This document shows positions 1-64,000 of a stretch of DNA of 64,000 nt, in pieces. Origin of the DNA: a virus; the IMG/VR virus record IMGVR_UViG_3300010167_000022. One strand, given 5' to 3'. Within the stretch, counting starts at the first letter, position 1, and each line of letters begins with the position of its first letter. The position numbers were made by a program, and so were the translations under genes. The notes beneath the pieces are model-generated. The model worked only from the letters and a program-made list of their open reading frames with translations, ran no database searches and was not told where the DNA came from.

Positions 1-598
1 TATCCATTAGAACTGTTTGTGTAATTTTAGCATCATATTTGCTAATATCATCTGCATTTGATAAGAAGATACTGTTAATTTTTTTCTTTACTTGTGTTGT
101 ATCATTATATCTACTATATTCTACTTTGCCTTTTACGTTAATTACCATTCCTGTTTTTAAATGTTCTTTAATATATAATATAGCATCATATGGTGATATA
201 AATTTATTTGCGAATGTTTTCTCATTAGAATCTTTTTCTAGACCAACAGTAATAAATTGAGAATCATGTACTTGTTCTAAAATCTTTTCATTTTTTCTAT
301 CTGCCCATGCTATTTCGATTTGCAAATTTGTATCCATTGTGCCGTCTTCTTTTTTCCCTTTTACCTTGATTGGAGTATGTTTTTCTTTATTATATCCACC
401 CATCATTTCAGCATAAATAACACCACAAGTAGGGCCGCAATCAACGCCAATATTTAATTTATTATAAATATAATCTGAACCATCTGATTTCTTTTCAAGT
501 GTATATGTATATTCATCATTAATCTTAGCTTCCCCGATTAAAGTAAACTGTGATCTCCAATTTTCTTTTTTAAGTTGATTTCTCTCTTTTTTCGCCAT
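1..598 (-). CDS. hypothetical protein (start ATG at 596-598; 3' end runs off the window start)
   Basis: manual translation MAKKERNQLKKENWRSQF...; GGAG 9 nt upstream of ATG; absent from ORF track because truncated. Confidence 0.5.
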   Translation of the reverse strand, partial: MAKKERNQLKKENWRSQFTLIGEAKINDEYTYTLEKKSDGSDYIYNKLNIGVDCGPTCGVIYAEMMGGYNKEKHTPIKVKGKKEDGTMDTNLQIEIAWADRKNEKILEQVHDSQFITVGLEKDSNEKTFANKFISPYDAILYIKEHLKTGMVINVKGKVEYSRYNDTTQVKKKINSIFLSNADDISKYDAKITQTVLMD

Positions 599-752
599 AT
601 ATTTATTTTCTCCTTTTAATTTATAATTTTCATTTTAAGTGGTTTTATTTTTAAGTAGTATTACCTATAATATTGGTGTTGCTAATATAATAAACGATTT
701 CTATTTAATATAAATATGATTGATTTTATACCACACCCCTTCTGCAAATTAT

Positions 753-781
753 ATGTTATCATATAAAATGTATATTGTCAA
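753..781 (-). promoter_or_regulatory. sigma70-like promoter (TTGACA-N17-TAACAT), CAATATACA spacer family
   Basis: revcomp reads cTTGACAatatacattttatatgaTAACAT; sits upstream of gene 1..598. Confidence 0.4.
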
Positions 782-843
782 GCGTCGTGCAATGCGGTGT
801 TGTTTGTTAATATATGTAAACGGCATTAGCCGGAATATTATTA

Positions 844-1344
844 TTAATCTAAACAATCCAATGAATCATTTACCCCATTAATATTTGATGCATCCTTGAT
901 TATCAAATACTCATCATATGCAATCTCGCCGTTCTTATGTTTGCGCCGGGCTTCTGAAACTCTTAAAGTATGTTCTATTTTAGCATTTCTATTTTCTAAT
1001 TCTTTATTGTCAATTTTTATTATTTGCTGTTTCCATTTATACATAAGGGGGCAGTCATATGTATGAAATTCAGGCTCCGGGATTTCTATTGTTAATTCAT
1101 CATGTGCTTTATCATCTTTGTTTAAGTATGGTTTGTATTTGTTTATAAGATAAACCTCATAAACATTCATATCTGCTTCTGTTTCTAACTCAGCATATTC
1201 GATCCCGACAACTTCATCAATGTCTATTTCTCTCATCATCTTCTTTTTGAAGAAATGACCACGGAGTCTATCTTGAAGTTTTTGTTTTGTTCTTCCTATA
1301 TAGACTAATCCATATACATAGTAAATTTTATATATAATGAACAT
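844..1344 (-). CDS. GIY-YIG homing endonuclease (free-standing, Seg/I-TevI-like)
   Basis: N-terminal IYKIYYVYGLVYIGRTKQ...RLRGHF matches the GIY-(10-11)-YIG plus Arg motif. Confidence 0.6.
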   Translation of the reverse strand: MFIIYKIYYVYGLVYIGRTKQKLQDRLRGHFFKKKMMREIDIDEVVGIEYAELETEADMNVYEVYLINKYKPYLNKDDKAHDELTIEIPEPEFHTYDCPLMYKWKQQIIKIDNKELENRNAKIEHTLRVSEARRKHKNGEIAYDEYLIIKDASNINGVNDSLDCLD

Positions 1345-1348
1345 ATTA

Positions 1349-2044
1349 TTATACAGATAAAGATATATCCATGTATTGCGCTATTTTATCATTATAATTT
1401 TTAAGCCCTTGTTCTAATGTTACATTACCGGATACAATATCATTAACATTGCTCCATAATATGCTATTAAGTATGTTTTTATCAGATTTTGTTAATATAT
1501 TATAATTGTTGCTATTCTTGTTAAGATATTTAGCATCATCCAATTGGTACTCCATAATATCATCTGTTAATTTTACAAATTGTTCATCGAACAAATCAAC
1601 AAGTTTATTCCATGATGCTAATTCTTTTTCTGAAGCTGCGCTGTTGCATATTTGAGATAATGATTCTAGCCTACAACTCATATCTGAGAATCTATCCAAT
1701 AGTTCATCACGCTTATTTCTTGCGTTTTTATTTCTGTTTGTTTCATCTCTTTCATCGTCATCAAATGCACGGATGTTAATGCTAAATAAAACAAATGGAG
1801 CTTCCGGTTCATAGTGTTGTAATACATTAGGTACCATTTTGTATACTTCAGTACATGTTGAATTTGCTATAAACCATAATGATTTGTAATCTTCAACTTT
1901 ATCTAAATCTGTATCCCACAATCCTATTGCTTGATTCTTTGATGTAAATTCTATGTAATTTTTAAAAAACTCCTCATGACTTACTTCTCCATTATTTGCT
2001 TTGATAATTTCCGAGAAGAAATCAAATATCATTACTTCTTTCAT
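1349..2044 (-). CDS. hypothetical protein
   Basis: ORF 231 aa in minus-strand gene train. Confidence 0.5.
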   Translation of the reverse strand: MKEVMIFDFFSEIIKANNGEVSHEEFFKNYIEFTSKNQAIGLWDTDLDKVEDYKSLWFIANSTCTEVYKMVPNVLQHYEPEAPFVLFSINIRAFDDDERDETNRNKNARNKRDELLDRFSDMSCRLESLSQICNSAASEKELASWNKLVDLFDEQFVKLTDDIMEYQLDDAKYLNKNSNNYNILTKSDKNILNSILWSNVNDIVSGNVTLEQGLKNYNDKIAQYMDISLSV

Positions 2045-2085
2045 ATTATTTTACCCCCTTGTATAATATGCATTTTTTGAAATTA

Positions 2086-2598
2086 TCAATTATAAACTTT
2101 GCTTATATTAATAGCTAAATCCCACGCTGATTCAATATCATCTGTTTCATTTATACTAATTGCATTAAACATTATATTATTAGTATCTAATTGTTTTGCA
2201 ATACAATTCCATATTTTTAATATCGAGTCTTTCAACGAGACCAAACCTAGTGAAATACGATCAAAATCATCGAATATATATTTTACTACAAACCATTCTG
2301 ATTGGGTAGGGAGCATTGATAAATTTGTATTATCAACAACTCTAGCTTTATACTTTGCATAAATTAATATAAAATTTGTAATAACTTCGCTTAGCTGTTT
2401 ATTATTTTGTTTGAATTTGCAATATGATAATCTTTTGTTTGAATCTGAGTAGTAGAGATCAAGAGATTGTATCCATTCTAAAAACATAGCATTTGCTTTA
2501 TCAAACATCAAATCATATCCTTCAATTCCTTTTGTTTCATTTATAATTCCAGAATAAAAATAATCATATACTTCTTGAATATTAATTTTTTGTGCCAT
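2086..2598 (-). CDS. hypothetical protein
   Basis: ORF 170 aa; RBS AAGAG upstream. Confidence 0.5.
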   Translation of the reverse strand: MAQKINIQEVYDYFYSGIINETKGIEGYDLMFDKANAMFLEWIQSLDLYYSDSNKRLSYCKFKQNNKQLSEVITNFILIYAKYKARVVDNTNLSMLPTQSEWFVVKYIFDDFDRISLGLVSLKDSILKIWNCIAKQLDTNNIMFNAISINETDDIESAWDLAINISKVYN

Positions 2599-2795
2599 AT
2601 TTTATCACTCTTTCTAGCGCATTTCACGCCATTATAAGTGAACTACCCACAGTCTAAAGATAAAGTCTGTGGGCTTCCGTTCAATCGTATTACTTACTAC
2701 GAAGTATCAACGGCTATCCCCGGCGTTCCACTCGGTTAGGTGTTCATCCCATCAGCTAAAGCTAATGGGATTTCTCGCTAGTTATTTTAAAATAC
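2599..2795 (-). promoter_or_regulatory. GC-rich structured leader element (two hairpins, each followed by TAGTTCAC / GGGATTTCTCGCT-type flank)
   Basis: about 195 bp, visibly GC-richer than surroundings; hairpins cccacag...ctgtggg (2646-2673) and cccatcagct-aa-agctaatggg; shares gtgaactaccca and gggatttctc with the 15630 and 35714 elements. Confidence 0.35.
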
Positions 2796-3113
2796 TTACT
2801 CTATTGGCATAACCTTAATAATACCATCTGCCATGCTGTTATCAAGATGTACACTATGTCCATAAATATGAATTATTCCATCAATATTGACTTCATAAAT
2901 ATTAGAGACTTCATTTTTAATTTCATTAATAATTGCACTTATTGTATTCATTGATGAAATTATTTTTATATTATTACGTGTAAAACATTGAACCTTATCA
3001 CATAGTACATGAAGTCTATTACTTAAATTTTCACCATATTTATTTAATTCTGTATTTATATCTCCGTTATAATAATCATTTAATTCTTTTGTTGTAATAA
3101 ATGTAAAATCCAT
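2796..3113 (-). CDS. hypothetical protein
   Basis: ORF 105 aa. Confidence 0.5.
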   Translation of the reverse strand: MDFTFITTKELNDYYNGDINTELNKYGENLSNRLHVLCDKVQCFTRNNIKIISSMNTISAIINEIKNEVSNIYEVNIDGIIHIYGHSVHLDNSMADGIIKVMPIE

Positions 3114-3144
3114 TATTTATTCCTTTCTGCGTTATGTCGCCACA

Positions 3145-3372
3145 TTAGTAATTACTATCATACTTGATTAGGTTATTGTTTTCATCAACTAAAAACTTAT
3201 CCCAATGTGTCTCTGCCATAGGAAAGCAAAAAGATCTTCCAAGCACAATGTCTATATTGCCATTGTTGTCAACTCTGTATCCTTGTGCATTAACATGTTC
3301 TCTTTGTATATTGGCTCTGTTTTTATTTCTGATATTCTGATTAATAATCTCGTTAACTTTTTGACTATTCAT
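3145..3372 (-). CDS. hypothetical protein
   Basis: ORF 75 aa. Confidence 0.45.
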   Translation of the reverse strand: MNSQKVNEIINQNIRNKNRANIQREHVNAQGYRVDNNGNIDIVLGRSFCFPMAETHWDKFLVDENNNLIKYDSNY

Positions 3373-3413
3373 AACTAACTTTCACTCCTAATATTGTAAC
3401 AGATGTTATCATA

Positions 3414-3980
3414 TTATATAGCAACCCATTCTTTTACTATAATTGTTTTTTCATATTCATGCGCCTTAACTTCATATGGTTGATTATAAAACTCATCTTC
3501 TTGGCTTTCAGTAAGACCCTGCTCCCATTCAACAGAAAACATTCTGTCTAATAATTGAATAATGCTAATTGCACTACGGCTCCATCTGCTATTATCTCCA
3601 TATTCAACTTCTATTTCATAATTGTATACTAATCTGCTTAATTCATATCCTGATAATTTTTCATTATTCTCTATTTTTGAAATAATAATTGCTTCAAAAT
3701 TATCTTCATAATATTTTTTCTGATCATTTATTTCCTTTTGCTTTTCTTTTTGAAGTTCTTCTTCAACACGTTTTGTTTCTAAGTCATCTAATATTTTTTG
3801 CTTTCTTGTTGTCATATCTTCTATTGCACTAGTATTAAGGTCTCGCCATGATTTACCAGAATTCGTAAGATTTTTTACAATTGGATTAATATCATATAAT
3901 CCAGCCCAAAAGTTATCCATTTCAGCTTCTGTATAGTTTAATCTTTTTAAAAGTGATTTAATATCTTTTTTTGTTGCCAT
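3414..3980 (-). CDS. hypothetical protein (charged, coiled-coil-like)
   Basis: ORF 188 aa. Confidence 0.5.
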   Translation of the reverse strand: MATKKDIKSLLKRLNYTEAEMDNFWAGLYDINPIVKNLTNSGKSWRDLNTSAIEDMTTRKQKILDDLETKRVEEELQKEKQKEINDQKKYYEDNFEAIIISKIENNEKLSGYELSRLVYNYEIEVEYGDNSRWSRSAISIIQLLDRMFSVEWEQGLTESQEDEFYNQPYEVKAHEYEKTIIVKEWVAI

Positions 3981-4107
3981 AATAAAACTCTCCCTATTAT
4001 ATTATTAACTTTGTTATTTACATAAATCCTTATAGCTACTATTTAGCAATTGCAATATTGCTAACACTCTATATTTATCAGTATGGATACCGTGATTATG
4101 ATTGCTA

Positions 4108-4281
4108 TCAGATTTTTCTACACCTAAACAAATAGTAACGAAATATTATTTTTCCACAATTTTCACATTGCCATATACTTCTTTTACCATTGAATATATT
4201 AATATTATCTCCATGTATATTTGATAAAAACTTTAATGGATAATTTAAATGCCTACAAAATAATTTCTTTGATAATTTCAT
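4108..4281 (-). CDS. small Cys-containing (zinc-ribbon-like) protein, 57 aa
   Basis: manual: GAGGTGGA RBS then ATG; MKLSKKLFCRHLNYPLKF...CENCGK; not in track. Confidence 0.35.
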   Translation of the reverse strand: MKLSKKLFCRHLNYPLKFLSNIHGDNINIFNGKRSIWQCENCGKIIFRYYLFRCRKI

Positions 4282-4312
4282 ATTATTCCACCTCTATATA
4301 TGCTTTGTAGCG

Positions 4313-4693
4313 TCATTCTTCTTTAATATCTATAATATCAATTCTAACAATTGGAGAAGTTTTAGGTGAACGAATTCCAAAAACTCCAATATATCTATCA
4401 TAGTGTACAAAAATTTCATGTCCATCTAAAATAACATCTCTTACTTGTTGTGCTAATTCCTTATTGTCTCTATGTATATAGTAGAATTTTTCTTCTTCAT
4501 CTTTCATAAAAGCGGTAGTGCGATAGTAGACAATATAGTTGTTCCAAAAATCTTGGTCAACTGCTGTAGGAATTATTTTATGGCTTCCTGCTTGATAATC
4601 AAATCTAACCCCTAATAAATGCGTCCCAACAAAAGCAAATAAAATAACCCCAACAACTAAAAATATAATTAAATTATGTATAAAATTATGCAT
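4313..4693 (-). CDS. membrane protein (N-terminal TM helix)
   Basis: ORF 126 aa; LIIFLVVGVILFAFVG. Confidence 0.5.
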   Translation of the reverse strand: MHNFIHNLIIFLVVGVILFAFVGTHLLGVRFDYQAGSHKIIPTAVDQDFWNNYIVYYRTTAFMKDEEEKFYYIHRDNKELAQQVRDVILDGHEIFVHYDRYIGVFGIRSPKTSPIVRIDIIDIKEE

Positions 4694-4788
4694 ACTTATT
4701 CTCCTTTTACCCTTTTTTATTTAGACTTTATACTATAATAAGTTCATCTGACAGAAAAATTAAATTTGTTATTTACAAGTTTCATATA

Positions 4789-5424
4789 TTATTTGAACAG
4801 ATTTTTATGTTTGTTAGCACGATGTGTTTTCCCATATTCTAAAACTTCATTAATCATTTCTTTAGAATCACCACAATCATGCATAAACCTATTCATATAT
4901 CCTATCATTTTTTTTACAACATATTTTTTATGATTATATGATTGATAACCATATATCTTATTCCATTTTTCTTTAGTGTCCCAGCTATTAAGATGCCCTG
5001 GAATGCTGTACATAGCTCCAAAACAACCAGTATCATCTTCATTTTTATTGTTTGCTCGAAGCAGTGGACATTCATCACAACTCTTATATAAATACTTAAA
5101 TTCTTCACATGCAGCATGACCATTAAGTTCTGCATCTAAATCTGTAAAATCACTTTTTGAAAGCAGTTCTTCAATTAATTCTTTAGCAATATTAATAATG
5201 TCAGATTCTTCTATATTGCATGGAAAAGATATGTAGTTGCTTACATATTCACCATTATTAACAACCCAAAAATATGATTCATTATTTTTATTAAATATTT
5301 CAGACTCATAGTAAACTTGTATTGGACAATCATAGTCTATAGCTTTATGTGGTCTAGTTATTTCATATATTAAACGCATATGCGGATGATTATTTTGCAT
5401 TTGTTCTAATGTTACTGTTCTCAA
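4789..5424 (-). CDS. hypothetical protein
   Basis: ORF 211 aa. Confidence 0.5.
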   Translation of the reverse strand: MRTVTLEQMQNNHPHMRLIYEITRPHKAIDYDCPIQVYYESEIFNKNNESYFWVVNNGEYVSNYISFPCNIEESDIINIAKELIEELLSKSDFTDLDAELNGHAACEEFKYLYKSCDECPLLRANNKNEDDTGCFGAMYSIPGHLNSWDTKEKWNKIYGYQSYNHKKYVVKKMIGYMNRFMHDCGDSKEMINEVLEYGKTHRANKHKNLFK

Positions 5425-5459
5425 ATTATTATCATTCCCTTATTTTATTTTTACATACA

Positions 5460-5753
5460 TTATACAATGTCAATAGTTACAGGTATATATCTACACATAT
5501 ATCCTTTTGGTATGATATTATCAGACTCTTCAAACTCTAGATTTGATACCAATACTAATTGACATTGTTCTTGTAGAATGTCATATATATAGGTAGATCT
5601 ATCTGTGTTTAATATATACATTTCATCACCTTTGCCAACAACTTTTGTTAGTTTGCAAACGGAGTTATTTCTTATATCTTCTAACGCTTTTGCTGCTTTA
5701 ATTTTATACATAATTACATCAGCATTATTTCTTGGTATTAGACTTAAAAACAT
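5460..5753 (-). CDS. hypothetical protein
   Basis: ORF 97 aa. Confidence 0.45.
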   Translation of the reverse strand: MFLSLIPRNNADVIMYKIKAAKALEDIRNNSVCKLTKVVGKGDEMYILNTDRSTYIYDILQEQCQLVLVSNLEFEESDNIIPKGYMCRYIPVTIDIV

Positions 5754-5798
5754 ATTATTATCGCCTCACAATATTTTAATATTGTAAAATATCAGTAT

Positions 5799-6113
5799 TT
5801 ATTTGATTAAACTATTATGTAATAATATATTTATTTCTTTTATAAATTTAATCTCATTATCTTTTTTATTAATAATAAATTCTTTAATCCATATAATTAT
5901 TTCTTCGAGAGATTCTGCAACTGTCAGAACCTCATCTTCAAAGAATGAATTTATTTCATTAAATTTAACACAATCTTTATATTTCCCATTTATTGTGTGA
6001 ATAAAGAATTCAGCCTCACCACGGATTTTACAGCTAGTACAGTCACATATTGATTTTATATATCCAATACTATAATCATTGAATAATAAATACAACTTTT
6101 TATCATATTCCAT
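5799..6113 (-). CDS. hypothetical protein
   Basis: ORF 104 aa. Confidence 0.45.
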   Translation of the reverse strand: MEYDKKLYLLFNDYSIGYIKSICDCTSCKIRGEAEFFIHTINGKYKDCVKFNEINSFFEDEVLTVAESLEEIIIWIKEFIINKKDNEIKFIKEINILLHNSLIK

Positions 6114-6136
6114 AATTATACTATACTCCTTTTATA

Positions 6137-6163
6137 TTTTCATAGAATACTTAATCTATTCAA
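6137..6163. promoter_or_regulatory. PeSL-like palindromic intergenic element (weaker copy)
   Basis: ttttcatagaatacttaatctattcaa. Confidence 0.4.
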
Positions 6164-6165
6164 TT

Positions 6166-6636
6166 CTAATCTAAATCAATAAATTTATATTCAAAAAATG
6201 TAGGAACTTGTTCTATTGATACGTTTGATATTGTAAATTTATCTTCTGCTATGCTATCCCATTTTACTATAGCGTTTTGAATTACTAGTTTAACTTCACG
6301 AAATGATTTATCATCAATACATTCAGTCATGATATCTAATATTACTTCACAATCATCTATTGGTGGTGCTTTAATAAAGTTTTGCAATCTTTCTTCTGCA
6401 TCAATAAATGCTTTTGTAATATTAATATTTAATGGTTTCATTATATCAAATGATAGTAGCCTTAATCTACTATTATATTGTTCTTGAACCCAATGATATT
6501 CTCCTTGTTGTAATACGCATCCTTTTAATCCTGACAAATATGCAAATCTTGATTTACAATGTGGATAAACAATCTCTATATTATTAATTGATCTAAATAC
6601 TAAATCACTTTTACTTATTTTATATTTATAGGACAT
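6166..6636 (-). CDS. hypothetical protein
   Basis: ORF 156 aa. Confidence 0.5.
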   Translation of the reverse strand: MSYKYKISKSDLVFRSINNIEIVYPHCKSRFAYLSGLKGCVLQQGEYHWVQEQYNSRLRLLSFDIMKPLNINITKAFIDAEERLQNFIKAPPIDDCEVILDIMTECIDDKSFREVKLVIQNAIVKWDSIAEDKFTISNVSIEQVPTFFEYKFIDLD

Positions 6637-6818
6637 TATATTCTGCTCCTTCTATATATATTTAGTTACAAATCATTTAGTCTTTTGCAATCCATCCAAT
6701 CGAAATAGACCATTTCCAGAAATTTATAAAAAGATATGCATCTCCAAGATTTTCGAATGATAAGCATATACCAAAGCTACGCCCAACCCATATCTTATCT
6801 ACACATATACGAAACTTT

Positions 6819-7220
6819 CTAATTTCTTTCCCCATATAACCTCCGCGCATCTGGTTTTTTTACTATATGTCCAAGCAGCGACGGAAAATCTTTAGCTAGT
6901 TGCTCTTGCGTAATTCCAAACTCGACAGCGGAATGTATTTGCCAGCATATATCGTCCCAAGCCATTCCACCAAGTCCGCCGTTATTTTCTTCATTTTGCA
7001 TATGTGCAAAGTATTCATAGAAGTCTTCTTTTACTTTTTCTGGGAACAAATTATTACAACAATCTTTACAGTAGTCTTTCTCTTCTGTGTTAGGCTCATC
7101 TAATGATGCGGCACTGTTAGTTGTTAGTCTTATTGTTTTACCGCATTCATCACAGAATGAGTCACAATTCCAACCATCTTTTATATACTCATTTGCAAAC
7201 TGTATAATATTTTTCTTCAT
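6819..7220 (-). CDS. Cys-rich zinc-finger-like protein
   Basis: ORF 133 aa; CDSFCDECGK...CKDCC. Confidence 0.5.
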   Translation of the reverse strand: MKKNIIQFANEYIKDGWNCDSFCDECGKTIRLTTNSAASLDEPNTEEKDYCKDCCNNLFPEKVKEDFYEYFAHMQNEENNGGLGGMAWDDICWQIHSAVEFGITQEQLAKDFPSLLGHIVKKPDARRLYGERN

Positions 7221-7414
7221 AACTACTACCTCCTGCGTATATAGTCGCCACCGTTTATTTATTGATATTCCTAAAACTCAATCCTAACCCCAAACATCGG
7301 AATCGGGAAGAAATACAACACTTTTTTGCTTCTATCCCAGAAGAACCCAATCCAGAAGTCATACCATGCGAACATTAGATTAATACTTTTAATTTTCATC
7401 CGACACCACCACTA

Positions 7415-7960
7415 TTAAATATTTAAGAAAGCAACCATGCTATCTAATATATTTTCATCCATAGCGAATACAATGTTATTTTTACATCCTATATCTGCAA
7501 TACGAATATCCAATCCAAGATATTTTACATGTTTAATTATATCTTCAATTTTCTGTTTATTTATATTGCTAAAACCATTTGTTTTTATATTTAGTACAAA
7601 CAAAGGAGATACAAATACAATTGGAGTCTTCCCATACTTTAATTTTATATTTATAATAATTTTATATAAATTATCTATATAATATACGCTATATATTTTC
7701 ATATCGTCTTTTAACTCCAACACTTTGTTATTAAACTCTACATAATCAATAATATCAAGTCTGTTAATATCAATATTTTTTGCATTGTATGGAGGCAAGT
7801 ATTTCCCTTCTATACAATTTATACTGTCACTCCCAAAATGTGTTTCATAAACTATTTCATCTAAACTATCTTTTGGCTGGCATGTTTCTTTTATATCTCT
7901 CCTATAAATGTCTTTTAAAGCAAGTTCTCTAAATTTATTTTCAATCCATCTTATAATCAT
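7415..7960 (-). CDS. hypothetical protein
   Basis: ORF 181 aa. Confidence 0.5.
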   Translation of the reverse strand: MIIRWIENKFRELALKDIYRRDIKETCQPKDSLDEIVYETHFGSDSINCIEGKYLPPYNAKNIDINRLDIIDYVEFNNKVLELKDDMKIYSVYYIDNLYKIIINIKLKYGKTPIVFVSPLFVLNIKTNGFSNINKQKIEDIIKHVKYLGLDIRIADIGCKNNIVFAMDENILDSMVAFLNI

Positions 7961-7977
7961 AATTTTTGCTCCTATAA

Positions 7978-8005
7978 TTTGAATAGAATGCGTGTTCTAT
8001 TTAAA
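7978..8005. promoter_or_regulatory. PeSL-like palindromic intergenic element
   Basis: tttgaatagaatgcgtgttctatttaaa. Confidence 0.55.
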
Positions 8006-8110
8006 TTTTTGTCAGTCAGTATGACTGAGTTTGTATAACATATCATGCGTTATGTAGGATATATTGTAACATAATTGTAATAATTTTGCAACAATTTTGT
8101 AATATATTAA

Positions 8111-8563
8111 TTATCTATATCCTAGCAATTCCATATTAATTCTAAAATCCTCTGTATATGTATCCTGCACACTTTTTAACATAGATTGATGATACTTAAT
8201 TTCATTATAATGATGCTGCATATCTTTTTCATATATCTGCAAACCAACTTTTGCCATAATATTCATTATTATATCACTATCTTTTTCTAAATGAAGCAAC
8301 TTATCATTTATAAACCCACTTAAACAATCGCCTGTTTCTTGGTGAAATGCCATATAGTTATTAATTCCGCAAGATTTAGCGTTTTCTATTATTGAATTAC
8401 ATCTATCTTTGTTTGTATATGTTGTAAAATATGATTCGTTAGCTTCTGTGACAGTCCTAATCAAATTTTTCCTATATGATTCTTTATGATATGGATTAAA
8501 TAATAATTGTAAATCAGATATTTTAACTACTTTATCACTTACGTTATATTTCATCATTCCCAT
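8111..8563 (-). CDS. hypothetical protein
   Basis: ORF 150 aa. Confidence 0.5.
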   Translation of the reverse strand: MGMMKYNVSDKVVKISDLQLLFNPYHKESYRKNLIRTVTEANESYFTTYTNKDRCNSIIENAKSCGINNYMAFHQETGDCLSGFINDKLLHLEKDSDIIMNIMAKVGLQIYEKDMQHHYNEIKYHQSMLKSVQDTYTEDFRINMELLGYR

Positions 8564-8623
8564 AAAAATAAACCACCTACTTTTTATTAAATTATAGCAA
8601 ACATGTTCATCTATGCTCCATAA

Positions 8624-9403
8624 TTAATCTCCGCAATGCTTATATGGGTTATATGGAAAATATGGCATTTTTGTCATCTTGTGAATTCCATCATTATGCA
8701 TTATTTGTATTTTAGCAACTACATCTGGATTAATTTCACCACCACGAAGGTATTTGTCTAATTCTGAATATGTAAATCTAAAATTCTCTTCGTCTGTTCT
8801 GCCAGTAAGACCATCCTCTGGCTTCTTAAATATTAAGTCATAATCAATACCAAGTGCCATTCCTATACGCACAACTTCATTGTTTGTTAGGCTTGCCAGC
8901 GGAGAAAAATCTCCAGCATCATCACCATACTTTGTATTCCACCCAAGATAATTTTCACTAAGATTACACGTATTAGCTACTCTGCCATTTATTTGAGCAG
9001 AAATAGCATATAACGTGGTCATTCTGATTCGAGCCGGGGTATTATTTGTAACAACTGAGTTAAGAAAATTATCATCGTCAGTACTTAATAGCTTATTAGA
9101 TACTTGACGATAAATTTCATTAACGGCATCGTATATATTGATAGTAATATTTTTAATGCCGAAGTATTTACATACTAATTCAGCAACATGCAAATCCCAC
9201 TGGCACCCTTGTGGCATGAGTACTCCGAATACTCTATCAGCGCCTAAAGCTTCAACACATAGCCCAGTAACGATTGTTGAATCTTTGCCGCCTGATATCC
9301 CAATAACAGCTTTGCTATTCATCCCATTTTTATTAAAATAATCTCTAATCCACTGTGCTAAATCGTCTTTAACCTTATCTTCATTAAATTTATACATTAG
9401 CAA
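8624..9403 (-). CDS. nadE: NH3-dependent NAD+ synthetase
   Basis: PP-loop ISGGKDST; RIRMTTLY, TKYGDDAGDFSPL and FTYSELDKYLRG align with E. coli NadE blocks; about 260 aa. Confidence 0.8.
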   Translation of the reverse strand: MLMYKFNEDKVKDDLAQWIRDYFNKNGMNSKAVIGISGGKDSTIVTGLCVEALGADRVFGVLMPQGCQWDLHVAELVCKYFGIKNITINIYDAVNEIYRQVSNKLLSTDDDNFLNSVVTNNTPARIRMTTLYAISAQINGRVANTCNLSENYLGWNTKYGDDAGDFSPLASLTNNEVVRIGMALGIDYDLIFKKPEDGLTGRTDEENFRFTYSELDKYLRGGEINPDVVAKIQIMHNDGIHKMTKMPYFPYNPYKHCGD

Positions 9404-10268
9404 CCCCCATTCTCCGCATTACAAGCCTTTCTGCTAATAACCGCGTCCTAACTATCATAAGAGCCTTACCCATCATATTCTTTCCAGCGCCATTATAAAC
9501 TCCCCAAAAATCATCGCCCCAATTGTTTGTTTCTTCCAAATATTTAAAGCCAGTGTTAAGTAGGAATGCTCTTAAATGTGCATTCTGAGAAAACTTATTA
9601 TATAATATCTCTTGAACAATCTTAACCTTTGTATCTTCCCATTCGTCTTTCATTGGGCATTGGTGACCATATTCTTTTGCCTTTGCAGGAGTAGGCGTAT
9701 TTAAAATCTTCTCTTTCCATTCTGAACAATCTGTTTTGTAATATTGTAATGCATGCTCTGCTGATTTAAATGTTATGCCATCCATTATAAATTTAGTTGT
9801 ATCAAAATTGCTTAATGGCCTATATTTCTCAAAGAATCCTTTAATATAATATTCTGTTACTTCTGTTTTATTATTGAGAACACCTGTATACTTAATAGAG
9901 CTTATGTCAAACATCGTATCAATAGGAATACGAGTCTGGCTTATTACACCTTCTTGTGTAAAATAAACTTGTATATCATCCTTCCAATATTCATTAATCT
10001 CATACTCATATAGATAGTATCCTGCGGTTTCCAATTCGTAGGCATCCATAACAGAGAACCAGAAGTTCATCTGCGACTTATCTTTGGCTCCACTATACCA
10101 ACGTTTCCCGTCTTTTCTGTATTTGTCGTCATGCCCCATTGGCATATCAGCGCAGCGTCCTTCTGTAAGTGTGTGAATAAATCCATTATAAGAGCCATCA
10201 GCGTTATACCACATACCATGTTGATTATCTTTGTGTGCTATACGATATGTTTTAATTGTTTCTTGCAA
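9390..10268 (-). CDS. NADAR (YbiA/DUF1768)-domain protein with an unassigned N-terminal domain of about 140 aa
   Basis: C-terminal FFEKYRPLSNFD...AEHALQYYK...GDDFWGVYNGAGKNMMGKALMIVR resembles NADAR; 14-nt overlap with nadE. Confidence 0.5.
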   Translation of the reverse strand: MQETIKTYRIAHKDNQHGMWYNADGSYNGFIHTLTEGRCADMPMGHDDKYRKDGKRWYSGAKDKSQMNFWFSVMDAYELETAGYYLYEYEINEYWKDDIQVYFTQEGVISQTRIPIDTMFDISSIKYTGVLNNKTEVTEYYIKGFFEKYRPLSNFDTTKFIMDGITFKSAEHALQYYKTDCSEWKEKILNTPTPAKAKEYGHQCPMKDEWEDTKVKIVQEILYNKFSQNAHLRAFLLNTGFKYLEETNNWGDDFWGVYNGAGKNMMGKALMIVRTRLLAERLVMRRMGVANV

Positions 10269-10307
10269 AAATCTTCACATCCTTTCAGTGTATTTATACA
10301 AATCTAA

Positions 10308-11888
10308 TCAAAACTTGCTATTCCATAATCTATTGCGAATAGTAGCGAAATCATCTATATTATATTGTTTGCCATCTACAAATTTCTTAACATATAAATT
10401 CCCTTCAAAATTAATAGCTTCTTCATATGTCAATTCATCTGTATATGTAATCTCGCCCAATGAATCATAATGTGCTGCAAAACAGCCTTTTTGTGATGCT
10501 TTAGCGCTATCCGTTTTTGGATTCTTTTGAATAGCAACTTCTATACCATCCATAATACAGCTAGTAGCTTTTATTGCATAACCACGGGTGTCCCGTGTGA
10601 CATATTGATAGCTTACTGAACCAATCCCAAAAAATATATTTTCTACAGATATTTTCATTTCAACACAACGTTTAAGAATTTTTTCTTGCCGTTCTCTTGT
10701 TATAGCATCTGCGTAAATCATTCTTATTTGTGAAGGAAGAACATCATACCCTTTTTTGTTTGTACTTACTCCAAATATTTTCTTTAATACTCGAAGACTG
10801 CCAATTTTTTCATACCATAAATCAGCAAGTGAATCACCACATGTAATCTTAATTGGATCGCCAGAATCGGCACGGATTACTAATGCGCCTTGTCTATTAC
10901 ATATATCATCTATTAACTTTGGTAGTATCCATGTAAGTACGCCCCAATAGTCATATGTGTCGGATACATAAGACAATGCGCCTTCTAGCTGTACATCTGT
11001 AATAAGGTATTTAATAACACACATTTCAGCGACTAGCTTAATATCAACTGGGCTACCATCTTCACGTTTAGAATTTTTATATTTATCCCATGTTATGCCT
11101 TTGTATTCTCCACCAGATAGTAACATATTTTCAAATTCTGCTATAAGTTGACATACAATGCTATGCTCTAAAGATGGAGTAGCCATATTAGTTAAGTCTT
11201 TTTCTATATCTGCGTTATAATATTTTTCTAAGAAATCTGCTGATCCCATTGTTGCTGATTTAGCAAACGATAATAAATGCCCTCCACTTGATGCCATGGC
11301 TGCTGATTCCATTTCAGCCATTCCACGCAAGCTAAAATCACTAATCATATATTTTGTTATATTTGTATCTTCGCATGTTATATCTACATATTTTTGTTGT
11401 AATGTTCTTCTATCATGCCCAGTTGTAGCAGATGTTGGAGGCATCCAGTTATGCGTTGACCATAAATCTTCAAGATACTGAGGTAGCCAACCAAAATCAG
11501 GATGTGTATTTCTAATCCAATGGTCTGGAACATTAACTGGGCAAAGTGTTCCTTCTGGCAACCCCCATATTTCGATTGGAAGATAGCCAAGCTCATAAAG
11601 TTTTCTAAATTTAGAAAAATCAGAATATCGTGGGCTAAAACATATAGAAACATTTCTTACATGTTTTTTCTCTAAATCATCTACATCCTTATAAAAGAAA
11701 TTATTATCAAACCAATCAATCATATATTGTTTGATTCTTGCTTGTTGCCCCCATATAACTGTATTTTTAGCTTCTTGCTGATACTTGTTATATCTTCCTG
11801 TCCAACCAGTAAATACATGGCTTACGCTTTTAGGTTGTAAAAAAGGATGGCAAATTTTATATCCGTCCACAATACCATATAGCCCCAT
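10308..11888 (-). CDS. nicotinamide phosphoribosyltransferase family (NAMPT/NadV, or Namat-like)
   Basis: 526 aa, size and overall sequence character of NAMPT; adjacent to the Prs-like gene. Confidence 0.7.
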   Translation of the reverse strand: MGLYGIVDGYKICHPFLQPKSVSHVFTGWTGRYNKYQQEAKNTVIWGQQARIKQYMIDWFDNNFFYKDVDDLEKKHVRNVSICFSPRYSDFSKFRKLYELGYLPIEIWGLPEGTLCPVNVPDHWIRNTHPDFGWLPQYLEDLWSTHNWMPPTSATTGHDRRTLQQKYVDITCEDTNITKYMISDFSLRGMAEMESAAMASSGGHLLSFAKSATMGSADFLEKYYNADIEKDLTNMATPSLEHSIVCQLIAEFENMLLSGGEYKGITWDKYKNSKREDGSPVDIKLVAEMCVIKYLITDVQLEGALSYVSDTYDYWGVLTWILPKLIDDICNRQGALVIRADSGDPIKITCGDSLADLWYEKIGSLRVLKKIFGVSTNKKGYDVLPSQIRMIYADAITRERQEKILKRCVEMKISVENIFFGIGSVSYQYVTRDTRGYAIKATSCIMDGIEVAIQKNPKTDSAKASQKGCFAAHYDSLGEITYTDELTYEEAINFEGNLYVKKFVDGKQYNIDDFATIRNRLWNSKF

Positions 11889-11901
11889 TTATTAACTCCT
11901 T

Positions 11902-12708
11902 TTAGTTATTTTGTAATATCTCAATTAACGGATGTTCCTCAGTGAATATAGAACGTGTTGTATATATCTTTTCTAATAATCCGCTATTAATAAGTTCACC
12001 ATTTAATATTGAATTCTCACAATGTGTGATGTATAAATATATCTTTCCAACACCCAGATTTTTTAGCTTCTTTGCTGCATATAGAAATGTTCCACCATAA
12101 CTGCAAATATCATCTGTTATTAAAATTGTTTTTCCTGTTAAGTTATGCTTTTTAGCACCTAGAACTTCTGTATCAAGTATATCTCCAGTATCCCAATTCC
12201 TATCCTTATACCCACAAATATTAGGATGCTTAATAAGATTTTCTAGTCGTTTCTTGCATCCAGAATCCGGGTAATAAAGCAAATCAGGAGTAGTCTTGTC
12301 AATAACTATATTCACAAATTTTAAATATCTATTAATATCTATATATACATTATTTATAATAGCTGGTGCTACTGGGGAATGTGGGTCAAGTATATATACA
12401 CGATCAAATCCTAATTCATTAATAACTCTTGCAAAGTATTTTAATGTAAATATATCATCTGGTTTTTCTATTCTATCTAACCTCGCATTTGGTGTATAGT
12501 CAAGATGAAGTGTGATTCGTGCATTTGGATTCTTTTCTTTTATATGCCAAACCAAATTTTGAAGAACGATTTGCTCTGTAAGGGTTTCGAAATCCCATGT
12601 CAACCTATATTGAATATTATTTATATCTTCATCTACCTTAAATCGCATTAGTAATGTCCCATCGGGGAAGAACCCGTATATATATTCTTCCCCATTCACT
12701 TTTATCAT
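11902..12708 (-). CDS. ribose-phosphate pyrophosphokinase homologue (Prs or ADPR-PP synthetase Adps-like)
   Basis: RITLHLDYTPNARLDR (Prs flexible-loop motif), VYILDPHS, PRPP-binding loop KTILITDDICSYGGT. Confidence 0.7.
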   Translation of the reverse strand: MIKVNGEEYIYGFFPDGTLLMRFKVDEDINNIQYRLTWDFETLTEQIVLQNLVWHIKEKNPNARITLHLDYTPNARLDRIEKPDDIFTLKYFARVINELGFDRVYILDPHSPVAPAIINNVYIDINRYLKFVNIVIDKTTPDLLYYPDSGCKKRLENLIKHPNICGYKDRNWDTGDILDTEVLGAKKHNLTGKTILITDDICSYGGTFLYAAKKLKNLGVGKIYLYITHCENSILNGELINSGLLEKIYTTRSIFTEEHPLIEILQNN

Positions 12709-12742
12709 TTACTTATCACATCCTATCACTTAATATTGCAAT

Positions 12743-13279
12743 CTATTGCTCGTCGTTAATAATATTTACTTGGCAACAACGCAATACTGTTAATGCCGCA
12801 AGATGGCTTTCTTCACTTACACATGCACAGCATGACGCATCTACGGTGATTTTTGTTTCTGGATACATTGCTTTAAGAATAAGTGCATTGGATACTACGC
12901 ATATGCCAGTGCATAAACCACATATTTCAATTTCATCTGCTGACATAAGCAGACTGTCAGTACAATCATTATCATTCCATCCCAAGTATCCAAATGTTGA
13001 TTTGTCGATTTTAATATCCATTTTATCTTCTAATCCGTCATATATATCCCATCCACCTGTACCTATCAAACAATGTGGGACAGGAAGATATTGCCCCTCT
13101 TGTGTATTCATATAATCGTCATTGTGCGTATCTCGTGTAAAAATAATGCTATTTTTATTTGAGCGATAATTATTAATTTTTTCTATTACATTAGGAGTAA
13201 TCTTCTGTGCCTGATCGCTCCCTAATGCCCCTGTTACAAAATCCTCTTGAACATCTACTACTATAAGAACCTTACTCAT
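12743..13279 (-). CDS. nicotinamidase / isochorismatase-family hydrolase (PncA-like)
   Basis: MSKVLIVVDVQEDF start; catalytic-Cys region ICGLCTGICV; 178 aa. Confidence 0.65.
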   Translation of the reverse strand: MSKVLIVVDVQEDFVTGALGSDQAQKITPNVIEKINNYRSNKNSIIFTRDTHNDDYMNTQEGQYLPVPHCLIGTGGWDIYDGLEDKMDIKIDKSTFGYLGWNDNDCTDSLLMSADEIEICGLCTGICVVSNALILKAMYPETKITVDASCCACVSEESHLAALTVLRCCQVNIINDEQ

Positions 13280-13323
13280 AAAATATTCTGCTCCTTTTTA
13301 TATATATTAATATGATATATTTT

Positions 13324-13647
13324 TTATTTTTCTAATTTTTGTTTGCCCGTTATACTATATCTATTGTATAATGACAAGTAGCTAATCCTTATATAATTAA
13401 AAAAACATTTTAGCATAACAATTCCAAATGCTAAATATGCAGATAAAAAGAATGATAAATATAAAGGCCATACTAAAACAACATAAAATGTATCTTGTTT
13501 AAAAACGGCATCATCTTCATAACTAATATCATTATTTTCTTCTTTAGAGTATATTATATCTAAATTGCCAAAATCTGACCATTTTATAGTCTCCCCAAAT
13601 AATAATGTCATATATCCGATTAATAAATATAAAACTATAAATGCCAT
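13324..13647 (-). CDS. small membrane protein
   Basis: ORF 107 aa with hydrophobic helices. Confidence 0.5.
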   Translation of the reverse strand: MAFIVLYLLIGYMTLLFGETIKWSDFGNLDIIYSKEENNDISYEDDAVFKQDTFYVVLVWPLYLSFFLSAYLAFGIVMLKCFFNYIRISYLSLYNRYSITGKQKLEK

Positions 13648-13701
13648 TTTATTCCATGTCTCCTTTCTAATATTTTTTGCTTTAGGATGTGCAATAAAAA
13701 C

Positions 13702-13730
13702 ATTATACTGTATCTATTGTATATTGTCAA
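13702..13730 (-). promoter_or_regulatory. perfect consensus sigma70 promoter TTGACA-N17-TATAAT
   Basis: revcomp reads acTTGACAatatacaatagatacagTATAATg; drives 13324..13647. Confidence 0.6.
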
Positions 13731-14020
13731 GTATATTATTTCTATGTGTTTGTATGCTCAATTCAGGACATATAATTTTATGTCATCAAGTGAATACACA
13801 ACCATTTATTATGCCGGGCAGCTTGTTTAATTATTAGGAAACTCCTATAGATATAAACAATTAACGGACTTGTTCTTCTAATATTTATCTAATAAATGTA
13901 TTGAAAATATATTTTTGTCGGTTACAGTTTAAAAGACTACAAAGCGCTTAAAACCCCTGAAATACAGCGTCTTATAAGAGATTAACAAGGATTGATTAAT
14001 CTTAAATAAGATATGTATTA

Positions 14021-14067
14021 CAGGACTTTGACTCCTGCACTCGAAGGTTCAAATCCTTCCAGCTCAG
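14021..14067 (+). other. 3' fragment of tRNA-Gln(UUG): anticodon arm, variable loop, T-arm and 3' acceptor strand; putative attP core
   Basis: CAGGA-cTTTGac-TCCTG anticodon arm; GAAGG-TTCAAAT-CCTTC T-arm; CAGCTCA acceptor 3' strand; no matching 5' half upstream; lies next to int. Confidence 0.55.
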
Positions 14068-14073
14068 TTCATG

Positions 14074-14110
14074 AAAAACCCCGTAGATATCATGTTTGCG
14101 GGGTTTTTTA
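14074..14110. terminator. bidirectional rho-independent terminator
   Basis: aaaaaCCCCG-N15-CGGGGtttttt; A-run before and T-run after the GC hairpin. Confidence 0.6.
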
Positions 14111-14186
14111 TTCCCCGTAATTACACATAAAAAACCGCTTTCTAATACTTTTCTAATAAACTGCAAATACCATTCTATTCCATTTA

Positions 14187-15329
14187 CTAGCCTTGCAAAA
14201 CGTTGGTTATACCATTTAACATCATTTTTTTAGCGGATGCCTCTAATTTGGCGTAAAGGTTCATAGTCGTTCCTATATCTCCATGTCCTAACCATGCTTG
14301 AATATCCTTTAAATTATAACCAAGCGCTAAAAGTAAAGAGGCTGAAGAGTGCCGCAAATCATGTAGCCGGATATGTCTCATATTATTTTTTTTCAACAGT
14401 TTCCTAAAAGCTACAGATATATAGTTTGGGTTAATTAATTCCCCAACATCATTTACACATATATACCCATCATAATCATAGCAATATGACATCCCAAAAA
14501 TTTCCTTATTGATTTCCTGCTTGGATTTTAGCTCTGTTAAAAACGCCATAAATGTATCATCTAGTGGCATTGTCCGATAGCTAGATTTTGTTTTTAAGGT
14601 GTCGGAAAATTCTAATCTATATTTGCCATCATCATTGATAGGGACTACCTTATGACCTATGAAAAATGTTCTGTTGACCCAATCTACTGCACTCCACTTT
14701 AATCCAACAATTTCAGAACGTCGCAGACCAAAATATATGGCGAACATCAAAGGAGTTTCGATTGGTGAACATTTAATAACCCCCAAGAGAGTTGCAATTT
14801 CATCCTTGTTATAGAAATCGCCTATAAATTTCTGCTTTTTTGGCCTTTCTACAAAATCAGCAGGATTCTCTTTTATTGCACGTGTTTTTTTCGCATATTG
14901 TAGGGCAGTCCTTATAAGCGTAAGGTGTTTTATAACAGTGTTAGGACTTACAAACTTTAACTTATAAGTACAATAGGCTTGGATATGTTTGGTTGTTAAA
15001 TCTAGTAAACATATTCCTTTTTGATTAAAATACGGATGTATTTGTTTTAATAATCGCTTATACCCCGCATAAGTTATAGCTTCTACATTTGCCCGGTGCA
15101 TTTCAAGCCAGTCTGTAAGAAAATCACAGAATAGAATCCTAGTATCTTGCACATTCTGAACATCGCTATATTCTTCAATTTTTTGTTTTAGGAATTGATC
15201 TGCTTTTTTCTTATTCCCTATAATGGTATAACCTGTGCTAATCCATTTCTGGGTTTGTTTCCCACCGCTGTTAAAACATATAACAGCATAATACTTATTG
15301 TTCTTTTTTTGCAAGCTTCCAGTCGTCAC
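14187..15329 (-). CDS. int: tyrosine integrase (GTG start)
   Basis: C-terminal HDLRHSSASLLLALGYNLKDIQAWLGHGDIGTTMNLYAK (HxxR...Y); AAGGAGGG RBS. Confidence 0.85.
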   Translation of the reverse strand: MTTGSLQKKNNKYYAVICFNSGGKQTQKWISTGYTIIGNKKKADQFLKQKIEEYSDVQNVQDTRILFCDFLTDWLEMHRANVEAITYAGYKRLLKQIHPYFNQKGICLLDLTTKHIQAYCTYKLKFVSPNTVIKHLTLIRTALQYAKKTRAIKENPADFVERPKKQKFIGDFYNKDEIATLLGVIKCSPIETPLMFAIYFGLRRSEIVGLKWSAVDWVNRTFFIGHKVVPINDDGKYRLEFSDTLKTKSSYRTMPLDDTFMAFLTELKSKQEINKEIFGMSYCYDYDGYICVNDVGELINPNYISVAFRKLLKKNNMRHIRLHDLRHSSASLLLALGYNLKDIQAWLGHGDIGTTMNLYAKLEASAKKMMLNGITNVLQG

Positions 15330-15411
15330 TCTAAACCCTCCTTATTTTGACGAAGAAAGCCCGTTAATTGTAGTAATAATTATATCATTAACAGGCCAAT
15401 TGTAAATAAAA

Positions 15412-15615
15412 TCACAGATTTTCCAACAAATAGGCGAGTACACAAATCTTAGGTATAATATATGTCTTGCCTATTCGCTTGTGCTTTATTTGCCCGGTTT
15501 TAAGTAATTCATATGCTTTATTACGTCCGATTAATAGCATTTGTTGAAGCTGTAACACATTAAGACAATCAGGGTAGTTATTAAACATTTCATTATTTTT
15601 TAATTGAGCATTCAT
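15412..15615 (-). CDS. xis: excisionase / HTH DNA-binding protein (Xis-like); start placed at the internal ATG after a GAAGGAG RBS
   Basis: LQLQQMLLIGRNKAYELLKTGQIKHKRIGKTYIIPK helix-turn-helix; the track's N-terminal extension reads through the upstream hairpin. Confidence 0.55.
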   Translation of the reverse strand: MNAQLKNNEMFNNYPDCLNVLQLQQMLLIGRNKAYELLKTGQIKHKRIGKTYIIPKICVLAYLLENL

Positions 15616-15629
15616 AATTTCGCTCCTTC

Positions 15630-15666
15630 GTGAACTACCCATCCCCTTAAGGGGATGGGATTTCTC
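15630..15666 (-). promoter_or_regulatory. GC-rich hairpin leader element (9-bp stem CCCATCCCC / GGGGATGGG) with TAGTTCAC flank
   Basis: gtgaactacccatccccttaaggggatgggatttctc, immediately 5' of the xis RBS on the mRNA. Confidence 0.35.
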
Positions 15667-15705
15667 TACGTTGGTTTTAAAAAGCATCTATTCTTTATAT
15701 CAATC

Positions 15706-16074
15706 TTAATTAACATCAATATCTACATTAATTTCTTTCCACTTTTTATTTAAGTATTTATTTATATTATTTAGAATTGATTTGTTTTTATCATTTCTTA
15801 TTGACATATTTTTATCATTTATAAACTTATTTTTTAATTCATTGTAAACAATTTTTTCCATATCAAGCTCCTGTATTTTGCTCAAAGCATCTTCAAGGCT
15901 ATCATACCATATACAAATAGAATGCGTTCTATCATCATTAGAAAATATTGTATAAGATTGATTGATTGTTCTCCATTTGAATTCTATAAAAAGCATGTAT
16001 TCGCCATTATATTTAATTGACTGTATTAATTCAGATTTGTATTTAATATAATATTCCATACTACACACCTCCAA
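15706..16074 (-). CDS. hypothetical protein
   Basis: ORF 122 aa. Confidence 0.5.
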   Translation of the reverse strand: MEVCSMEYYIKYKSELIQSIKYNGEYMLFIEFKWRTINQSYTIFSNDDRTHSICIWYDSLEDALSKIQELDMEKIVYNELKNKFINDKNMSIRNDKNKSILNNINKYLNKKWKEINVDIDVN

Positions 16075-16164
16075 TCTAATATGTAGTTTTTTGATTGCAA
16101 CGTATTTTTTAATTGTATTACATAAACACTAAATAGCTAGTTTCCACTTCTAGCAGCATTGTCA

Positions 16165-16836
16165 TCATACATCATAGGCGGAAGCACAATAACTTGTTCC
16201 GTTAATACAACAATCAACACTTAAAGAATAAGGAGTAAAATTGTTATTCTTTAAATCCTCACCAAATGCTGTAACATGTTGTAAAATTAGTTTATTAAAC
16301 ACTACAATTTCCTCATCCGAAAAGACTTTTTCAGTGCGTTTTTTAATAATGACTTGCTTATAGTTTTCTGTTAGCGGAGGTAATTCTTCTACCCATGCTA
16401 ATACGTTAATTACATCTGTTAATATTGCTTTATGTATTTGCATCTGAGGAACACTATTGTACACATTATCTATGTAATAACCTTGGCAAAAATCTTTACC
16501 TATTCGTGTATGCTTCTCTTCCCAAAAATCATCTTTCCCTGCGCTCCACCCATCTGGAAGACTGTCAAATTTAATATATCTATCGAAACTTATATATGCA
16601 CTAGGACAGCTATCATACGAATGCCCTGAACAACAATTTGTTGTATTGTACCCTTTTTTGTTTAACTCAATTATAATAGGTGCATACATTTCATCAACTG
16701 CCACAACAACCCCAATACAGCTTGTTTTAGGACACCAATATCGGCCATCATCTTTTCCGTTCTTTCCATATGGATTCAATTTATCAATTAATGACCCGCT
16801 ATATATTTCATAGCATTGTGTACAAACTAAAACCAT
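16165..16836 (-). CDS. hypothetical Cys-rich protein
   Basis: ORF 223 aa. Confidence 0.5.
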   Translation of the reverse strand: MVLVCTQCYEIYSGSLIDKLNPYGKNGKDDGRYWCPKTSCIGVVVAVDEMYAPIIIELNKKGYNTTNCCSGHSYDSCPSAYISFDRYIKFDSLPDGWSAGKDDFWEEKHTRIGKDFCQGYYIDNVYNSVPQMQIHKAILTDVINVLAWVEELPPLTENYKQVIIKKRTEKVFSDEEIVVFNKLILQHVTAFGEDLKNNNFTPYSLSVDCCINGTSYCASAYDV

Positions 16837-16842
16837 ATTCGT

Positions 16843-17154
16843 TCACTCCTTCTGTACTATATTAATAAATTTATAGTTATCACTATAATTGTTATATTGC
16901 ATAACAAGTATATAATCTCCAATTTCTACAATACGTGGACTTACAACTGCTTGGTATATTACATTAACAACTATTCTATTTCCATCTATATCAGCTATAA
17001 ATGCTATTGGCTTATACTTGTTATCAATATCAATTCTTGTAACTATAGCAATTTGCATTGCGTTTTCATCATAATCATCGGATTTATCACACCAATTTGT
17101 AGATAGTACAATAATAAATGCTATTACTAAAACAATCTTAAAAAACTCCATCAT
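16843..17154 (-). CDS. small secreted protein (signal peptide)
   Basis: ORF 103 aa; MMEFFKIVLVIAFIIVLSTNWC. Confidence 0.45.
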   Translation of the reverse strand: MMEFFKIVLVIAFIIVLSTNWCDKSDDYDENAMQIAIVTRIDIDNKYKPIAFIADIDGNRIVVNVIYQAVVSPRIVEIGDYILVMQYNNYSDNYKFINIVQKE

Positions 17155-18538
17155 TATTCTCCATCACAAGATTATATTTGTATACAACAAATGCAATTAA
17201 ACTCTCTTTGTTATTTTTGTCTGGATTATCAATTACATATTCTAAGCAATTATTTAATATCTCTCCCAGTATCTTTCCTTGTACAAATCCAATGTTGATA
17301 AGGTCATATCCATTAATAGCTAAATCTCGTATTGTGAAAGCTTCGTTGTTAAATAATATGTCATGCCATATTGTTTTAATCTCAGAAACCTTACAAACCC
17401 ATTTATCATATTCGCCAGATCCCCACCTATGTGCCTTTTTATCAATTAGCTGGAATGCGAACAATTTTATGCATAAATCATGTCCTAACTTATTCAACAA
17501 CTTCTTTGCCACATTGCGTGTTGGCTGCAGCACAAAATCATGTGCTTCAACAAGTTTTAAAACTATTTCAATTGTTTTGTTGTCAAATCGCATCCGATGC
17601 ATAATCTCTTGTGCCATTTTAACAGAATATATTTCATGTCCATAGTAGTGATTAGTTAACCGCTTATCATCAAACACACGCGCTTTAAGTTTCCCTATAT
17701 CATGTAGGAGTATTGTCATTATCAACTCAATATCGTCTGTATAGCCAAAAAATATCATATCCATAGTATGAGTAAATACATCCGTATAATGCCATATGTT
17801 ATTATGTGTTATTTGAGCAAGCCCTATAAACTCCGGTATAATACGTTTAATTATATACTCAATCATACCGCGAAGTTTAGGATAATGATAAGTATCTTTG
17901 TCTAACTTATTTATAGCACATAATATTTTTACTATCTCTGCATTTTTACGTTCCATTGAGATATTTTTAAGATTATCACCACACTCAAAAATCGCATTAA
18001 TGACTTCTTTTGAAATATCAAAATCTAAAGTAGTAGCAAATCTAATTGCTCTCATTATACGTAATGCATTTTCATTAAACCTGTTCTCTGCGTTCCCAAC
18101 AGTCTTTATTATTTTATTTTTTAAATCAGATTGTCCGCCAAATAAATCAATAATCCCATATTCATCATTATATGCCATAGCATTAATAGAAAAATCCCGG
18201 CGGCATAAATCATCTTTAATAGTATTTGAAAAATTTACTGCATTTGGTCTCCTTCCATCTCCATATGACCCATCAGCACGATAAGTGGTTATTTCATATG
18301 ATACTTTATTTAATAACACAGTCATTGTTCCATACTTCTCACCAGTTGGTATTAAGTAATATGAACTAAAAATTTCTTTTATTTCATTAGGCATTGCGTT
18401 TGTGGCTATATCCCAGTCTTTAGGCACTACTCCCAATAACGAATCTCTAACACATCCGCCTACAATATACGCTTCAAATCCATTATTATTAAGTTCGCAC
18501 ATTATATTTCGAACATCTATTGGAAGATTGATTTCCAA
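17138..18538 (-). CDS. cca: tRNA nucleotidyltransferase (CCA-adding enzyme) with C-terminal HD domain
   Basis: GGCVRDSLLG head motif near the N-terminus; LLHDIGK HD motif; 466 aa. Confidence 0.8.
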   Translation of the reverse strand: MEINLPIDVRNIMCELNNNGFEAYIVGGCVRDSLLGVVPKDWDIATNAMPNEIKEIFSSYYLIPTGEKYGTMTVLLNKVSYEITTYRADGSYGDGRRPNAVNFSNTIKDDLCRRDFSINAMAYNDEYGIIDLFGGQSDLKNKIIKTVGNAENRFNENALRIMRAIRFATTLDFDISKEVINAIFECGDNLKNISMERKNAEIVKILCAINKLDKDTYHYPKLRGMIEYIIKRIIPEFIGLAQITHNNIWHYTDVFTHTMDMIFFGYTDDIELIMTILLHDIGKLKARVFDDKRLTNHYYGHEIYSVKMAQEIMHRMRFDNKTIEIVLKLVEAHDFVLQPTRNVAKKLLNKLGHDLCIKLFAFQLIDKKAHRWGSGEYDKWVCKVSEIKTIWHDILFNNEAFTIRDLAINGYDLINIGFVQGKILGEILNNCLEYVIDNPDKNNKESLIAFVVYKYNLVMENNDGVF

Positions 18539-18605
18539 TTATATCACAGCCTTTATTATCTTTTATACTTTCTTATAACAATTGAGCCAATTTAATCACC
18601 TATAT

Positions 18606-19106
18606 TTATAACAATTTTATTTCATGTTTATCAAAAACTTTATATGCATTTATTACAAAAACAGTTTCTTTAAATTTTTCACAAAAGGCTTTCGCATCGT
18701 ATTCTGTATCAAAAAATTTAAAACATTCATATGTAATTGCACTGTAATAATTTAAAAGCACTTTTGATTTTTCATTTATAATAGTAAATATATCTATATC
18801 ATAATCCTCATCAATATATGTAGATACTTTCCCATTTTCAGGGTAGCATTTATCAAACCATGTTAAACATGGGTTATGATTGTCGTCATAAAAGTCTGAT
18901 TTAGCAACAGTCTTATTAAATTCTAAAAACTCATTCATGCTAAAATCTAATCTATAGCTGCCAGCACCAACATATGATATAGAAGTAAGATATGCTTTCA
19001 TCTTTTCATTTTGATAATTTTCTCCATCATCTATTTTATCTGTAAACTGAACTGCAATTGGTTCTCCATTATCTTTTATCATTTTTATTAATTCTTTTAT
19101 ATGCAT
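18606..19106 (-). CDS. hypothetical protein
   Basis: ORF 166 aa. Confidence 0.5.
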   Translation of the reverse strand: MHIKELIKMIKDNGEPIAVQFTDKIDDGENYQNEKMKAYLTSISYVGAGSYRLDFSMNEFLEFNKTVAKSDFYDDNHNPCLTWFDKCYPENGKVSTYIDEDYDIDIFTIINEKSKVLLNYYSAITYECFKFFDTEYDAKAFCEKFKETVFVINAYKVFDKHEIKLL

Positions 19107-19132
19107 TTAAACACTCCAATAATATTAAATAT

Positions 19133-19543
19133 TTATAAAATATTCATATATTCCAAAAATTTTCTCGGATAATTTATTGATGGAGAAAGCATCTTAAAAA
19201 GCAACGCTAATAATTCTTCTTTATAATATTCATGTGCCGTTGTATAATACATTTTATCTGTACATAACGCATAAGAACCATATATACTTGGGTGTTTTTT
19301 GAATAATGATTTTTCGTTTTCAAATAATGAAATGAGCGAATCACTGTTAAAATTCCTAATAATCGGGCCACAATCAGCATATGATAGCAAATATGTATAT
19401 TCAATAATATCCGCTGGCGTGATATAAATATTTTCTAATCTATACTGTGTTGAATTACATTCACTATTATATTTTATTACTGTATCTGTAATAGCACTAA
19501 ATAAACCTATTATAGCTATTTCCTTGTTAACTAATATGCACAT
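19133..19543 (-). CDS. hypothetical protein
   Basis: ORF 136 aa. Confidence 0.5.
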   Translation of the reverse strand: MCILVNKEIAIIGLFSAITDTVIKYNSECNSTQYRLENIYITPADIIEYTYLLSYADCGPIIRNFNSDSLISLFENEKSLFKKHPSIYGSYALCTDKMYYTTAHEYYKEELLALLFKMLSPSINYPRKFLEYMNIL

Positions 19544-19692
19544 TTTTCAACTCCTTGATTACATCCTATATTTGCTTTTTCTTTACTAGCTATATAGTCT
19601 TATTTATTTCTCTAAAATATATTCGACGCAATTTTCATTGTATTTAGATACAATACATGTTGCAAATTTTACAATCCACCCATCCATTGATG

Positions 19693-20136
19693 CTAACAGT
19701 ATATTTTTGACTTCGGTGTCATTCCTCTGTGACAACACAATACCTCATAATCAGTCCTTGCATCAATAAGCGTCCACTGGATGAAGAACTCGTATTCTGG
19801 ATTGTTCTTCTCGACAACGTTTTTCAAGTATGCCATAATTGTGTCTACTACCTTATCTTGCATGCCTCGTGCATTCTTTACTGAGAATTTTAGCGATGGA
19901 TTTCTTTTGTTATATTCCTTATCGAAATTATATGTAACACGATTTTCATATACGATATTCCCATCGTCATAATAGTGAATACCGAAGTGATTGCAATAGA
20001 GTTTTTCGTTCTTATTGAAGTCGCACCTATATTCTTTGCAATAGTATTCGCGCTCGAACTCAATTTTGAAGTTGGCTAAACAGTCGTTGATAAATTGCTT
20101 ACGTGCCTTATGTTGCTTATATAAATTGATAATCAT
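19693..20136 (-). CDS. hypothetical protein, possibly an HNH-type homing endonuclease; locally GC-richer than neighbours
   Basis: ORF 147 aa; Cys/His pattern YRCDFNKNEKLYCNHFGIHYYDDGN; composition shift visible by eye. Confidence 0.4.
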   Translation of the reverse strand: MIINLYKQHKARKQFINDCLANFKIEFEREYYCKEYRCDFNKNEKLYCNHFGIHYYDDGNIVYENRVTYNFDKEYNKRNPSLKFSVKNARGMQDKVVDTIMAYLKNVVEKNNPEYEFFIQWTLIDARTDYEVLCCHRGMTPKSKIYC

Positions 20137-20258
20137 TTATAAACCCTCCAAATTGTCTCTTGAATTTTATTAAAAACTAAATATTTGAGTTGCGGAATGA
20201 TTTTTGCTAAAAATTTATCATTGGTTCTTCTATTAAGATTATTTATTATATATATCAT

Positions 20259-20432
20259 AATAATATTAGAAAATTATTTTTGCATCCATTCAAAGCCTAT
20301 AAAATGAGCAGGCCGGTTATACTCATCTCGCCACCTAGTTAGTTTTTTAAAAATAAATGGTAATAGTTTATAGTAATATGGGAGAGGAATCGCTGGTTCC
20401 CAACTTCCTTCTTTATTTTGTTGACTATTCAT
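20259..20432 (-). CDS. small hypothetical protein, about 57 aa
   Basis: manual: GGAGGA RBS then ATGAATAGTCAACAA...; not in track. Confidence 0.35.
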
Positions 20433-20465
20433 ATATAATTTCCTCCAAATTATTTTCTCTTTCTA

Positions 20466-20903
20466 TTAATCGGTTAACCCATTCAATACATTATTGATAA
20501 CATACTGTGCATATTTATCTGTCTTTGCTTTATTGTCTTTATAGACTACTTCTCCTGAATCATATATTAATGCTATAATTTTACTATCATCGCTATGATG
20601 TATTGTTTCCCATGCTTCAATAATAATATAATCTTTACAATCAAAATCTGCTAATATATTAACCCAATTACTATATCTATATAGTTGTTCTATTTCTGTG
20701 TTTAACTTTACTGCTCCAAGCATATCAAATCTACTTTCTAACCCCGCAAACATAGTTCGCCAGTCCAGCGATGGTGAAATAATGTCTTTAAATTCTTCCG
20801 TCGTAATTTCTTTACCGTCAACAATTATACCGCCTTCTAGTGTATCTGCATCTTGAACACCATATTCTTCACATAATTGTAAATACAAATCCTTATTAAA
20901 CAA
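20466..20903 (-). CDS. hypothetical protein (paralog of 53868..54164)
   Basis: ORF 145 aa; MFNKDLYLQLCEEYGVQDAD compared with MFDINLYLQLCKEYGVQAAD. Confidence 0.55.
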   Translation of the reverse strand: MFNKDLYLQLCEEYGVQDADTLEGGIIVDGKEITTEEFKDIISPSLDWRTMFAGLESRFDMLGAVKLNTEIEQLYRYSNWVNILADFDCKDYIIIEAWETIHHSDDSKIIALIYDSGEVVYKDNKAKTDKYAQYVINNVLNGLTD

Positions 20904-20920
20904 TCATATCACCTCTTTTA

Positions 20921-20948
20921 TTTTAATAGAATGCCTGTTCTATTCAGA
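20921..20948. promoter_or_regulatory. PeSL-like palindromic intergenic element
   Basis: ttttaatagaatgcctgttctattcaga; overlaps the stop codon of the upstream gene. Confidence 0.55.
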
Positions 20949-21602
20949 CTTGTATGACTTGTAGACTCTATTATTTAACCAGATAGCAATAGAGTCAAGG
21001 TTCTGAAATACTTTGCCGCCATTCTCTATAACCATTATTGCAACAGCCCTAAGAGACTTAATTTCATCATTATCAAACGTAAGTCCATCATCTTCTTCTA
21101 AAAAACAAAACAATGTTTTTTCTGGTCGCTTATTGCTGTCATCTACTACTTCAGCAATTGAAAATACACCATGCATTTTTGGAGTGATCACATATAAGCA
21201 ATAGTCGCACTCTTCACGCTGTTTGCATTCTTCTACCATACACTCTGGAGTCCAATCATCAACAACAGGGTTAAAATAGCCTATTTTTAACATGCTTATT
21301 AGTAAATCTCTCCAAGTGCTATTATTACATGTACCGCCTAAGAATACTTTTTTCTTTTTCGCATCTTTTCTTTCAAATAAATATTCAGGCCATAAAAGTG
21401 TCCCACCATCTTCTTTTATCTCATACACTATACGATTCATCTTTTTTATTACTCTGCTAATTGTTACAATTTTTCCTTTGAATTTCCCCATTGGTGGGAC
21501 ACAATGTTTTGTTCCACCATCAATCTCATAAGTGAAATCTTTTCTTATTATTAAAACATCTCCAATATTATATAATGGAGTTAATATTGTTCCATCATTC
21601 AT
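20940..21602 (-). CDS. nucleoside 2-deoxyribosyltransferase-like (Rcl/DUF4406-fold) protein with an N-terminal beta domain
   Basis: KKVFLGGTCNNSTW...CDYCLYVITPKMHGVFSIAEVVDD resembles the NDT family core with its catalytic Glu. Confidence 0.35.
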   Translation of the reverse strand: MNDGTILTPLYNIGDVLIIRKDFTYEIDGGTKHCVPPMGKFKGKIVTISRVIKKMNRIVYEIKEDGGTLLWPEYLFERKDAKKKKVFLGGTCNNSTWRDLLISMLKIGYFNPVVDDWTPECMVEECKQREECDYCLYVITPKMHGVFSIAEVVDDSNKRPEKTLFCFLEEDDGLTFDNDEIKSLRAVAIMVIENGGKVFQNLDSIAIWLNNRVYKSYKSE

Positions 21603-21617
21603 TATGATAACGCCCTT

Positions 21618-22931
21618 TTAATTATAATCTATTATTTCTTGTGCTTCTTCAATATCAGGTGATGTAGCTGAGTCTTTAATAATTCCCTCAATAACTTTGA
21701 AGTGCCAGTTTTTATGCTTAAATGCTGTAAATCTTTCTCTGTTTTCAATTCTAACAACTATGCCTTCTTTTATATGTGTTTTACCAATTGGATCGAACCC
21801 ATCACAATATTTATTTGCATGCTCCATAAGATCTTCAAATGTTGTATAAGTAAAACGTTCATATGTAGGACAATACCTAACCCCCATTTGTTCGCAACGA
21901 AGCTTCACTAATCCATATGGATACTCAACTACATAGCCATCCTCATTTGTAATTGTCATTCTATATACATAGGTTTGGCTCTCACCGTCATCACAACCAT
22001 ATGAAAAACGTGTCTTGTCACCATATTGTTTAATGAATTCTTTATCATTAACTTTTTTATTCGAGCAATCTGCCATTATAGGAGTGTTGGGGGAAACATA
22101 TCCAACAACCTCATAATAAACAGTTTCACCTTTTTGAAGTTTGCCAACAAATCTGTCATGATGCCGTTGTCGAAAAGCATTACTTCCATAGTAGCCACCA
22201 TTTAAGTCTTTTAGCACAACTCTTCTTGTTCCGCATACATATTCCCATGATTTTTTAATTTTAGGTAACAATCTTAACGCTTTAAATATTTTAACTAACC
22301 AATATGGCAAATATTTTCTTGTCTCTTTTAATGTATAAGATGTGCGTTGTGAGGTTCCATGCATCTTTAAAGTAATTTCACACTGATCTCCTTCTTTAAA
22401 AGCGTTTTTATTATATACAAGCTGTGATGTATCATAATGTTCCATAAATAAGGGAAAACTTGTTTTATCATATATTTTTTTAGATTTCTCTTTATTTTTC
22501 CCCACACTTTGTCTACGATGTTTGCCCATAGGAATATACTTTTCACAAATTAAAAGTCCATTTAATATAGTTATAGAATCTCCTTCATTAAGTATAGAAA
22601 CATCTGTAAATTTATTAAGTGAAATCAATGGCATAAATAAACCATCGCTCATTTCACCTCTTAGTTTTATAGCTTTAATATTTCGCTTTTCAGGATCAAG
22701 AAATCCACCTATTTGATTTCCATCTGCATCTTTATTACGTAGAAGATTATTTGCCGCGCAATACTCATTGCATAGTTTACCATCTATTGGGAAATAAATT
22801 CCTAATTCATCTTCTGATATATTTGTACTTACTATAACGTTGTTTCCAAAACACTCTCCAATCAGGAGTTTATCAGCATTTGTATGTCTTCTTAAGTTTT
22901 TTATTCTTGTTATATATGCGCAATAAGCCAT
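21618..22931 (-). CDS. ATP-dependent RNA ligase (Rnl2/Rnl5-like, with an N-terminal extension)
   Basis: nucleotidyltransferase motif I LKMHGTSQR (KxHGxx) at about aa 190; 437 aa. Confidence 0.6.
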   Translation of the reverse strand: MAYCAYITRIKNLRRHTNADKLLIGECFGNNVIVSTNISEDELGIYFPIDGKLCNEYCAANNLLRNKDADGNQIGGFLDPEKRNIKAIKLRGEMSDGLFMPLISLNKFTDVSILNEGDSITILNGLLICEKYIPMGKHRRQSVGKNKEKSKKIYDKTSFPLFMEHYDTSQLVYNKNAFKEGDQCEITLKMHGTSQRTSYTLKETRKYLPYWLVKIFKALRLLPKIKKSWEYVCGTRRVVLKDLNGGYYGSNAFRQRHHDRFVGKLQKGETVYYEVVGYVSPNTPIMADCSNKKVNDKEFIKQYGDKTRFSYGCDDGESQTYVYRMTITNEDGYVVEYPYGLVKLRCEQMGVRYCPTYERFTYTTFEDLMEHANKYCDGFDPIGKTHIKEGIVVRIENRERFTAFKHKNWHFKVIEGIIKDSATSPDIEEAQEIIDYN

Positions 22932-22958
22932 TTTAATTTAATCTCCTTATTATTTAAT

Positions 22959-22987
22959 ATTTGAATAGAATGAATATTTGATTAAAA
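22959..22987. promoter_or_regulatory. PeSL-like element, degenerate second arm
   Basis: tttgaatagaatgaatatttgattaaaag. Confidence 0.3.
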
Positions 22988-23019
22988 GTTAAATCTTAAA
23001 ACTGTGTGAATATTTGTAA

Positions 23020-23328
23020 TTAATCTTTGACTATTTGCTCAACAATATAGTTATATACATGCATATATTTTGCAAGTTTTTTTGATAGTTTTACTAATGC
23101 TATTTTTACGGCTTCTTCAAAAGTAAAATTGGTTCCTTTGCCTAACTCATAACATATTAATCCAAAGCTATGCGCAGATAACAACCATGAAGTAGGATCA
23201 TAATGAATATGCCTATGGATTATAATTTCGAATCCGTTAATCTCTGCCTTGTATGTGTGTGGAACCATATCTTCTATTTGTGTGCCTTTGCTATAAGTCG
23301 ATATGTCTTCCCATATTAATTTACTCAT
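23020..23328 (-). CDS. hypothetical protein
   Basis: ORF 102 aa. Confidence 0.5.
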   Translation of the reverse strand: MSKLIWEDISTYSKGTQIEDMVPHTYKAEINGFEIIIHRHIHYDPTSWLLSAHSFGLICYELGKGTNFTFEEAVKIALVKLSKKLAKYMHVYNYIVEQIVKD

Positions 23329-23418
23329 AAATAATTCCTTTCTAATTAATATTATTAAATGTTATTTCTATTTCCTATTACATCCTATGCTTCTTCAATA
23401 TAGGTATAATTTTATTTA

Positions 23419-23616
23419 TCAAGTTTCATAATTAATAAAACCGTAGCCTTTTAACAAATAACAATGATTATATTTTTCAAATGCTATTTTTGCCTCGATT
23501 GTTTTTGAAATTGCTTTATCAAACTTATTATCATTAAGATACTTTGCTGCCTGTGCGCTTGCCTGTATATATTCTATTTGGTATTTCGATATTAGTTTAT
23601 CAAACTCGCTTTGCAT
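23419..23616 (-). CDS. hypothetical protein
   Basis: ORF 65 aa. Confidence 0.4.
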   Translation of the reverse strand: MQSEFDKLISKYQIEYIQASAQAAKYLNDNKFDKAISKTIEAKIAFEKYNHCYLLKGYGFINYET

Positions 23617-23631
23617 ATTTCTATCTCCTTT

Positions 23632-23831
23632 TTACTTTTTGTTATTAGTTGCACTTAAAATTATTTTATCTCCAATATAGTCATTATCATCTATATTTAA
23701 AACTTTTCCACATCCTTTACATATAATATATTCAACATATTCGCTTGGAGTATTCATAGTAGTCTCAATATCTATAAATTCATAAGTATATACATGATCA
23801 CACTCTTTGCATTTTTAGCAAATTCTTTCAT
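23632..23831 (-). pseudogene. small zinc-ribbon ORF broken by a 1-nt frameshift at an A5 run (MKEFAKN | CKECDHV...CKGCGKV)
   Basis: GGAG RBS then ATG, 19-codon frame, then a +1 frame open to 23632 containing two CxxC pairs. Confidence 0.3.
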
Positions 23832-23883
23832 AACAAATTCTCCTAATATTTTAATTTGCTTGGTAACCAGCTAAATACTCATT

Positions 23884-24246
23884 CTAATAGCTTAATGGAA
23901 TAATAACTTTTCGTCCAATAAACAACTTTATAATATCGCAATAAATTTCAATATGACTATCTCCAAAGAATACATATCCTAACTCTTTTATTCTGCCTCT
24001 ATATTTTGTTGGCTTGCTTTTACAATATTCCTTCTTCCAATTTTTACATGATGGATATTGATCAAATAATCTTTCTTTTCCATCGTGATAATTAATATCT
24101 TTATAATATTCTATTTCAAGCGTTCTTTTATCTCCAAGAATTACTTGGACAAGAATTTTAAGTTCATCTTCTATCATAGGAATAATTGCCTTATCCTTGA
24201 ATATCCTTGCGCGATGATTTATATTTTCTCTACTTTCTTGTTTCAT
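23884..24246 (-). CDS. hypothetical protein
   Basis: ORF 120 aa. Confidence 0.5.
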   Translation of the reverse strand: MKQESRENINHRARIFKDKAIIPMIEDELKILVQVILGDKRTLEIEYYKDINYHDGKERLFDQYPSCKNWKKEYCKSKPTKYRGRIKELGYVFFGDSHIEIYCDIIKLFIGRKVIIPLSY

Positions 24247-24284
24247 ATATTTTATTCTCCTTCAAAATTTATATTAACAAATAA

Positions 24285-24419
24285 TTAATTATTACATACT
24301 TCGCATGTTATACTATTGCCCCATGTAAAATATCCAATTGTAAGTCCAGTTTTTAATCCAGATAAAACACAAATTAAAGAAATAATTATTGCATAAATTG
24401 TAAATGTAGTACGACTCAT
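24285..24419 (-). CDS. small membrane peptide, 44 aa
   Basis: manual: MSRTTFTIYAIIISLICVLSGLKTGL...; not in track. Confidence 0.3.
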   Translation of the reverse strand: MSRTTFTIYAIIISLICVLSGLKTGLTIGYFTWGNSITCEVCNN

Positions 24420-24474
24420 TAACATTCTCCTATTCCTAGCATTACTTTATTTGGAGCGAATATATAAATAGCTT

Positions 24475-25104
24475 CTAATTATATAATTTATTAAAATAGC
24501 TTAAATTATCAATAAAGTTAATAGTATTATTTTCTATTGATACAAACTCAATTACTGCCTCATTTAACTCTGACAATGATTGTTCTACATATTCTTCTTC
24601 ATCGCACCTTGTAAACAAAAATTCTACACTAGAATCACATGATGTATTCTTTAGTATAAAGTAAGGGCTTTCATTTTCATCTAATGATTTTATATCATCA
24701 GCAATCTCTGTAAATCTTTTTATTATATGTTCTAAATTTAAATAAGAAGTTTTTTCTTCATTTTGGATATGATATTTATTATTAGTAGATAAAAAATGTT
24801 TTATTCCTTGTATAATAATATCTTTGTCTTTTGTATGAAATATCTGTTGATTTGATAATTCCCAGCATATTCTATCTGAAAGACTATTGCAATTATTTAT
24901 TATATCATTTAATTTTGGATGAAGTTCATTACCATCTCTAATCATATTTTTCCTGTATCCAAATTCTGTTTGTATTTCTTTTTTCATATATTTATCAAGC
25001 AATACATCCCAAATTATTGGACTAAATAACCATGAATTACTATACTCAAATTCTATACTGCCATAAAACTCTTTATCAATTACATATAAACTGCTATGAC
25101 TCAT
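24475..25104 (-). CDS. hypothetical protein
   Basis: ORF 209 aa. Confidence 0.5.
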   Translation of the reverse strand: MSHSSLYVIDKEFYGSIEFEYSNSWLFSPIIWDVLLDKYMKKEIQTEFGYRKNMIRDGNELHPKLNDIINNCNSLSDRICWELSNQQIFHTKDKDIIIQGIKHFLSTNNKYHIQNEEKTSYLNLEHIIKRFTEIADDIKSLDENESPYFILKNTSCDSSVEFLFTRCDEEEYVEQSLSELNEAVIEFVSIENNTINFIDNLSYFNKLYN

Positions 25105-25140
25105 ATAAAATCTCCTTTTTATTTTAATAAAATAAGCCTT

Positions 25141-25359
25141 CTATTGAAACATTGGCAAAATCATACCTATGAAAAATATTGCAATTATAAATATTGAAAT
25201 CAAAATCAAACAAGCATAATCAAATTTATGTCGTTTGTCTTCGACTACCTCTGGATCAGGTGGCCCTGGAAATCCTAAATCAAAATCCTCTTTTACAGTT
25301 ATAGGTTCAGGAATCCTAGTTAACTCTTTAGGCAACTTAACTTCTTCATTTTTTCTCAT
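25141..25359 (-). CDS. small membrane protein (C-terminal TM)
   Basis: ORF 72 aa. Confidence 0.45.
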   Translation of the reverse strand: MRKNEEVKLPKELTRIPEPITVKEDFDLGFPGPPDPEVVEDKRHKFDYACLILISIFIIAIFFIGMILPMFQ

Positions 25360-25376
25360 TAATACCCCTCAATTCA

Positions 25377-25664
25377 CTACTTATATTTATATTTATATTT
25401 ATTATATTTAAACGGCCTAACCCATTCATGAATATTCCAACACTTTGAAGCATTCCATACTTGCTCTGCTTTACATGAGCAGCCACAGTTCTGGCAGTCA
25501 TAATCAGCAGTATACTTTACAATTCTAAAACAGTCTGAAATATGTTTGTCTTCCTCTATATTATTTGTAACAGTGACATTTGAACTGTTACAGAATGCAC
25601 AACATTTATCTGTGATTTCCTTTGGTTTTTTGAAAAATGAATCTATTTTATCAATAATTACCAT
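25377..25664 (-). CDS. Cys-rich small protein
   Basis: ORF 95 aa; CCAFCNSS...CQNCGCSCK. Confidence 0.45.
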   Translation of the reverse strand: MVIIDKIDSFFKKPKEITDKCCAFCNSSNVTVTNNIEEDKHISDCFRIVKYTADYDCQNCGCSCKAEQVWNASKCWNIHEWVRPFKYNKYKYKYK

Positions 25665-25722
25665 TAGTTTGCTCCTAGTATTTTAATCAAATAATTCTTC
25701 TATTAAAATATTCATTAACATA

Positions 25723-25884
25723 CTAAGGCAAATTCTTATATATAGAAATACCGACAATACATAGCAATAATGCAAGTAATGCCATTGATCTTTCAAAATT
25801 AAAAATATTCAGAAGATATGTAGATCCCAAAATTAACAGTAGCATTACTAGCAAGATTGCTATTGTCTGAAAAAACCTTTTCAT
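25723..25884 (-). CDS. small membrane protein, 53 aa
   Basis: manual: MKRFFQTIAILLVMLLLILGSTYLL...; not in track. Confidence 0.35.
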   Translation of the reverse strand: MKRFFQTIAILLVMLLLILGSTYLLNIFNFERSMALLALLLCIVGISIYKNLP

Positions 25885-25944
25885 GATATGTTCTCTCCTA
25901 GAATTTATTTACATACAAACATTCTCATCTTCCGTATACATATA

Positions 25945-25972
25945 TTTTAATAGAACTGCACTTCTATTAAAA
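25945..25972. promoter_or_regulatory. PeSL-like palindromic intergenic element
   Basis: ttttaatagaactgcacttctattaaaa. Confidence 0.55.
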
Positions 25973-26063
25973 TATTTTATGCCTTTGCGGTATGATATCA
26001 TACTATCTATATGAATTATTTATGCCTATAAAGCATAATTATAGTATATCTATTCGCCGCCAT

Positions 26064-26342
26064 ATCAATGCAACATTTCTGCTAAATATTTATCGTTATT
26101 ACATAATGTATATATTCCAGTTGGATATTCATATATATATCCATCGTCTAGCCATGATTTAACTTTAGAATTAATAATCTCTATTGGAATACTTTTATCA
26201 AGATTGTCATACAACTGCTTTAATGAAAAAGATTTAAGCTTATAAATTACATTTAATATCTTAGCATTATATATTTCTGAATTATTAGCATTAATTTCTA
26301 ACTTATAAAATCCACCTATTTTTTTATTAAATATATTTTTTA
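26064..26342 (-). pseudogene. open frame without an ATG start, paralogous to 35570..35700 (shared ...SKVKSWLDDGYIYEYPTGIY...); possible gene fragment or fusion
   Basis: conservative protein-level substitutions between the two copies; offset -1 from the upstream 71-aa ORF; no start codon found. Confidence 0.3.
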
Positions 26343-26345
26343 TTC

Positions 26346-26561
26346 TTAAGAGAACACTATATCATCGAACTTCCTAGAATCAGAATCTTTTGTTATTTTA
26401 ACTAGCTTCCCGTCTACAACCTCACATAAATGATACACATTACGCTCTGTTGGCTTCCCAATACATACATGTGTAATCTTTCCATCTTTCCAATAGCCTA
26501 CCCATATAACAACCCCTTTTGGAATCTGAGGAAATCCATGTTCTTTTAGGTATGGATGCAT
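26346..26561 (-). CDS. hypothetical protein
   Basis: ORF 71 aa downstream of a consensus promoter. Confidence 0.5.
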   Translation of the reverse strand: MHPYLKEHGFPQIPKGVVIWVGYWKDGKITHVCIGKPTERNVYHLCEVVDGKLVKITKDSDSRKFDDIVFS

Positions 26562-26593
26562 TAATTATAATCCTTTCTATATATCATTTGTAT

Positions 26594-26622
26594 ATTATAA
26601 TATAACGTTTGTATATTGTCAA
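26594..26622 (-). promoter_or_regulatory. perfect consensus sigma70 promoter TTGACA-N17-TATAAT
   Basis: revcomp reads tacTTGACAatatacaaacgttatatTATAAT. Confidence 0.6.
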
Positions 26623-26769
26623 GTATCAATCAATTGATATATTCCTACAAATCTTTTCCCGGCTGTATAAATGTAACATGGAATAGCCATCTATACAAGT
26701 TTCTAATGGCGCAGAAATTTCTTATTGTTCTTGTTTTTTTGGTATAGGAATATTTGGGCCAAGTGGAAT

Positions 26770-26913
26770 CTATGAAATATTTCCATTGCAATTCGGGCAT
26801 TTATATTTGCTTCCATCTAAAAATGATTTTACTTCTTTTTTACTATAATAAGTCCATTCTGTTCTACATAACCAACAACTTAATGAATATTTAGACATCA
26901 AAAATTTAAACAT
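26770..26913 (-). CDS. small zinc-ribbon protein, 47 aa
   Basis: manual: GGAGGTG RBS then ATG; ...CWLCRTEW...CPNCNG; not in track. Confidence 0.4.
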   Translation of the reverse strand: MFKFLMSKYSLSCWLCRTEWTYYSKKEVKSFLDGSKYKCPNCNGNIS

Positions 26914-27088
26914 TCAATTTATCACCACACCTCCATTTTTATTTTATAGCATCTTAATAATGACATATTAATATCATTATCAAGATACCATAAAATGTAT
27001 AGCAAATTTCTATCCCCCTAATATCTATTGTATATTGTAATGTGATATATCAGAAAAGGCTTTCGCCTAATCTGTTATTTACTTATTT

Positions 27089-28189
27089 TTATCCAATATC
27101 TCTATAAATTACATTTCGCAATATATCTCTGCGTATAGATACGCTTAATAATTTTGCGCTTGCCGCTGAACATGCATTGTTGTATCCTTCATCGTGACTT
27201 GCCCGGTCATCATTTGTATTAAAAAATCCTTTAACCCTCTCTGCGAAGTCTTCTGCGCTTATACATCTCTGAATAGCAATTATAGCCATGTACATTAATG
27301 AAACCATGTGCGTTTTTCTATTCTTTATTTTATTAGACATTTTTTTCATGTCTGCCATAATAACAAAGAATGTCTTCATATAGTCAAGTGCTTTTGTCAT
27401 TTCTTCTTCCTGCTCAGGAGTTATTTCTTGCGTCCAAAGAATATGTCTTCCGTTTTTATCGTTCATCAATGAATGGTTACTAGCGTATGCCATTATTGCT
27501 GCATCTGCCGGAATATCTTCGTCTTCCAACTTCTTTTTCTTACTATCCTTTAATACACTGGCTATCCCCGGAAGTTTTGCAAGTTTAATGAATATATGTC
27601 TACTGCATATTCTTATACGGGAAAAGTCAGCAGGGGATATAGGTTTGTTGCTATTTATTTCAATGAAAAAATTAACCTTCTCTTCATGTGTCATATTAAA
27701 AAATGTAAAAGATAATAATACAGTTGATTTTAACTTATCCTGTATATCAGTAGGTAAGTCTTTAAAATATAGTCGTGCTATTACAAAATCTTCAGCAACT
27801 CCATCTTTTTCTACACGTATAGGTGGAACATCTTTATGGATAGAAAATTCTCCATGAATAAATCCTGAGATTGTTCTAATCCTCTGCTGTCCGTCTAACG
27901 CTTCGCTAGTCTTTTCAGCTTTGTTGAAGTACAATGGTGGTATTTGGACACCTCTTATTAAGGCGCGAATAAACATTCCTTTAACAATAGGATGCCAAAC
28001 ATCACCACGTTGTTCTAAAATATCTGTAATAATAGTTCTGTTTTTAAATTTGTTTGCAACACTTGATACACTCATATCAACCTTGCTTGACTCAGGTTCT
28101 ATTACTACATATACTGGCTTTACAACATGCTCGGGCACTATCATATTTGATTTTTCTTTTGCTTTTGCTTTTGTTCTTGCTGCTGGCAT
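27089..28189 (-). CDS. DUF262 / ParB-like nuclease-domain protein (GmrS-like N-terminal domain)
   Basis: LDGQQRIRTISGF (DGQQR signature motif); 366 aa. Confidence 0.55.
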   Translation of the reverse strand: MPAARTKAKAKEKSNMIVPEHVVKPVYVVIEPESSKVDMSVSSVANKFKNRTIITDILEQRGDVWHPIVKGMFIRALIRGVQIPPLYFNKAEKTSEALDGQQRIRTISGFIHGEFSIHKDVPPIRVEKDGVAEDFVIARLYFKDLPTDIQDKLKSTVLLSFTFFNMTHEEKVNFFIEINSNKPISPADFSRIRICSRHIFIKLAKLPGIASVLKDSKKKKLEDEDIPADAAIMAYASNHSLMNDKNGRHILWTQEITPEQEEEMTKALDYMKTFFVIMADMKKMSNKIKNRKTHMVSLMYMAIIAIQRCISAEDFAERVKGFFNTNDDRASHDEGYNNACSAASAKLLSVSIRRDILRNVIYRDIG

Positions 28190-28223
28190 AAAAGCATCTC
28201 CCTTCTAATTTGACTACTATTAT

Positions 28224-29279
28224 TTAAGATGTGTAACCAAATGCATACTTCCAATCGCTATAATCTTTCCTCCATCTCAATAATTTTAACATCAACTCTC
28301 CTTTGTCATTATACTCAACACGAAGATGATATGCAAGATATTTTGCAATTTCATATTCATAATTATCAATATCAGATGTAATTTTTACACCATTTATTTC
28401 TCCTTTTAGCTCACACTGATATAATCTATGAAATACACCTGATATGCGAACAGTAGAAGGAGATAGCTGTTCGCTTGATTTTGAAGTCTTATATATAACA
28501 CGTATAATACGATTTAATGAAGATAACGGAATCTGTGTTTGCTGTGTTCTTGCATTTTGCCTTAATTGTGGTCGTATTAAGTAGTCGTTATCTATTAGAG
28601 GAATCATTATATATTCTTCTGTTGTTGATTTTGTTGATCTTTCCGCCTGTGCATTTTTCTTTTCTATTCCATCAACATCTTGAAATCTAAGCCACAAATC
28701 AACTGTCTCGTCAGATAACTTTACAATATATCCACCCCCCAGCGTTATTGAATTTGTATTTAAATCAAGATCGGATTTTTTTAAATCTACAATATCATTG
28801 AATGTTAACCCGTCAAAAACCAAATGTAATACTAAACTATTTCGCATAGATGCATTAGGATAATTAACTGTATCAAGTCCATTAAAAATAATAGTTTTAA
28901 GCTGTTCATAATCCCCTAGCATCTTACTAGTGATTGTGCTTTTTTCTTTTAATGCATCTACAGTCATTATGTCAAAAGCCTTTTTGTCTTTTGTAATCCC
29001 CTTTACTAACAAAGCCCACGATGCATATCCTCTCATTGATGCTAAAAAATGAGATATTGATAAATCTCGTCTTATCCCTAGTGATAAAAATGCTATTTTT
29101 AATTCATCGTAAGTCATAAATATTATATCTGTACCATTATCGCCAGTTGAAACCTCTGCATCGTATAGTCGTTTAAAATAGTTTTCCAATGCAATTTTAT
29201 TGCTTTCCTTTTTTTCAAAATCAATGTACTCTTCTTTCAAATTCCTGTTAAACATTAATGTCCTAACTTGTTTACCCAC
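28224..29279 (-). CDS. hypothetical protein, possibly a degenerate tyrosine-recombinase-like fold
   Basis: 351 aa; RNSLVLHLVFDGLTFNDIVDLKKSDLD resembles recombinase box I; ...GVFHRLYQ...YLAYH; very uncertain. Confidence 0.45.
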   Translation of the reverse strand: MGKQVRTLMFNRNLKEEYIDFEKKESNKIALENYFKRLYDAEVSTGDNGTDIIFMTYDELKIAFLSLGIRRDLSISHFLASMRGYASWALLVKGITKDKKAFDIMTVDALKEKSTITSKMLGDYEQLKTIIFNGLDTVNYPNASMRNSLVLHLVFDGLTFNDIVDLKKSDLDLNTNSITLGGGYIVKLSDETVDLWLRFQDVDGIEKKNAQAERSTKSTTEEYIMIPLIDNDYLIRPQLRQNARTQQTQIPLSSLNRIIRVIYKTSKSSEQLSPSTVRISGVFHRLYQCELKGEINGVKITSDIDNYEYEIAKYLAYHLRVEYNDKGELMLKLLRWRKDYSDWKYAFGYTS

Positions 29280-29335
29280 GACTAATCACCATCCTTTATT
29301 TAATTTATACATAGTTTATATATCATGTTTCATAT

Positions 29336-29364
29336 AATATATATTAGCCGTGGGTAATTGTCAA
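29336..29364 (-). promoter_or_regulatory. sigma70-like promoter TTGACA-N17-TATATT
   Basis: revcomp reads aatcTTGACAattacccacggctaataTATATT, upstream of 28224..29279. Confidence 0.4.
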
Positions 29365-29370
29365 GATTAA

Positions 29371-29778
29371 TTACAAATAAACAACATATTCAGTATCTAC
29401 ATATATTCTGTTGTTATTTGCACCAACGGCTTTTTTAAACTTTATAATTAGATCTATTAATTCATTTACGCACTTCATTGACTGTGGCTCTAATTCTTCT
29501 TCTAGTTCACTATTGTAATGTTCTAACTTGCCAACCCATACTGCATCTTCTAATATTGTAGTTGGTGGCAAATCAAATCCTATTGCTGCATAATACTCTC
29601 CATTGTTATATACATCTGCACATACAATTTCATATGTTTCTGTAGTATCGGCATTATTAACATATGCCTCATTTGTCGCAAATGTATGTATTGTATTAGG
29701 ACATGCCAAAACATATTCTGCAAACTGTCTTGTTGATTTAGGTTCCACCCATGTGTTATTAGGCTGTGATGTATACAT
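29371..29778 (-). CDS. hypothetical protein
   Basis: ORF 135 aa. Confidence 0.5.
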   Translation of the reverse strand: MYTSQPNNTWVEPKSTRQFAEYVLACPNTIHTFATNEAYVNNADTTETYEIVCADVYNNGEYYAAIGFDLPPTTILEDAVWVGKLEHYNSELEEELEPQSMKCVNELIDLIIKFKKAVGANNNRIYVDTEYVVYL

Positions 29779-29799
29779 AATATAATTGCCCCCTTTAGT

Positions 29800-30996
29800 C
29801 TAATATATACCATTATTACTTAATCCACTAAAAATATTACTTAGAAACTCATTACTATTATTCCCATGCTTTCCTTCCAGTGCATCAATAATACTTTTAT
29901 CAAATACAGGATAAATATTTTTACTTCTGAAATAATTAATTACTCTTTCTACTTCATCATCGCTGATATATGCCCCTTGTATCCTCATAGGATTCATATC
30001 ATTTTCTCTTTTAAATAGCATATCACCCTTTCCAAGTAATGATTCAGCACCTGTCCTACCTAGTGCAACCATAGAACTTTGTGGTTTATCTACTGCAAAT
30101 ACTATTTTAGTCTGCAAGTTATCTTTTATGCGGGAAGTTATAATATCAGCAGATGGTCTTTGTGTTGCTACTATTAAATGAATCCCAGCAGCTCTACTTA
30201 GCTGAGATATTTTAATTATTGCATCTTCTACTTTTTTTGATGATGACATTATAAGCTGAGATAATTCATCAATTATAACTACTATCCTATATAACTTTTT
30301 GTCATTCATATTATTCTTTTCTAATATCTCATTGTATCTATCTATATTTCTTATAGGAATATTATTTAGCTTTGCTATCTGATTTAATAATTCATATCTT
30401 CTATTTGTTTCTTCGCAAAGCCATTCTAGCATTATTTCTGCTTTTTTTTCATCTGTTATAACTGGGGCCAATAGATGTGGAATATTTTCATAAGGTGTTA
30501 ATTCCACTTTCTTTGGGTCTAATAATACAAGCCGTAATTCTTTTACTGGTTCCATTATTAAACTTGATATTAATACATTTATAAATACAGACTTGCCAGA
30601 ACCTGATGCCCCAGCGATTAATATGTTTCTTAACTCCGGTAGGCTTCCATATATTTTTTCCCCGCATTGACTTTCTCCAATTGCAAACTTTAGCGGAGCT
30701 GTTGAGCTTTTGTATTCTGAAGATCTTATAATATCTCCAATTCTCAATATCTCATTAGATTTATTAGAAACTTCTATTCCAATTGAATTATTAGCCATCT
30801 GCACAATTTGTACAGTTTCCGCTTTCAACCTTATACGTATATCTTCTTTAGCTCTTTTTAGTTTTGCCGATTTTTCGCCGTCTACCATATGAAGTTCGTA
30901 TGTTGTTGTTACACGACCTTGTATATCTCCAATTACAATTGCATTTATACCAAGCACTTTTAATATATTTTGTACTTGTGCATATTTATCAATCAT
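29800..30996 (-). CDS. FtsK/SpoIIIE-family DNA translocase motor ATPase
   Basis: Walker A LIAGASGSGKSV; Walker B VVIIDELSQL; LIVATQRPSADIITSRIKDN...GRTGAESLLGKGDML matches the FtsK motor core. Confidence 0.75.
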   Translation of the reverse strand: MIDKYAQVQNILKVLGINAIVIGDIQGRVTTTYELHMVDGEKSAKLKRAKEDIRIRLKAETVQIVQMANNSIGIEVSNKSNEILRIGDIIRSSEYKSSTAPLKFAIGESQCGEKIYGSLPELRNILIAGASGSGKSVFINVLISSLIMEPVKELRLVLLDPKKVELTPYENIPHLLAPVITDEKKAEIMLEWLCEETNRRYELLNQIAKLNNIPIRNIDRYNEILEKNNMNDKKLYRIVVIIDELSQLIMSSSKKVEDAIIKISQLSRAAGIHLIVATQRPSADIITSRIKDNLQTKIVFAVDKPQSSMVALGRTGAESLLGKGDMLFKRENDMNPMRIQGAYISDDEVERVINYFRSKNIYPVFDKSIIDALEGKHGNNSNEFLSNIFSGLSNNGIY

Positions 30997-31016
30997 GAAA
31001 ATTCCCGCCTTTAGCT

Positions 31017-31565
31017 TTAGTCAAAAATAGATTCAATTTCTTTGCCGTCAAAACATTGTCGTGTATTATCAGATTCTATAGTATACAAATCGTCATAAGT
31101 ATCTATAGCCATTTGTGTTTCAATATAGTTAAGACATTCGATTAAAAATATATTAAGTTCGCTTCTTGCTAATTTATAATTATTACATGCTTCTTTTCTA
31201 TTAACGCCAAGCACATAACATGTTTTTATCGCATATGCAACAAGTTCATCTTCTAATAAAAATAATAACTTTTGTTCCATATCATTTGGTAATTGTCCTG
31301 ACTTTGCAAAATTTATAAGGGATTTTGTTGGCACGCTATCTACATATAATATAAAATTATTTGCTACATTATAAAAATCTTCAATGTTTAACTTTCTATG
31401 TGATTTATTTCTAGTGTTCCTTACTATATTTACAGCAGTTTCAATATCTTTTTTTATACGCATTTCGCCAGATGCTTTCATTTTTCTTTCAAAATCGTCA
31501 CGATACAATTTTGAAACTACAATAAAAAATACAATCAAAAGAATAAACATAGTAAAATAACCCAT
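31017..31565 (-). CDS. single-pass membrane protein (possible anchor partner of the FtsK-like ATPase)
   Basis: ORF 182 aa; MGYFTMFILLIVFFIVVS. Confidence 0.45.
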   Translation of the reverse strand: MGYFTMFILLIVFFIVVSKLYRDDFERKMKASGEMRIKKDIETAVNIVRNTRNKSHRKLNIEDFYNVANNFILYVDSVPTKSLINFAKSGQLPNDMEQKLLFLLEDELVAYAIKTCYVLGVNRKEACNNYKLARSELNIFLIECLNYIETQMAIDTYDDLYTIESDNTRQCFDGKEIESIFD

Positions 31566-31777
31566 TATATCATCTCGCTATCTCCATTAAGTGAATTGCA
31601 AAACTTTTCATATGCATTAGTCGCAATAACCAAATCGTTTTTTGAATATTCTGCATAATGCATATGCCTACCGTCTACAAATATTGTTATGTCTAATTTT
31701 TTTTTGTTGTCAATCAACCTCCCAAACATTTCTAAACCGTTTGGGCTATGTCCTAAAAACATATAATCTTTATCCAT
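31565..31777 (-). CDS. hypothetical protein
   Basis: ORF 70 aa. Confidence 0.45.
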   Translation of the reverse strand: MDKDYMFLGHSPNGLEMFGRLIDNKKKLDITIFVDGRHMHYAEYSKNDLVIATNAYEKFCNSLNGDSEMI

Positions 31778-31802
31778 AAATTATACCACTCCCTTCACTA
31801 AA

Positions 31803-31830
31803 TTTTAATAGAAGAGTTCTTCTATTAAAA
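31803..31830. promoter_or_regulatory. PeSL-like palindromic intergenic element
   Basis: ttttaatagaagagttcttctattaaaa. Confidence 0.55.
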
Positions 31831-32085
31831 CTTGCTTTCTACATCTATTAATTTGTCAACATCAGACTCATCAAGAACTAAAGAATTATATCCTATATAC
31901 TCTCCACTTATAATAATTGTATAATATTCATATTTTGCTTTGCAAATATCATATATCCATTCAGATTTTACATCAGTAATTATTATCGTATCATTTTCAT
32001 CAGTATAGCCAATTATTTCATCTTCATTATTATATATAGGATATTTTTCGTTTAATTTACAAATTTGAGCAAACATATTAATCAA
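31825..32085 (-). CDS. hypothetical protein
   Basis: ORF 86 aa. Confidence 0.45.
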   Translation of the reverse strand: MINMFAQICKLNEKYPIYNNEDEIIGYTDENDTIIITDVKSEWIYDICKAKYEYYTIIISGEYIGYNSLVLDESDVDKLIDVESKF

Positions 32086-32129
32086 CCCTCTCTTTTGATT
32101 TCTGAATCACCTGATAAAGTTAGCATATT

Positions 32130-32390
32130 TTATTCTCCATTATTATAATCTAATATTTCACCATAATATTTTTCATCTTCTTTTAATCTACATGCAATGT
32201 ATTTTGAAAATAATAAATCCACTCCACACTCATTTAATATTTTTACAAATTCATAATCGCAACAATCTGGATATGCTATTTTATTTGGTCTACAATTATA
32301 TGCGCTATTTATTGGAAGCTCATATATTTCTTCATGTGCATCTTCATATGCATATATTGCTTTATATATCATTTTATCCTTAATATACAC
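32130..32390 (-). CDS. hypothetical protein
   Basis: ORF 86 aa. Confidence 0.45.
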   Translation of the reverse strand: MYIKDKMIYKAIYAYEDAHEEIYELPINSAYNCRPNKIAYPDCCDYEFVKILNECGVDLLFSKYIACRLKEDEKYYGEILDYNNGE

Positions 32391-32512
32391 ATATTTTTGT
32401 GTTCATTATAATTATTCCATTCTTTAACTGTCAATTTTATTCTCCTATCTATCATCCAAAAATTTGAATCAAATTACACTTCTATATAAAATTCGTTAGC
32501 TGTAATATTACT

Positions 32513-32830
32513 CTATTTATTAGCATACTTCTCTAAACTATCTCGTTCACTTTGCCGCTGCCACTTTTGATTTATAATACTCATTACCTTTTCGTATCCA
32601 TATAAATGAGCTAATGATATAATACAAATAAGCGAATCGGCTACTTCTTCAATTATATCATTAATATTTTCCTTCTTGCGCAATTTCTTTATTAGAGCCT
32701 TAGTAAGCTCTGCCATTTCTTCGATTGCCATAATTTCTTGGTATGATTCACCATAAATCTCATGTAACTCTTTAATACGATTGATAAAGTTGTGGTCTAC
32801 TCGATAAGAATTGCAATCATTAATTTTCAA
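32513..32830 (-). CDS. mazG: MazG-like nucleoside triphosphate pyrophosphohydrolase
   Basis: EEMAELTKAL and EEVADSLICIISLA (paired EExxE/D metal-binding helices); 105 aa. Confidence 0.55.
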   Translation of the reverse strand: MKINDCNSYRVDHNFINRIKELHEIYGESYQEIMAIEEMAELTKALIKKLRKKENINDIIEEVADSLICIISLAHLYGYEKVMSIINQKWQRQSERDSLEKYANK

Positions 32831-32921
32831 AATTGATTACCCCCTGTATTACATGCTTTCCCTGACGCTGAGGTTCCAAATCCCATATAATCTACTCCTC
32901 AATTTTCATAAATGTATTGTT

Positions 32922-33278
32922 CTATTTAAATTGTTCGTTTATTTTATCTTGGATAAATGTATCATATGGTATTTTTATTGAAATATTATATGGCTTAATT
33001 TGCGAATTGTCTTCTAAATTATTAAAGATAATCAACTTATTATTATAATCCAATTTAATATTCATATTTCTAACAATTTTTAACATACTCCAAGCATTAA
33101 ACATTCCATTCAACTCACCAATAATATACGCTATAAAATCATATGGAACAAGAACTGATACTGTATGTTTAGCAAATTGTAATTCAATACGTCTAATACA
33201 TGATACTATTCTATTATTAATTGCTTCTTTATACAGATTATCTAATACTATTTCATCAATAAATTTTTCAAAATCCAT
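32922..33278 (-). CDS. hypothetical protein
   Basis: ORF 118 aa. Confidence 0.5.
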   Translation of the reverse strand: MDFEKFIDEIVLDNLYKEAINNRIVSCIRRIELQFAKHTVSVLVPYDFIAYIIGELNGMFNAWSMLKIVRNMNIKLDYNNKLIIFNNLEDNSQIKPYNISIKIPYDTFIQDKINEQFK

Positions 33279-33319
33279 TTATATCATCTCCTATTCTCGC
33301 CGTGTTTTTAAAAATTTAA

Positions 33320-33838
33320 TTAGCTAATTACTTCACATTCTTTAATAATATCCAAATCAATTGGCATAGTATCATTCCCAATACTACGTATATATGTTCC
33401 ATATGCATTATAACTATATCCCAAACCTTCATCAATATATTCTCCAAAACCTATTATCCATATATCATCATTATGCTTAATTTTATTACCAATATGAATA
33501 TCTCTTCCATTTTTATCTTTTATCCCAATGCCAATACTACTAAGTATAATATTATTAATATCATAATCTGTAAAATATTTTTGTTCTAATTCATATTCAT
33601 AAGAAGTTCTTTCATTTTGCATGAATTTATATTCATCAAATTGACAAATATTATTAGATTTTGCAAAATCAATTTGTCTTTTATAAAATTGATTTTGCTC
33701 TTGTTTATATAACAAATCTCTTAACTTTGTCTTTACACAATTAATTTCATTAAGACAACATCCTTCTAAATATTTAAAATTTTCTTCATGCTTACTCAAA
33801 CATATATTATTATTCATAGTTATCTCCTTCACAAACAA
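33320..33838 (-). CDS. hypothetical protein
   Basis: ORF 172 aa. Confidence 0.5.
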   Translation of the reverse strand: MFVKEITMNNNICLSKHEENFKYLEGCCLNEINCVKTKLRDLLYKQEQNQFYKRQIDFAKSNNICQFDEYKFMQNERTSYEYELEQKYFTDYDINNIILSSIGIGIKDKNGRDIHIGNKIKHNDDIWIIGFGEYIDEGLGYSYNAYGTYIRSIGNDTMPIDLDIIKECEVIS

Positions 33839-33844
33839 ATAATA

Positions 33845-34246
33845 TTATGATTCATAATAATAATCACATTCAGATATTTTAGCAAAATCAAAATTATTAA
33901 GTATTTTTAATAATTTTAAAATATTATTTGATGCATCTACAAATTTTTCATATTCATCAATTTCAAATGCACCATAAGATATTGTTTGAGCAGAAAATGC
34001 ATTTGTTGCATCTATACCTACCTGATATATTTCAGAATAATATCTTTCGCCCAAAGATGCTATATGAATATTTGGAATATCTGCTTTAGCGAATCGCCTT
34101 ATTGTATTTACAAAATATCCGTGTTTTCTACATATTGCGTCTAATTCTTGCAACTCTTTGCTATTGAACTTTATCGCCATTTTATTCCTCCTTATAAAAC
34201 TAATTATTGTGGTTATAATTATACTATATATATTACTTTTAATCAA
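33845..34246 (-). CDS. hypothetical protein
   Basis: ORF 133 aa. Confidence 0.5.
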   Translation of the reverse strand: MIKSNIYSIIITTIISFIRRNKMAIKFNSKELQELDAICRKHGYFVNTIRRFAKADIPNIHIASLGERYYSEIYQVGIDATNAFSAQTISYGAFEIDEYEKFVDASNNILKLLKILNNFDFAKISECDYYYES

Positions 34247-34255
34247 ATGGACGTT

Positions 34256-34579
34256 CTATTTAGATTTTAGTTTAGCATAAGCATGTAATTTACCAATTAT
34301 TAAATTAGCTCCGTCAATACGCTTCTGTAAAGCTTCAATATTTGAATCATAGTGTAGAATTAATAAGTTTATCGCATCATTAATCTGTTCTTCATAGCAA
34401 AATACACCTAGTAAAAAGTCTCTATCTATATTCATAAGTGAACTCTTATTAATTGTTCGTTCACAATATGAGCCATTATCTTTAATTTTAAATTGCTTTT
34501 CAGTTTCTTTAATAATTTCATATTTTTTAATATAAACATCGTTATTACAACTTGCAATAACAGAATATAAATAATTCAT
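34256..34579 (-). CDS. hypothetical protein
   Basis: ORF 107 aa. Confidence 0.5.
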   Translation of the reverse strand: MNYLYSVIASCNNDVYIKKYEIIKETEKQFKIKDNGSYCERTINKSSLMNIDRDFLLGVFCYEEQINDAINLLILHYDSNIEALQKRIDGANLIIGKLHAYAKLKSK

Positions 34580-34595
34580 AGCAAGTCTCCAATCT

Positions 34596-35144
34596 TTATT
34601 TTGAATTAACTTTTAATTCTTCATCAAGCAGTCTCTTAACCTTATCAATTTCTTCTTTAGTATGAACAACCCCACCACTATTCATTTCTAAATACCAACG
34701 CAAAACTTGCTCTCGTGTTTTTAAATCATTTACATTTACTCGTAAATTTAACATTCTCATTCTATTTGTTCCAGTAAAATCTTTATAATAATTATCAAAT
34801 ACTTTTATCTCATTATTCATAAATTGTCGTATTGATGTAAGCCGTTGCAATCCATCTACGCATACAAAATCATTATATCTATTATCATCAATATCAACAA
34901 CAGTATGCCATGAAGGATTGTTGAGATAAATTATATTTGCAGTCCTACCACCTTGTAAAACAAACTCTATATATTTAGAACTTTGTTCATTACTCCAAAC
35001 CCTCCCACGTTGAAAATCTGGATTCAACTGCAATCCACGCTCTGATACTTCTTCATCAATGAATTCCAATAAAGATTTAAAACTATAACTACATTCCCAT
35101 TGTCCACTTTCTGTGAATTGTGGGATATCATTAAAATTTATCAT
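34596..35144 (-). CDS. DUF262 / ParB-like nuclease-domain protein (short form)
   Basis: CVDGLQRLTSIRQF (DGxQR motif); 182 aa. Confidence 0.5.
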   Translation of the reverse strand: MINFNDIPQFTESGQWECSYSFKSLLEFIDEEVSERGLQLNPDFQRGRVWSNEQSSKYIEFVLQGGRTANIIYLNNPSWHTVVDIDDNRYNDFVCVDGLQRLTSIRQFMNNEIKVFDNYYKDFTGTNRMRMLNLRVNVNDLKTREQVLRWYLEMNSGGVVHTKEEIDKVKRLLDEELKVNSK

Positions 35145-35488
35145 TTTATCTCCTTATTCATATTAAGGTTGTTTGCGCAATCTGTTAATATATAGTTTAT
35201 AATTTGGCTATACCTTCCATTAAAATTATGCAAATTTATTTTTGCATTTTGTTTGCAATAATATCTATCCTGGAATTTATAGAATAATTTTGGATATTGT
35301 ATTACAGCATAATTCATATCATTTGTATTGATATTAAATACAATATCATATAATAGTCCTTCTATTTTACTAACAAGCGAATAATATTGCATAATATCAT
35401 CAATAGAAATACCATTATCATTTTTATTATTAGCTAATAAATTTGCTAATACTACTTCTGCAGGTATATGTATAATACTACTCTCCAT
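35141..35488 (-). CDS. hypothetical protein
   Basis: ORF 115 aa; 4-nt overlap with the downstream gene. Confidence 0.5.
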   Translation of the reverse strand: MESSIIHIPAEVVLANLLANNKNDNGISIDDIMQYYSLVSKIEGLLYDIVFNINTNDMNYAVIQYPKLFYKFQDRYYCKQNAKINLHNFNGRYSQIINYILTDCANNLNMNKEIK

Positions 35489-35569
35489 ATATATATCCTT
35501 TCAAATAATATCATTATAGTATGATTAAATAATAAAGTCAAGCAATATTTTTAATTATTAATTATATTT

Positions 35570-35700
35570 TAATTATATACCTTCCAGTTGGATATTCAAA
35601 TAAATAACCACTTTCTATCCATTGCTTAACTTTTGATTCTATAATTTCATACTTTATTTCTTTATTAAGCTTTTCATATAATTCTTGCAATGAAAAATTT
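35570..35700 (-). pseudogene. truncated paralog of 26064..26342 (...SKVKQWIESGYLFEYPTGRYIIKI), 5' end replaced by a GC-rich element
   Basis: protein-level conservation with the 26.1-kb copy; no start codon. Confidence 0.3.
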
Positions 35701-35713
35701 TTATAAGGAACAA

Positions 35714-35755
35714 GCGAGAAACCCGCTACCCTTTAGGGGCGTGGGGCATTGACAG
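35714..35755 (+). repeat. GC-rich hairpin element, inverted orientation relative to the 15630 copy
   Basis: gcgagaaacccgctaccctttaggggcgtggggcattgacag compared with gagaaatcccatccccttaaggggatgggtagttcac. Confidence 0.4.
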
Positions 35756-35762
35756 AATATTT

Positions 35763-35791
35763 ATTATACCATATCTATTGTTTATTGTCAA
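35763..35791 (-). promoter_or_regulatory. perfect consensus sigma70 promoter TTGACA-N17-TATAAT
   Basis: revcomp reads catTTGACAataaacaatagatatggTATAAT. Confidence 0.6.
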
Positions 35792-35799
35792 ATGATTGT

Positions 35800-36171
35800 T
35801 TAAGCAACTAAATTTACATCATCTATATCTATATAACTTACGCTTGTTGTATATTTATCTGTTTTTATAGACATAAAATGATATAGTTTTTGCACTACTG
35901 TTCCTTCTAGTGTTTTAGCTACATCATCAGCAACCCATGCGCTTACTGTATCTGGATATAAATTTATTATTACTCTAGATCCAGTTTTAAACAAACTACA
36001 TCTATCTTTTGTTTTATTTACTCTTGCTTTTAATGTTGCTGCTTCCTTCATTTTATTTTCAAAATCTTCTGATTCTTCTATCCTGCTTTTCCAACTTCTT
36101 TTTTTCTTTGGAATAGGTTCACTAACAATATCTACATCAGTTGTGTCAAAATTTGCTATGCGCTTTGGCAT
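35800..36171 (-). CDS. hypothetical protein
   Basis: ORF 123 aa. Confidence 0.5.
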   Translation of the reverse strand: MPKRIANFDTTDVDIVSEPIPKKKRSWKSRIEESEDFENKMKEAATLKARVNKTKDRCSLFKTGSRVIINLYPDTVSAWVADDVAKTLEGTVVQKLYHFMSIKTDKYTTSVSYIDIDDVNLVA

Positions 36172-36222
36172 TTCACTTACCCCCTATCACTTGAATATCT
36201 CATGTACACCCACATAATACAC

Positions 36223-36564
36223 CTATTTATTCCTCTCCCATATTAAATCCATATTTTCTAGTTTTCGTGATAAAAAGAAAATATCACCTCTTGGGTATAA
36301 GACTTTCATAATATCAAATGCTTTATCTGTTGGGCAAAGCATATCTTCATTATACTTATTTGAACCCATAAATCCGCATCCTATATTTATATCATATAAA
36401 CGCGATAGTATAATTTTAAGTTCTTCGTCTTCGTGTTCACTAAACTTTACAAAAAATTTTTCTACAAACCCATTCATTCGTGTATTTATATTTTCAAACA
36501 CAACGAATATACTTTTATTTCTAACTACTATTCTCATACCATTTTTTAGATCTTTAAGTTTCAT
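36223..36564 (-). CDS. hypothetical protein (N-terminus paralogous to 43658..44344)
   Basis: MKLKDLKNGMRIVVRN compared with MNLYDLKSGMRVRTRN. Confidence 0.5.
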   Translation of the reverse strand: MKLKDLKNGMRIVVRNKSIFVVFENINTRMNGFVEKFFVKFSEHEDEELKIILSRLYDINIGCGFMGSNKYNEDMLCPTDKAFDIMKVLYPRGDIFFLSRKLENMDLIWERNK

Positions 36565-36740
36565 TTACTCCCCCCTTTATGAAATTATTCATGCGAAAAG
36601 TATGCGCCATATTTAATTTTTGCACACCATTATAAAAGTGCATTCTGCCTATGTTTTTAATAAATAATAAAAACTAAAAATCATGTACTGTTTTCCGATA
36701 TAATTGATATATAAATGTATTTTTACTATGCCTATTCGTT

Positions 36741-36992
36741 CTATCTTTGTATTCTTATTGATTTAATTCCATTCGCTATATCATTAATAATATCTATTCT
36801 AGTGATTGAATTTGGATTTATATGAATTGCATATTGTAATCCATCTTTACAATATACTAATACATAATCATCGTTATCTATATATCTGTCGCTACTAAGA
36901 TCAGAACCTTTTATTAATTCAAATTTTTGAAAATAACTTTCAGCACAGTTAAATAATATTCCGCATTCTTTTATAAATCTTTCTTTGCTCAT
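36741..36992 (-). CDS. hypothetical protein
   Basis: ORF 83 aa; 4-nt overlap with the upstream gene. Confidence 0.45.
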   Translation of the reverse strand: MSKERFIKECGILFNCAESYFQKFELIKGSDLSSDRYIDNDDYVLVYCKDGLQYAIHINPNSITRIDIINDIANGIKSIRIQR

Positions 36993-37216
36993 TCACTATC
37001 ACTCCAATCAAACATAGCATCTGTCCAATCATACATTACACAATATTTTGATTTTTCATGATTGCATATTGAATATGTCTTATCTCCAACAGTATTAATT
37101 GTAACAATTTCTCCTGCCAATACTGACATTATTGGAGTAACCATTATACCATCATATGTATCAAATGCTTTTAAATTTGATAATAATCTTCGCGAATCTT
37201 CAGATTCCATTTTCAT
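36989..37216 (-). CDS. hypothetical protein
   Basis: ORF 75 aa. Confidence 0.45.
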   Translation of the reverse strand: MKMESEDSRRLLSNLKAFDTYDGIMVTPIMSVLAGEIVTINTVGDKTYSICNHEKSKYCVMYDWTDAMFDWSDSE

Positions 37217-37252
37217 AATTATATCCCTCCAAAAATTTATTACAAATAATAA

Positions 37253-37786
37253 TTATACAAATAAAATATCTGAGTAGCTTAATATTTTACTATAATGATA
37301 GTATTCACAATGTTTAAAATATACTAAAGCCCCATATGAAATGCAACCATTCTCTATACAATAGCATGTATTTTCTTTGTGTGATTGCCAGTATGTATTT
37401 TGTTTGTCAATAATAGATGACGAATGCCATTTAATATTATTATCACTAAATATTCTAAATAAATCTATAGCTTCTTCTTCTGTTTTACAATTTATAATGA
37501 GGATACAATTTAAAATATTATGAAATTCTAAAAATCTTTTAATATTAAACGTTTTTTTTCTACCTGAAGCGATTAATAATTTGTCGTATGCGAATTTATT
37601 AATATCAAAACAATTATCATATTTGCTTCTTTCTTCCATTTCATTTGCAATTTTAATAATTGTACCTTCTAATCCATCTTTGCTTTTAAAATCATCATCA
37701 CTAATAATATTCTTATTAATAAGAGTCCCAGCTAGAATAGAGATATTAATAATATTATCTATAATTTCATTATTCATAATGACCAA
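37253..37786 (-). CDS. hypothetical protein
   Basis: ORF 177 aa. Confidence 0.5.
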   Translation of the reverse strand: MVIMNNEIIDNIINISILAGTLINKNIISDDDFKSKDGLEGTIIKIANEMEERSKYDNCFDINKFAYDKLLIASGRKKTFNIKRFLEFHNILNCILIINCKTEEEAIDLFRIFSDNNIKWHSSSIIDKQNTYWQSHKENTCYCIENGCISYGALVYFKHCEYYHYSKILSYSDILFV

Positions 37787-37843
37787 TCCTTAAACTAAAA
37801 TTTGTGAAAATTCATTTCTTTGCAAATAAAATTTTAATACAAA

Positions 37844-37871
37844 TTTTAATAGAAGAAATATTCTATTAAAA
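37844..37871. promoter_or_regulatory. PeSL-like palindromic intergenic element
   Basis: ttttaatagaagaaatattctattaaaa. Confidence 0.55.
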
Positions 37872-37875
37872 TATT

Positions 37876-38109
37876 TTAATTATTTAACCACTCATATATA
37901 TCTTTAATAAATACTTTATCATCTTTATTATCATTATATTTAGTGAATGATGAATAAATTGTTGCACCAAAAAGAATAACTGCTATAACTTCATCGTCAA
38001 AACTAACTGTTGGATACTCACTGCTATTATCATCAAAAAATTCTTCTAGTGAATGCCAGACATTACATCTAATCTCTTTATCATAATCTTTTGATATTAT
38101 TTTTAACAT
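37876..38109 (-). CDS. hypothetical protein
   Basis: ORF 77 aa. Confidence 0.45.
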   Translation of the reverse strand: MLKIISKDYDKEIRCNVWHSLEEFFDDNSSEYPTVSFDDEVIAVILFGATIYSSFTKYNDNKDDKVFIKDIYEWLNN

Positions 38110-38146
38110 CTAATCATCCTTATAATATAATTTATGATTCTACTTA

Positions 38147-38413
38147 TTAATTATATCTATCGTATTTCTTTTTTATAATATCAACATATATTTTTATTTT
38201 ATGAGAGCATAATAATACTAATTCACTAAATATATAACAAATATACAAAAGCCAAACTAATGGAAAAATTATTGTTAATGCTACTATAATAATAGCGTTA
38301 TTAACATAGTCGTCGTCTTTATTAAAAATCTTTACCCCATTTGAATCTTTTGCAAAAGATATAAATAACATAGCCGTAATAAATCCTAACAATAAATATA
38401 AAAACATCTTCAT
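38147..38413 (-). CDS. small membrane protein
   Basis: ORF 88 aa, two hydrophobic helices. Confidence 0.45.
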   Translation of the reverse strand: MKMFLYLLLGFITAMLFISFAKDSNGVKIFNKDDDYVNNAIIIVALTIIFPLVWLLYICYIFSELVLLCSHKIKIYVDIIKKKYDRYN

Positions 38414-38474
38414 ATACTCCTTATCTAAACCTTATTTATAAATGTATTAATGCTTGCTCCGTTTTTAATATTAT

Positions 38475-38753
38475 CTACAACGCACGTTTAGTATATCCTA
38501 CGCCATTAATTTTAAGATAATCTTCTAATTCATTCCTTCCTATATCATCAATACTAAAGCATTTACTGCAGAAGTAGTGGCAAATAATATTATCACAAAC
38601 ATTCTGCAACCCCTTCCAGCTATTTATGTTATTAATTACATTCCACATTGTTTTCAGTTTCACTTTATTATGACATTTCTCACATCGTTTAGACAACAAA
38701 ATGAACTTTGAAGAGATTTTAAAATAAAGAAAATAATATATATATCTTTTCAT
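38475..38753 (-). CDS. Cys-rich small protein (start moved to the internal ATG, MKRYIYY...)
   Basis: the track ORF overlaps the upstream gene by 58 nt; the internal ATG avoids the overlap. Confidence 0.4.
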   Translation of the reverse strand: MKRYIYYFLYFKISSKFILLSKRCEKCHNKVKLKTMWNVINNINSWKGLQNVCDNIICHYFCSKCFSIDDIGRNELEDYLKINGVGYTKRAL

Positions 38754-38769
38754 ATTATATACCTTCCAT

Positions 38770-39357
38770 TTATAATAAATCAAAAATCCCGTCTCCACAA
38801 TCTTCATTCCACTGCATAATGAATTCATATGTGAATGTATCGCTTAGATTGTTATAAATATCTATAACTGTCCATCCATCATCTATAAGCCTAAATATAT
38901 ATTCTGTCACATTATTTACAATCAACTCATCAAATGATATATTAATTATTGATTCTTTTTCTTTTTCTTTTTCTTGTATGCTTCTTTCTTCTATTTCTAT
39001 CGCTTCTTTAGAAGCAATAGTTTCGCTTTCGATTATTTCAGCAACAATTTTTAATAGGTCATCTTTTGATAAATTATTAGAATATAAAAACTTGCAATCT
39101 GTAAATGTTATGTTGTTGATAAGATGAATAGAATAATAATATTCACTTGGTTCTAAATCCCATTTTTCTTCAGTTATATGTAGTGAAGCTTTATTCCCAT
39201 TTTTGTCTTCTAAGAATAAACAATAGTCCCCTGCACATCTATCCCCATTATCATTTGTTTCTCCATCTTTTTCAAGTCTTTCTAACAGCATATTAGTTAA
39301 TATTCCTGGTTGTACAATAGTTTTAAACATATATTCACCTAATTTCAGAATTCTCAA
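38770..39357 (-). CDS. acidic hypothetical protein
   Basis: ORF 195 aa. Confidence 0.5.
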   Translation of the reverse strand: MRILKLGEYMFKTIVQPGILTNMLLERLEKDGETNDNGDRCAGDYCLFLEDKNGNKASLHITEEKWDLEPSEYYYSIHLINNITFTDCKFLYSNNLSKDDLLKIVAEIIESETIASKEAIEIEERSIQEKEKEKESIINISFDELIVNNVTEYIFRLIDDGWTVIDIYNNLSDTFTYEFIMQWNEDCGDGIFDLL

Positions 39358-40291
39358 TTAAAACTAGTTTCCAATCTCCGCTATGATAGATTGTTTTTGT
39401 ACGACTGTCTTTTATTACAGCATTATCACACAGTATAATACTATCTTGTTTTATACCTTTTGAGAACAAATTATTTTGTATTGACACAATTGAGCTATCT
39501 CTCATCTCTCTTACAGTCGAGCTACCCCACATCTCTCTTATATTTGAACTTCCACTCATCACTCCTACAATTGAGCTTTCCCACATCGTTTCTACGGTTG
39601 AGTTATCACACATCAGACGCACAGTTGAGCTATCTCTCATATCTCTAACAGTTGATCCTTGCAACATCTTTTCTACAATTGATCTTTGCCTCATCACTCC
39701 TACAGTTGAGCTATCCCACATCTTTTCTACAATTGAGCTATCATTCATCTCTCTTATATTTGAGCTATCCCACATCTCTCTTACAGTTGAGCTATCACAC
39801 ATCTCTCTTATATTTGAGCTATCCCACATCACTCCTACAGTTGAGCTATCACACATCTTTTCTACAATTGTGCTATCACACATCAGACGCACAGTTGAGC
39901 TTTTCAACATTGCAATATTTACATTGCCTGTCAATATAATATCGTTACAATCTTTTAAATAATAATTAGCTCCTGTTGACAATTCTAATCCGTCAACACC
40001 AATATAAATACGGGATTTAGCCCATTCTTTTACTGCAGTGATCATGCGTTCTTTTTCATAATCTTTAACAAACCAGTCAGGCACTATATCTTGGTTAACA
40101 TTAAATCTCCATGTAGCAATATCAGAAAAGACATTATTGTCTTGTGGAATAAGTTCTACACGTACAAAAATAGGCTTAGTATTTTCGGGATTGCCATCTA
40201 TATTTAATTCTTTAAACATATCTGCATAATTGTCGTAGTCTGGTATAAAAACTCTATCCTTTAAAATAATTCCACTTTTAAACAAATACAT
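39335..40291 (-). CDS. tandem 8-residue-repeat protein (about 18 units of xDSSTVxEM); start at MYLFKSG after an AAAAGGGG RBS
   Basis: 24-bp DNA repeats 39480-39915, in frame; the track's first 22 codons read through the upstream palindrome. Confidence 0.55.
   Translation of the reverse strand: MYLFKSGIILKDRVFIPDYDNYADMFKELNIDGNPENTKPIFVRVELIPQDNNVFSDIATWRFNVNQDIVPDWFVKDYEKERMITAVKEWAKSRIYIGVDGLELSTGANYYLKDCNDIILTGNVNIAMLKSSTVRLMCDSTIVEKMCDSSTVGVMWDSSNIREMCDSSTVREMWDSSNIREMNDSSIVEKMWDSSTVGVMRQRSIVEKMLQGSTVRDMRDSSTVRLMCDNSTVETMWESSIVGVMSGSSNIREMWGSSTVREMRDSSIVSIQNNLFSKGIKQDSIILCDNAVIKDSRTKTIYHSGDWKLVLIENSEIR
39480..39915. repeat. imperfect 24-bp tandem repeat array, about 18 units, coding
   Basis: units such as tacagttgagctatcacacatctc; no unique spacers. 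Confidence 0.7.
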
Positions 40292-40330
40292 ATAAATAAC
40301 CCCTTTTATTATAATATTTTTATTTTTTAA

Positions 40331-40358
40331 TTTGAATAGAATGCGTCTTCTATTCAAA
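40331..40358. promoter_or_regulatory. PeSL-like palindromic intergenic element
   Basis: tttgaatagaatgcgtcttctattcaaa. Confidence 0.55.
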
Positions 40359-40443
40359 TTTTTATGTATATTTATACATTATTCAATACTTTATACATTA
40401 ATTATACATCAAAAATGTATAATTATACACTGTTTTATAACTG

Positions 40444-40743
40444 CTAAACGCGATTTTCTGTATCCCATATATTTATCTCTTTTTCTTTTTGAACACGGCA
40501 AGAGCATAAGACTTGTTCAAACATTGCTTCTGTGAACCACATATCTATATGGCGTATCCTGTACATCATTACATTGGAATAATCATTCCGACAACGATCA
40601 ATAATTTCTCCACTACGCCCACCATAATGAACATGGGCACCTTGAGCATTAATTCCACCATAAAATTCATGTTCAATTAAATCTTTTCTTACTATTGCCA
40701 ATTTACCAATAAGTGTATCTCGCAATGCTATCAAATCCTTCAC
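40444..40743 (-). CDS. hypothetical protein
   Basis: ORF 99 aa. Confidence 0.45.
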   Translation of the reverse strand: MKDLIALRDTLIGKLAIVRKDLIEHEFYGGINAQGAHVHYGGRSGEIIDRCRNDYSNVMMYRIRHIDMWFTEAMFEQVLCSCRVQKEKEINIWDTENRV

Positions 40744-40853
40744 AGAATATATTTTCGCAAATTTGATTATATTTTATCACTAAAAATATATGAATAGAAA
40801 TAATATTCTAGTGAACTACCATACGCAGCTTTTATTTCAAATTATAATTAATT

Positions 40854-41171
40854 CTAATAATCATCTGCAATATTAATAAACTCATCGCAAGGGTCATACC
40901 CCTCGAAAATAATATTAAATATCTCTTCTAATAGCTGTCCCCATACAGGATTCTCTTCGTTATCAGGAGAGCCGCTATTCATCATACTTACAACCCATTC
41001 AGCAAACTCTTTTCTTTTCCCAGGAATTACTTTTGCAAATAGTTTGTCATCTTCAATATTATTAGGGCTATTATGAAATAACCATACTAAATCCTTTAGT
41101 GTGATTTCCATTTTTAGTTTATCATTTGTTACTTTAAATTTCATAATTTGGTTATTGGCTTCTATTGCCAT
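40854..41171 (-). CDS. hypothetical protein
   Basis: ORF 105 aa; GGAGGA RBS. Confidence 0.5.
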   Translation of the reverse strand: MAIEANNQIMKFKVTNDKLKMEITLKDLVWLFHNSPNNIEDDKLFAKVIPGKRKEFAEWVVSMMNSGSPDNEENPVWGQLLEEIFNIIFEGYDPCDEFINIADDY

Positions 41172-41191
41172 TATAATTCCTCCTCAAAATA

Positions 41192-41219
41192 TTTAAATAG
41201 AAATGATCTTCTATTAAAA
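41192..41219. promoter_or_regulatory. PeSL-like palindromic intergenic element
   Basis: tttaaatagaaatgatcttctattaaaa. Confidence 0.55.
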
Positions 41220-41241
41220 CTATAAATTGATATAATAAATA

Positions 41242-41667
41242 TTAACACTCTAATATAAAATGCATATATTCTCCCATGTGAGAATGGATTTCTCGTTCTA
41301 AGTCATAACCGCCAATATGGAATGTTTCTAAGCAATACCCAGTAATAGCATATTCTGAATATCCAGTTAGTCTTATATCTGTTTCGATATCGCCTTCTAA
41401 TTTACATATCAATGAACCAACTGCTTCATCTAATGTAGATTTATGATTAGTAAAGTAAATTCGAAGACTGGCATCATAGATATATGACATTTCACCACCT
41501 AGTCCATCCTTAATTCCTTTTACACTTCCATTATCATATGCAAAATTATGAACTAATTTAGGTATAGAGTTAGCTTCACATAATTTCACTTTTCTATTTG
41601 TTTCATCAACTGAAATAACACCGCAGTCATCAGTTACAACAAAACCATTAATATATAATTCAGCCAT
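41242..41667 (-). CDS. hypothetical protein
   Basis: ORF 141 aa. Confidence 0.5.
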   Translation of the reverse strand: MAELYINGFVVTDDCGVISVDETNRKVKLCEANSIPKLVHNFAYDNGSVKGIKDGLGGEMSYIYDASLRIYFTNHKSTLDEAVGSLICKLEGDIETDIRLTGYSEYAITGYCLETFHIGGYDLEREIHSHMGEYMHFILEC

Positions 41668-41692
41668 TTTAATAAGCTCCTTTAAATATAAT

Positions 41693-41719
41693 TTTTAATA
41701 GAAGCATACTTCTATTAAG
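41693..41719. promoter_or_regulatory. PeSL-like palindromic intergenic element
   Basis: ttttaatagaagcatacttctattaag. Confidence 0.55.
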
Positions 41720-41767
41720 ATACTTCATAGCGCATATTCATACACAATCTATTATTTTATGTTAATA

Positions 41768-42193
41768 CTAGTTAAAATCAGATTGTTCTAATATTTTCGT
41801 TTGTATAAGATGAACAAATTTATATTCCTGCGAAGCTAAACTATCGTTAATTAAACTATTATATCCAGATAATGCATCGTCATAATTATCGCCATAGTCT
41901 TCTTCAATATATTCTCCATATTCTTTATCTTCTGACACAACAGAATAGCTAACATTATTTTCTATTTCTTGATTTGGATAATTGGGATAGTTAGAAGGTT
42001 TTTCTATGTATATAGCCGCCCAATGTGTAACCCCATTCATCTTAACATCACTTCTTACATCAATCCAGTGAGAAATTCCTACTTTATGGTACTTATTAAA
42101 TGTCCAAACATAACTTACAATATTATTTACATCTTCTGTTCCTGGCATTCTATCATTACATTTAATCCAATTAACATACATATTACCACTCAT
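41768..42193 (-). CDS. hypothetical protein
   Basis: ORF 141 aa. Confidence 0.5.
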   Translation of the reverse strand: MSGNMYVNWIKCNDRMPGTEDVNNIVSYVWTFNKYHKVGISHWIDVRSDVKMNGVTHWAAIYIEKPSNYPNYPNQEIENNVSYSVVSEDKEYGEYIEEDYGDNYDDALSGYNSLINDSLASQEYKFVHLIQTKILEQSDFN

Positions 42194-42206
42194 CTCTTAT
42201 TATTAT

Positions 42207-42386
42207 TTACTCGTTATCTTTTTGTTCGTACTCTAATATACGTTCCGCTGCATCAAAAATAAAATTTTTAATATCTTCGTGTGCAAAAATCATATATGCT
42301 TTATAAAAGCCATCCCCTAAAAATATTTCTAAATGACCGTCTTTATCTCTTCGTACAATTTTTTCTTTTATCATATTATTATCCAT
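42207..42386 (-). CDS. small hypothetical protein, about 59 aa
   Basis: manual: GGAGATG RBS then ATGGATAATAATATG...; not in track. Confidence 0.35.
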   Translation of the reverse strand: MDNNMIKEKIVRRDKDGHLEIFLGDGFYKAYMIFAHEDIKNFIFDAAERILEYEQKDNE

Positions 42387-42405
42387 ATTATCATCTCCTT
42401 ATAAT

Positions 42406-42858
42406 CTATTTATATAATTTTTTATATCTTGTAATGCGATTTTTAATATCATCTATTGCTATACGTTGAAAATTTTTTATTTTAAAATCATCTTTTAATG
42501 ATGAATTAAAATATGTTTCAAGCAATATATCATTATAAATATATCCGCCTACAGTATAAAATTTTATTCCACTAATGTCAATCTGCATATATGTAATATC
42601 ATGCTCATCAACTAGTGCAAATGCAGTAATCAAGTCATGTTCATATTTTCCAAATACAATATTTTCATCTGTACTAATATTATTAAATCCATCTAACTCA
42701 TTAATCAATCCATCTATTTTCCAATATCTATTTTTAATTCTAAAAATAGTTCCTCTACAAGTTAGAAAGTCAATTCCTTTATATGTTGTATCATTGCCAT
42801 TATTATTTAATAATCTATCTTTATTAAAGATAAGAACTCCATAATCTGCTCCAGCCAT
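42406..42858 (-). CDS. hypothetical protein
   Basis: ORF 150 aa. Confidence 0.5.
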   Translation of the reverse strand: MAGADYGVLIFNKDRLLNNNGNDTTYKGIDFLTCRGTIFRIKNRYWKIDGLINELDGFNNISTDENIVFGKYEHDLITAFALVDEHDITYMQIDISGIKFYTVGGYIYNDILLETYFNSSLKDDFKIKNFQRIAIDDIKNRITRYKKLYK

Positions 42859-42891
42859 TAATTATCATCTCCTTAAATTATTATTTAATAT

Positions 42892-43188
42892 TTATATTAT
42901 TAATTCTGTAATAACCCAAGCATCTGAACAATTATGACTAATATCAGACCATGCAAAATCATTTGATAAACCCCAAAAATCTCCTTCTTCATAATCATCT
43001 AGCGTACATTCTTCAAATTTACCTGTAACATCATTATATGCATTACATACACTTGCATTTAATTTATTAACCATTTCATTATATGCAGATGTATAGTCTG
43101 TATATATCTCACTATATATATTCCATCCTACAGAATGTGAAATTGTAGTTAACATATATCTTTTATTTGGATCAATATTTATAATCAT
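42892..43188 (-). CDS. hypothetical protein (start at MIINIDPNK after a GGAGATGG RBS)
   Basis: the track's N-terminal extension lacks an RBS. Confidence 0.45.
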   Translation of the reverse strand: MIINIDPNKRYMLTTISHSVGWNIYSEIYTDYTSAYNEMVNKLNASVCNAYNDVTGKFEECTLDDYEEGDFWGLSNDFAWSDISHNCSDAWVITELII

Positions 43189-43210
43189 ATAGCCATCTCC
43201 ATAAATTTGC

Positions 43211-43312
43211 TTATTTAATAAATAATAAATATAGTATACCAAAAATAATATATCCCAAAATAAGCTGTCCTAATATACAAGATAATACGAATAATATTTT
43301 GTTTTTCACCAT
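43211..43312 (-). CDS. small membrane peptide, about 33 aa
   Basis: manual: MVKNKILFVLSCILGQLILGYIIFGILYLLFIK. Confidence 0.25.
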   Translation of the reverse strand: MVKNKILFVLSCILGQLILGYIIFGILYLLFIK

Positions 43313-43349
43313 CGTTCACCTACGCATTCTTTTTATTATTAATAATTTG

Positions 43350-43583
43350 TTATCCAAAATACCTATGCATAACATTACTATTTGTATAATGCTTTGCCCA
43401 ATATGGTTCTGGTTTTATTTTAGAGGATGCATTATTAATCATTTGATAAAACACCTTATCACTATGCCCTGAACTTCTATTATAAATAATACAAGTATAT
43501 TTATCTACTATCATTGTATTAAAATCTTCGTTTCCAGTTGATATAACATTATAATTTCTAATAAATTTTGACATAATAAACAC
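43350..43583 (-). CDS. hypothetical protein
   Basis: ORF 77 aa. Confidence 0.45.
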   Translation of the reverse strand: MFIMSKFIRNYNVISTGNEDFNTMIVDKYTCIIYNRSSGHSDKVFYQMINNASSKIKPEPYWAKHYTNSNVMHRYFG

Positions 43584-43607
43584 TCCTATTATTAATTATC
43601 ACAAAAG

Positions 43608-43636
43608 TTTTCATAGAATAATGATTCTATTTAAAT
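43608..43636. promoter_or_regulatory. PeSL-like palindromic intergenic element
   Basis: ttttcatagaataatgattctatttaaat. Confidence 0.5.
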
Positions 43637-43657
43637 ATAATACAACATAATCTTAAT

Positions 43658-44344
43658 TTATTCCGCTAACTTTCTATCTATGAGTGAACTAATATCATTT
43701 AAAACAATATCATATTCATCGCTGCTTGTATTAATATAACCATTAATTCCATTATTAATTAATTCTTTCATTGCTGAAACTGAATCATTTTTTGTTAGAA
43801 TTATAAAATATGAATATGAAAATATTTTTTGCAACCTACTTATTAATAATAAAATATAATTAGTTACATCATTAATATTTATCAAAATGAAATCAAAATC
43901 ACAAATTTCACTTGGCAAATTATCTACATCTCTTAAATCTATAACGCTTGTATGTATATTTTTATTTTTCATCATATTGACAATATCTTGTCTCAATATT
44001 CTACTATCACAAAACATATCGTCTATATACAAGATTCTATTATCACAATTATCAAAAGTTACTTCATTGCGTTGCCAAATTGATTTAATTCTACTTTCAC
44101 ATGTTTTTAATATATCATTATCTGTACATGGAATATATACTTCCATTATATCATATAAATTATTTGAATGATTACACATATTTTCAGAATAAGAACATGG
44201 GACGTTAAATCCTCCTCCATTAAAATTTGCCAATATAAAATTAAGTTTACCATATTTTTCGGTAATATAGTTTTCAATTACTAAATACATATTATTATTT
44301 CTTGTTCTTACTCTCATTCCAGACTTTAAATCATACAAATTCAT
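43658..44344 (-). CDS. hypothetical protein
   Basis: ORF 228 aa. Confidence 0.5.
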   Translation of the reverse strand: MNLYDLKSGMRVRTRNNNMYLVIENYITEKYGKLNFILANFNGGGFNVPCSYSENMCNHSNNLYDIMEVYIPCTDNDILKTCESRIKSIWQRNEVTFDNCDNRILYIDDMFCDSRILRQDIVNMMKNKNIHTSVIDLRDVDNLPSEICDFDFILININDVTNYILLLISRLQKIFSYSYFIILTKNDSVSAMKELINNGINGYINTSSDEYDIVLNDISSLIDRKLAE

Positions 44345-44354
44345 GCAATCGCCC

Positions 44355-44948
44355 TCATTTTTTATTATATTTTTCTAAACATTTTTCTAAAATATTAATC
44401 CATTTATTCCATTCATTAAATTTATCTTCTAATTTAACAATAATATCTTCATCATATAGTGTTTTATTTATTTTAATTTTTAATTTAGCAATTATTATTT
44501 TAATTGCAATTTCATTTTTGCAAACACGATGCATATATTGTTCATATGTTTCTCTTTCTTGTTTTGTAAGACAATCAACAATACTTGCAATATTTTCATC
44601 AAAGTCTTTTTCTATTAAATTTATATTTAATAAATCGTTATCATGATTCATGTTAATGATGTCATGTAATATAGCTGCTATTTTTCCTTCATTAGTATCA
44701 AGAAGTTCAGATGCTGCTATTAAATGAATCACATATGGCAATCCTGATTCATCATATTGTTTATCATGTGCAATTATAGCTCTACATAATGCTCTGGTAT
44801 AATCTGACATATAATATTCTTGCATATTAATTTTGCTCCTATATTTATCATTATCATTATGTTTATATTTATTTATTTTAAATTTATTTAAAAAACATAT
44901 CGTTACTAATGCTACAACAGATATTACAATATACCAAATAATTATCAC
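44355..44948 (-). CDS. membrane-anchored protein with a possible HD-domain motif
   Basis: N-terminal TM; HLIAASEL...AILHDII matches the H...HD pattern. Confidence 0.4.
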   Translation of the reverse strand: MIIIWYIVISVVALVTICFLNKFKINKYKHNDNDKYRSKINMQEYYMSDYTRALCRAIIAHDKQYDESGLPYVIHLIAASELLDTNEGKIAAILHDIINMNHDNDLLNINLIEKDFDENIASIVDCLTKQERETYEQYMHRVCKNEIAIKIIIAKLKIKINKTLYDEDIIVKLEDKFNEWNKWINILEKCLEKYNKK

Positions 44949-44970
44949 TCCTTATATATGTTATAAAATA

Positions 44971-44998
44971 TTTTAATAGAAACTTAGTTCTATTCAAA
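44971..44998. promoter_or_regulatory. PeSL-like palindromic intergenic element
   Basis: ttttaatagaaacttagttctattcaaa. Confidence 0.55.
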
Positions 44999-45229
44999 TT
45001 TATAGTTGGTAATACCATATATATTAAATATCTGAATCAGAAATTCTTTTGTAGCATTCAAAATAAATATAAAATCAGTATCATCAATTCCTAAAATAAT
45101 ATTTTTATTCCTACGTGATGTAATATATATACAATTATCAATAATATTATCTATATCATATGCTTTATTTTTCTCAAATATTTCATCTGTAAATTTTGAT
45201 ATTGCAATATTATATAATTTATTTTCCAT
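44990..45229 (-). CDS. hypothetical protein (paralog of the C-terminal half of 58113..58574)
   Basis: YNIAISKFTDEIFEKNKAYDIDNI compared with YNIAISKKSDENFEKDYVYNIYDI. Confidence 0.5.
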   Translation of the reverse strand: MENKLYNIAISKFTDEIFEKNKAYDIDNIIDNCIYITSRRNKNIILGIDDTDFIFILNATKEFLIQIFNIYGITNYKFE

Positions 45230-45278
45230 TTTTATTCTCCTTTTTTATGATAAAATAAATTGCTAATTAATATTTATA

Positions 45279-45497
45279 TTATATTGCTTTAAGAGATTCT
45301 ATTTCATCTTCTAATTCTAATATCCTACAAAGCATATGATATATTAGATTATCTCCTATTATATCTTGCCATGGTTCTCCATATCGTAATGCTTCCATAG
45401 GAACTCCATTTTCGTTAATTAGAATAGTATATTTATTATCATAGAAGTTAATTCGTTTCCAATGAGTTTTATCAATTTTATTTTTATTAATATCCAT
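45279..45497 (-). CDS. hypothetical protein
   Basis: ORF 72 aa. Confidence 0.45.
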   Translation of the reverse strand: MDINKNKIDKTHWKRINFYDNKYTILINENGVPMEALRYGEPWQDIIGDNLIYHMLCRILELEDEIESLKAI

Positions 45498-45615
45498 TAA
45501 TGTACCCCTATCTAATATTTATTATTAATAATATCATAGATAAATAATAATTGCAATACTTATTATTATAACAATCAGCACACCCCATTTTAATCAAATA
45601 GCAGTTCTATTTAGA

Positions 45616-45822
45616 TTAAAGCACTCGTTTTAATTCTTTAATTTCATCATATAACTCTACATATTCACTTGGTAGATTATTATATTCTCCTGTATCATCA
45701 TCATAGTTATACTCAATAGTATCTTCATCAAGAACTTCTATGTCAACATTTAAATTATCTGAATATACATTTTGAACCCTACCTCCACTTACTACAATTA
45801 TCATTCTTGTATGTTTAATCAT
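45616..45822 (-). CDS. hypothetical acidic protein
   Basis: ORF 68 aa. Confidence 0.45.
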   Translation of the reverse strand: MIKHTRMIIVVSGGRVQNVYSDNLNVDIEVLDEDTIEYNYDDDTGEYNNLPSEYVELYDEIKELKRVL

Positions 45823-45957
45823 AACGGATTCCCCCTAATAAATGATACTCCATAAAATTCCCAAAGCACTATCCTAAAAATAATATGTAGTCCAAGCCAC
45901 TTTATGCATTCTATTATATTCTTTTTTATATATAAAAACCATTATATAAAGATTGAA

Positions 45958-46218
45958 TTATGATGCAGCTTTCAACTCAACGCTAACAACTGCTTGAACA
46001 ATAGGCATACTTTCCCAAATTTTCTTATTTATTTTCTCAATGCCGTTATAATCTAAGAACATATTAATATGTTTTAATGTTGACATGCTATACCCATCCC
46101 AGTGCCTTACTATTTTTTTATTTACAACACTTGCTACGTGAGTTTCGTAGCTTATAAGCATATTGTCGTTAATAATTATGCAATTAATTCCTGTTTTTAC
46201 AATTCTCATAATAACCAT
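45958..46218 (-). CDS. hypothetical protein
   Basis: ORF 86 aa. Confidence 0.45.
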   Translation of the reverse strand: MVIMRIVKTGINCIIINDNMLISYETHVASVVNKKIVRHWDGYSMSTLKHINMFLDYNGIEKINKKIWESMPIVQAVVSVELKAAS

Positions 46219-46248
46219 CCTTTATTTATTATATTGGATCATAATCTA

Positions 46249-46431
46249 TTAGTCTTTATACTCTAAAAATGTACCAGTAACACATTTGCGTCTTGAAGCT
46301 TTAATTTGTAATAATTCTTCTGCTTCATCATTTGATCTTGCCGAAATATTAAATTCATTAGTCTTTCCGCTTTTGAACATTATAACAGCAGGATAAAACT
46401 GGTATATTATTTCGCTATTTTTTTCTTTCAT
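46249..46431 (-). CDS. hypothetical protein
   Basis: ORF 60 aa. Confidence 0.4.
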   Translation of the reverse strand: MKEKNSEIIYQFYPAVIMFKSGKTNEFNISARSNDEAEELLQIKASRRKCVTGTFLEYKD

Positions 46432-46474
46432 AATAAACTTACCACCTTTCTGTATTTTTTATATACACATAATT

Positions 46475-47155
46475 CTATTTTATTCTTCCATCATATGCAT
46501 CTAACCATATCTGCTTTGATTTATCATCTTCTAAAAAGTCATAATATGAATAGTTGCATCCAATATCTTCGCATATATCATATATATATCCGTATTTTCC
46601 TATAAAATATCCACCAAGATAACTAAACCATGCTGATACAATTTTATAATAATCTTTTTTACATATTGATTGAATAAACTCATCTTTTGTCTGTGGAAAT
46701 AAACACATAAATCCATCATATGATTTATATTGTTCGTATGCCCATTTTAAAAATTTCTTATCTCCAAGTGCTGTGTCACACAATTTTGCAAATTCTTTAT
46801 CATCTATTTCTATAGAAAATTCTAAGCGGTCTGAATTATAGTTATAATATTGAGGACTCCAAATCCATGCCTTATCGAGAACTTTAACATCCCAACCTTC
46901 TTTATTCATATGTACATTGAAGAAGTCTTTTATACAATTTAATGCATATTCAGTAATAATATTTTTATATTTCTCTATATTAGTATTGCAGTGTGCTTCA
47001 TAATATATTTTGTCGTTTTTAGATATATTACTTGCCTCATATACAACACTATCAGTCTCATCAAACATGTTATCTATAGATAGAATAGTTTCATACATTC
47101 CAACGTCTACTATTGGCAAAATATCTGTATCTAAATCTATTTTTATAGTTGCCAT
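46475..47155 (-). CDS. hypothetical protein (paralog of 54219..54893)
   Basis: LPIVDVGMY and DKKFLKWAYEQYKSYDGFMCLFPQTKDEF compared with DKDFMKWIYDKYKSCSGFISFMPYREDEY. Confidence 0.55.
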   Translation of the reverse strand: MATIKIDLDTDILPIVDVGMYETILSIDNMFDETDSVVYEASNISKNDKIYYEAHCNTNIEKYKNIITEYALNCIKDFFNVHMNKEGWDVKVLDKAWIWSPQYYNYNSDRLEFSIEIDDKEFAKLCDTALGDKKFLKWAYEQYKSYDGFMCLFPQTKDEFIQSICKKDYYKIVSAWFSYLGGYFIGKYGYIYDICEDIGCNYSYYDFLEDDKSKQIWLDAYDGRIK

Positions 47156-47187
47156 TTATATCAACTCCTTATAATATATGCTTGTTA

Positions 47188-47646
47188 TCAATTCATATTT
47201 TGTCTATATTCCCAAACCATATTTGCAGCATTTATAAAATCATTTTTAGAGAAGGGATTGTTATCAGAAAGTATATCAGAAGTATTACAATAGTTTTGTA
47301 TATACATTGTCATTGCCTTCTTAACAATAAGTCCAACCTTAATAATAGGCACAACGCTTGTTAGGCTTACATTATTTAATTCTTTATTATTTAATTCTTT
47401 TTCAAAATTATTAATAGTATAATTATACAATTCCTTAGTTTCTGCTTTCATATTAACACTTGGACTGACGATGCTTTTTAAATTTTGTTTCTTGCATTTT
47501 ACTTCTACATCAATCAAATCTTCGTTTGCAATTTCTACATTCATAATAATATGAAAAGATTCTTTATATTTTTCTTTGTACATGCATACATCCTCATGTA
47601 TACAATCATTACAAGGCATACTATTTTCCACAACCATAAAATACAC
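47188..47646 (-). CDS. hypothetical protein
   Basis: ORF 152 aa. Confidence 0.5.
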   Translation of the reverse strand: MYFMVVENSMPCNDCIHEDVCMYKEKYKESFHIIMNVEIANEDLIDVEVKCKKQNLKSIVSPSVNMKAETKELYNYTINNFEKELNNKELNNVSLTSVVPIIKVGLIVKKAMTMYIQNYCNTSDILSDNNPFSKNDFINAANMVWEYRQNMN

Positions 47647-47681
47647 CAGCCTTTTATGTTTATTTTATATTTTGTTTTAAA

Positions 47682-48050
47682 CTAGATTGTTAGCAGGTTA
47701 AAATAAAAACCAGCTAATAATTTTATAATCTTCTTATCTGACATAGTAGGGTATGGGCTTCCATTGCTAGGTGAGTGTTCTCTTAATGAACACAACGGAT
47801 ACAAATTATCTGCTTGGAATATTTCAATGAATCCATCAGCATTATCCGAAATTTCATATAGAGAAATATTATTTGTTGTTAAGAATCCAATTTTAACTAA
47901 CATATCGAGTATATCTTGTTGGCTAGTATCATCTGAAATAGGAATATTATTACAGTAAAAACTTATATTATTAACCTCATAACCATCTTCATCATTACCC
48001 CATACATCAAAGTAGTTAACTAAAGAATAAAGTTTAATTTTATTTAACAT
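47682..48050 (-). CDS. hypothetical protein (start at MLNKIKLYSL after an AAAGAGGAG RBS)
   Basis: the track's N-terminal extension is a read-through of the palindromic element. Confidence 0.5.
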   Translation of the reverse strand: MLNKIKLYSLVNYFDVWGNDEDGYEVNNISFYCNNIPISDDTSQQDILDMLVKIGFLTTNNISLYEISDNADGFIEIFQADNLYPLCSLREHSPSNGSPYPTMSDKKIIKLLAGFYFNLLTI

Positions 48051-48084
48051 AAAACTACTCCTCTTTAATATTTTATTAATAATA

Positions 48085-48112
48085 TTTGAATAGAAATTCA
48101 ATTCTATTTAAA
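48085..48112. promoter_or_regulatory. PeSL-like palindromic intergenic element
   Basis: tttgaatagaaattcaattctatttaaa. Confidence 0.55.
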
Positions 48113-48114
48113 TA

Positions 48115-49227
48115 TTATGCAATACGATAACTATATTCTATACTACTTCCATCAATCATCTGTAATTCTGTTTCTTCTTCTTTTATACAAGCCCACTCAC
48201 AAATAATCTTTTTATAATCTTCATCGCGATACGCTTGACAATCTGATATAATATAACCACCACAAGAATGTGTTTCTTCTCCGTCTTCATCTAAATCAAT
48301 TACATAAAATTCTTTTCCACAACCTAACCATATCTCTCCATAAGAACGTGCTGACTTCTCATCTTTAAAGTGATCTTTACAGTAAAGAACATAAGCGTAA
48401 TCACCCTGGCTATAACCTGATACACTAATAATGTCCCACTCTTCTTTTCTTACAATAGAAAGCATTCTTGCTATATTTTCTGCTGAAGATTCACAATCAT
48501 CTTTAAATAATTCCACAAGAGACTTGATTGCCTTACCATTATATTTATTGTTAATCAATCCGTAATCAACTAGCATTGCACCATAGCTACTGTAATTAGA
48601 GCATGCACAGTCAATGTCTAATACTTCTTCTGCGCATTTGTCAAATTCTTTTACAAGTATATTATATTCTTCATTATTAAACCCACTTGTTCTACCATAG
48701 CGATCATTGCATATTACGAATAAATTATAACCATACGGATTCAACTCATATTGTTTTGTTATTGGGTTGCCATTTGAATCAAGTTTATTATTGCGGATGC
48801 ATATACCATTATCATCACGCTTATATTCCCATTCGGTATAAGTACTAAATTTCTTTTCTGTTTCTCTCCAATCAATATTGCTTTTAATTCCATCGTCTTC
48901 AAAATAGAAACTAAATTCACAACCATCTGGATCGACTTCTTTGATAATATGTTTTATTGTTCTTTTATTTATAATCTCATTTACATGTTCAGACTGTTCA
49001 AAAACTTCTACTTTGTTATCTGTCTCACCATTAAAAGATGTAGTAAGTATTATTTTATCAACTTCTGTCCAGTGTTCACGGCCTTCTTCAAAATTGGTAG
49101 TACGTGTTAAAACTATTTTACCAGTTACATTGCCATCAATTCTTTCTACCACATGATTGTATCCATTTGCTTTAATTTTTTCACCAAGTTTTCTTGCTGA
49201 CTCGTACTTACCTACATATGTTTTCAT
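48115..49227 (-). CDS. hypothetical protein
   Basis: ORF 370 aa. Confidence 0.55.
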   Translation of the reverse strand: MKTYVGKYESARKLGEKIKANGYNHVVERIDGNVTGKIVLTRTTNFEEGREHWTEVDKIILTTSFNGETDNKVEVFEQSEHVNEIINKRTIKHIIKEVDPDGCEFSFYFEDDGIKSNIDWRETEKKFSTYTEWEYKRDDNGICIRNNKLDSNGNPITKQYELNPYGYNLFVICNDRYGRTSGFNNEEYNILVKEFDKCAEEVLDIDCACSNYSSYGAMLVDYGLINNKYNGKAIKSLVELFKDDCESSAENIARMLSIVRKEEWDIISVSGYSQGDYAYVLYCKDHFKDEKSARSYGEIWLGCGKEFYVIDLDEDGEETHSCGGYIISDCQAYRDEDYKKIICEWACIKEEETELQMIDGSSIEYSYRIA

Positions 49228-49266
49228 ATCAGGCCTCCTAATCTACATAACAGTTTATATCTTTTA

Positions 49267-49293
49267 TTTGAATAGAATAACGGTTCTATTCAC
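49267..49293. promoter_or_regulatory. PeSL-like palindromic intergenic element
   Basis: tttgaatagaataacggttctattcac. Confidence 0.5.
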
Positions 49294-49318
49294 TATATTA
49301 CTTATTTTCGCGCAGATA

Positions 49319-49639
49319 TCAAACTGGATTCTCTAATGCCCAAAATTTAGGTTTGCATTTTTCTATAATCTTTAAGCATGCATTAATAGTAATATGTGGG
49401 GCCGCTAATATTCCATAAACATCTTCATATTTAATTCCCAAATCATTTACATTATATGTTTGTTTATTAAACACCATATAATCATCTGAAAACACAACAT
49501 CTGTTACATCATAATCAGGCAATGTTATTGTTATTACATTATATCCTGCATCAGCATATGGTTTAGCCCAACTCCCTGTTCCACCACATAAATCAAGTAT
49601 AATTTTGTTGCTATTATCTGTTTTATTATTATTAATCAT
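49319..49639 (-). CDS. short SAM-methyltransferase-like protein (C5-MTase-like motif I and ENV-like motif; no catalytic PC)
   Basis: ILDLCGGTGSW (FxGxGG-like), FWALENPV; only 106 aa. Confidence 0.35.
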   Translation of the reverse strand: MINNNKTDNSNKIILDLCGGTGSWAKPYADAGYNVITITLPDYDVTDVVFSDDYMVFNKQTYNVNDLGIKYEDVYGILAAPHITINACLKIIEKCKPKFWALENPV

Positions 49640-49869
49640 TTTATCACCAATTTTTGATCTGCTAATGCAACATGAACATGGTATAAATTCCCTCTTATTG
49701 CAAACTCAATTCTTTTTTCGTCATGGTTTATACATTGGTCATCTATTTCTTCTATTGGGAACTTTGGCATTTCATCGTTGTTGAATAATTTGTCGTATAT
49801 TCTATCCATAACTTCTCTTTCGCATCCTTTACTCAGGTTATTATCAGCTTGTTCAAATATATTTAACAT
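49636..49869 (-). CDS. hypothetical protein
   Basis: ORF 77 aa; 4-nt overlap. Confidence 0.45.
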   Translation of the reverse strand: MLNIFEQADNNLSKGCEREVMDRIYDKLFNNDEMPKFPIEEIDDQCINHDEKRIEFAIRGNLYHVHVALADQKLVIK

Positions 49870-49945
49870 AGTATCAACCTTTCTATTTTAATTATAAGCT
49901 GCTCTGCATATCGCATATTAATATTTGCACCGACTAATAATTTTC

Positions 49946-50233
49946 TCATATTGCATTTTGCCGTACTGTATGTTCTGAAATACACCAATTCAATATGTAT
50001 ATCTCTTCTGAATTCAAGTCAAGTTTTATTTTTGCTTCTAAATTATCTATATAAGTAGATTCAAGATTAATGTAGCCTGAATTTCCATTTCTTATAATTT
50101 CCTCATATTTATCTGCATATTCATTTAGCATTTTACTATATGCTTCATTCTCATCAGCAAAAGTACCAACACACATCGCTCCAGAACAATCTTTTTTTGT
50201 ATTATAATGATATGTAACAACATATACTGTCAT
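49946..50233 (-). CDS. hypothetical protein
   Basis: ORF 95 aa. Confidence 0.45.
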   Translation of the reverse strand: MTVYVVTYHYNTKKDCSGAMCVGTFADENEAYSKMLNEYADKYEEIIRNGNSGYINLESTYIDNLEAKIKLDLNSEEIYILNWCISEHTVRQNAI

Positions 50234-50309
50234 AATATCATCCCCTTTAATCCTATTTATAATTTTATTCTTTGTATTTCTGATACTTGCTATATTAATA
50301 ATGAGTATA

Positions 50310-50783
50310 TCATACCCACTCTATAGGCTTCTTGTCAGTCTGCCCGGTTAGATAATCTAGTAAGTCACACCTTCCACTGTAGTATGCCTTAATAATTTTA
50401 TTACCTAAAATCAAGTGTGCTATTAGTCTATGATGACCATCATCAATACTAACATTTGTTTTTTGTATGCACTTATATCTATTGCTATAAATATCTGCTG
50501 TAATATCTATAGGCGTTATCATGTCTGGATTATTTACAAAATATATTACTCTGCCAATGTGCCACTCATCAGATTTAAAAGTTTCATGTTTATAGTAGTG
50601 TGGTTTGTATTGTTCGGTTTGTTCTTCTATTCTATTAGCGATTCCACTTCGAATATCATCAAGTGTAATATAATTTTCATTCCAACACATACCACTATCA
50701 ATAATATTCTGATTATCTTCCATTATTCTATCAAGAATGATATAGTCAAAGTCATTAACAATCCTTAATCCGTTATTTTTCAA
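50310..50783 (-). CDS. hypothetical protein with a ParB/Srx-fold-like DGHHR motif
   Basis: ORF 157 aa; SIDDGHHRLIAHLILG. Confidence 0.35.
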   Translation of the reverse strand: MKNNGLRIVNDFDYIILDRIMEDNQNIIDSGMCWNENYITLDDIRSGIANRIEEQTEQYKPHYYKHETFKSDEWHIGRVIYFVNNPDMITPIDITADIYSNRYKCIQKTNVSIDDGHHRLIAHLILGNKIIKAYYSGRCDLLDYLTGQTDKKPIEWV

Positions 50784-50795
50784 TATTTCACCTCA

Positions 50796-51092
50796 TTATC
50801 TCTCACAATATATTAAGAATGTTTTATTATCACTAATAGTATATTCATTATGATAACTTAACAATGTCCAATCACCAATTATTTCATGCATCTGCACTGC
50901 TATTCTTTCTGAATTATAATCATATTCATGATAATAACTACTTGAAATAAATCCATATGCAGATAAGTTATTTTCATGCAACTCAATAAACCTATAATCT
51001 TCGTCAACATTTAATTGATTTGCTAGAATTTTGATATGAATTGGTGTCAATCCATATCCATATGATACAATATATAACAACACAACATGCAT
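50796..51092 (-). CDS. hypothetical protein
   Basis: ORF 98 aa. Confidence 0.45.
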   Translation of the reverse strand: MHVVLLYIVSYGYGLTPIHIKILANQLNVDEDYRFIELHENNLSAYGFISSSYYHEYDYNSERIAVQMHEIIGDWTLLSYHNEYTISDNKTFLIYCER

Positions 51093-51095
51093 AGA

Positions 51096-51599
51096 CTATG
51101 CTCCACTAATATATTTTACTACATCAAAATTGTCAATCCATTTAAGCCCTTGATCATTCTTTTCACTTACAATTTGTTTTGTAATATCTTTCGCAAATTT
51201 TATTGCATCTAATATTCCAAGTTTATCTATCTTAGTTTTTGCATATTCAGCTATGTGCATCCCCTCTGTATAACCTATAAAACAATCAGTTTCTAACATA
51301 GCAGCATATCGAACATCATTTTCAAATGTTACTATTTCAGGGTGTATTGGTATACACTCCCAATCTTCTCTTGCATTTGCTATTTCATATAACTTATCAA
51401 ATGTTAATTCAACTTCATTCCATTCATTTAACAATTTACCGTTATCACATATTGTTTCTGTATACTCGTACTTAGTTGAACCAATAACATTATAGAAATT
51501 ACAATCACGGCAATCATAGCATCTTCTACCACATAATGACCAACAGTTTTGTATCATTTCTTCTTTTGTATATATTTTAGAAAATATTATATTAGCCAT
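51096..51599 (-). CDS. hypothetical protein
   Basis: ORF 167 aa. Confidence 0.5.
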   Translation of the reverse strand: MANIIFSKIYTKEEMIQNCWSLCGRRCYDCRDCNFYNVIGSTKYEYTETICDNGKLLNEWNEVELTFDKLYEIANAREDWECIPIHPEIVTFENDVRYAAMLETDCFIGYTEGMHIAEYAKTKIDKLGILDAIKFAKDITKQIVSEKNDQGLKWIDNFDVVKYISGA

Positions 51600-51624
51600 T
51601 ATTTATATTCCCCCCACTTTATAA

Positions 51625-51652
51625 TTTTGATAGAATGAGAGTTCTATTAAAA
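51625..51652. promoter_or_regulatory. PeSL-like palindromic intergenic element
   Basis: ttttgatagaatgagagttctattaaaa. Confidence 0.55.
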
Positions 51653-51715
51653 TTAATTACTCGATTACTTCATAATGCCAACACCTATTGTCTTTTATTT
51701 TTATATTCATAATCA

Positions 51716-52021
51716 TCACAATCCTTCATCATCAAGTTCAGACTGCATTAAATCCAATCCAGTTCGCATTCCATAAAATTGTCCATAAAAAAATGCGAAA
51801 TCATTAGTTGATAATTCTTCAAAATTTGAAGGCAATGAATTGTATTTCATCTCAATCACTACGGATTCTAAACGTTTTGCTTCAACTTTATCTTCTTCAT
51901 CTCCAAGACCATTCAATTTATCGCAATAACATAGTGTGTCATATATTAATTTTTGATATTGCTGTTGGAGAACTATACGCTCTGCCTTGTCAATAATTGA
52001 TAAAGATAATGAATTATTCAT
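51716..52021 (-). CDS. hypothetical protein (start at MNNSLSL after a GGAGGG RBS)
   Basis: the track start lies inside a degenerate palindrome copy at 52042-52064. Confidence 0.45.
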   Translation of the reverse strand: MNNSLSLSIIDKAERIVLQQQYQKLIYDTLCYCDKLNGLGDEEDKVEAKRLESVVIEMKYNSLPSNFEELSTNDFAFFYGQFYGMRTGLDLMQSELDDEGL

Positions 52022-52077
52022 ATAAGTCCCTCCAATCTTCATCAAATGGAATTTCTATTAAAATATTTTATTAAAAA

Positions 52078-52245
52078 TTAAAACAATAGCTCCAATGGTA
52101 CCAATATAATTACTACTGGCAATAATACTATCCATACAATTGCAATAATACCAAGAATAAAAATATCATCATCATCAATTAATTTTGAATATCCTGTTGA
52201 AAATAATATTCCTATTAATAAATATAATAAAATCCATCCAATCAT
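52078..52245 (-). CDS. small membrane protein, about 55 aa
   Basis: manual: GGAGAA RBS; MIGWILLYLLIGILFSTGYSKLIDDDD...; coordinates approximate. Confidence 0.3.
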   Translation of the reverse strand: MIGWILLYLLIGILFSTGYSKLIDDDDIFILGIIAIVWIVLLPVVIILVPLELLF

Positions 52246-52259
52246 ATATATTCTCCAAC

Positions 52260-52601
52260 CTAAATCAATTTTAAATTAAATGAATAATATGGATCTTTCC
52301 CACAACCGTTTGCATAATATACTGCGGCTGCAAGTATGTTTTCAGCTATAGCTATTTCATAAGTATTATGCAATATGCCTTTATTTGACTCAATAATTAA
52401 AAAATCTACTGCCATATTACATGCTCCACAGTGCATATTACTTGCTAATAGTTTACGCTTTAATGTTAATATAAAATCTTGTTCATTGCATTTATATAAT
52501 GTGCAGATATTATTCAGTTCTGCAGTTTTTGCTGAATATATCAAATCAAATATTTTATCAGTCATTTTTATATTATCAAGCATAATAGTTATTCCCCCCA
52601 T
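52260..52601 (-). CDS. hypothetical protein
   Basis: ORF 113 aa. Confidence 0.5.
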   Translation of the reverse strand: MGGITIMLDNIKMTDKIFDLIYSAKTAELNNICTLYKCNEQDFILTLKRKLLASNMHCGACNMAVDFLIIESNKGILHNTYEIAIAENILAAAVYYANGCGKDPYYSFNLKLI

Positions 52602-52831
52602 ACATCTTATATCATCATCGGGTTTTAAATTTCAATTCTTGATAGAATATATTGTTTTGCATTCTTCGAATATTCTAATAGATTGTCTCGCAATGATTCT
52701 GCTTCTTCTTTCTTTGCTGAATATGTATACATAAAATTCCATTCATTAGAACTATTTAATTTATAACGCACACACCATTTTTAATATCATATTTCCAAAC
52801 TTCAAACATATTAGTTGTCACCCACGTATAT

Positions 52832-53803
52832 TTAATTTGCTAATTTCACGTTTTCATACAATACTTTCTTGCCATGTGTTATTCGTACAATATTACTAGG
52901 CAAATAATCATTATTTATATTACCAAACATCTTTGCATATGCCACCCTATCTGCTGAAGCAACATTATAACCCCAATACTTATTACCGCTATAATACGTG
53001 TACTGATTAGCATCTGTTTTAAAAGTTAATTCTTTATCGTTCATGTTTATTGTAACTTTAACTGTTTTGATATCTAATGGCTTAATTGCGTTTATTATAT
53101 TTCTAGCAATATAAAGCTCATTACCTTCATCTGCTTCAGCAATTAATTTTGCTAGGTCTTCCCGTATGATAGCATTCTCTACGAATTGCTTATAGATATC
53201 GTCTGCCTTTTTCTCCAACATATTTTCAACACCTTTATTAACAGATGCTTCCTCATCCATAAGATATTCAATGAATAAGTCATACGTCCATTCGCTAATA
53301 GTATAACATGCATTAAACACGATGTCAGAAGGAACATTCCCTGCCAAGAAATACTGTCTAACATCATTGTCTGCCCTATGCTCTCTAATGTATTCGATCT
53401 CTCGCATATTCCAATTCTTATTTCTAATTTCTTCATCGCTTTTAACTAGAGTATTATTTATATCGTTGTTTATAAGAATATTTAGCTTCTCTTGAACCTT
53501 TTCTACATAATCTTTGCCGTAACCTTCTTTGCAATTTTCACTATAGTTTTTGTTATTTTTTATTCCCAAACAATGAGCAAGGTTATATTTAATATCATGC
53601 AACTCACAGGTTCTATTATCATATATTGCATAGTATTTAAAATCATTGTTTACAATATGGTTGCTATGATATATACTTTGGCAGAAGATAAGGTCAAGAC
53701 TTTTATTACGAGGGAATCTAAAAAAATGGCAAGTACGACTACTATCTTTAATTGTGATACTCTGGTCGGTTGACTTTACCCATTCCATAAACTTTTCCTT
53801 CAT
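52832..53803 (-). CDS. hypothetical protein
   Basis: ORF 323 aa. Confidence 0.55.
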   Translation of the reverse strand: MKEKFMEWVKSTDQSITIKDSSRTCHFFRFPRNKSLDLIFCQSIYHSNHIVNNDFKYYAIYDNRTCELHDIKYNLAHCLGIKNNKNYSENCKEGYGKDYVEKVQEKLNILINNDINNTLVKSDEEIRNKNWNMREIEYIREHRADNDVRQYFLAGNVPSDIVFNACYTISEWTYDLFIEYLMDEEASVNKGVENMLEKKADDIYKQFVENAIIREDLAKLIAEADEGNELYIARNIINAIKPLDIKTVKVTINMNDKELTFKTDANQYTYYSGNKYWGYNVASADRVAYAKMFGNINNDYLPSNIVRITHGKKVLYENVKLAN

Positions 53804-53838
53804 TAAAATTCCTCCATTTTAATTAATATAATTGTTAG

Positions 53839-53866
53839 TTTTAATAGAAGTATTATTCTATTGAAA
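53839..53866. promoter_or_regulatory. PeSL-like palindromic intergenic element
   Basis: ttttaatagaagtattattctattgaaa. Confidence 0.55.
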
Positions 53867-53867
53867 T

Positions 53868-54164
53868 TTAATCCTTCCCTTCATATTCATTGACAAGATA
53901 TGCAACGCCTTTTGAGTGGTGTACGTCAAACCACCTCCACACATCTTCATACTTGTCATCGCCTTTCTCCCATATATAAAAGTCTTCATCAAGTGTTTCA
54001 TCTTCTAGATTTATTGGAATATCTTCAAGCTCATCCCATATAGTCTCTACAATATAATCTATTTCAGGCGTTTTACTATCAACAATTATACTACCTTCTT
54101 GTATATCTGCAGCTTGAACACCATATTCTTTGCATAATTGTAAATATAAATTTATATCAAACAA
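53868..54164 (-). CDS. hypothetical protein (paralog of 20466..20903)
   Basis: ORF 98 aa. Confidence 0.5.
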   Translation of the reverse strand: MFDINLYLQLCKEYGVQAADIQEGSIIVDSKTPEIDYIVETIWDELEDIPINLEDETLDEDFYIWEKGDDKYEDVWRWFDVHHSKGVAYLVNEYEGKD

Positions 54165-54182
54165 TCATATCACCTCATATTT

Positions 54183-54206
54183 ATATAGAATTACAATTCT
54201 ATTTAA
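54183..54206. promoter_or_regulatory. PeSL-like palindromic intergenic element (short copy)
   Basis: atatagaattacaattctatttaa. Confidence 0.45.
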
Positions 54207-54218
54207 TTGTATGCTTGT

Positions 54219-54893
54219 TTAAGATGCGCAATTGTCTGCATCTACAACCTTAGCATATATCTCATGCGCTCTGTCGTCATTAACGAAATCGAAATACCCA
54301 TGATTGCTTGATACTAATTCTATGACACTTTCTGTATAGTAATCCTTATTGCTATTATTTCTGAATAAGTACGCCAAGTACATAGCAACTGCTCTTTCTA
54401 GGTCTTTACCATGTATTGCTTTAACATACTCATCCTCTCTGTATGGCATAAAGCTTATGAAACCACTACAACTTTTATATTTATCATATATCCATTTCAT
54501 GAAATCCTTATCTCCAATTGTTCTTGATTGAATCTTTCTTATTTCTGATTCATGAATATCAAGCTCAAAATGAAGCTCATTCGTGCGAAAGTTATACTCA
54601 CTCGGACTATGAATAGAACCGTCCGGTAGCAGTGTAGCGTGTATGTTATCCCAATAAGCAATATCTTTAAAGAAATCATCTAATTGTTCCATCGCATACT
54701 TCGTCACGACATTCTCATATTTATCAATATCAAATGGAGCGTTAAGCGCGTAGTCAATTTCATCTGGCGTGAGTATGTTACTGGATTCTATTTCATAGAT
54801 GCATACGCCAAATATCTCATCCACAGAAAGATGTGAACAATACATTCCAACGTCTACAACTGGAAGCAATTCGGTACTTAGACGCAATTTCAT
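54219..54893 (-). CDS. hypothetical protein (paralog of 46475..47155)
   Basis: ORF 224 aa. Confidence 0.55.
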   Translation of the reverse strand: MKLRLSTELLPVVDVGMYCSHLSVDEIFGVCIYEIESSNILTPDEIDYALNAPFDIDKYENVVTKYAMEQLDDFFKDIAYWDNIHATLLPDGSIHSPSEYNFRTNELHFELDIHESEIRKIQSRTIGDKDFMKWIYDKYKSCSGFISFMPYREDEYVKAIHGKDLERAVAMYLAYLFRNNSNKDYYTESVIELVSSNHGYFDFVNDDRAHEIYAKVVDADNCAS

Positions 54894-54904
54894 ATAACAC
54901 TATC

Positions 54905-55135
54905 CTATTCGGCAGTTATTATCTTGATATACTTTTTCAAATCATAAACTAGTGCCATTTCATGCTGTGTTATATCTTCATATCTTTCAATTTTTGAGAT
55001 AATATTTTGCATATCTTCAACTTTCTTTTGAAGCCCATCTATCAACTCTTGTTCTGTTTTATTCACCCACCAGTCTTGATGAATATCTAGATTTTTCTGT
55101 TGTGTAATAGCATTAGCTAAATTAATTTTACACAT
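54905..55135 (-). CDS. hypothetical protein
   Basis: ORF 76 aa. Confidence 0.45.
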   Translation of the reverse strand: MCKINLANAITQQKNLDIHQDWWVNKTEQELIDGLQKKVEDMQNIISKIERYEDITQHEMALVYDLKKYIKIITAE

Positions 55136-55163
55136 AAATCATACCCCTTTTCTTAATTTAATG

Positions 55164-55331
55164 TTACTCGAATTTAATTTCTAATTCAAACACTAAAGAA
55201 TCTTCAGTAAAATCTGTACACACATAGCCATTATCTTTTAGATATCCAGCCTCTGCATTAACCTTATAAGTTGGTTGACTTATATCTATTAATATTTTTT
55301 TTGCACCTGAATTAACCTTCTCATAAACCAT
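55164..55331 (-). CDS. small hypothetical protein, about 55 aa
   Basis: manual: GGGAG RBS; MVYEKVNSGAKKILIDISQ...; not in track. Confidence 0.35.
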   Translation of the reverse strand: MVYEKVNSGAKKILIDISQPTYKVNAEAGYLKDNGYVCTDFTEDSLVFELEIKFE

Positions 55332-55381
55332 AATAAAAAACTCCCTTTACTTATATAATTTGTTTGATATGAATACATTTT

Positions 55382-55666
55382 CTATTTAAAATTTTGACTA
55401 AAAACATGATGCTTAATTAGATTTATTTCATACAAGTCAATTACAATAAATTCATCACCATGAATATTAGTTAGCTGTTCTATCCAATTATTTGCTGAAT
55501 CAATAGTTTTAGTAAACATCACTTCGTTTTCACCATTATTTAATCTGTATACAAATACAAATGGGAATTCTGGTTTAACAAAATCATTTTTATATTTAGC
55601 ATTTGAATGCTTTTCGATTTCACTAAAATCTCTAGGTGATTTTATAGAATGCCATGAACCTAACAT
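55382..55666 (-). CDS. hypothetical protein
   Basis: ORF 94 aa. Confidence 0.5.
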   Translation of the reverse strand: MLGSWHSIKSPRDFSEIEKHSNAKYKNDFVKPEFPFVFVYRLNNGENEVMFTKTIDSANNWIEQLTNIHGDEFIVIDLYEINLIKHHVFSQNFK

Positions 55667-55726
55667 ATATCAGATCCTCCTTTATGAGTTGGCTTGCCGC
55701 GCATCTTTTGTAAACTTGAAATGTAT

Positions 55727-55771
55727 ATATATTGCTGCCTACATACACTAATATAGTAGGCAGCAATATAT
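55727..55771 (-). terminator. 16-bp perfect inverted repeat (candidate terminator of the SPFH gene)
   Basis: atatattgctgcctac-N13-gtaggcagcaatatat, followed on the minus sense by a T-rich run. Confidence 0.45.
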
Positions 55772-55798
55772 GTAAGATTATTCAGTGATAGGATTAGA

Positions 55799-56854
55799 TT
55801 ATGGTTGTGTTGTTTGTTGTTGATTGTTATTTATTACAGGTATTATACCAAGGTTCCCAAGTGCATCTAAATCTTGCACAATAAGAGTTGTGGGCCATTG
55901 GTTTTTACCTCTTGAACGTATCGCATCGGCCTCTGCTTCATATAACTTACGTTGCCCCTCAATTTCCATTTGGCGACGTTGGATGTCTAATGTTAAATCT
56001 TGTATTTTTGCAACTTCAGCAGCAGTGTTAGCGTTAGTCATAGCAACCTGTTGTTCAGCTAAAGCATTAGCATTTTCTTGTTCTAGAACATTTTCACGCA
56101 TCTTTGCGACAGCCAATTGATTTATTCTATTCTGGAATTCTGAATCATCATACAAAAGACCATCTGTAGACGAAAGAATTAAAAGTGTTATTCCATATTT
56201 ATACGCCTCTTCTTTTGCAGCTTCAAAAGCTTGTTTTACAAATTCTACTCTGTGTGATTCAGCCTCAATTATAGTCTTTTCTAAAAACATACTAGATAGT
56301 ACATTATTAATAACTGGAAACACTACCCTGTTTAGTGTAATTTCTAATGCCTCTGCTTCTTCCCTAACATTGTTCATTGCACCGCCATCAATATTATTAT
56401 TTGAGCGAAACCAGTTTAAATATTTTAATGCGTCTTCATCTGTTTGAATTGTTGCATTCAATACTAATGGGACTTGAAATCCAACTGATTCACTGCTAAC
56501 AGCACGAACTACAGGATTCCCATTGTTCCCATTCCATTGAACCTCAACTGGGCGGCGTGGAACAACTAATACACGTTGTGTAGGACGATAATGCCCACTT
56601 ATTGGGAGCCTTCCTGTCTGTATCCAATAACCATCTATTATAATATCTTTGCGTTGAATAAGTGTCATAGAATCCGTCGTTACTGCTGCATCAGAACGCA
56701 TATCAACTAGAAATGCGGATTCATTTGTTTCAACTTGTACTACAGAAGGCTTATTATATGGCCTTACAAAACATCCGGTTTGAGACAATAAGATAACTGA
56801 CATAAACACTAACACCATTGCTTTTTTAAGATTAATTATTTTTATCATTTTCAA
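55799..56854 (-). CDS. SPFH/band-7 (stomatin/prohibitin-like) lipoprotein; locally GC-richer
   Basis: signal peptide with lipobox LSQTGC; long alpha-helical Ala/Glu/Gln-rich C-terminal region; 351 aa. Confidence 0.45.
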   Translation of the reverse strand: MKMIKIINLKKAMVLVFMSVILLSQTGCFVRPYNKPSVVQVETNESAFLVDMRSDAAVTTDSMTLIQRKDIIIDGYWIQTGRLPISGHYRPTQRVLVVPRRPVEVQWNGNNGNPVVRAVSSESVGFQVPLVLNATIQTDEDALKYLNWFRSNNNIDGGAMNNVREEAEALEITLNRVVFPVINNVLSSMFLEKTIIEAESHRVEFVKQAFEAAKEEAYKYGITLLILSSTDGLLYDDSEFQNRINQLAVAKMRENVLEQENANALAEQQVAMTNANTAAEVAKIQDLTLDIQRRQMEIEGQRKLYEAEADAIRSRGKNQWPTTLIVQDLDALGNLGIIPVINNNQQQTTQP

Positions 56855-57164
56855 ATCCTCCAGTTACTCTTTTAATATTTTTGTTTTTTAAATACAAATT
56901 CCAATTATTCAATGCACAAGTTGTAATTAGTAATAATATTATAAAATGTAATATTAAATTTGAAGCCTTGATAATATTAATATTATTACTAAGTTCTACT
57001 ACCAACATTCCAACATTACCTTGAAAATATGAGAAGTTAACATCAGTCTTTATTGCAATAACAACGCTATTAATAATATTTCTAAATAAAACAAATGAAA
57101 ATAATGTTACAACCATTCCTAAAATTGATGTTATGCATAATAATAAGTTCTTATTGACTTGCAT
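56832..57164 (-). CDS. membrane protein
   Basis: ORF 110 aa with multiple TM helices; overlaps the downstream gene by 23 nt. Confidence 0.45.
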   Translation of the reverse strand: MQVNKNLLLCITSILGMVVTLFSFVLFRNIINSVVIAIKTDVNFSYFQGNVGMLVVELSNNINIIKASNLILHFIILLLITTCALNNWNLYLKNKNIKRVTGGFENDKNN

Positions 57165-57230
57165 ATCTTTTCACCACTCCCACTCCCACACCTAAATGAG
57201 TTAGCTTTTCGAGCATTCATTATAACTATA

Positions 57231-57668
57231 CTATACTTCTTCAATCAATAAGCATATTGATGATCGCAAATATGAGTTCAACATTTCATCAATCTGATAA
57301 TAATCATATAATTTAATTATATCAACACAATCCGCGATTTTTTTATCATATACAATATAATTATACATACCTGCGCGGAAATCTTTTTTCAAAATAAATG
57401 AAACAACTGTTTCTTTGTTAAGCATATTTCTAACTTGCAAAACGGTTGGTTTCGCGTTATAGTCTTTACATAATTCATTCATTTTTTCATTATACTTTTC
57501 GGCATCATATTTTGTTTCAAAATCAGCAATCCACTGTTGTTCACCCAAAGAATATGCATCGCGTGTATAATAAATACTCCAAAAATCTGCATCGTTATCT
57601 GCTACCATTGATACTTCATTATTACCTAAATCAATACATCCATTCATGGTATAATAATCTTTTTTCAT
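57231..57668 (-). CDS. hypothetical protein
   Basis: ORF 145 aa. Confidence 0.5.
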   Translation of the reverse strand: MKKDYYTMNGCIDLGNNEVSMVADNDADFWSIYYTRDAYSLGEQQWIADFETKYDAEKYNEKMNELCKDYNAKPTVLQVRNMLNKETVVSFILKKDFRAGMYNYIVYDKKIADCVDIIKLYDYYQIDEMLNSYLRSSICLLIEEV

Positions 57669-57748
57669 TTTGCATTCTCCTTTTATTTATATTTTGAATA
57701 GAAAATTCAACACCTTATTAAAATTATAATAACATATATATTTTTAAA

Positions 57749-57776
57749 TTTCAATAGAAGATGATTTCTATTTAAA
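57749..57776. promoter_or_regulatory. PeSL-like palindromic intergenic element
   Basis: tttcaatagaagatgatttctatttaaa. Confidence 0.55.
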
Positions 57777-58107
57777 TATTAATCTCATTACTATGCTTAT
57801 AACATCTGCGCCAGCTATCAGATATTGTGCTATGCATGACTTTCTGCATAATTTTTAGGTCGTCATATCCAACAATATTTATCAGTTCGTTTAGTAGGCT
57901 CGCATATTCTTCTGGCTTAGCCTTAACTGTATTTTCTAGATAATACGAATAACTTGCTTCATTATGCTGACCGCAATGTTCATAACATAATATTCTATCA
58001 TAGGCAACTTCCTCTCCAGGAAAGAAAGCTACAATTCCATCGCCTGCTAATTTTTTATAGTCCTTGTGCTTTCTAAATATAACCTTAGTCATAATCCAAC
58101 ACCTCAT
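57772..58107 (-). CDS. hypothetical protein
   Basis: ORF 111 aa. Confidence 0.5.
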   Translation of the reverse strand: MRCWIMTKVIFRKHKDYKKLAGDGIVAFFPGEEVAYDRILCYEHCGQHNEASYSYYLENTVKAKPEEYASLLNELINIVGYDDLKIMQKVMHSTISDSWRRCYKHSNEINI

Positions 58108-58112
58108 TATTT

Positions 58113-58574
58113 TTAAAACTTATACTTTGAGAAGTTATAACCTTTATCAATTAAAATCATTAATTCATCTTGCGTTGCATTAAATATAAATAACATATCT
58201 TGGCTGTTAATTCCAATTAGAGAACATTTATTGTTATCATTAGCCAACGATACATAATTATTTGTAATATCATAAATATTATAAACATAATCTTTCTCAA
58301 AATTTTCATCTGATTTTTTTGAAATAGCAATATTATATCGTTTATTGTCTGCCATTTCCACTATATCAAACATCTCATCATTAAAAGACCAATTATCATT
58401 ATCTTCTAAAACATGATATATAGTATCTAGATGTTCAACACTAGAAATTGTTAATACCTTATTCTTTAACTTGTTCATTTTAGAACCAAAATACAATTTC
58501 CCCCTACCATAAAAATTATGTGGAACAATATCATCTTTAATTTTTACCTTGTCTCCAAATTTAAATATTGGCAT
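58113..58574 (-). CDS. hypothetical protein
   Basis: ORF 153 aa. Confidence 0.5.
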   Translation of the reverse strand: MPIFKFGDKVKIKDDIVPHNFYGRGKLYFGSKMNKLKNKVLTISSVEHLDTIYHVLEDNDNWSFNDEMFDIVEMADNKRYNIAISKKSDENFEKDYVYNIYDITNNYVSLANDNNKCSLIGINSQDMLFIFNATQDELMILIDKGYNFSKYKF

Positions 58575-58605
58575 ATAATACTCTCCTTTTATTTTTTACA
58601 AATAT

Positions 58606-58633
58606 TTTAATAAAAGAGTGTTTCTATTTAAAT
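58606..58633. promoter_or_regulatory. PeSL-like palindromic intergenic element
   Basis: ttttaataaaagagtgtttctatttaaa. Confidence 0.55.
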
Positions 58634-58914
58634 TATTTCTGAATCTCTCCGCTGACATGAACAAGTATTTTCCCGTTATCAGCAACTCCTACTGTTTTAT
58701 AATCAATCCAATGCAAATCATATTCATTATCAATTAATTTATCTGATAAAAAATCAATACAATCCTCAAATTCCAATTGAACTAAATCGGCAATCCATAC
58801 AGCCACAACACCTTCTACTATATCGCCACATTCCATTTTTTCAATTTCATCATTTGGTATAGGCGAATCTAATACAATATATTCTTTGTTAATAAACTTA
58901 AACATATATATCAC
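58633..58914 (-). CDS. hypothetical protein (GTG start)
   Basis: ORF 93 aa; 4-nt overlap with the upstream gene. Confidence 0.45.
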   Translation of the reverse strand: MIYMFKFINKEYIVLDSPIPNDEIEKMECGDIVEGVVAVWIADLVQLEFEDCIDFLSDKLIDNEYDLHWIDYKTVGVADNGKILVHVSGEIQK

Positions 58915-59282
58915 TCCTTATTAATATATCTATAAATAAAGTCTACAGCTTGCGCCTCAGTTATGACTGTTTCTTCTAACTCATAATCACCAAATCCTGT
59001 GCATTCGAATATACATTCAGCAATAACTCCGTTTGAGCATTTTTTATATTCTTTAATTAGTTCATCTAATGACTCATAATATCCAACTACATATGATTCA
59101 ATTTCTTCTTCGCTGTATTCTTCAATGTCAATTGTGTCGGCAACTATTGTCCATGTGTTGTTTGAAATCTCTATTACCTGTATCATTGCGAAAACAGTTG
59201 CACTTAGCTTTTTTTGATACTGATAATCGCTTGCGTCAGTACAAGTCCATCCGTTCATATAGTTTTTTAATAAATTAATCAT
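58911..59282 (-). CDS. hypothetical protein
   Basis: ORF 123 aa. Confidence 0.5.
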   Translation of the reverse strand: MINLLKNYMNGWTCTDASDYQYQKKLSATVFAMIQVIEISNNTWTIVADTIDIEEYSEEEIESYVVGYYESLDELIKEYKKCSNGVIAECIFECTGFGDYELEETVITEAQAVDFIYRYINKE

Positions 59283-59297
59283 AGTACTACCCCATAT

Positions 59298-59325
59298 TTT
59301 AATAGAACAGAGTTTCTATTTAAAC
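59298..59325. promoter_or_regulatory. PeSL-like palindromic intergenic element
   Basis: ttttaatagaacagagtttctatttaaa. Confidence 0.55.
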
Positions 59326-59327
59326 TT

Positions 59328-59696
59328 TTAATATTCTTCTTTACACTTACCATTATTAAACACCCATTTCCATATCTCACCATTTTCACCTTCCATCTTG
59401 ATATATGAATCGTTCTCAACGGCAGGTGCTATTGCGTTAAAAATTTGCTCATCTTCACCTAGTTTATCTCCAGTAAATTCAATAGAGACAATATTACCAT
59501 CATTGTCTTCCTCAACGATCCAGCGGCACTCCTCGATAGCATCAGTTAAGTTATCTGCATGCATTACCATACTTGGTATTACCCAATACATACGTTCTTT
59601 ATCTTCCACGAACTTTTTTAGAAGTGCCAATGCCTTGTCTTTATTTGCACTAATGATTTTAAAACTACTATCTTGCATATACATGCAATAACCCAT
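59328..59696 (-). CDS. hypothetical protein
   Basis: ORF 122 aa. Confidence 0.5.
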   Translation of the reverse strand: MGYCMYMQDSSFKIISANKDKALALLKKFVEDKERMYWVIPSMVMHADNLTDAIEECRWIVEEDNDGNIVSIEFTGDKLGEDEQIFNAIAPAVENDSYIKMEGENGEIWKWVFNNGKCKEEY

Positions 59697-59733
59697 AATC
59701 GTTACCTCCAGCGTTGGTCGCTACCAGTTATAT

Positions 59734-59761
59734 TTTAATAAAACGTAGTTTCTATTTAAAT
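59734..59761. promoter_or_regulatory. PeSL-like palindromic intergenic element
   Basis: ttttaataaaacgtagtttctatttaaa. Confidence 0.55.
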
Positions 59762-59937
59762 TCTATATCTTTATCCATATCATTTTCATCAAGTTCAAGT
59801 GCATTAACTAATTCTTGCTTTGACTCTATTGGATATGGTGTATTCAGCGACCATCCTAAATCAATAGCAAAAATATCTGCTTGTGAATTCTCAATAGCTG
59901 ATAGTATATGAGACACAGCCACCCCATTTTGAATCAT
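59752..59937 (-). CDS. hypothetical protein; the open frame continues upstream to about 60067 with a GAGGTG RBS but only non-ATG (ATT/ATA) candidate starts
   Basis: track ORF 61 aa from the first ATG; upstream in-frame sequence is IIKIREALNDDTISF... Confidence 0.4.
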   Translation of the reverse strand: MIQNGVAVSHILSAIENSQADIFAIDLGWSLNTPYPIESKQELVNALELDENDMDKDIEFK

Positions 59938-60084
59938 TTCTATAATATATTGTTCTATAATGTCTCTGCTATTAATACCATCTAAATATCCTGTTTCAGT
60001 TTGGTTTATAGCATTGAAAAAATCTATAAAACTAATAGTATCATCATTTAATGCTTCACGTATCTTAATAATTACACCTCAATA

Positions 60085-60357
60085 CTATACTCTAATATTT
60101 AGCAATTCAATATGCACATCTCTTAGCTCATATCGAGTGTCATCAATAATTAAATATGTTCTATTTTTTACCTTCTTAATAATTCCATCAATACTACCAG
60201 TCATAGGAAGACCATGACTAAGGAATTTCCATGTGTTACTACATTTTGTATCAATCTCCATATAATATTTGTTATACTCATTTGTGCCTTTTAGTTTATC
60301 GCTTGCTTCACGGATTTTATTAATTTCACTAGCCGATATAGTTTTCATACATATCAC
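60085..60357 (-). CDS. hypothetical protein
   Basis: ORF 90 aa. Confidence 0.45.
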   Translation of the reverse strand: MICMKTISASEINKIREASDKLKGTNEYNKYYMEIDTKCSNTWKFLSHGLPMTGSIDGIIKKVKNRTYLIIDDTRYELRDVHIELLNIRV

Positions 60358-60377
60358 TCCAATTATTTTTTTTGCTA

Positions 60378-60725
60378 TTATTCAATAATATAATATCCTG
60401 CTTTAGCCATAAATCTTTTCGCATCACTCCAACTACATATTCCATCCATTCTATTATCTGCATTCCCTAAACATACAAGTTTATCCCATGTAGTATTTTC
60501 TAATCTCCAACTACCATATCTAAGACAAAAACGATAGGAATAACCATTAATATCATGAAACATAAATACAGACGGGCATCCATCGCATATCCTCTTTACA
60601 TAGCCACAAATATAAATTTCATCATTTGAATCTCTTATATTACTTGAATCTTTTATATTCGCTAGAAACAGCGTTATTATATCATCTTTATTCATTTGTT
60701 CTAAAAATTCTCTTGAATACATTTT
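60378..60725 (-). CDS. hypothetical protein (start at MYSREFLEQ after a GGAGG RBS)
   Basis: the track's extension overlaps the upstream gene. Confidence 0.5.
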   Translation of the reverse strand, partial: KMYSREFLEQMNKDDIITLFLANIKDSSNIRDSNDEIYICGYVKRICDGCPSVFMFHDINGYSYRFCLRYGSWRLENTTWDKLVCLGNADNRMDGICSWSDAKRFMAKAGYYIIE

Positions 60726-60760
60726 AAACCTCCATTTGTTATATTTTATTATATATATTT

Positions 60761-61051
60761 TTACACATGAAATGCAATAACACCATTTATTAATACTGGG
60801 AGCGATATATGATAATACCAATCGTATCCAGAATCTTTCATAATTGCTTCTACAATGTCACATAAATCATCTTTGTCGCTATCGTTATCATATTCAATTA
60901 TATGCTTATTTCTATTTATAACTTCGCGCATAGTATCATACACTGACGATACATTGGCATTTACTCTTACCCATATGTGGCAGAACCCATCATCTTCATA
61001 TTCATAAGTGCTTTTAAATATGAATCCTATAAGTATTAATTGATCGTCCAT
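60761..61051 (-). CDS. hypothetical protein
   Basis: ORF 96 aa. Confidence 0.45.
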   Translation of the reverse strand: MDDQLILIGFIFKSTYEYEDDGFCHIWVRVNANVSSVYDTMREVINRNKHIIEYDNDSDKDDLCDIVEAIMKDSGYDWYYHISLPVLINGVIAFHV

Positions 61052-61070
61052 ATTTACCTCACATTATATA

Positions 61071-61742
61071 CTATGCTGTTCTATATCCTACGCCGCTTTT
61101 AGTCTTAGACTCGATAATTTTCCCATCTGCTAATAACGCAATAAATAATTCATTGATATACAGCAATTCTATGTCGCTACTAGCCCGCCCAATATTACAG
61201 TCTATCCGTTTAACTCTGAATTTTTCTCTTATATTTTCTAGTGGCTTCCATGTTGCAGTAATATAAAGATTTTTACGCTTTGTTTTAAACTGATTGATAA
61301 TTTCATTTTCAATATCACTTTTCTTAGCCTCAAGATATGCATAATATTCTTCGTCAGACATATCATGTAGAACGCCATAGATATATGTCTCTTGATACAC
61401 AAAGAATTGTCCATTTGACAGTATTTGTTCGACTTCTTTAATTAGCCCAATTTCAACAGCTCCACCTACTTCCATCGGGTGAAGGTATAATTTGCTTTTT
61501 CCTTTAATAGCATTTGGACATGATGATGAAAATCTAGCAAGTGTTATTGTCCATCCAGCATCTATAAATATTTGTTGTATTTCTTTATTAAATCCTTCTA
61601 TAGATTCAGACGAACATCCTTGCCAACCGCTACCCCACTTATAGCCACTATCTATTCTAAAATGTACATTCCTATAATATTCCATATTATCCCAACTTTC
61701 TAATATTTTAATAGAAGACAGCTTTGATTCAAACTCAATCAC
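61071..61742 (-). CDS. hypothetical protein
   Basis: ORF 223 aa. Confidence 0.5.
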   Translation of the reverse strand: MIEFESKLSSIKILESWDNMEYYRNVHFRIDSGYKWGSGWQGCSSESIEGFNKEIQQIFIDAGWTITLARFSSSCPNAIKGKSKLYLHPMEVGGAVEIGLIKEVEQILSNGQFFVYQETYIYGVLHDMSDEEYYAYLEAKKSDIENEIINQFKTKRKNLYITATWKPLENIREKFRVKRIDCNIGRASSDIELLYINELFIALLADGKIIESKTKSGVGYRTA

Positions 61743-62160
61743 CTAGACGGAATTCAATGCTTCTCAGCAAATTATCAACAAGAGTGATATACTTTCCATC
61801 ATCAGCAGGAATATCAAAGTTATATTCTGTAGATACATCATAAATCGCATCATGTATTGAGTAGTCCGCAGTACCTTCATTGTCTAAAAGTTTATTAAAA
61901 ACTATATTACTTATGCATTCGAAGCATTGCTCATCTGTCAAAATATTGCTTGTCGGCGTTTGAACAACAATGCTATTTCCATTCATAATAAGCATTATCA
62001 AGCCAACACCAGCCCTTACAAGTGTACATTGCGAACTACTTTTTTCAAGGCAAGTCCACTTATTTCCGAGCTTGTCTATCGCTTCTGAGATTTCTAATCC
62101 AATGAGTTGACTTGCTGTATTGTTTGTCATATCGTCAGAATTACTTAAAAAATCGTTCAT
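61735..62160 (-). CDS. hypothetical protein
   Basis: ORF 141 aa; 8-nt overlap. Confidence 0.5.
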   Translation of the reverse strand: MNDFLSNSDDMTNNTASQLIGLEISEAIDKLGNKWTCLEKSSSQCTLVRAGVGLIMLIMNGNSIVVQTPTSNILTDEQCFECISNIVFNKLLDNEGTADYSIHDAIYDVSTEYNFDIPADDGKYITLVDNLLRSIEFRLGD

Positions 62161-62200
62161 ATATACACCCCATCAATTGTAATTTCTATTCAAATATAGG

Positions 62201-62440
62201 TTATGTTATTGCATAATTGATTCTATTCCCATCTTCAAACGCAACATCAAACCCAAAATATTCAAACAGTTTAGCTACATCGCTTATGCATGTTCTTGTT
62301 GATCCTGCTTTTTCATATTCGTTGGCACACATACAAAAAACATTCATATTATGTATTGTGAGTTTATGCTTTTTCATGAAGTCGCAGTTGTCTTTATTTG
62401 TGTAATCCTTTATAAGTTTGCGCCATGCTTTTTTATTCAT
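62201..62440 (-). CDS. hypothetical protein
   Basis: ORF 79 aa. Confidence 0.45.
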   Translation of the reverse strand: MNKKAWRKLIKDYTNKDNCDFMKKHKLTIHNMNVFCMCANEYEKAGSTRTCISDVAKLFEYFGFDVAFEDGNRINYAIT

Positions 62441-62454
62441 ATTGTCCCTCCAAA

Positions 62455-62482
62455 TTTTAATAGAATATACTTTCTATTCAAA
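62455..62482. promoter_or_regulatory. PeSL-like palindromic intergenic element
   Basis: ttttaatagaatatactttctattcaaa. Confidence 0.55.
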
Positions 62483-62728
62483 CTTACTATCATATTCGTT
62501 GTCATCATCTTCGCATTGAAATACAATATGATTAATATTTAATATAATATTATGTATGCTTGTTGTAGCGTCTGCTAGTTGATAACTATTTACATAGTCA
62601 AACTGTTTTCCATCAATATTTTCAAATGCAATGTCTACTAAAATTTCGAGCAATTCTTTATTTATACCTTTCATGCGTTCAATAATTTTTTCACGACTTG
62701 TTTCTTTAGCATATTCTGTTTCAGTCAT
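62474..62728 (-). CDS. hypothetical acidic protein
   Basis: ORF 84 aa. Confidence 0.45.
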   Translation of the reverse strand: MTETEYAKETSREKIIERMKGINKELLEILVDIAFENIDGKQFDYVNSYQLADATTSIHNIILNINHIVFQCEDDDNEYDSKFE

Positions 62729-62748
62729 ATTCGTTGCCTCCTAATATT

Positions 62749-62776
62749 TTTTAATAAAATGTATTTTCTATTTAAA
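62749..62776. promoter_or_regulatory. PeSL-like palindromic intergenic element
   Basis: ttttaataaaatgtattttctatttaaa. Confidence 0.55.
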
Positions 62777-62813
62777 TTCTGCTCCGTTTACAATTATATA
62801 TATAGAATTAACT

Positions 62814-62952
62814 ACTACAGAAATCCAAAACCATTCACCAAATGTTGTTTTGATGTGTCAAACATAGCAACAATAATCACATTCCAAAGAAAAAGTAGTG
62901 TTAATGGCTCAATTAATAACGCTACTAATAACCACTTCAAAAAACTAGGCAT
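62814..62952 (-). CDS. small membrane protein, about 45 aa (coordinates approximate)
   Basis: manual: GGAGCTG RBS; MPSFLKWLLVALLIEPLTLLFLWNVIIVAMF... Confidence 0.3.
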
Positions 62953-62978
62953 AATTATCAGCTCCTATTATTTGCTTA

Positions 62979-63221
62979 TTAATATTCAATTACTTCATAA
63001 AGTTCTAATATTCTCCATTCATCCTCATATAATTCTCCACTGGCTACGGCATTTCGCACATTATTTTCATTCATACCATAGAAGAATATCTGTTCATCTG
63101 AATATCCTATAGGCAAATTATGCCATGAATTGCATTCGGCAATCAAAGTATGAATTGTATCTCCTGTATCGTCTCCCCATTGAACATTAACACTAAATAG
63201 TTTCATATTAAATTCCTCCAA
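62979..63221 (-). CDS. hypothetical protein
   Basis: ORF 80 aa. Confidence 0.45.
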   Translation of the reverse strand: MEEFNMKLFSVNVQWGDDTGDTIHTLIAECNSWHNLPIGYSDEQIFFYGMNENNVRNAVASGELYEDEWRILELYEVIEY

Positions 63222-63225
63222 TATA

Positions 63226-63711
63226 CTATAATATTTTATTAAATTTTAAATGTTTCCATCCTAAATATTTGTATAACTTTTTAAATTCATTTATACTATC
63301 ACACTTATAAATATCATATTCATCATAGCGATTAATATCATCATCATTTATATTAAATTCATCTAATACATCATTAATAGTATTTAATATTCCTCTTGCA
63401 TCAATATATTTATCTTCTCTCTTTAAGAAACAATGCATCAAACAAATACGATTAATATCTTCATCATATTCAGTTACAATGATAAATATATCGCCATCTT
63501 GATATTTTTTTAATGCATATTCATCGCAACGTCCATGTAGATAATCATTATATATATCATCAACTTTAACATCTATATAACATTCACATATTGGACATAC
63601 CGCATACCAATCATATCCATAACATTTCAAGTTTACGTATTTAAACTCATAATTGCACTCATTGCATAATACTATATTATTAGAATCAGCATCAAATAAT
63701 ATATTGTTCAT
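63226..63711 (-). CDS. Cys-rich hypothetical protein (start at MNNILFD after a GAGGTG RBS)
   Basis: the track ORF begins at a TTG inside the RBS region. Confidence 0.5.
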   Translation of the reverse strand: MNNILFDADSNNIVLCNECNYEFKYVNLKCYGYDWYAVCPICECYIDVKVDDIYNDYLHGRCDEYALKKYQDGDIFIIVTEYDEDINRICLMHCFLKREDKYIDARGILNTINDVLDEFNINDDDINRYDEYDIYKCDSINEFKKLYKYLGWKHLKFNKIL

Positions 63712-63737
63712 ATTTAACCATCCACACCTCAATAAAA

Positions 63738-63765
63738 TTTTAATAGAATCGTACTTCTATTCAAA
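63738..63765. promoter_or_regulatory. PeSL-like palindromic intergenic element
   Basis: ttttaatagaatcgtacttctattcaaa. Confidence 0.55.
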
Positions 63766-63767
63766 GT

Positions 63768-64000
63768 TAAACGCTATATCTATATAATGTTATATCACAA
63801 TCAGTAAGTGTTTCTTCAATCATTTTTGATACGATATCCCAATCGCCACCTGCTAATGCACAACTCATCATATATGGTATTGCTACAGTATTTCCTATTG
63901 CTATAATATTTAATTTCTTTAAACATAACCTTAACGCATCATAATCTGTGTGACATCTATTGCCACCAAATTCATCTTGTCCAAATAAATTGCATATATA
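63768..64000 (-). CDS. partial CDS (C-terminal part; N-terminus beyond the window end), possibly macro-domain-like
   Basis: manual translation ...IAIGNTVAIPYMMSCALAGGDWDIVSKMIEETL...YRYSV*; weak resemblance to the macro-domain C-terminal region. Confidence 0.3.

Follow-up and report, generated by a model that had tools for sequence, protein, structure and literature searches.

The three GC-rich hairpin loci described here, designated copies A, B and C and situated in gene leaders, are very probably the non-autonomous remains of an IS200/IS605 insertion sequence of the tnpA + tnpB (IS605) type, from the same subgroup as ISGst2, with a TTTAT-like target motif (TAM) and a TTCAC end motif (TEM). 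They were analysed in a 64,000-nt stretch of viral DNA (hereafter, the window). Since the copies carry no TnpA or TnpB gene, they were filed as non-autonomous derivatives and not as insertion sequences. An earlier sequence-only reading had proposed a small mobile, MITE-like element in place of simple terminators; this proposal was borne out by homology to IS200/IS605 elements, with mobility itself being predicted. Copy B has been reduced to the full cis requirements of such an element, and copies A and C are collapsed forms that consist of a left-end spacer, one hairpin and a right-end tail. The features are collected in Table 1.

The 64-kb window was read at the three loci, and all were confirmed at the positions originally reported. 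Copy A carries a perfect 9-bp stem, CCCATCCCC/GGGGATGGG, at 15638-15659; copy B carries two hairpins, at 2646-2673 and 2746-2771; and a related unit of opposite orientation occupies 35714-35755 (copy C). The full composite pattern was expected 0.00 times in shuffled sequence, and the 5' box GCGAGAAATCCC, with up to two mismatches allowed, was found five times against 0.91 expected, a count reached by none of 100 shuffles. Within the hairpin unit, both sides were changed in four of nine pairs, and the resulting covariation score was reached by none of 500 shuffles. The unit of about 40 nt initially proposed does recur at the three loci, but its conserved part runs further, 17 nt 5' of the hairpin to TTTAA or TTTAT. 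The loci had also been called the most GC-rich non-coding spots. Against a window GC content of 28.9%, B and C tied for the top GC fraction among 30-mers (0.67) and A reached 0.57, all three being among the richest of the window. A scan of the 64 kb for GC-rich hairpins returned only three other sites, one of which is the terminator beside the integrase gene, and a covariance-model search of the same 64 kb found no related locus besides A, B and C.

Table 1. Positions in the window of copies A, B and C, their parts, and the DNA adjoining copy C.
Feature	Position	Strand	Remark
Copy B, 149-nt protein-less IS200/IS605 derivative (PATE-like)	2638..2786	-	Left end + omega-RNA-type scaffold + right end
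Target motif (TAM) TTTAA of B	2787..2791	-	Directly 5' of the left end
17-nt left-end spacer of B	2770-2786	-	Precedes the left-end hairpin
Left-end subterminal hairpin of B, CCCATTAGC TTTA GCTGATGGG	2748..2769	-	26/26 match to the pCY360 right-end hairpin
ATGAACAC, remnant of the tnpA start codon and first codons, then internal deletion junction	2740..2747	-	Homologous ATG arrangement elsewhere
Structured core of B, helices P3 + P4	2674..2739	-	Homologue of the tnpB-3'-end/spacer segment
Right-end subterminal hairpin of B, CCCACAGAC ... GTCTGTGGG	2646..2673	-	Aligned with right-end hairpins of known elements
Right-end tail TAGTTCAC of B, transposon boundary	2638..2645	-	End motif (TEM) TTCAC at 2638-2642
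Predicted empty-site junction of B			...GTATTTTAA / TTATAATGGCG
Copy A, 47-nt one-hairpin form	15630..15676	-	Spacer, hairpin 15638-15659, tail TAGTTCAC
TAM TTTAA of A	15677-15681	-	
TEM TTCAC of A	15630-15634		
Predicted empty-site junction of A			...GCTTTTTAA / GAAGGAGCG
Copy C, 49-nt one-hairpin form	35705..35753	+	Imperfect hairpin 35722-35745
TAM TTTAT of C	35700-35704	+	
TEM-like TTGAC of C	35749-35753		
Predicted empty-site junction of C			...AATTTTTAT / AGAATATTT
Sigma-A-type promoter TTGACA, 17 nt, TGnTATAAT	35763..35791	-	12/12 consensus; context, outside the element
Truncated paralogue of small ORF 26064-26342	35570..35704	-	Homology stops at the TAM/left-end junction of C

Copy B had been interpreted as an expanded or duplicated hairpin; it proved instead to be one composite element of 149 nt with five helices. 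Homologues of B were identified in IMG/VR as L003/L027 (92% identity) and L008/L047 (87-90% identity), the L008 copy having a 66-nt AAT-rich insertion at the internal junction. The flanks of the L003 and L008 copies resemble the window neither in DNA nor in protein, which places the long form in three non-homologous contexts. The five-helix consensus derived from B, L003 and L008 comprises a closing helix GAACU/AGUUC, hairpin 1, the small hairpin CCGAGUG-GAA-CGCCGG, a two-part helix, and hairpin 2. The two hairpins of B have the same orientation and are subterminal at both ends, and the ends themselves show complementarity over only 5-6 nt (GAACTA/TAGTTC). Its 149 nt leave no room for a gene and have no coding capacity. 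A covariance model, R1, was built from these three phage long forms; it scored B at 175 bits and recovered A (E = 0.004) and C (E = 0.0058), with nothing else in the 64-kb window beyond these copies. Rfam, which the sequence-only reading had suggested searching, yielded no match at the loci for any of its 4227 families at the gathering score and, in region 2560-2830 with E values up to 10, gave only three chance-level matches (E 0.9-7).

The link to complete elements was provided by a blastn search of B against PLSDB plasmids, which gave one match: hairpin 1, identical at 26 of 26 positions, in plasmid pCY360 of Butyrivibrio proteoclasticus. An annotated tnpB ends 128 nt before the matching site, and tnpA belongs to this element too; Pfam recognised Y1_Tnp (3.6e-33) and OrfB_IS605/TNB/HTH in its products. 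The right end of the plasmid element reads GCAAGAAT-CCCATTAGC TTTA GCTGATGGG-AGTGTCAAT and the left end TTTAT-ATAACTCTCACGGCTGAAAA-CCCATCAAGC TTTA GCTTATGGG-ATGAAAGCC, where ATG is the annotated tnpA start. This ATG (L048, position 572) directly abuts the left-end hairpin (GGGATGAAAGCC), a layout that recurs in the element of Geobacillus virus E3. The 5' flank of B was aligned with the left end of the pCY360 element over 55 columns, ATGAA included.

The Butyrivibrio TnpB was subsequently used as a query and retrieved homologues in 619 phage records, of which 11 were fetched. R1, which was built without any TnpB-locus sequence, gave matches at 10 of 12 Bacillota-phage TnpB loci, with E values from 8e-8 to 0.09. 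The matched stretch, always on the tnpB-sense strand, ran from the last codons at the tnpB 3' end as far as the right end. At the Butyrivibrio locus the match was the right-end hairpin alone, and in the Geobacillus virus E3 element the left end was matched as well. In an alignment of the R1 matches (A5), compensatory change was observed in 32 of 39 pairs, and 92.6% of cells pair, compared with 35-46% for slid partners and with none of 500 shuffles reaching the score; as A5 was fitted to the model, these pair counts lean towards the structure. Helices P3, P4 and P4b were 96-100% paired, with compensatory changes present. A search for homologues and covariation, by which the sequence-only reading had proposed to judge its element, found homologues both in IMG/VR and at TnpB loci, together with compensatory pairs. 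The right-end tail, which reads GGGTAGTTCAC in copies A and B of the window, matches those of phages c-st and EFP01 (GTAGTTCAC) and of BSP21, iF6 and HGP05 (GTAGTTCAA). In published elements, the reRNA derives from the 3' end of tnpB together with the right end, and roughly 16 nt of adjoining flank serve as the guide (PMC8612924). Core 2674-2739 is a homologue of the segment that corresponds to the 3' part of the omega RNA/reRNA scaffold.

The terminal motifs were compared with those of ISGst2, whose TAM TTTAT and TEM TTCAC differ at positions 3 and 5, whose left and right ends contain DNA guide sequences that pair with the TAM and the TEM, and for which protein-less PATE-like copies exist (PMC10055086). 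The TAM was found exactly 17 nt before the hairpin foot in A, B and C and equally in the two IMG/VR copies, the five motifs being TTTAA (B, A and L008), TTTAT (C) and TTCAA (L003). In the Butyrivibrio and Geobacillus virus E3 elements, TTTAT precedes the hairpin foot by 18-20 nt. B, A, L003 and L008 share the TEM TTCAC with ISGst2. The guide was taken as the 5 nt before each hairpin, and we inferred the pairing register under the lead of the published difference at positions 3 and 5. With this register, guide position 5 and motif position 5 form a Watson-Crick pair in 20 of 21 cases, and guide position 2 and motif position 3 in 19 of 21, across the ends of two-ended elements that include B, L003 and L008; the covariation itself can be read directly from the sequences. 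The guide of copy A fits its TAM; on the right-end side of A and C, the guide misfits the TEM at both positions. No direct repeats flank any copy, and target-site duplications were considered and discarded, as none was consistent.

With both ends kept, no gene, and related autonomous elements in existence, B, L003 and L008 qualify as PATEs. Copies A and C are one-hairpin collapsed relics rather than typical PATEs. The long copies look competent for transposition because their guide and motif pairs fit, and A and C look immobile because the right-end side misfits.

Copy A is located in the leader of an xis-like gene, and GAAGGAG and ATG come straight after its right-end tail. Copy C had been described as an insertion that truncated a gene just downstream of a consensus promoter. 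The promoter is there: positions 35791-35763 match the consensus at 12 of 12 positions and abut the right-end side of C, which lies directly downstream in the gene sense. The truncation was upheld on one side, where homology to the paralogous small ORF stops exactly at 35704 (the local alignment scores 88, whereas shuffled sequences average 22 and none of 300 reached 88). On the other flank of C, however, alignment to the paralogue is at random level and no remainder of the gene is present, so that the insertion was accompanied by a deletion or rearrangement. Copy C accordingly marks a junction with loss of the 5' third of the paralogue, and not a simple insertion.

This junction is the setting in which PeSL-type cassettes, recombination linkers made of a promoter and a stem-loop that shuffle ORFans by homologous recombination, had to be weighed. 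The PeSLs of T4-type phages are GC-rich intergenic stem-loops in ORFan-rich segments and at gene-replacement junctions (PMC2839356); the window is likewise rich in ORFans, and C adjoins its 12/12 promoter at the point where the paralogue loses its 5' third. PeSLs are nonetheless fused to a strong sigma-70 promoter, number about 50 per genome and act through homologous recombination (PMC2839356). Here, there are three copies only, of which C alone is near a promoter; no consensus promoter is attached to A or B, nine further strong promoters of the minus strand have no hairpin, and the homology of the copies is to the ends of insertion sequences and not to promoters. We thus deem recombination linkers very unlikely.

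Transcription terminators were evaluated on each strand. On the plus strand, A is terminator-like, its 9-bp stem being followed by ATTTCTCTAC, and C is followed in the gene sense by TTTCTCGCTTGTTCC. The claim that no copy has a U-tract in the gene sense does not wholly hold for C, given this moderately T-rich tract; no intrinsic terminator was called for B, and A qualifies as one on the non-coding strand only. That the copies are ordinary intrinsic terminators of antisense (plus-strand) transcripts is nevertheless highly improbable: the minus strand contains nearly all ORFs and 10 of the 11 strong, near-consensus sigma-A promoters, B is a 149-nt element of five helices with no terminator called in 2000-3400, the G.U pairs favour the other strand, and the homology to insertion sequence ends accounts for the hairpins.

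Folding was strand-biased. Copy B reached -50.1 kcal/mol in the sense orientation against -42.6 in the antisense one, L003 reached -50.8 kcal/mol on the same strand against -43.7 on the complement, and for C the plus strand, at -15.1 kcal/mol, was more stable than the minus strand, at -10.8. The G.U pairs are compatible only with the gene-sense (top) strand, and leader 2599-2795 as a whole folds at -63 kcal/mol (z = -5.4). These values are relevant to a domesticated cis-acting leader RNA, which, whatever its origin, would protect the mRNA 5' ends of the xis-like gene and the 170-aa ORF from decay by RNase J1/Y-type enzymes, or would be a site of processing or a translational operator for these genes. 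In keeping with this, four of the five phage copies have the gene-sense orientation, which could reflect selection at the RNA level, the tail of A leads straight into GAAGGAG and an ATG, and the folding of the B leader and its G.U pairs fit the transcribed strand. The strand evidence does not discriminate, however, as the gene-sense strand is also the top strand of the transposon; moreover, C has the opposite orientation, the genes downstream of the copies are unrelated, and the remaining consensus promoters and leaders in the window have no copy. The TAM, the 17-nt spacer, the lower stem and the TEM are all explained by transposase recognition. A leader RNA is consequently regarded as unlikely. 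The earlier suggestion of an RNA or protein recognition hairpin survives in its protein part, where homology points to TnpA acting on single-stranded DNA rather than to a translational repressor, and a translational operator or nuclease site is not needed.

A trans-acting role was considered for the same strand. Given the gene-sense orientation of B, transcripts that read through it would hold the omega-RNA-like scaffold and, after it, the flanking leader as a potential guide. Such a transcript might load a TnpB of the host or of another element and direct it to the TTTAA-flanked empty-site allele, with retention or homing of the element among co-infecting phages, or titration of host TnpB, as the outcome; the predicted target for TnpB with the B transcript is TTTAA + TTATAATGGCGTGAAA. 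The scaffold helices beside the right end are conserved and covary, read-through transcription is expected from the gene-sense orientation of the three long copies, and the published mechanism has this very geometry (PMC8612924; PMC10055086). Against this, the part of the scaffold located deeper inside tnpB is missing, with the left-end hairpin in its place, and no TnpB was found in the accessible phage sequence. We consider a guide RNA acting in trans rather improbable, and put still slightly less trust in the specific version in which B, L003 and L008 may be working gene-less guide cassettes that employ a host IS605 TnpB against the TTTAA-flanked empty sites of co-infecting related phages, or may be decoys that neutralise TnpB-type nucleases of the host.

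Mimicry of solitary CRISPR repeats by RNA anti-CRISPRs (Racrs) was assigned almost no likelihood. We know of no CRISPR repeat type that resembles the window copies. Racrs are described as solitary repeat units in viral genomes (PMC10651486), and the window units, palindromes of 37 nt between conserved flanks, likewise belong to a phage genome. The upper stems differ between copies, however, which would be intolerable in a mimic of one repeat, and the flanks equal left- and right-end features of IS200/IS605 elements.

Several further candidates were examined and rejected. An antisense 47-aa ORF at 2669-2812 has no Shine-Dalgarno sequence, an unconserved C-terminus and a stop in L008; no match to it was found among 5.8 billion proteins. 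This frame is open in all three long copies, with three synonymous differences. A link with a group I intron or homing endonuclease was dismissed because the element is too small and otherwise explained; a GIY-YIG gene is located 1.3 kb from B, and a homologue adjoins the L008 copy. A kink-turn in P4 was discarded owing to a register misfit and its disruption in L008, an attP or recombinase site because the stems differ between copies, and a phage-specific promoter at TTTTAAAAT because most copies lack the -10 T. An integron attC site was also considered and dropped.

The window is the reverse of ENA contig ERZ27257295:k141_78244 (162 kb), and its source is a large temperate phage of a low-GC Bacillota host. 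Its genes encode an SPbeta-like YorH, Pol III alpha, an integrase with the xis-like gene, an NAD salvage cluster, a CCA-adding enzyme and an RNA ligase, the latter 57% identical to Bacillus phage ligases. Neither Y1_Tnp nor OrfB_IS605 was detected in about 110 ORFs of the window or in 10 kb of extra flank, so that mobilisation would require a partner in trans, which we assume for the copies.

Sequence collections were searched for further copies. Exact-pattern scans of IMG/VR returned only two true homologues, L003 and L008; 13 other matches to AACTAGCGAGAAAYCC were dismissed as coincidences in coding sequence, and a weak model match at 2248-2337 of L047 as a different, repeat-containing leader. 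The window, A and B gave only chance matches against INPHARED phages (megablast and blastn), and one scan each of GTDB genomes and JGI metagenomes gave GC-rich chance matches. Across all collections searched, there were only three long copies (B, L003 and L008), and their core sequence was found in no autonomous element. Being an ORFan, the 170-aa gene offered no route to relatives of B, no relatives were found for the neighbour genes of the L003 and L008 copies, and none of ten phages that share the RNA ligase (49-62% identity) has a copy near the ligase gene.

Mobility was assessed from variation between close relatives, as had been proposed at the outset. A, B and C are unaltered in near-identical assemblies of several samples, among which neither an empty-site allele nor any presence/absence difference was found, and no variation of position was seen. 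The Logan contigs of two or three samples stop within the left-end hairpin, in its 3' arm (...TTTAGCT), and begin exactly at the scaffold module (CTAACCGAG...). These break points coincide with the places where the window copy and the L008-type copy diverge, and they fit repeated insertion sequence ends in the same community.

Under the preferred reading, that of non-autonomous IS605-type remains, a Y1 HUH TnpA encoded by a complete element, be it of the host or at another place in the phage genome, would act in trans and bind both hairpins on the single-stranded top strand. The cleavage sites would be located through pairing of the 5 nt before each hairpin with the TAM or the TEM, and a single-stranded circle would be excised and re-inserted 3' of TTTAW, without target duplication. 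The location in leaders would follow from the abundance of TTTAW in AT-rich intergenic leaders, where insertions may be tolerated.

Among known systems, the PATE-like ISGst elements of Geobacillus stearothermophilus and the PATEs of Haloquadratum resemble B in having no coding capacity and one subterminal hairpin per end on the same strand. The PATE-like ISGst elements further share with B a TTTAT-type TAM, a TTCAC TEM, covarying guides and an omega-RNA-type region beside the right end. In contrast to these PATEs, the window copies reside in a large temperate phage and not in a bacterial chromosome, with one two-ended copy in 64 kb, and the junction of B retains the tnpA start codon. Complete IS605-type elements (pCY360, Geobacillus virus E3, c-st, BSP21 and EFP01) have in common with the copies the left-end hairpin with its abutting ATG, the P3/P4 scaffold helices, the right-end hairpin and a GTAGTTCA(C/A) tail; they carry tnpB, and some of them tnpA, whereas the window copies carry neither. 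Beyond the 26/26 hairpin and short end motifs, this likeness is one of structure and motifs, not of primary sequence. REP sequences and their RAYTs are comparable with A and C, which are also single GC-rich intergenic hairpins with a conserved flanking motif that are related to IS200/IS605 ends. REPs, however, have a 5' GTAG, hundreds of copies and a dedicated RAYT, whereas here there are two copies with IS605-type flanks and no RAYT.

What appeared to be a new family of leader elements is thus a known type of selfish DNA, and no new RNA class is needed. The kind of element is ordinary and the host genome is new, namely protein-less IS200/IS605 derivatives in a large Bacillota temperate phage, in which TAM, guides, hairpins and TEM are preserved as a full set of cis signals. 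A covariance model built from such relics detects the tnpB-3'-end/right-end region, where the TnpB guide RNA is encoded, in several TnpB lineages, none of them flagged by Rfam here. For annotation, GC-rich hairpins of low-GC phages that follow TTTAW and precede GTAGTTCAC should be taken as transposon ends and not as regulators. If the long copies yield functional guides, they would provide a minimal system to study TnpB in trans, and if they are guide cassettes, the element would spread by RNA-guided homing without encoding a protein.

Independent Logan assemblies share two break points, identical to the base, within copy B, the 149-nt protein-less IS200/IS605 derivative in the window, with 14 nt missing between contigs (see table). 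As these break points are the sites at which window-type copies diverge from those of the type found in L008, an IMG/VR sequence carrying a homologous long copy, the breaks imply that further copies or variants are present in those samples.

At the right end of copy B, a 10/12 promoter-like site (2631-2658, minus strand) was found, comprising TTTAGA and TATAAT separated by 16 nt and directed towards the 170-aa gene downstream. TTTAGA corresponds to the loop of the right-end hairpin and TATAAT lies in the flank just outside copy B, so the site may be a hybrid promoter that arose through insertion of the element. In the vicinity, a short GIY-YIG endonuclease is encoded in the window, and a truncated GIY-YIG homologue of 113 aa (L008 2835-3176), with 47% identity to it across 30 aa, adjoins the L008 copy on its upstream side. 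Such proximity may be coincidental, or may reflect two kinds of selfish element sharing insertion-tolerant spots.

Antisense to copy B, a 47-aa ORF starting with GTG (2669-2812, plus strand) keeps an open frame in each of the three long copies. The three helix P4 substitutions that separate the window from L003, a second IMG/VR homologue, are all synonymous in this frame, and the indel spans 6 nt. Nevertheless, the ORF was judged coincidental, given that it has no ribosome-binding site, no conserved C-terminus and no protein match.

Of the paralogous small ORFs, the copy beside the one-hairpin element copy C lacks the N-terminal third and any ribosome-binding site, and is therefore probably a pseudogene. 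Another leader, at 2180-2300 of L047, an IMG/VR relative, contains two copies of a 34-nt direct repeat, GCGGCTGATAAATGGTCGGGATAAAAATATTGTT. The repeats are followed by a GC-rich hairpin, GGCTCCATC TTTT GATGGGGCC, with an ORF lying close downstream; this leader bears no relation to the IS ends. In L041, an ENA contig otherwise near-identical to the window, a 204-aa gene (3150-3764) stands where the window (61071-61742) and one Logan contig have a gene of 223 aa, so that one gene has been replaced by another among close relatives.

The region adjoining the 3' end of the tyrosine integrase gene gave a partial Rfam tRNA match (29.2 bits, model positions 8-63), and ARAGORN called no tRNA gene there. 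It looks like a phage attachment site that includes the 3' portion of a tRNA gene from the host.

Features of the window and equivalent contig positions
Feature	Window position	Remark
Short GIY-YIG endonuclease	844-1344	phrog_35456; 1.3 kb downstream of copy B
Logan break points	2739 and 2755 (equivalent)	L024/L025 position 1; L026 position 3360
Partial tRNA-like sequence and bidirectional terminator hairpin	14003-14186	directly downstream of tyrosine integrase gene
Bidirectional terminator hairpin	14074-14108	within 14003-14186
Tyrosine integrase gene	14187-15329	
CCA-adding enzyme and RNA ligase	17138-18538 and 21618-22931	
Paralogous small ORF pair	26064-26342 and 35570-35704	both end ...EYPTG(I/R)Y...
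GmrSD-N-domain protein	27089-28189	adjoins second tyrosine recombinase
Second tyrosine recombinase	28224-29279	MrpR-like N-terminal domain
FtsK/SpoIIIE-type ATPase	29800-30996	adjoins second tyrosine recombinase
Second GmrSD_N protein	34596-35144	

No tRNA genes were found within the window. The CCA-adding enzyme and the RNA ligase, the latter 57% identical to RNA ligases of Bacillus phages Kirov, Thrax and PBC2, suggest a capacity for tRNA repair. Separately, an NAD+ salvage and repair cluster (8624-13279) encodes NAD synthase, a NADAR-domain protein, nicotinamide phosphoribosyltransferase, a PRPP-synthetase-like protein and an isochorismatase-family protein, possibly a nicotinamidase. This cluster may serve as a counter-defence against NAD-depleting systems.

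Follow-up and report, generated by a model that had tools for sequence, protein, structure and literature searches.

A five-gene phage island, most likely an undescribed NAD+ reconstitution variant that runs via nicotinic acid

Depleting NAD+ is one of the means that bacteria use most often against phages, which are known to answer it with NARP1 to NARP3. What, then, might a phage do with an operon that brings together a nicotinamidase, a "NAMPT" and an NAD synthetase, a combination that is paradoxical at first sight, along with a Prs homologue and a NADAR-domain protein? The operon lies in a 64,000-nt stretch of the virus record IMGVR_UViG_3300010167_000022 (hereafter the window, at its full length). 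Our answer is that it most likely rebuilds NAD+ from the breakdown products via nicotinic acid, as a so far undescribed variant of a pathway that phages are known to use against immunity.

Genes and setting of the island

The island consists of five minus-strand ORFs running from 13279 down to 8624, exactly where a sequence-only reading of this DNA had placed them, and each domain call made in that reading was upheld by Pfam, PHROG and NCBIfam profiles. The genes had also been called translationally coupled. This stands for the NADAR gene and NadE, whose overlap is 14 nt (8 nt if NadE starts at the ATG at 9397), but not for the remaining three junctions: here the genes lie 34, 13 and 39 nt apart, and a separate Shine-Dalgarno sequence comes after every gap; the 13-nt gap is the one between the adjoining Adps-type and Namat-family genes. 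A candidate promoter of the unit (13702..13730, minus strand; TTGACA, 17-nt spacer, TATAAT; 12 of 12 consensus bases) is a consensus match only, and promoter-like sites in the region are not above chance (52 found against 47.5 expected). It lies upstream of an ORF call for a 107-aa predicted membrane protein (13324..13647, minus strand), which had no match in Pfam or PHROG and with which the transcription unit may begin.

The PncA-like nicotinamidase (12743..13279, minus strand; 178 aa; Pfam Isochorismatase, 1e-22) has the complete set of catalytic residues (D9, K93, C127) and metal ligands (D50, H52, H69), and its best PDB matches are nicotinamidases/pyrazinamidases (1ILW, 3S2S, 3PL1). Because its scores against the NCBIfam equivalogs are far under the cut-offs, we assign it to a divergent nicotinamidase subfamily. 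Homologues were found in 7 of 50,697 phage records, all from the human gut, compared with 1,456 records for Adps homologues. In five gut-phage contigs with a PncA homologue, the flanks retrieved contain no NARP1 genes, so PncA can also act alone. At the other end of the island, the NH3-dependent NAD synthetase NadE (8624..9403, minus strand; 259 aa, or 257 aa from ATG 9397; Pfam NAD_synthase, 1e-47) has a single synthetase domain with the P-loop SGGKDS at residues 37-42 and passes TIGR00552 (5e-47; 160.2 bits against a 63.65-bit cut-off). Its top PDB matches are the Francisella enzyme 3FIU (102.6 bits), the Francisella NadE being described in the literature as an NMN synthetase, and then P. 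horikoshii 2E18 (96.5 bits).

The Prs homologue (11902..12708, minus strand; 268 aa; phrog_619, 5e-62) is a predicted ADPR-pyrophosphate synthetase of the Adps type. It is 38% identical to the validated SPbetaL1 Adps (E=6e-52) and 23% identical to E. coli Prs (E=1e-9), and its K168 occupies the position of the catalytic K162 of SPbetaL1 Adps. It falls under the cut-off of every cellular Prs model (TIGR01251, 71.7 bits against 113), and the best cellular Prs in the PDB reached only 46 bits. By these identities and profile scores it is Adps-like, and we group it with phage Adps rather than with cellular Prs. Validated Adps yields no product in a Prs-type assay.

The sequence-only reading had seen no adenylyltransferase and had taken this to be expected if the Prs homologue were an ADPR-PP synthetase. 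Both points hold: the homologue is Adps-like, and a profile search of the 80 other ORFs in the window found no member of the NMNAT, NadR or PnuC families, which fits a NARP1-type chemistry. Of the 162-kb contig, ~97 kb lies outside the window, and the ~10 kb of this that was inspected likewise gave no match to CTP_transf_like or NadR.

An integrase and an excisionase-like gene lie just upstream of the island, and an RNA ligase and a CCA-adding enzyme are encoded in the window. The "macro-like fragment" reported at the window end is real: it makes up the C-terminal half of a 157-aa protein, which at 26.6 bits exceeds the Pfam Macro cut-off of 22. That protein, ~50 kb away, does not belong to the island. 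The element comes from the gut and is probably a large phage, as is suggested by the SPbeta YorH-like and DnaE-like genes immediately beyond the window; that no structural genes were seen counts against this.

The transferase pocket and its partner genes

The 526-aa transferase (10308..11888, minus strand; NAPRTase, 4e-23; phrog_448, 1e-132) matches the Namat crystal structure 9W5X with 319 bits and NAMPTs with 130-134 bits. By sequence it belongs with Namat, with its pyridine pocket remodelled. The catalytic residues F185, R188, H242, R339 and D341 are retained, whereas S183, K210, A212 and S239 stand at the positions of SPbetaL1 H187, G213, D215 and A242. Ala occurs at the D215 position in 120/120 of the nearest homologues, and the enzyme is referred to here as Ala-type. 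The adenine-clamp motif, defined as GSxPhixPhixPhiTRD (PMC12774641), reads GSVSYQYVTRD at residues 423-433, so that its length, its Phi residues and the Tyr at position 7 fit, but position 3, which is Tyr or Phe in most Ala-type relatives, is Val. At clamp position F392 the window protein has Val (not aromatic).

When Ala-type (n=137) and Asp-type (n=73) sequences were compared over ~490 positions, only 187, 215 and 242 discriminated perfectly and 213 nearly so. The three changes that separate the types fully (H187G/S, D215A, A242S) all lie in or beside the nicotinamide site; every ADPR-contacting and clamp residue is kept in both types. In the Namat-NAM crystal, D215 and A242 are listed among the residues of the nicotinamide pocket. 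Human NAMPT has H191, G217, D219 and A244 at the four positions; there, D219S switches substrate affinity and mutations at H191, G217 and A244 block inhibitor binding, and in human NAPRT the D219 position is occupied by Ser. We propose from this pocket that the Ala-type Namat is a nicotinate ADPR-transferase. It could still use nicotinamide, because the D215A mutant of SPbetaL1 Namat, whose activity is down 8.1-fold, keeps ~12% with nicotinamide.

The pocket change tracks the neighbouring genes. Viral loci carry both PncA and NadE in 13/13 Ala-type cases and 0/72 Asp/Glu-type cases, a co-occurrence that may reflect few evolutionary events, given a neighbour-joining tree that has no support values and on which the Ala-type sequences fall into three lineages of a basal grade. 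Two further complete sets (loci L092 and L099) bring the Ala-type phage contigs with NadE to 15/15. Among 74 genomic Ala/Ser-type loci, PncA was present in 67, Adps in 63, NrtR in 55 and NadE in 43, NadE being not adjacent in ~40% of chromosomal operons. The five genomic Asp-type loci have neither PncA nor NadE, and for viral and genomic Asp/Glu-type loci together the count with either gene is 0/77. The four core genes are kept together in at least six different gene orders, and fusion protein clusters link the components: Adps+PncA (3), PncA+NadE (2), NADAR+PncA (7) and PncA+NrtR (4). The earlier suggestions that PncA and NadE imply a deamidated route, and that the island is a functional NAD+ unit, are both supported, and the clade-wide pocket change with its perfect co-variation, together with the fusions, takes the evidence further than that reading had proposed.

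On the chromosomes of ~55 Clostridium species the order is nrtR-adps-pncA-namat(Ala)-nadE. These NrtR-regulated copies mean that the pathway can be housekeeping; NrtR is a repressor, and ADPR is its best effector. The phage island has no NrtR. NadD or NMNAT was found in none of the Ala-type operons examined, nor in the window. In other loci, an RNA ligase adjoins Adps and a Macro protein sits in the NADAR slot (L099), Thg1 and a kinase lie nearby (L008), or Tpt1/KptA is directly 3' of NadE (L182).

A predicted route through nicotinic acid and its alternatives

In the scheme that we propose, the starting point would be the cleavage of NAD+ to ADP-ribose and nicotinamide, for instance by a NADase that the host uses in defence. 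Then (i) PncA would convert nicotinamide to nicotinate, (ii) Adps would use ATP to convert ADP-ribose to ADPR-PP, (iii) the Ala-type Namat would join nicotinate and ADPR-PP directly into NaAD, which would make an adenylyltransferase unneeded, and (iv) NadE would turn NaAD into NAD+. The NADAR fusion, in a variable accessory slot, would most likely hydrolyse an N-glycosidic NAD- or ADPR-derived compound and feed ADP-ribose and/or nicotinamide into the pathway. The phage copy, having no NrtR, would probably keep NAD+ up during infection. The sequences themselves show the gene identities, their family placement, the changed pocket, the co-occurrence and the fusions; from them we infer every substrate and product of the scheme, and from the NARP1 precedent only the anti-defence role. 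Points that speak against the scheme are the Francisella match of NadE, the Val at clamp position F392, the PncA-only gut-phage contigs and the chromosomal operons in which NadE is not adjacent.

That the island is such a "deamidated NARP1" of four enzymes plus one accessory enzyme seems to us reasonably probable. With somewhat less assurance, we also lean towards the broader reading that it represents a fourth NAD+ reconstitution pathway. Built on a new reaction (nicotinate and ADPR-PP to deamido-NAD by the Ala-type Namat, with PncA, Adps and NadE), this pathway would serve anti-defence in human-gut phages and ADPR-inducible, NrtR-controlled housekeeping in Clostridium and relatives, and the NADAR protein with its ART-like module would be a new feeder class. 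In the literature, we found no paper describing a nicotinate-routed variant. If such a variant exists, NAD biochemistry would gain a new enzymatic reaction, the paradoxical operons would be accounted for, and ADP-ribose to NAD+ recycling would be an ordinary regulated pathway in a major group of gut and soil anaerobes, beyond phages. The comparison also gives a re-annotation rule for "NAMPT" genes (Gly/Ser187, Ala/Ser215, Ser242 versus His187, Asp215, Ala242), and the domain fusions connect NADAR and the widespread, uncharacterised phage module PF26820 to NAD salvage.

The same chemistry could have a mainly metabolic role, recycling the ADPR and nicotinamide released by NAD-consuming enzymes of phage or host such as Tpt1/KptA RNA repair, NAD-dependent ligase or ADP-ribosyltransferases. 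The NrtR-regulated chromosomal core operon of the ~55 Clostridium species and the RNA-repair genes nearby in the window, L099, L008 and L182 make this a possibility worth keeping, if not a likely one, because canonical NARP1 counters Thoeris, DSR1/2, SIR2-HerA and SEFIR by experiment and the phage copies, lacking NrtR, would not be ADPR-gated. The metabolic and counter-defence roles are compatible with each other.

A different alternative concerns the NADAR fusion protein (9390-10268, minus strand; Pfam NADAR, 3e-26 at aa 147-277). Its NADAR domain (9438..9830, minus strand) passes TIGR02464 (78.8 bits against a 73.7-bit cut-off), and its best PDB match is E. coli YbiA (2B3W, 4e-16). The catalytic residues are intact (E171 and K178, seven apart), and the last-strand residue is Glu (E246); D253, W255 and W210 are also present, and H202 and K214 take the phosphate-binding positions. 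By its last-strand Glu we class the domain as YbiA-type, not DarG1 (Asp) or AdfN/gp30.3 (His). The N-terminal domain, previously given as 140 aa, measures ~122 aa instead (9903..10268, minus strand; Pfam PF26820, Phage_T4_Y00F). It has weak but consistent ADP-ribosyltransferase-like (also RES-like) fold matches and a conserved R/S/E-like set (R9, S72, E106).

The sequence-only reading had given this protein a DarT-reversal role, and it might be a stand-alone anti-DarT1 factor like T4 AdfN that clears guanine ADP-ribose, its operon position being incidental. Its catalytic Glu and Lys are in place, the NADAR subfamilies tested in vitro, YbiA included, all hydrolyse guanine-ADPr, and phage NADARs of several clades counter DarTG1. 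We nevertheless consider this role unlikely, and as originally stated it was not supported: E. coli YbiA does not rescue cells from DarT1 toxicity, the domain is of the YbiA/Glu type, it is fused to the same PncA subfamily in seven clusters, and it recurs in the same slot of two NrtR-regulated Clostridium operons. Furthermore, the NADAR gene is missing from the nearest relatives, the slot is held in other lineages by a Macro protein or a small DFDDT-motif protein, and PF26820-type modules elsewhere are joined to NrtR-like, NadE and NAPRT proteins. Because of the YbiA type, the missing gene in the nearest relatives, the shared slot and the NADAR+PncA fusions, we favour a putative metabolic feeder role over DarT reversal.

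Alternatively, the island could boost the Preiss-Handler pathway, with PRPP from the Prs-like enzyme, NaMN from the Ala-type protein acting as an NAPRT analogue, host NadD and phage NadE, and no ADPR-PP chemistry. The pocket change would suit nicotinate with either ribosyl donor, SPbetaL1 Namat accepts PRPP as well in vitro, clamp position 392 is Val in the window enzyme, and all hosts have NadD. We find this reading doubtful, given that the Prs-like protein groups with Adps, which in its validated form gave nothing in a Prs-type assay, that Ala-type enzymes throughout retain the adenine-clamp motif and every ADPR contact, that the operons include NadE and never NadD whatever their layout, and that the chromosomal copies are under NrtR, whose best effector is ADPR. 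About as doubtful is an ordinary NARP1 with unrelated salvage genes, in which the Ala-type enzyme makes NAD+ from nicotinamide and ADPR-PP while PncA and NadE boost host nicotinate salvage. The residual nicotinamide activity of D215A Namat, the PncA-only gut-phage contigs, and NadE alone in cyanophages and jumbo phages are consistent with it. However, PncA would then compete with Namat for nicotinamide, the coupling is perfect and two-sided (either gene in 0/77 Asp/Glu-type loci, PncA in 13/13 viral and 67/74 genomic Ala/Ser-type loci), and the Adps-PncA fusion would place nicotinate and ADPR-PP production on one polypeptide.

That the island is a prophage defence or toxin-antitoxin system, for instance an ART-like toxin module with a NADAR antitoxin, strikes us as very improbable, for all that the fold matches and R/S/E-like set of the N-terminal module, the known ART-NADAR pairs (DarT1-NADAR, YarT-YbiA) and the integrase and excisionase-like gene just upstream would suit it.

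Comparison with known systems

The proposed nicotinate-routed pathway is closest to NARP1 (Adps and Namat; Osterman et al. 2024; Namat structures 9W5X/9W5W). The island shares with it the adjacent Adps-clade and Namat-clade genes, the Adps catalytic Lys, the Namat catalytic Phe, Arg, His and Asp, the clamp motif (in the window protein with Val at its third position) and the lack of an adenylyltransferase. It differs in its pocket (H187 to S/G, G213 to K/R, D215 to A, A242 to S), in the nicotinamidase and NAD synthetase that accompany the Ala-type transferase, and in the predicted transferase product, NaAD instead of NAD+, at the cost of one more ATP.

Some NARP1 operons include Macro Adpp or RyDEP, which turn other NAD-derived products into ADPR. 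Like NARP1-AP (Adps, the Macro phosphatase Adpp and Namat) and RyDEP NARP1, the island has an extra, putatively ADP-ribose-processing enzyme in the operon, and the L099 relative has a Macro protein in the NADAR slot; unlike them, the accessory enzyme of the island is a predicted YbiA-type NADAR N-glycosidase with an ART-like-fold module. The NADAR fold and the spacing of seven residues between the catalytic Glu and Lys are shared with AdfN (T4 gp30.3) and DarG1, whereas the last-strand residue (Glu, in place of His in AdfN and Asp in DarG1), the N-terminal module and the location in an NAD-salvage operon are not.

NrtR-controlled Preiss-Handler operons, such as nrtR-pncA-pncB-nadD-nadE of C. 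acetobutylicum, resemble the island in having PncA first and NadE last and, by the proposed scheme, NaAD as the penultimate compound, and the chromosomal relatives of the island are NrtR-controlled as well. In place of PncB and NadD, however, the island has Adps and the Ala-type Namat, and its ribosyl-adenylate part would come from recycled ADP-ribose, not from PRPP and ATP. Finally, NARP2 (Nampt and Nmnat, phage KVP40) and NARP3 (PnuC and NadR-like) are, like the island, phage-encoded means of NAD+ restoration, but NMNAT, NadR and PnuC are not in the window, and the transferase of the island groups with Namat, not with the KVP40-type Nampt.

The island and its NARP1-like gene pair

The five ORFs of the island are co-directional on the minus strand and have the coordinates given in the sequence-only reading, and domain and profile matches bore out the families assigned to them there. 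Family searches identified an isochorismatase/nicotinamidase-like protein (PncA; 12743-13279), a Prs-like protein (Adps; 11902-12708), a NAMPT-family protein (Namat, Ala-type; 10308-11888), a NADAR fusion whose domain at residues 147-277 lies behind an N-terminal extension (9390-10268), and an NH3-dependent NAD synthetase (NadE; 8624-9403). Translational coupling, which had been proposed for the whole island, holds for the NADAR/NadE overlap only: the other junctions are gaps of 13-39 nt, and each has its own ribosome-binding site. A candidate promoter with a perfect consensus (13730-13702) is located 5' of PncA, ahead of an intervening 107-aa membrane ORF.

The Prs homologue proved to be Adps-like, as had been suspected: identity to the Adps of SPbetaL1, whose activity has been validated biochemically, is 38% (E=6e-52), as against 23% (E=1e-9) to E. 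coli Prs. The catalytic Lys is retained, Adps-specific motifs are shared with SPbetaL1 Adps, and none of the cellular Prs models gives a score that reaches its cut-off. Against the SPbetaL1 Namat crystal structures (9W5X/9W5W) the NAMPT-like protein reaches 319 bits, compared with ~130 bits for true NAMPTs, and its sequence GSVSYQYVTRD fits the Namat clamp motif apart from Val at position 3, where most Ala-type relatives have Tyr or Phe. The absence of an adenylyltransferase, noted earlier by eye, extends to the window, where neither NMNAT nor NadR nor PnuC was found among the 80 other ORFs. Together, the Adps- and Namat-like scores, the clamp motif and the lack of NMNAT, NadR and PnuC group the gene pair with NARP1 and not NARP2 or NARP3; NARP3 (PnuC + NadR) was set aside as unrelated. 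PADLOC excluded a known defence system.

A tyrosine integrase gene (14187-15329) and an HTH_17 excisionase-like gene (15412-15687) are immediately upstream, which puts the island in a typical moron position. The 540-nt non-coding gap between these genes and the island (13648-14186) could contain attP. A second integrase-like gene is found at 28224-29279. Also near the island is an RNA-repair/nucleotide set (17138-18538, 20940-21602 and 21618-22931), whose members are a CCA-adding tRNA nucleotidyltransferase with an HD domain, a nucleoside 2-deoxyribosyltransferase-like protein and an RNA ligase; the Ala-type operons of loci L099, L008 and L182 are likewise flanked by RNA-repair genes (RNA ligase, Thg1, a kinase, Tpt1). 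GmrSD_N restriction-endonuclease domains occur in two window ORFs (best E=4e-12).

The window comes from a metagenomic contig of 162 kb, whose most likely source is a large temperate Firmicute phage. Phage structural genes were not found in the window, and a PHROG "terminase" match was rejected because it is only an FtsK/SpoIIIE-like ATPase (29800-30996; phrog_1358, 2e-77). Assignment to a phage is based on SPbeta YorH-like and DnaE-type polymerase genes just beyond the window, where a PD-(D/E)XK gene is also found, and on Phass-1-like relatives. The closest deposited relative of the NAMPT-like gene is in the human-gut phage Phass-1, where the nicotinamidase, Prs and NAMPT genes are ordered as they are here; megablast of the island region against phage records gave no match. 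Phass-1 belongs to a code-15 clade. With TAG as the stop codon of 33 of 109 ORFs, an alternative genetic code is unlikely here.

An altered nicotinamide pocket

Asp215 of Namat hydrogen-bonds nicotinamide, and D215A cuts Namat activity 8.1-fold. This residue aligns with Ala in the window protein, and Ala occupies the position in all 120 of the 120 closest database homologues. When 137 Ala-type and 73 Asp/Glu-type sequences were aligned, no more than three of ~490 positions separated the two types perfectly: H187 (to G/S), D215 (to A) and A242 (to S). The next-best discriminating position is G213 (to R/K). D215 and A242 are named nicotinamide-pocket residues of the Namat-NAM crystal, and the reported ADP-ribose-contacting residues and the clamp are all conserved in both types. 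We infer a change in the pocket region that senses the pyridine substituent, with the ADPR-PP site left as it was.

Namat positions 187, 213, 215 and 242 correspond to H191, G217, D219 and A244 of human NAMPT, in which D219S switches substrate affinity and mutations at H191, G217 and A244 block inhibitor binding. The residue equivalent to D219 is Ser in human NAPRT. There is also a third pocket type with Ser in place of Ala at D215 (G/V/S/S and S/K/S/S at 187/213/215/242; loci L165, L174 and L178); its carriers are MAG contigs of Nomurabacteria and Treponema that also encode PncA, Adps and NadE.

Co-occurrence with PncA and NadE and a proposed nicotinate-routed pathway

Among 85 loci from viral contigs and Phass-1, PncA and NadE are both within 10 kb of Namat in 13 of 13 Ala-type loci and in none of 72 Asp/Glu-type loci. 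The viral loci came from an alignment-based scan of IMG/VR, used after a single-protein scan had found only 4 distant loci. All four genes are also present in two more phage-like contigs, L092 and L099 (MT835544). A survey of bacteria and archaea at one genome per species gave 79 loci. The 74 of Ala-type or its Ser-type variant carry PncA in 67 cases, Adps in 63, the NrtR regulator in 55 and NadE in 43, with misses mostly at contig ends; of the 5 Asp-type loci, none carries PncA or NadE. The arrangement nrtR-adps-pncA-namat(Ala), then usually nadE, recurs in ~55 named Clostridium species and in Oscillospiraceae and Desulfovibrionaceae MAGs; examples among the chromosomal operons (L103-L181) are Clostridium carboxidivorans P7 (L118), C. 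beijerinckii (L129) and C. tertium (L163).

The four genes stay together across lineages despite differing gene order. Conservation at identities of 30-67%, in many gene orders and in several fusions speaks for function. In a neighbor-joining tree without support values, Ala-type sequences form three lineages in a basal grade, which gave no resolution between a single and a repeated Asp-to-Ala change, so that few independent events may underlie the co-occurrence.

In the nearest relative (L182, with a 67% identical Namat; coordinates 5018-6397 and 8757-9356), Adps and PncA are one 459-aa polypeptide, with an NrtR-like gene upstream and Namat(Ala), NadE and Tpt1/KptA downstream. The last of these, an RNA 2'-phosphotransferase encoded directly after NadE, uses up NAD+ and yields nicotinamide and ADP-ribose cyclic phosphate. 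Searches with the window's own proteins as queries recovered fusion clusters joining the PncA subfamily to Adps (3), NadE (2), NADAR (7) and NrtR-type Nudix regulators (4). The subfamily is also often fused to PRiA4_ORF3 (PF07929), one such cluster having 1,178 member sequences, and to RNase H, HD and other domains (P0284, P0294, P0305, P0315-P0318 and other clusters).

We propose a four-enzyme scheme, with all substrates and products inferred, in which (i) PncA would form nicotinate, (ii) Adps would form ADPR-PP, (iii) the Ala-type Namat would combine the two into NaAD and (iv) NadE would amidate NaAD to NAD+. Use of nicotinate would explain why a nicotinamidase is always present, since a nicotinamide-using Namat would be starved by it. 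The scheme would likewise account for the presence of NadE and the constant absence of NadD. For NadE, sequence did not separate a NaAD-specific enzyme from an NMN-synthetase type. ADPR is the best NrtR effector. By analogy with NARP1, the island may serve in anti-defence.

PncA homologues were found in 7 of 50,697 deposited phage records, all from uncultured human-gut phages; Adps homologues were found in 1,456 of them. That PncA implies an Ala-type Namat was rejected, because 5 of the 7 records are without NARP1 genes in the flanks available. In these five contigs (L097, L098, L100, L101 and L102; MT835512, MT837495, MT835706, MT836195 and MT835572), which encode a close PncA homologue (41-54% identity), Adps, Namat and NadE were all absent from the available flanks, so phage nicotinamidase may also serve a separate use.

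A nicotinate-routed NARP1 variant was not described in the literature reached, which spans few subscription journals. The NARP1-AP, RyDEP, NARP3 and Namat-structure papers make no mention of PncA, NadE or a non-Asp pocket, and among the operons given in the 2008 NrtR survey are prs-nadV and pncA-pncB-nadD-nadE, but not nrtR-adps-pncA-namat(Ala)-nadE.

The NADAR fusion and other accessory proteins

The N-terminal domain of the NADAR protein is a distinct module, as had been proposed, but measures ~122 aa and not 140. It matches PF26820 (Phage_T4_Y00F; 9903-10268, minus strand). The family is widespread and uncharacterised: an exhaustive HMMER search returned 283 homologous clusters (homologues P0121-P0270), where a word-indexed search with a 140-aa query gave none; about half are stand-alone and the rest fused. 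Fusion to NAD-salvage proteins recurs: the identifiable partner is NUDIX+NrtR-WHD in the closest homologue, and NadE, NAPRTase or NADAR in others. A stand-alone copy sits inside an ordinary Asp-type NARP1 operon (L041:1266-1607). Fold searches with a confident AF2 model gave weak, though consistent, matches to ADP-ribosyltransferase/RES-like folds; BFVD fold matches were to uncharacterised proteins only.

The nearest relatives lack the NADAR fusion protein. In L099 the slot between Namat and NadE is taken by a Macro-domain protein, and in Phass-1 by a small protein with a DFDDT motif. The latter is a 139-aa, HAD-phosphatase-like protein with no Pfam match (L001:9560-9982, Phass-1; L014:11560-11982). 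Four Clostridium operons contain a YbiA-type NADAR gene, which in two of them sits in this same slot. A 157-aa Macro-domain protein is encoded from 63767 to the window end at 64000, which cuts the gene, and on to ~64240 outside (L093:595-1068). The macro-like fragment of the sequence-only reading is thus genuine (Pfam Macro, 26.6 bits against a 22-bit cut-off), but it is ~50 kb away from the NAD island. Since Macro phosphatases (Adpp) are known NARP1 partners, this protein might by analogy act on ADPR-1''-phosphate.

The NADAR domain aligns best with E. coli YbiA, has the catalytic Glu171 and Lys178, and carries on its last strand Glu246, which defines the YbiA subfamily; in DarG1, in contrast, this position is Asp, and in phage AdfN it is His. 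Removal of ADP-ribose from DNA, the activity first suggested for the fusion, is a possible function, as all NADAR subfamilies catalyse it in vitro. The evidence favours a feeder that would release ADPR and/or nicotinamide from an N-glycosidic compound, because of the NADAR-PncA fusions, the slot exchange, the Clostridium operons and the precedent of Macro (Adpp) and RyDEP, published accessory enzymes of NARP1 operons, which make ADPR from other NAD-derived products.

Follow-up and report, generated by a model that had tools for sequence, protein, structure and literature searches.

We analysed a 64,000-nt stretch of DNA (hereinafter the window) from the IMG/VR virus record IMGVR_UViG_3300010167_000022, in which a compact integration cassette lies with phage genes on both sides. 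Its parts follow one another in the order xis, the cassette's own promoter, int, P′ arm, terminator, core and P arm, and the sequence is identical in five independent contigs from several samples. By increasing coordinate, with one bordering promoter, the features are:

13702–13730, minus strand: perfect sigma-70-type promoter, TTGACA-17-TATAAT (12/12 match)
13877–13894, plus strand: P arm, a pair of direct TCTAATA repeats (11 bp apart) that are presumed arm-type integrase sites
14020–14068, plus strand: attP core, 49 nt identical (49/49) to the 3′ part of a host tRNA-Gln(UUG)
14026–14039, plus strand: predicted strand-exchange segment CTTTGACTCCTGCA, covering the anticodon loop and 3′ anticodon stem, placed by homology with the L018 element
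14071–14111, both strands, asymmetric: hairpin terminator, supported by folding energy and covariation
14141–14158, plus strand: P′ arm, a second pair of direct TCTAATA repeats (11 bp apart), likewise presumed arm-type sites
14187–15329, minus strand: int, tyrosine integrase of 380 aa with a GTG start after an AAGGAGG ribosome-binding site
15379–15406, minus strand: candidate int-only promoter between xis and int, TTTACA-16-TGaTATAAT, with an extended -10 box
15412–15615, minus strand: xis, excisionase-type HTH_17 protein (Xis) of 67 aa, from Pfam PF12728 and Xis homology
15638–15659, both strands: GC-rich palindromic hairpin upstream of xis (-22.5 kcal/mol, z = -4.6)

The int product is a tyrosine integrase, as a first-pass annotation of this DNA had proposed. 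It matches the Pfam Phage_integrase model (PF00589) over residues 176–363 with 78.3 bits (cutoff 27.1; E 7.6e-22) and the phrog_1 integrase family (E 7.6e-69), carries SAM-like core-binding domains at residues 67–157 (PF13102, 35.3 bits; PF14659, 32.3 bits), and possesses all six catalytic residues (R203, K246, H323, R326, H349 and Y359, as aligned to 3NKH and the Tn1549 Int structure 6EMY). Residues 1–70, the putative arm-binding region, matched no Pfam model even at E = 10; the N-terminus aligns with the integrase of phage LIBA6276 from residue 6 onward. Protein P0122 is this integrase too, with M instead of V at the start codon. The best matches among solved structures are the Tn916/Tn1549 integrases (PDB 6EMY/6EMZ/6EN0 for Tn1549 Int; 3NKH; E ~1e-10), with which the core-binding and catalytic domains align and the R, K, HxxR, H and Y positions are conserved, although overall similarity is low; these integrases are likewise paired with an HTH-type Xis. 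Elements of the Tn916 family insert at sites rich in AT, and their coupling sequences vary. Unlike them, the clade of the phage integrase targets a tRNA gene specifically, and its insertion creates a long exact repeat.

The xis gene lies directly upstream of int and ends 82 nt ahead of it. Its product scores 30.2 bits against HTH_17 (PF12728; cutoff 27) and is 64–73% identical to the Xis proteins of the tRNA-Gln elements described below, and we predict it to be an excisionase, i.e., a recombination directionality factor. The earlier call of an HTH excisionase thus stands as to family but not as to length: the 91-aa ORF contains the strong hairpin at 15638–15659, and the ATG at 15615 is preceded by a GAAGGAG ribosome-binding site, so that this ATG is most likely the true start and the product 67 aa long.

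The attP core comprises the anticodon stem-loop, variable loop, T arm, 3′ acceptor strand, discriminator G and one extra T of tRNA-Gln(UUG). It had initially been delimited as a 47-nt fragment; the fragment is real, and the exact block extends to 49 nt (14020–14068). When candidate host tRNA-Gln genes were compared with it, 49/49 identity was found in the tRNA-Gln(UUG) of exactly three of ~185,000 species genomes, all three being metagenome-assembled genomes (MAGs) of termite-gut Defluviitaleaceae, and further in nine JGI metagenome contigs. Shuffling of the window gave an expectation of 0 matches for a 22-nt sub-pattern of the core, which together with the 49/49 identity rules out a chance tRNA-like fold. 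The absence of a tRNA 5′ half, proposed from the outset, was borne out: ARAGORN recovered zero tRNA genes in the whole window, the sequence 5′ of 14020 is unable to form an acceptor or D arm, and the left flank is unlike the host 5′ half. The Rfam tRNA model aligns to 14003–14059 at 29.2 bits (gathering score 29; model positions 8–63), strongly over the anticodon and T arms, while the D-arm region is weakly tRNA-like. With a single copy of the core in the window, no 5′ half and phage genes on either side in all five contigs, the locus is in the attP form that the first-pass annotation had described.

The nearest relatives of the integrase (73–80% identity) belong to small mobilizable elements on termite-gut bacterial contigs from the same termite samples. 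A search for the same int/attP arrangement showed a full tRNA-Gln adjoining int in 5 of the 7 bacterial loci examined (L016, L017, L018, L020 and L022), with int ~120–140 nt from the tRNA and in convergent orientation. In L018, an element of ~8 kb lies between the full tRNA, on the int side, and a direct 43-nt repeat of the core, on the far side, and in L015 a full tRNA-Gln is followed by a 48-aa remnant of an Int C-terminus (75% identical over the 32 aa aligned). On these genomic sequences, the integrase clade demonstrably integrates at tRNA-Gln. Nucleotide homology between the phage cassette and those of the elements is contiguous at ~71% from 14020 to ~15600, where it stops. The tRNA-Gln(UUG) mobilizable elements of termite-gut Clostridia (L016–L022) share with the phage the target tRNA, the convergent int/tRNA layout, a homologous terminator, the offsets of the TCTAATA repeats and an extended -10 box between xis and int. 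Unlike the phage, they carry relaxase/MobC or Rep/FtsK genes and are seen integrated, whereas the phage has the 1.8-kb cassette alone, in attP form, within a genome of at least 162–225 kb; Pfam and PHROG searches recovered no relaxase, Rep or coupling-protein gene beside xis. As the closest relatives of the phage cassette are elements at the same tRNA-Gln site in related bacteria, the two kinds of cassette appear to share a common origin. Integrative mobilizable elements as a class have been reviewed (PMC5704250).

The inferred arm-type Int-binding sites are arranged alike in phage and elements. The P-arm repeats lie at -166/-155 from GAAGGTTC, the same offsets being found at the int-distal junction of the integrated L018 element, and the P′-arm repeats lie at +98/+109, with counterparts at +97 to +110 in L016, L018, L020, L021 and L022. 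We place the crossover within 14026–14039 because the L018 repeat starts with CTTTGAC and because the C/T polymorphism equivalent to 14040 is of the element type in the int-proximal copy and of the host type in the distal copy; strand exchange would thus probably occur in or beside the anticodon loop. At this polymorphic site the phage core is the 'C' tRNA variant, as in the candidate hosts, while the sampled elements have the 'T' variant; the phage core also reaches 6 nt further 5′ than theirs.

The terminator at 14071–14111 had been described as bidirectional. It does fold on both strands, but asymmetrically: the plus strand reaches -23.5 kcal/mol (z = -7.0) and the minus strand -12.7 kcal/mol (z = -2.1), making it strong in the direction of the tRNA and weaker for int. 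It is homologous in the related elements, among which two stem pairs covary. The phage transcription unit upstream probably terminates at the hairpin at 15638–15659, which would also be the upstream boundary of the cassette. The consensus promoter initially assigned to the module is indeed a perfect copy, but it lies on the minus strand and points away from attP into a 107-aa ORF and NAD-salvage genes. Besides this copy at 13702, the window has two more perfect ones (at 26594 and 35763), likewise on the minus strand and with similar spacers. By these features the promoter at 13702 is a phage-family promoter that borders the cassette and stands outside it, and it would drive the downstream NAD genes. 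Within the cassette, the candidate int promoter matches the consensus at 11/12 positions with the TG present, and the TATGnTATAAT box is invariant in five aligned related cassettes (from four elements).

According to database metadata, the phage contigs measure 225,398 bp (JGI) and 162,153 bp (ENA), making this a candidate jumbo phage (>200 kb). Its phage nature is indicated by a phiCD211-like DnaE, an SPbeta YorH domain, and PHROG matches to a phage RNA ligase and FtsK; no structural genes were seen in the available sequence, and a Pfam scan of 70 further ORFs of the window yielded no repressor, partition or structural families. The window further contains two genes that could help to maintain an episome, one for an FtsK/SpoIIIE-like translocase and the other a second recombinase-like gene. 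Database relatives are few: megablast of window positions 9000–20000 against 50,697 phage records gave no match, the IMG/VR matches to the CCA enzyme and NadV are only 35–41% identical, and no homologue was found for the 223-aa protein adjoining the cassette. The nearest known phages are the large phiCD211-like Clostridioides difficile phages LIBA6276 and LIBA2945, to which DnaE is 58.8% identical at the amino acid level; the LIBA6276 integrase has the same architecture as ours (31% identity over the full length). In this phage, as in the phiCD211/phiCDIF1296T-like siphophages, the replication genes are preceded by a long run of small co-directional genes with functions related to tRNA; in the region examined, the two differ in the NAD-salvage block and in where the integrase lies. 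The phiCD211-like phages, with genomes of 131–134 kb, are temperate and encode integrases, and have been reported as extrachromosomal plasmids (PMC6127314). The earlier description of the carrier as virulent-looking was consequently a weak premise, and given that the phages closest to it by DnaE are temperate, finding an integrase here is less of a surprise.

The exact 49-nt attP/attB match points to Defluviitaleaceae of the P1 gut compartment of higher termites as the likely host. Two of the three Defluviitaleaceae tRNA-Gln sites are unoccupied attB sites with housekeeping genes on either side. At loci L001 and L003, the convergent ORFs beside tRNA-Gln, which were considered as integrases, proved to be host genes of the LytR and EPSP-synthase families, and the sites are empty. 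The GC content of the phage (29%) is 11–16 points lower than that of the candidate host loci (40–45%). No integrated copy, attL or attR of this phage was found in the collections searched: the hybrid junction (host 5′ half, core and phage right arm) had 0 matches in JGI metagenome contigs, the nine JGI contigs with the core all hold ordinary tRNA genes with no hybrid junction among them, and a scan of IMG/VR with the core pattern gave 0 matches. This is a weak negative, since the JGI collection and IMG/VR as searched do not return even the phage's own attP. Every contig that contains the locus is either in attP form or broken inside the core. One such break, in the assembly of sample SRR10512951 (one contig ends at 14068 and another starts at 14039, overlapping by 30 nt), was rejected as evidence of integration: it shows only that the sample contains another sequence with this core, which may be attB or attR.

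Taken together, we consider it likely that the locus is an intact lambda-type integration/excision cassette of a very large termite-gut phage, captured in its unintegrated attP form and integrating at the tRNA-Gln of Defluviitaleaceae. Counting against this reading are the 0 matches to a hybrid junction, the GC gap between phage and candidate host loci, the extrachromosomal state reported for the phiCD211-like phages, the two genes of the window that could help to maintain an episome, the failure to identify a repressor or structural gene in the window, and an Int N-terminus that matched no Pfam model. The initial proposal of an attP-int-xis module whose core regenerates the 3′ end of a tRNA is upheld by the exact host match, the presence of the integrase clade at tRNA-Gln, the repeats of L018 and the conserved arms. 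We take it to be the same kind of module as the lambda-type modules at tRNA 3′ parts, such as those of P4, P22, HP1 and mycobacteriophage L5. In such modules, the core duplicates the 3′ end of the tRNA, and the gene is restored upon insertion. The cassette has in common with them a tyrosine integrase and a small excisionase beside a complex attP with arm-type sites flanking the core, and differs from these classical examples in its target, the Defluviitaleaceae tRNA-Gln(UUG), and in its far larger carrier.

In the proposed mechanism, Int would be made from its own promoter between xis and int, bind the paired TCTAATA arm sites and the core, and recombine attP with the 3′ portion of the tRNA-Gln(UUG) gene in the chromosome of a Defluviitaleaceae host. 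Because phage core and host do not differ at any of the 49 nt, integration would rebuild the tRNA from the host 5′ half and the phage 3′ half, with the phage terminator at 14071–14111 placed directly after the rebuilt tRNA-Gln, where it would end its transcript. This would put int and xis at one end of the prophage and the promoter at 13730 with the NAD-salvage genes, reading inward, at the other; Int, joined by Xis, would carry out the reverse reaction. The predicted attL is GGTAAGGC followed by the 49-nt core and TCATGAAAAACCCCG, and the predicted attR is AAGATATGTATT followed by the core and the host downstream sequence, for example TAACGTGAAACGCTG (L001 type) or TTTTAAAAAATCCCC (L003 type).

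The reported extrachromosomal state of the phiCD211-like group despite its integrases, to which DnaE links this phage, suggests another use for an intact cassette: the phage might persist mainly as a circular plasmid-like prophage whose Int rarely or never integrates, perhaps performing occasional integration or multimer resolution. The FtsK/SpoIIIE-like and second recombinase-like genes and the exclusive recovery of attP-form contigs agree with this. We nonetheless regard it as unlikely, as a multimer resolvase needs no exact 49-nt copy of the 3′ end of a host tRNA, no terminator in the tRNA direction, no arms at conserved offsets and no excisionase, and as the clade demonstrably integrates at tRNA-Gln. 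We give still less weight to the cassette being a passenger: a piece of a mobilizable element that, after excision of the element, entered the phage genome by recombination and does the phage no service. To be sure, int, xis and the two att arms are closest to those of mobilizable elements and not to phage ones, the cassette occupies a gap between transcription units (between the hairpin and the phage promoter), and its GC content exceeds that of its surroundings. Against these stand several observations: synonymous sites in int are saturated (pS 0.82–0.89) while pN is 0.135–0.152, i.e., ~14–15% protein change, with neither a stop codon nor a frameshift in a genome of 29% GC, and the GC3 of int (0.31) has shifted part-way from that of the element int genes (0.45–0.46) toward that of the phage genes (0.18–0.26). 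Moreover, the promoter box, the two ribosome-binding sites and the four arm repeats have all been preserved, and the core has the 'C' variant of the candidate hosts and the longer 5′ extent. These observations argue that purifying selection acted on the cassette while it diverged within the AT-rich genome of the phage.

tRNA genes are frequent in large phages; this, with the weak Rfam alignment of D-arm positions upstream of the core, could be taken to mean that a mobile element is nested in a phage-borne tRNA-Gln, or that a decayed phage tRNA lies beside the integrase by chance. We find this highly improbable. There is no full tRNA in the 64 kb, the one copy of the core delimits no insert, and the region beside xis lacks replication and mobilization genes, which leaves the nested integrative element entertained by the first-pass annotation unsupported; furthermore, the int-proximal junction of integrated relatives is a complete tRNA, whereas the 3′ part alone, as found here, is the attP configuration.

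The mechanism favored here, integration at tRNA-Gln, is a textbook one in an unusual carrier, and its value lies in host linkage and the lifestyle inference rather than in new biology. The locus documents an integration cassette common to mobilizable elements and a phage, and marks tRNA-Gln(UUG) as a crowded integration hot spot in these bacteria. As Int and Xis are 64–80% identical to their counterparts in the resident elements and the arm sites are the same, one may go further and picture a phage of at least 225 kb that lysogenises Defluviitaleaceae via tRNA-Gln and whose Int and Xis may cross-talk with those elements at one crowded attB, a scenario that in its entirety we offer as speculation with the odds well against it. 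Were it true, Int/Xis of the phage could drive resident elements out, by excision or displacement, or build tandem arrays with them, and resident elements could block integration of the phage. More immediately, the attP/attB match assigns a host, from sequence, to a very large uncultivated phage that has almost no relatives in the databases, and the prediction that this phage is temperate implies that its NAD-salvage and RNA-repair genes could reside in host chromosomes.

Within the cassette, alignment to a host tRNA-Gln(UUG) gene revealed 49 consecutive identical bases, running from the base preceding the anticodon stem to one base beyond the discriminator G, with unrelated flanks on either side. 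The first-pass annotation had described a 47-nt tRNA fragment here; this is real and host-identical, its exact extent being 49 nt. ARAGORN recovered zero tRNA genes in the whole 64-kb window, and the Rfam tRNA model matched 14003-14059 at 29.2 bits (gathering score 29; model positions 8-63): the anticodon arm (CAGGA-CTTTGAC-TCCTG, anticodon UUG) and the T arm fit the model very well, the D-arm positions are scarcely tRNA-like, and the 5' acceptor strand is absent, as expected of the 3' fragment lacking a 5' half that had been proposed. The core is present in only one copy in the window. Together with the phage genes on both sides and the restriction to the 3' part of the tRNA, this bears out the earlier reading of an attP in the unintegrated phage form.

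Features of the cassette and its borders, with further copies of the bordering promoter (window positions; arm-repeat offsets are measured from GAAGGTTC in the T arm)
8624-13279, minus strand: contiguous NAD block, directly downstream of the promoter bordering attP
13702-13730, minus strand: perfect promoter TTGACA-17-TATAAT, reading into a 107-aa ORF and the NAD-salvage block
13877-13894: TCTAATA pair, offsets -166/-155
14020-14068: attP core, 49 nt
14071-14111: terminator, a 19-bp-stem hairpin then a T-run, downstream of the tRNA fragment
14141-14158: TCTAATA pair, offsets +98/+109
14187-15329, minus strand: integrase ORF (Phage_integrase catalytic domain and SAM-like core-binding domains)
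about 15345-15395, minus strand: inverted repeat at the putative int promoter
15412-15687, minus strand: HTH_17 ORF, 91 aa as the full ORF
15638-15659: strong palindromic hairpin inside the HTH_17 ORF (-22.5 kcal/mol, z = -4.6)
26594-26622, minus strand: perfect promoter copy, spacer closely similar to that at 13702-13730
35763-35791, minus strand: perfect promoter copy, spacer closely similar to that at 13702-13730

A scan of the exact 47-nt pattern against 185,579 species, with one genome per species, matched only three records, all of them termite-gut Defluviitaleaceae MAGs from the P1 gut compartments of Labiotermes, Cornitermes and Embiratermes (PMC7024585), so that the predicted identity with a host tRNA-Gln was found. 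In all three a complete tRNA-Gln(UUG) gene is present, and the match is its 3' part. Two of these sites are unoccupied attB, the neighbours of the tRNA being housekeeping genes: in L001 they encode MgtE and LytR, in L003 alanine dehydrogenase and a protein of the EPSP-synthase family. In the third (L002), the tRNA is followed by a different 3.1-kb element, which encodes an HTH_3 repressor-like protein and a 25%-identical integrase and terminates in a second partial copy of the tRNA 3' end (6597-6632). A 49-mer scan of JGI metagenome contigs yielded nine matches in termite-gut samples, every one a full tRNA-Gln gene. Across these MAG loci and contigs (L001-L003, L007-L015) at least seven different sequences occur downstream of the identical tRNA-Gln(UUG) gene, an integration hot spot; from these matches the cassette is predicted to be specific for the tRNA-Gln(UUG) of termite-gut Defluviitaleaceae.

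Protein searches with the integrase recovered the identical protein (the longest contig carrying it is 225,398 bp), a tight group of homologues with 73-80% identity and, more weakly, Clostridia integrases. Looking up four of the 73-80% homologues led to seven loci from the same termite samples, which combine HTH_17 and int with MobC and a relaxase (L016, L017), with Rep and FtsK/SpoIIIE (L018 and the short fragment L019) or with Rep (L020, L021, L022). Ordinary bacterial genes adjoin the element in L016, L017 and L018, and the loci fit integrative mobilizable elements as defined previously (PMC5704250). The int/att arrangement sought in relatives recurs in five of the seven (L016, L017, L018, L020 and L022), where a complete tRNA-Gln(UUG) lies 120-140 nt past the int stop, converging on int; the window has the same arrangement but without the tRNA 5' half. 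Contiguous nucleotide homology of ~71% to the element cassettes extends from the start of the core to about 15600, ending at the xis start, which points to shared ancestry with cassettes of mobilizable elements that use the same site.

L018 holds both element ends, with the full tRNA at the int-proximal end and, at the distal end, a 43-nt direct repeat that begins at CTTTGAC in the anticodon loop; the phage core reaches 6 nt farther 5' than this repeat. The two L018 copies differ by one variable-loop base, the proximal one having T, the base in all element-side copies, and the distal one C, the base in unoccupied host genes; hence crossover probably occurred 5' of this polymorphic base, within CTTTGACTCCTGCA, and by homology the equivalent window segment would be 14026-14039. 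The phage core is the C variant, as in the candidate hosts. In L015, a full tRNA-Gln is followed by a hairpin and a 48-aa C-terminal integrase remnant (75% identity to the window integrase over 32 aligned aa), apparently a fossil junction of the same integrase clade. This remnant directly abuts an ORF (the two at L015 370-516 and 93-416) that looks, by eye, like the C-terminal part of a conjugative coupling protein, and the junction looks to have been overwritten by another element. In L021 (11260-11400), int is followed by a tRNA 3' fragment from CTTTGAC; the 5' half is absent, as are P-arm repeats on the far side. It is a tandem junction with another element or else an excised form of an unusual kind.

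The remaining layout is similarly conserved. The TCTAATA repeats, 11 bp apart within each of the two pairs, recur at exactly -166/-155 in the L018 distal junction and at +97 to +110 in all int-proximal junctions; nucleotide divergence is about 30%, and such retention of position argues for arm-type Int binding sites. The terminator between core and P' arm is homologous in all relatives, its stem being kept by two covarying pairs. It had been described as bidirectional: the hairpin does stand beside the fragment, but its folding energy is -23.5 kcal/mol (z = -7.0) when read with the tRNA and -12.7 kcal/mol when read with int. A terminator so much stronger on the tRNA side would suit the task of ending the tRNA transcript restored by integration. 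The int and HTH excisionase genes noted at the locus are recovered by their domains. The integrase (phrog_1, 7.6e-69) aligns with the solved integrase 3NKH and with Tn1549 Int, and residues R203, K246, H323, R326, H349 and Y359 are present. As for the excisionase-type HTH_17 gene, the internal hairpin is followed by a GAAGGAG ribosome-binding site with an ATG at 15615, and homologous Xis proteins begin at the equivalent position, so xis most likely comprises 15412-15615 and 67 aa rather than 91. A candidate promoter (TTTACA-16-TGaTATAAT) lies between xis and int; the five related cassettes aligned (from four elements) all keep the TATGnTATAAT of its extended -10 box unchanged, suggesting that int can be expressed without xis. 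An inverted repeat (GCCyGyT ... AGyGGGC, then a T-rich tract), conserved in the phage and all related cassettes, brackets this -10 box and could act as an operator or attenuate read-through from xis.

The consensus promoter assigned to the integration module is indeed perfect, but it lies on the minus strand and borders the cassette. It belongs to the phage's own repeated promoter family, since two more perfect copies occur on the same strand with closely similar spacers (common sequence TTGACAATAwACAAwAG...); sites with at most one mismatch number eight against 3.2 expected. The cassette occupies the gap between transcription units delimited by this promoter and the hairpin at 15638-15659. 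The NAD block encodes an isochorismatase (PncA-like), a PRPP-synthetase-like protein, a NAPRTase-family protein (526 aa), NADAR/T4-Y00F and NAD synthase.

A nested integrative element, entertained earlier, is unsupported: the window holds a single core copy, and xis has no gene for replication or mobilization beside it. Comparison of the window int with the int genes of the elements shows saturation at synonymous sites (pS 0.82-0.89) and differences at only 13.5-15.2% of nonsynonymous sites; GC3 is 0.31 in the window int, 0.45-0.46 in the element genes and 0.18-0.26 in neighbouring phage genes. The saturation and shifted GC3 therefore indicate long evolution in an AT-rich genome with the protein conserved, and the cassette appears to be neither a recent insert nor decaying.

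The premise that such large phages are usually strictly lytic is a poor guide here, because phiCD211-like phages, the nearest group by DnaE, are temperate (usually reported as extrachromosomal plasmids; PMC6127314) and LIBA6276 has an integrase (31% identity to that of the window, full length). The window has a GC content of 28.9%, with nearly all ORFs on the minus strand; the same sequence recurs at 99.995-100% identity in contigs of several samples, with phage genes flanking the cassette on both sides, and database metadata give 162,153 and 225,398 bp for the carrier contigs. Before the window start lie genes for AAA_24, an SPbeta YorH-domain protein, a PD-(D/E)XK nuclease and a DnaE-type polymerase with 58.8% identity to those of the C. 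difficile phages LIBA6276 and LIBA2945 (132-134 kb). Like this phage, LIBA6276 has a one-directional array, which includes RtcB and peptidyl-tRNA hydrolase genes; the four genes listed below make up an RNA-repair and nucleotide toolkit resembling that of phiCD211-like phages, which carry these two genes.

Further genes of the carrier phage (window positions)
17138-18538, minus strand: CCA-adding enzyme with HD domain
20940-21602, minus strand: nucleoside 2-deoxyribosyltransferase-like protein
21618-22931, minus strand: RNA ligase (phrog_968, 2.2e-68)
27089-28189, minus strand: GmrSD_N-like nuclease-domain protein

A second recombinase-like protein has a Pfam MrpR_N_CB core-binding domain (phrog_5830 'integrase') and no Pfam catalytic-domain match; its gene adjoins one for an FtsK/SpoIIIE-like translocase (2.6e-47; the pair at 28224-29279 and 29800-30996, both minus strand), and the two could serve an episomal form by resolving multimers or in segregation. 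One 122-aa ORF separates xis from a gene just upstream of the cassette for a Cys-rich 223-aa protein (16165-16836, minus strand), which has no homologue but itself among 5.8 billion proteins. A Pfam scan of 70 further ORFs gave a match for only five, and no structural gene was seen in the available carrier sequence.

No integrated phage copy was found in the species genomes or JGI metagenome contigs, a test of little power since the metagenome and viral collections searched lack the phage's own attP. The SRR10512951 assembly breaks at the right edge of the core, one contig (L108) spanning window 7324-14068 and the other (L006) 14039-19775; they overlap by 30 nt, the value expected at k = 31. 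This break indicates another core-sharing sequence in the sample, which could be either a host attB or an attR junction. Taken together, the sequence evidence describes an attP-int-xis cassette that is genuine and complete, appears functional and is in its unintegrated form. In a prophage, the NAD block would stand at one end, reading inwards. The integration mechanism is classical, and the case is of interest for the carrier's size, the host assignment and the shared hot spot.
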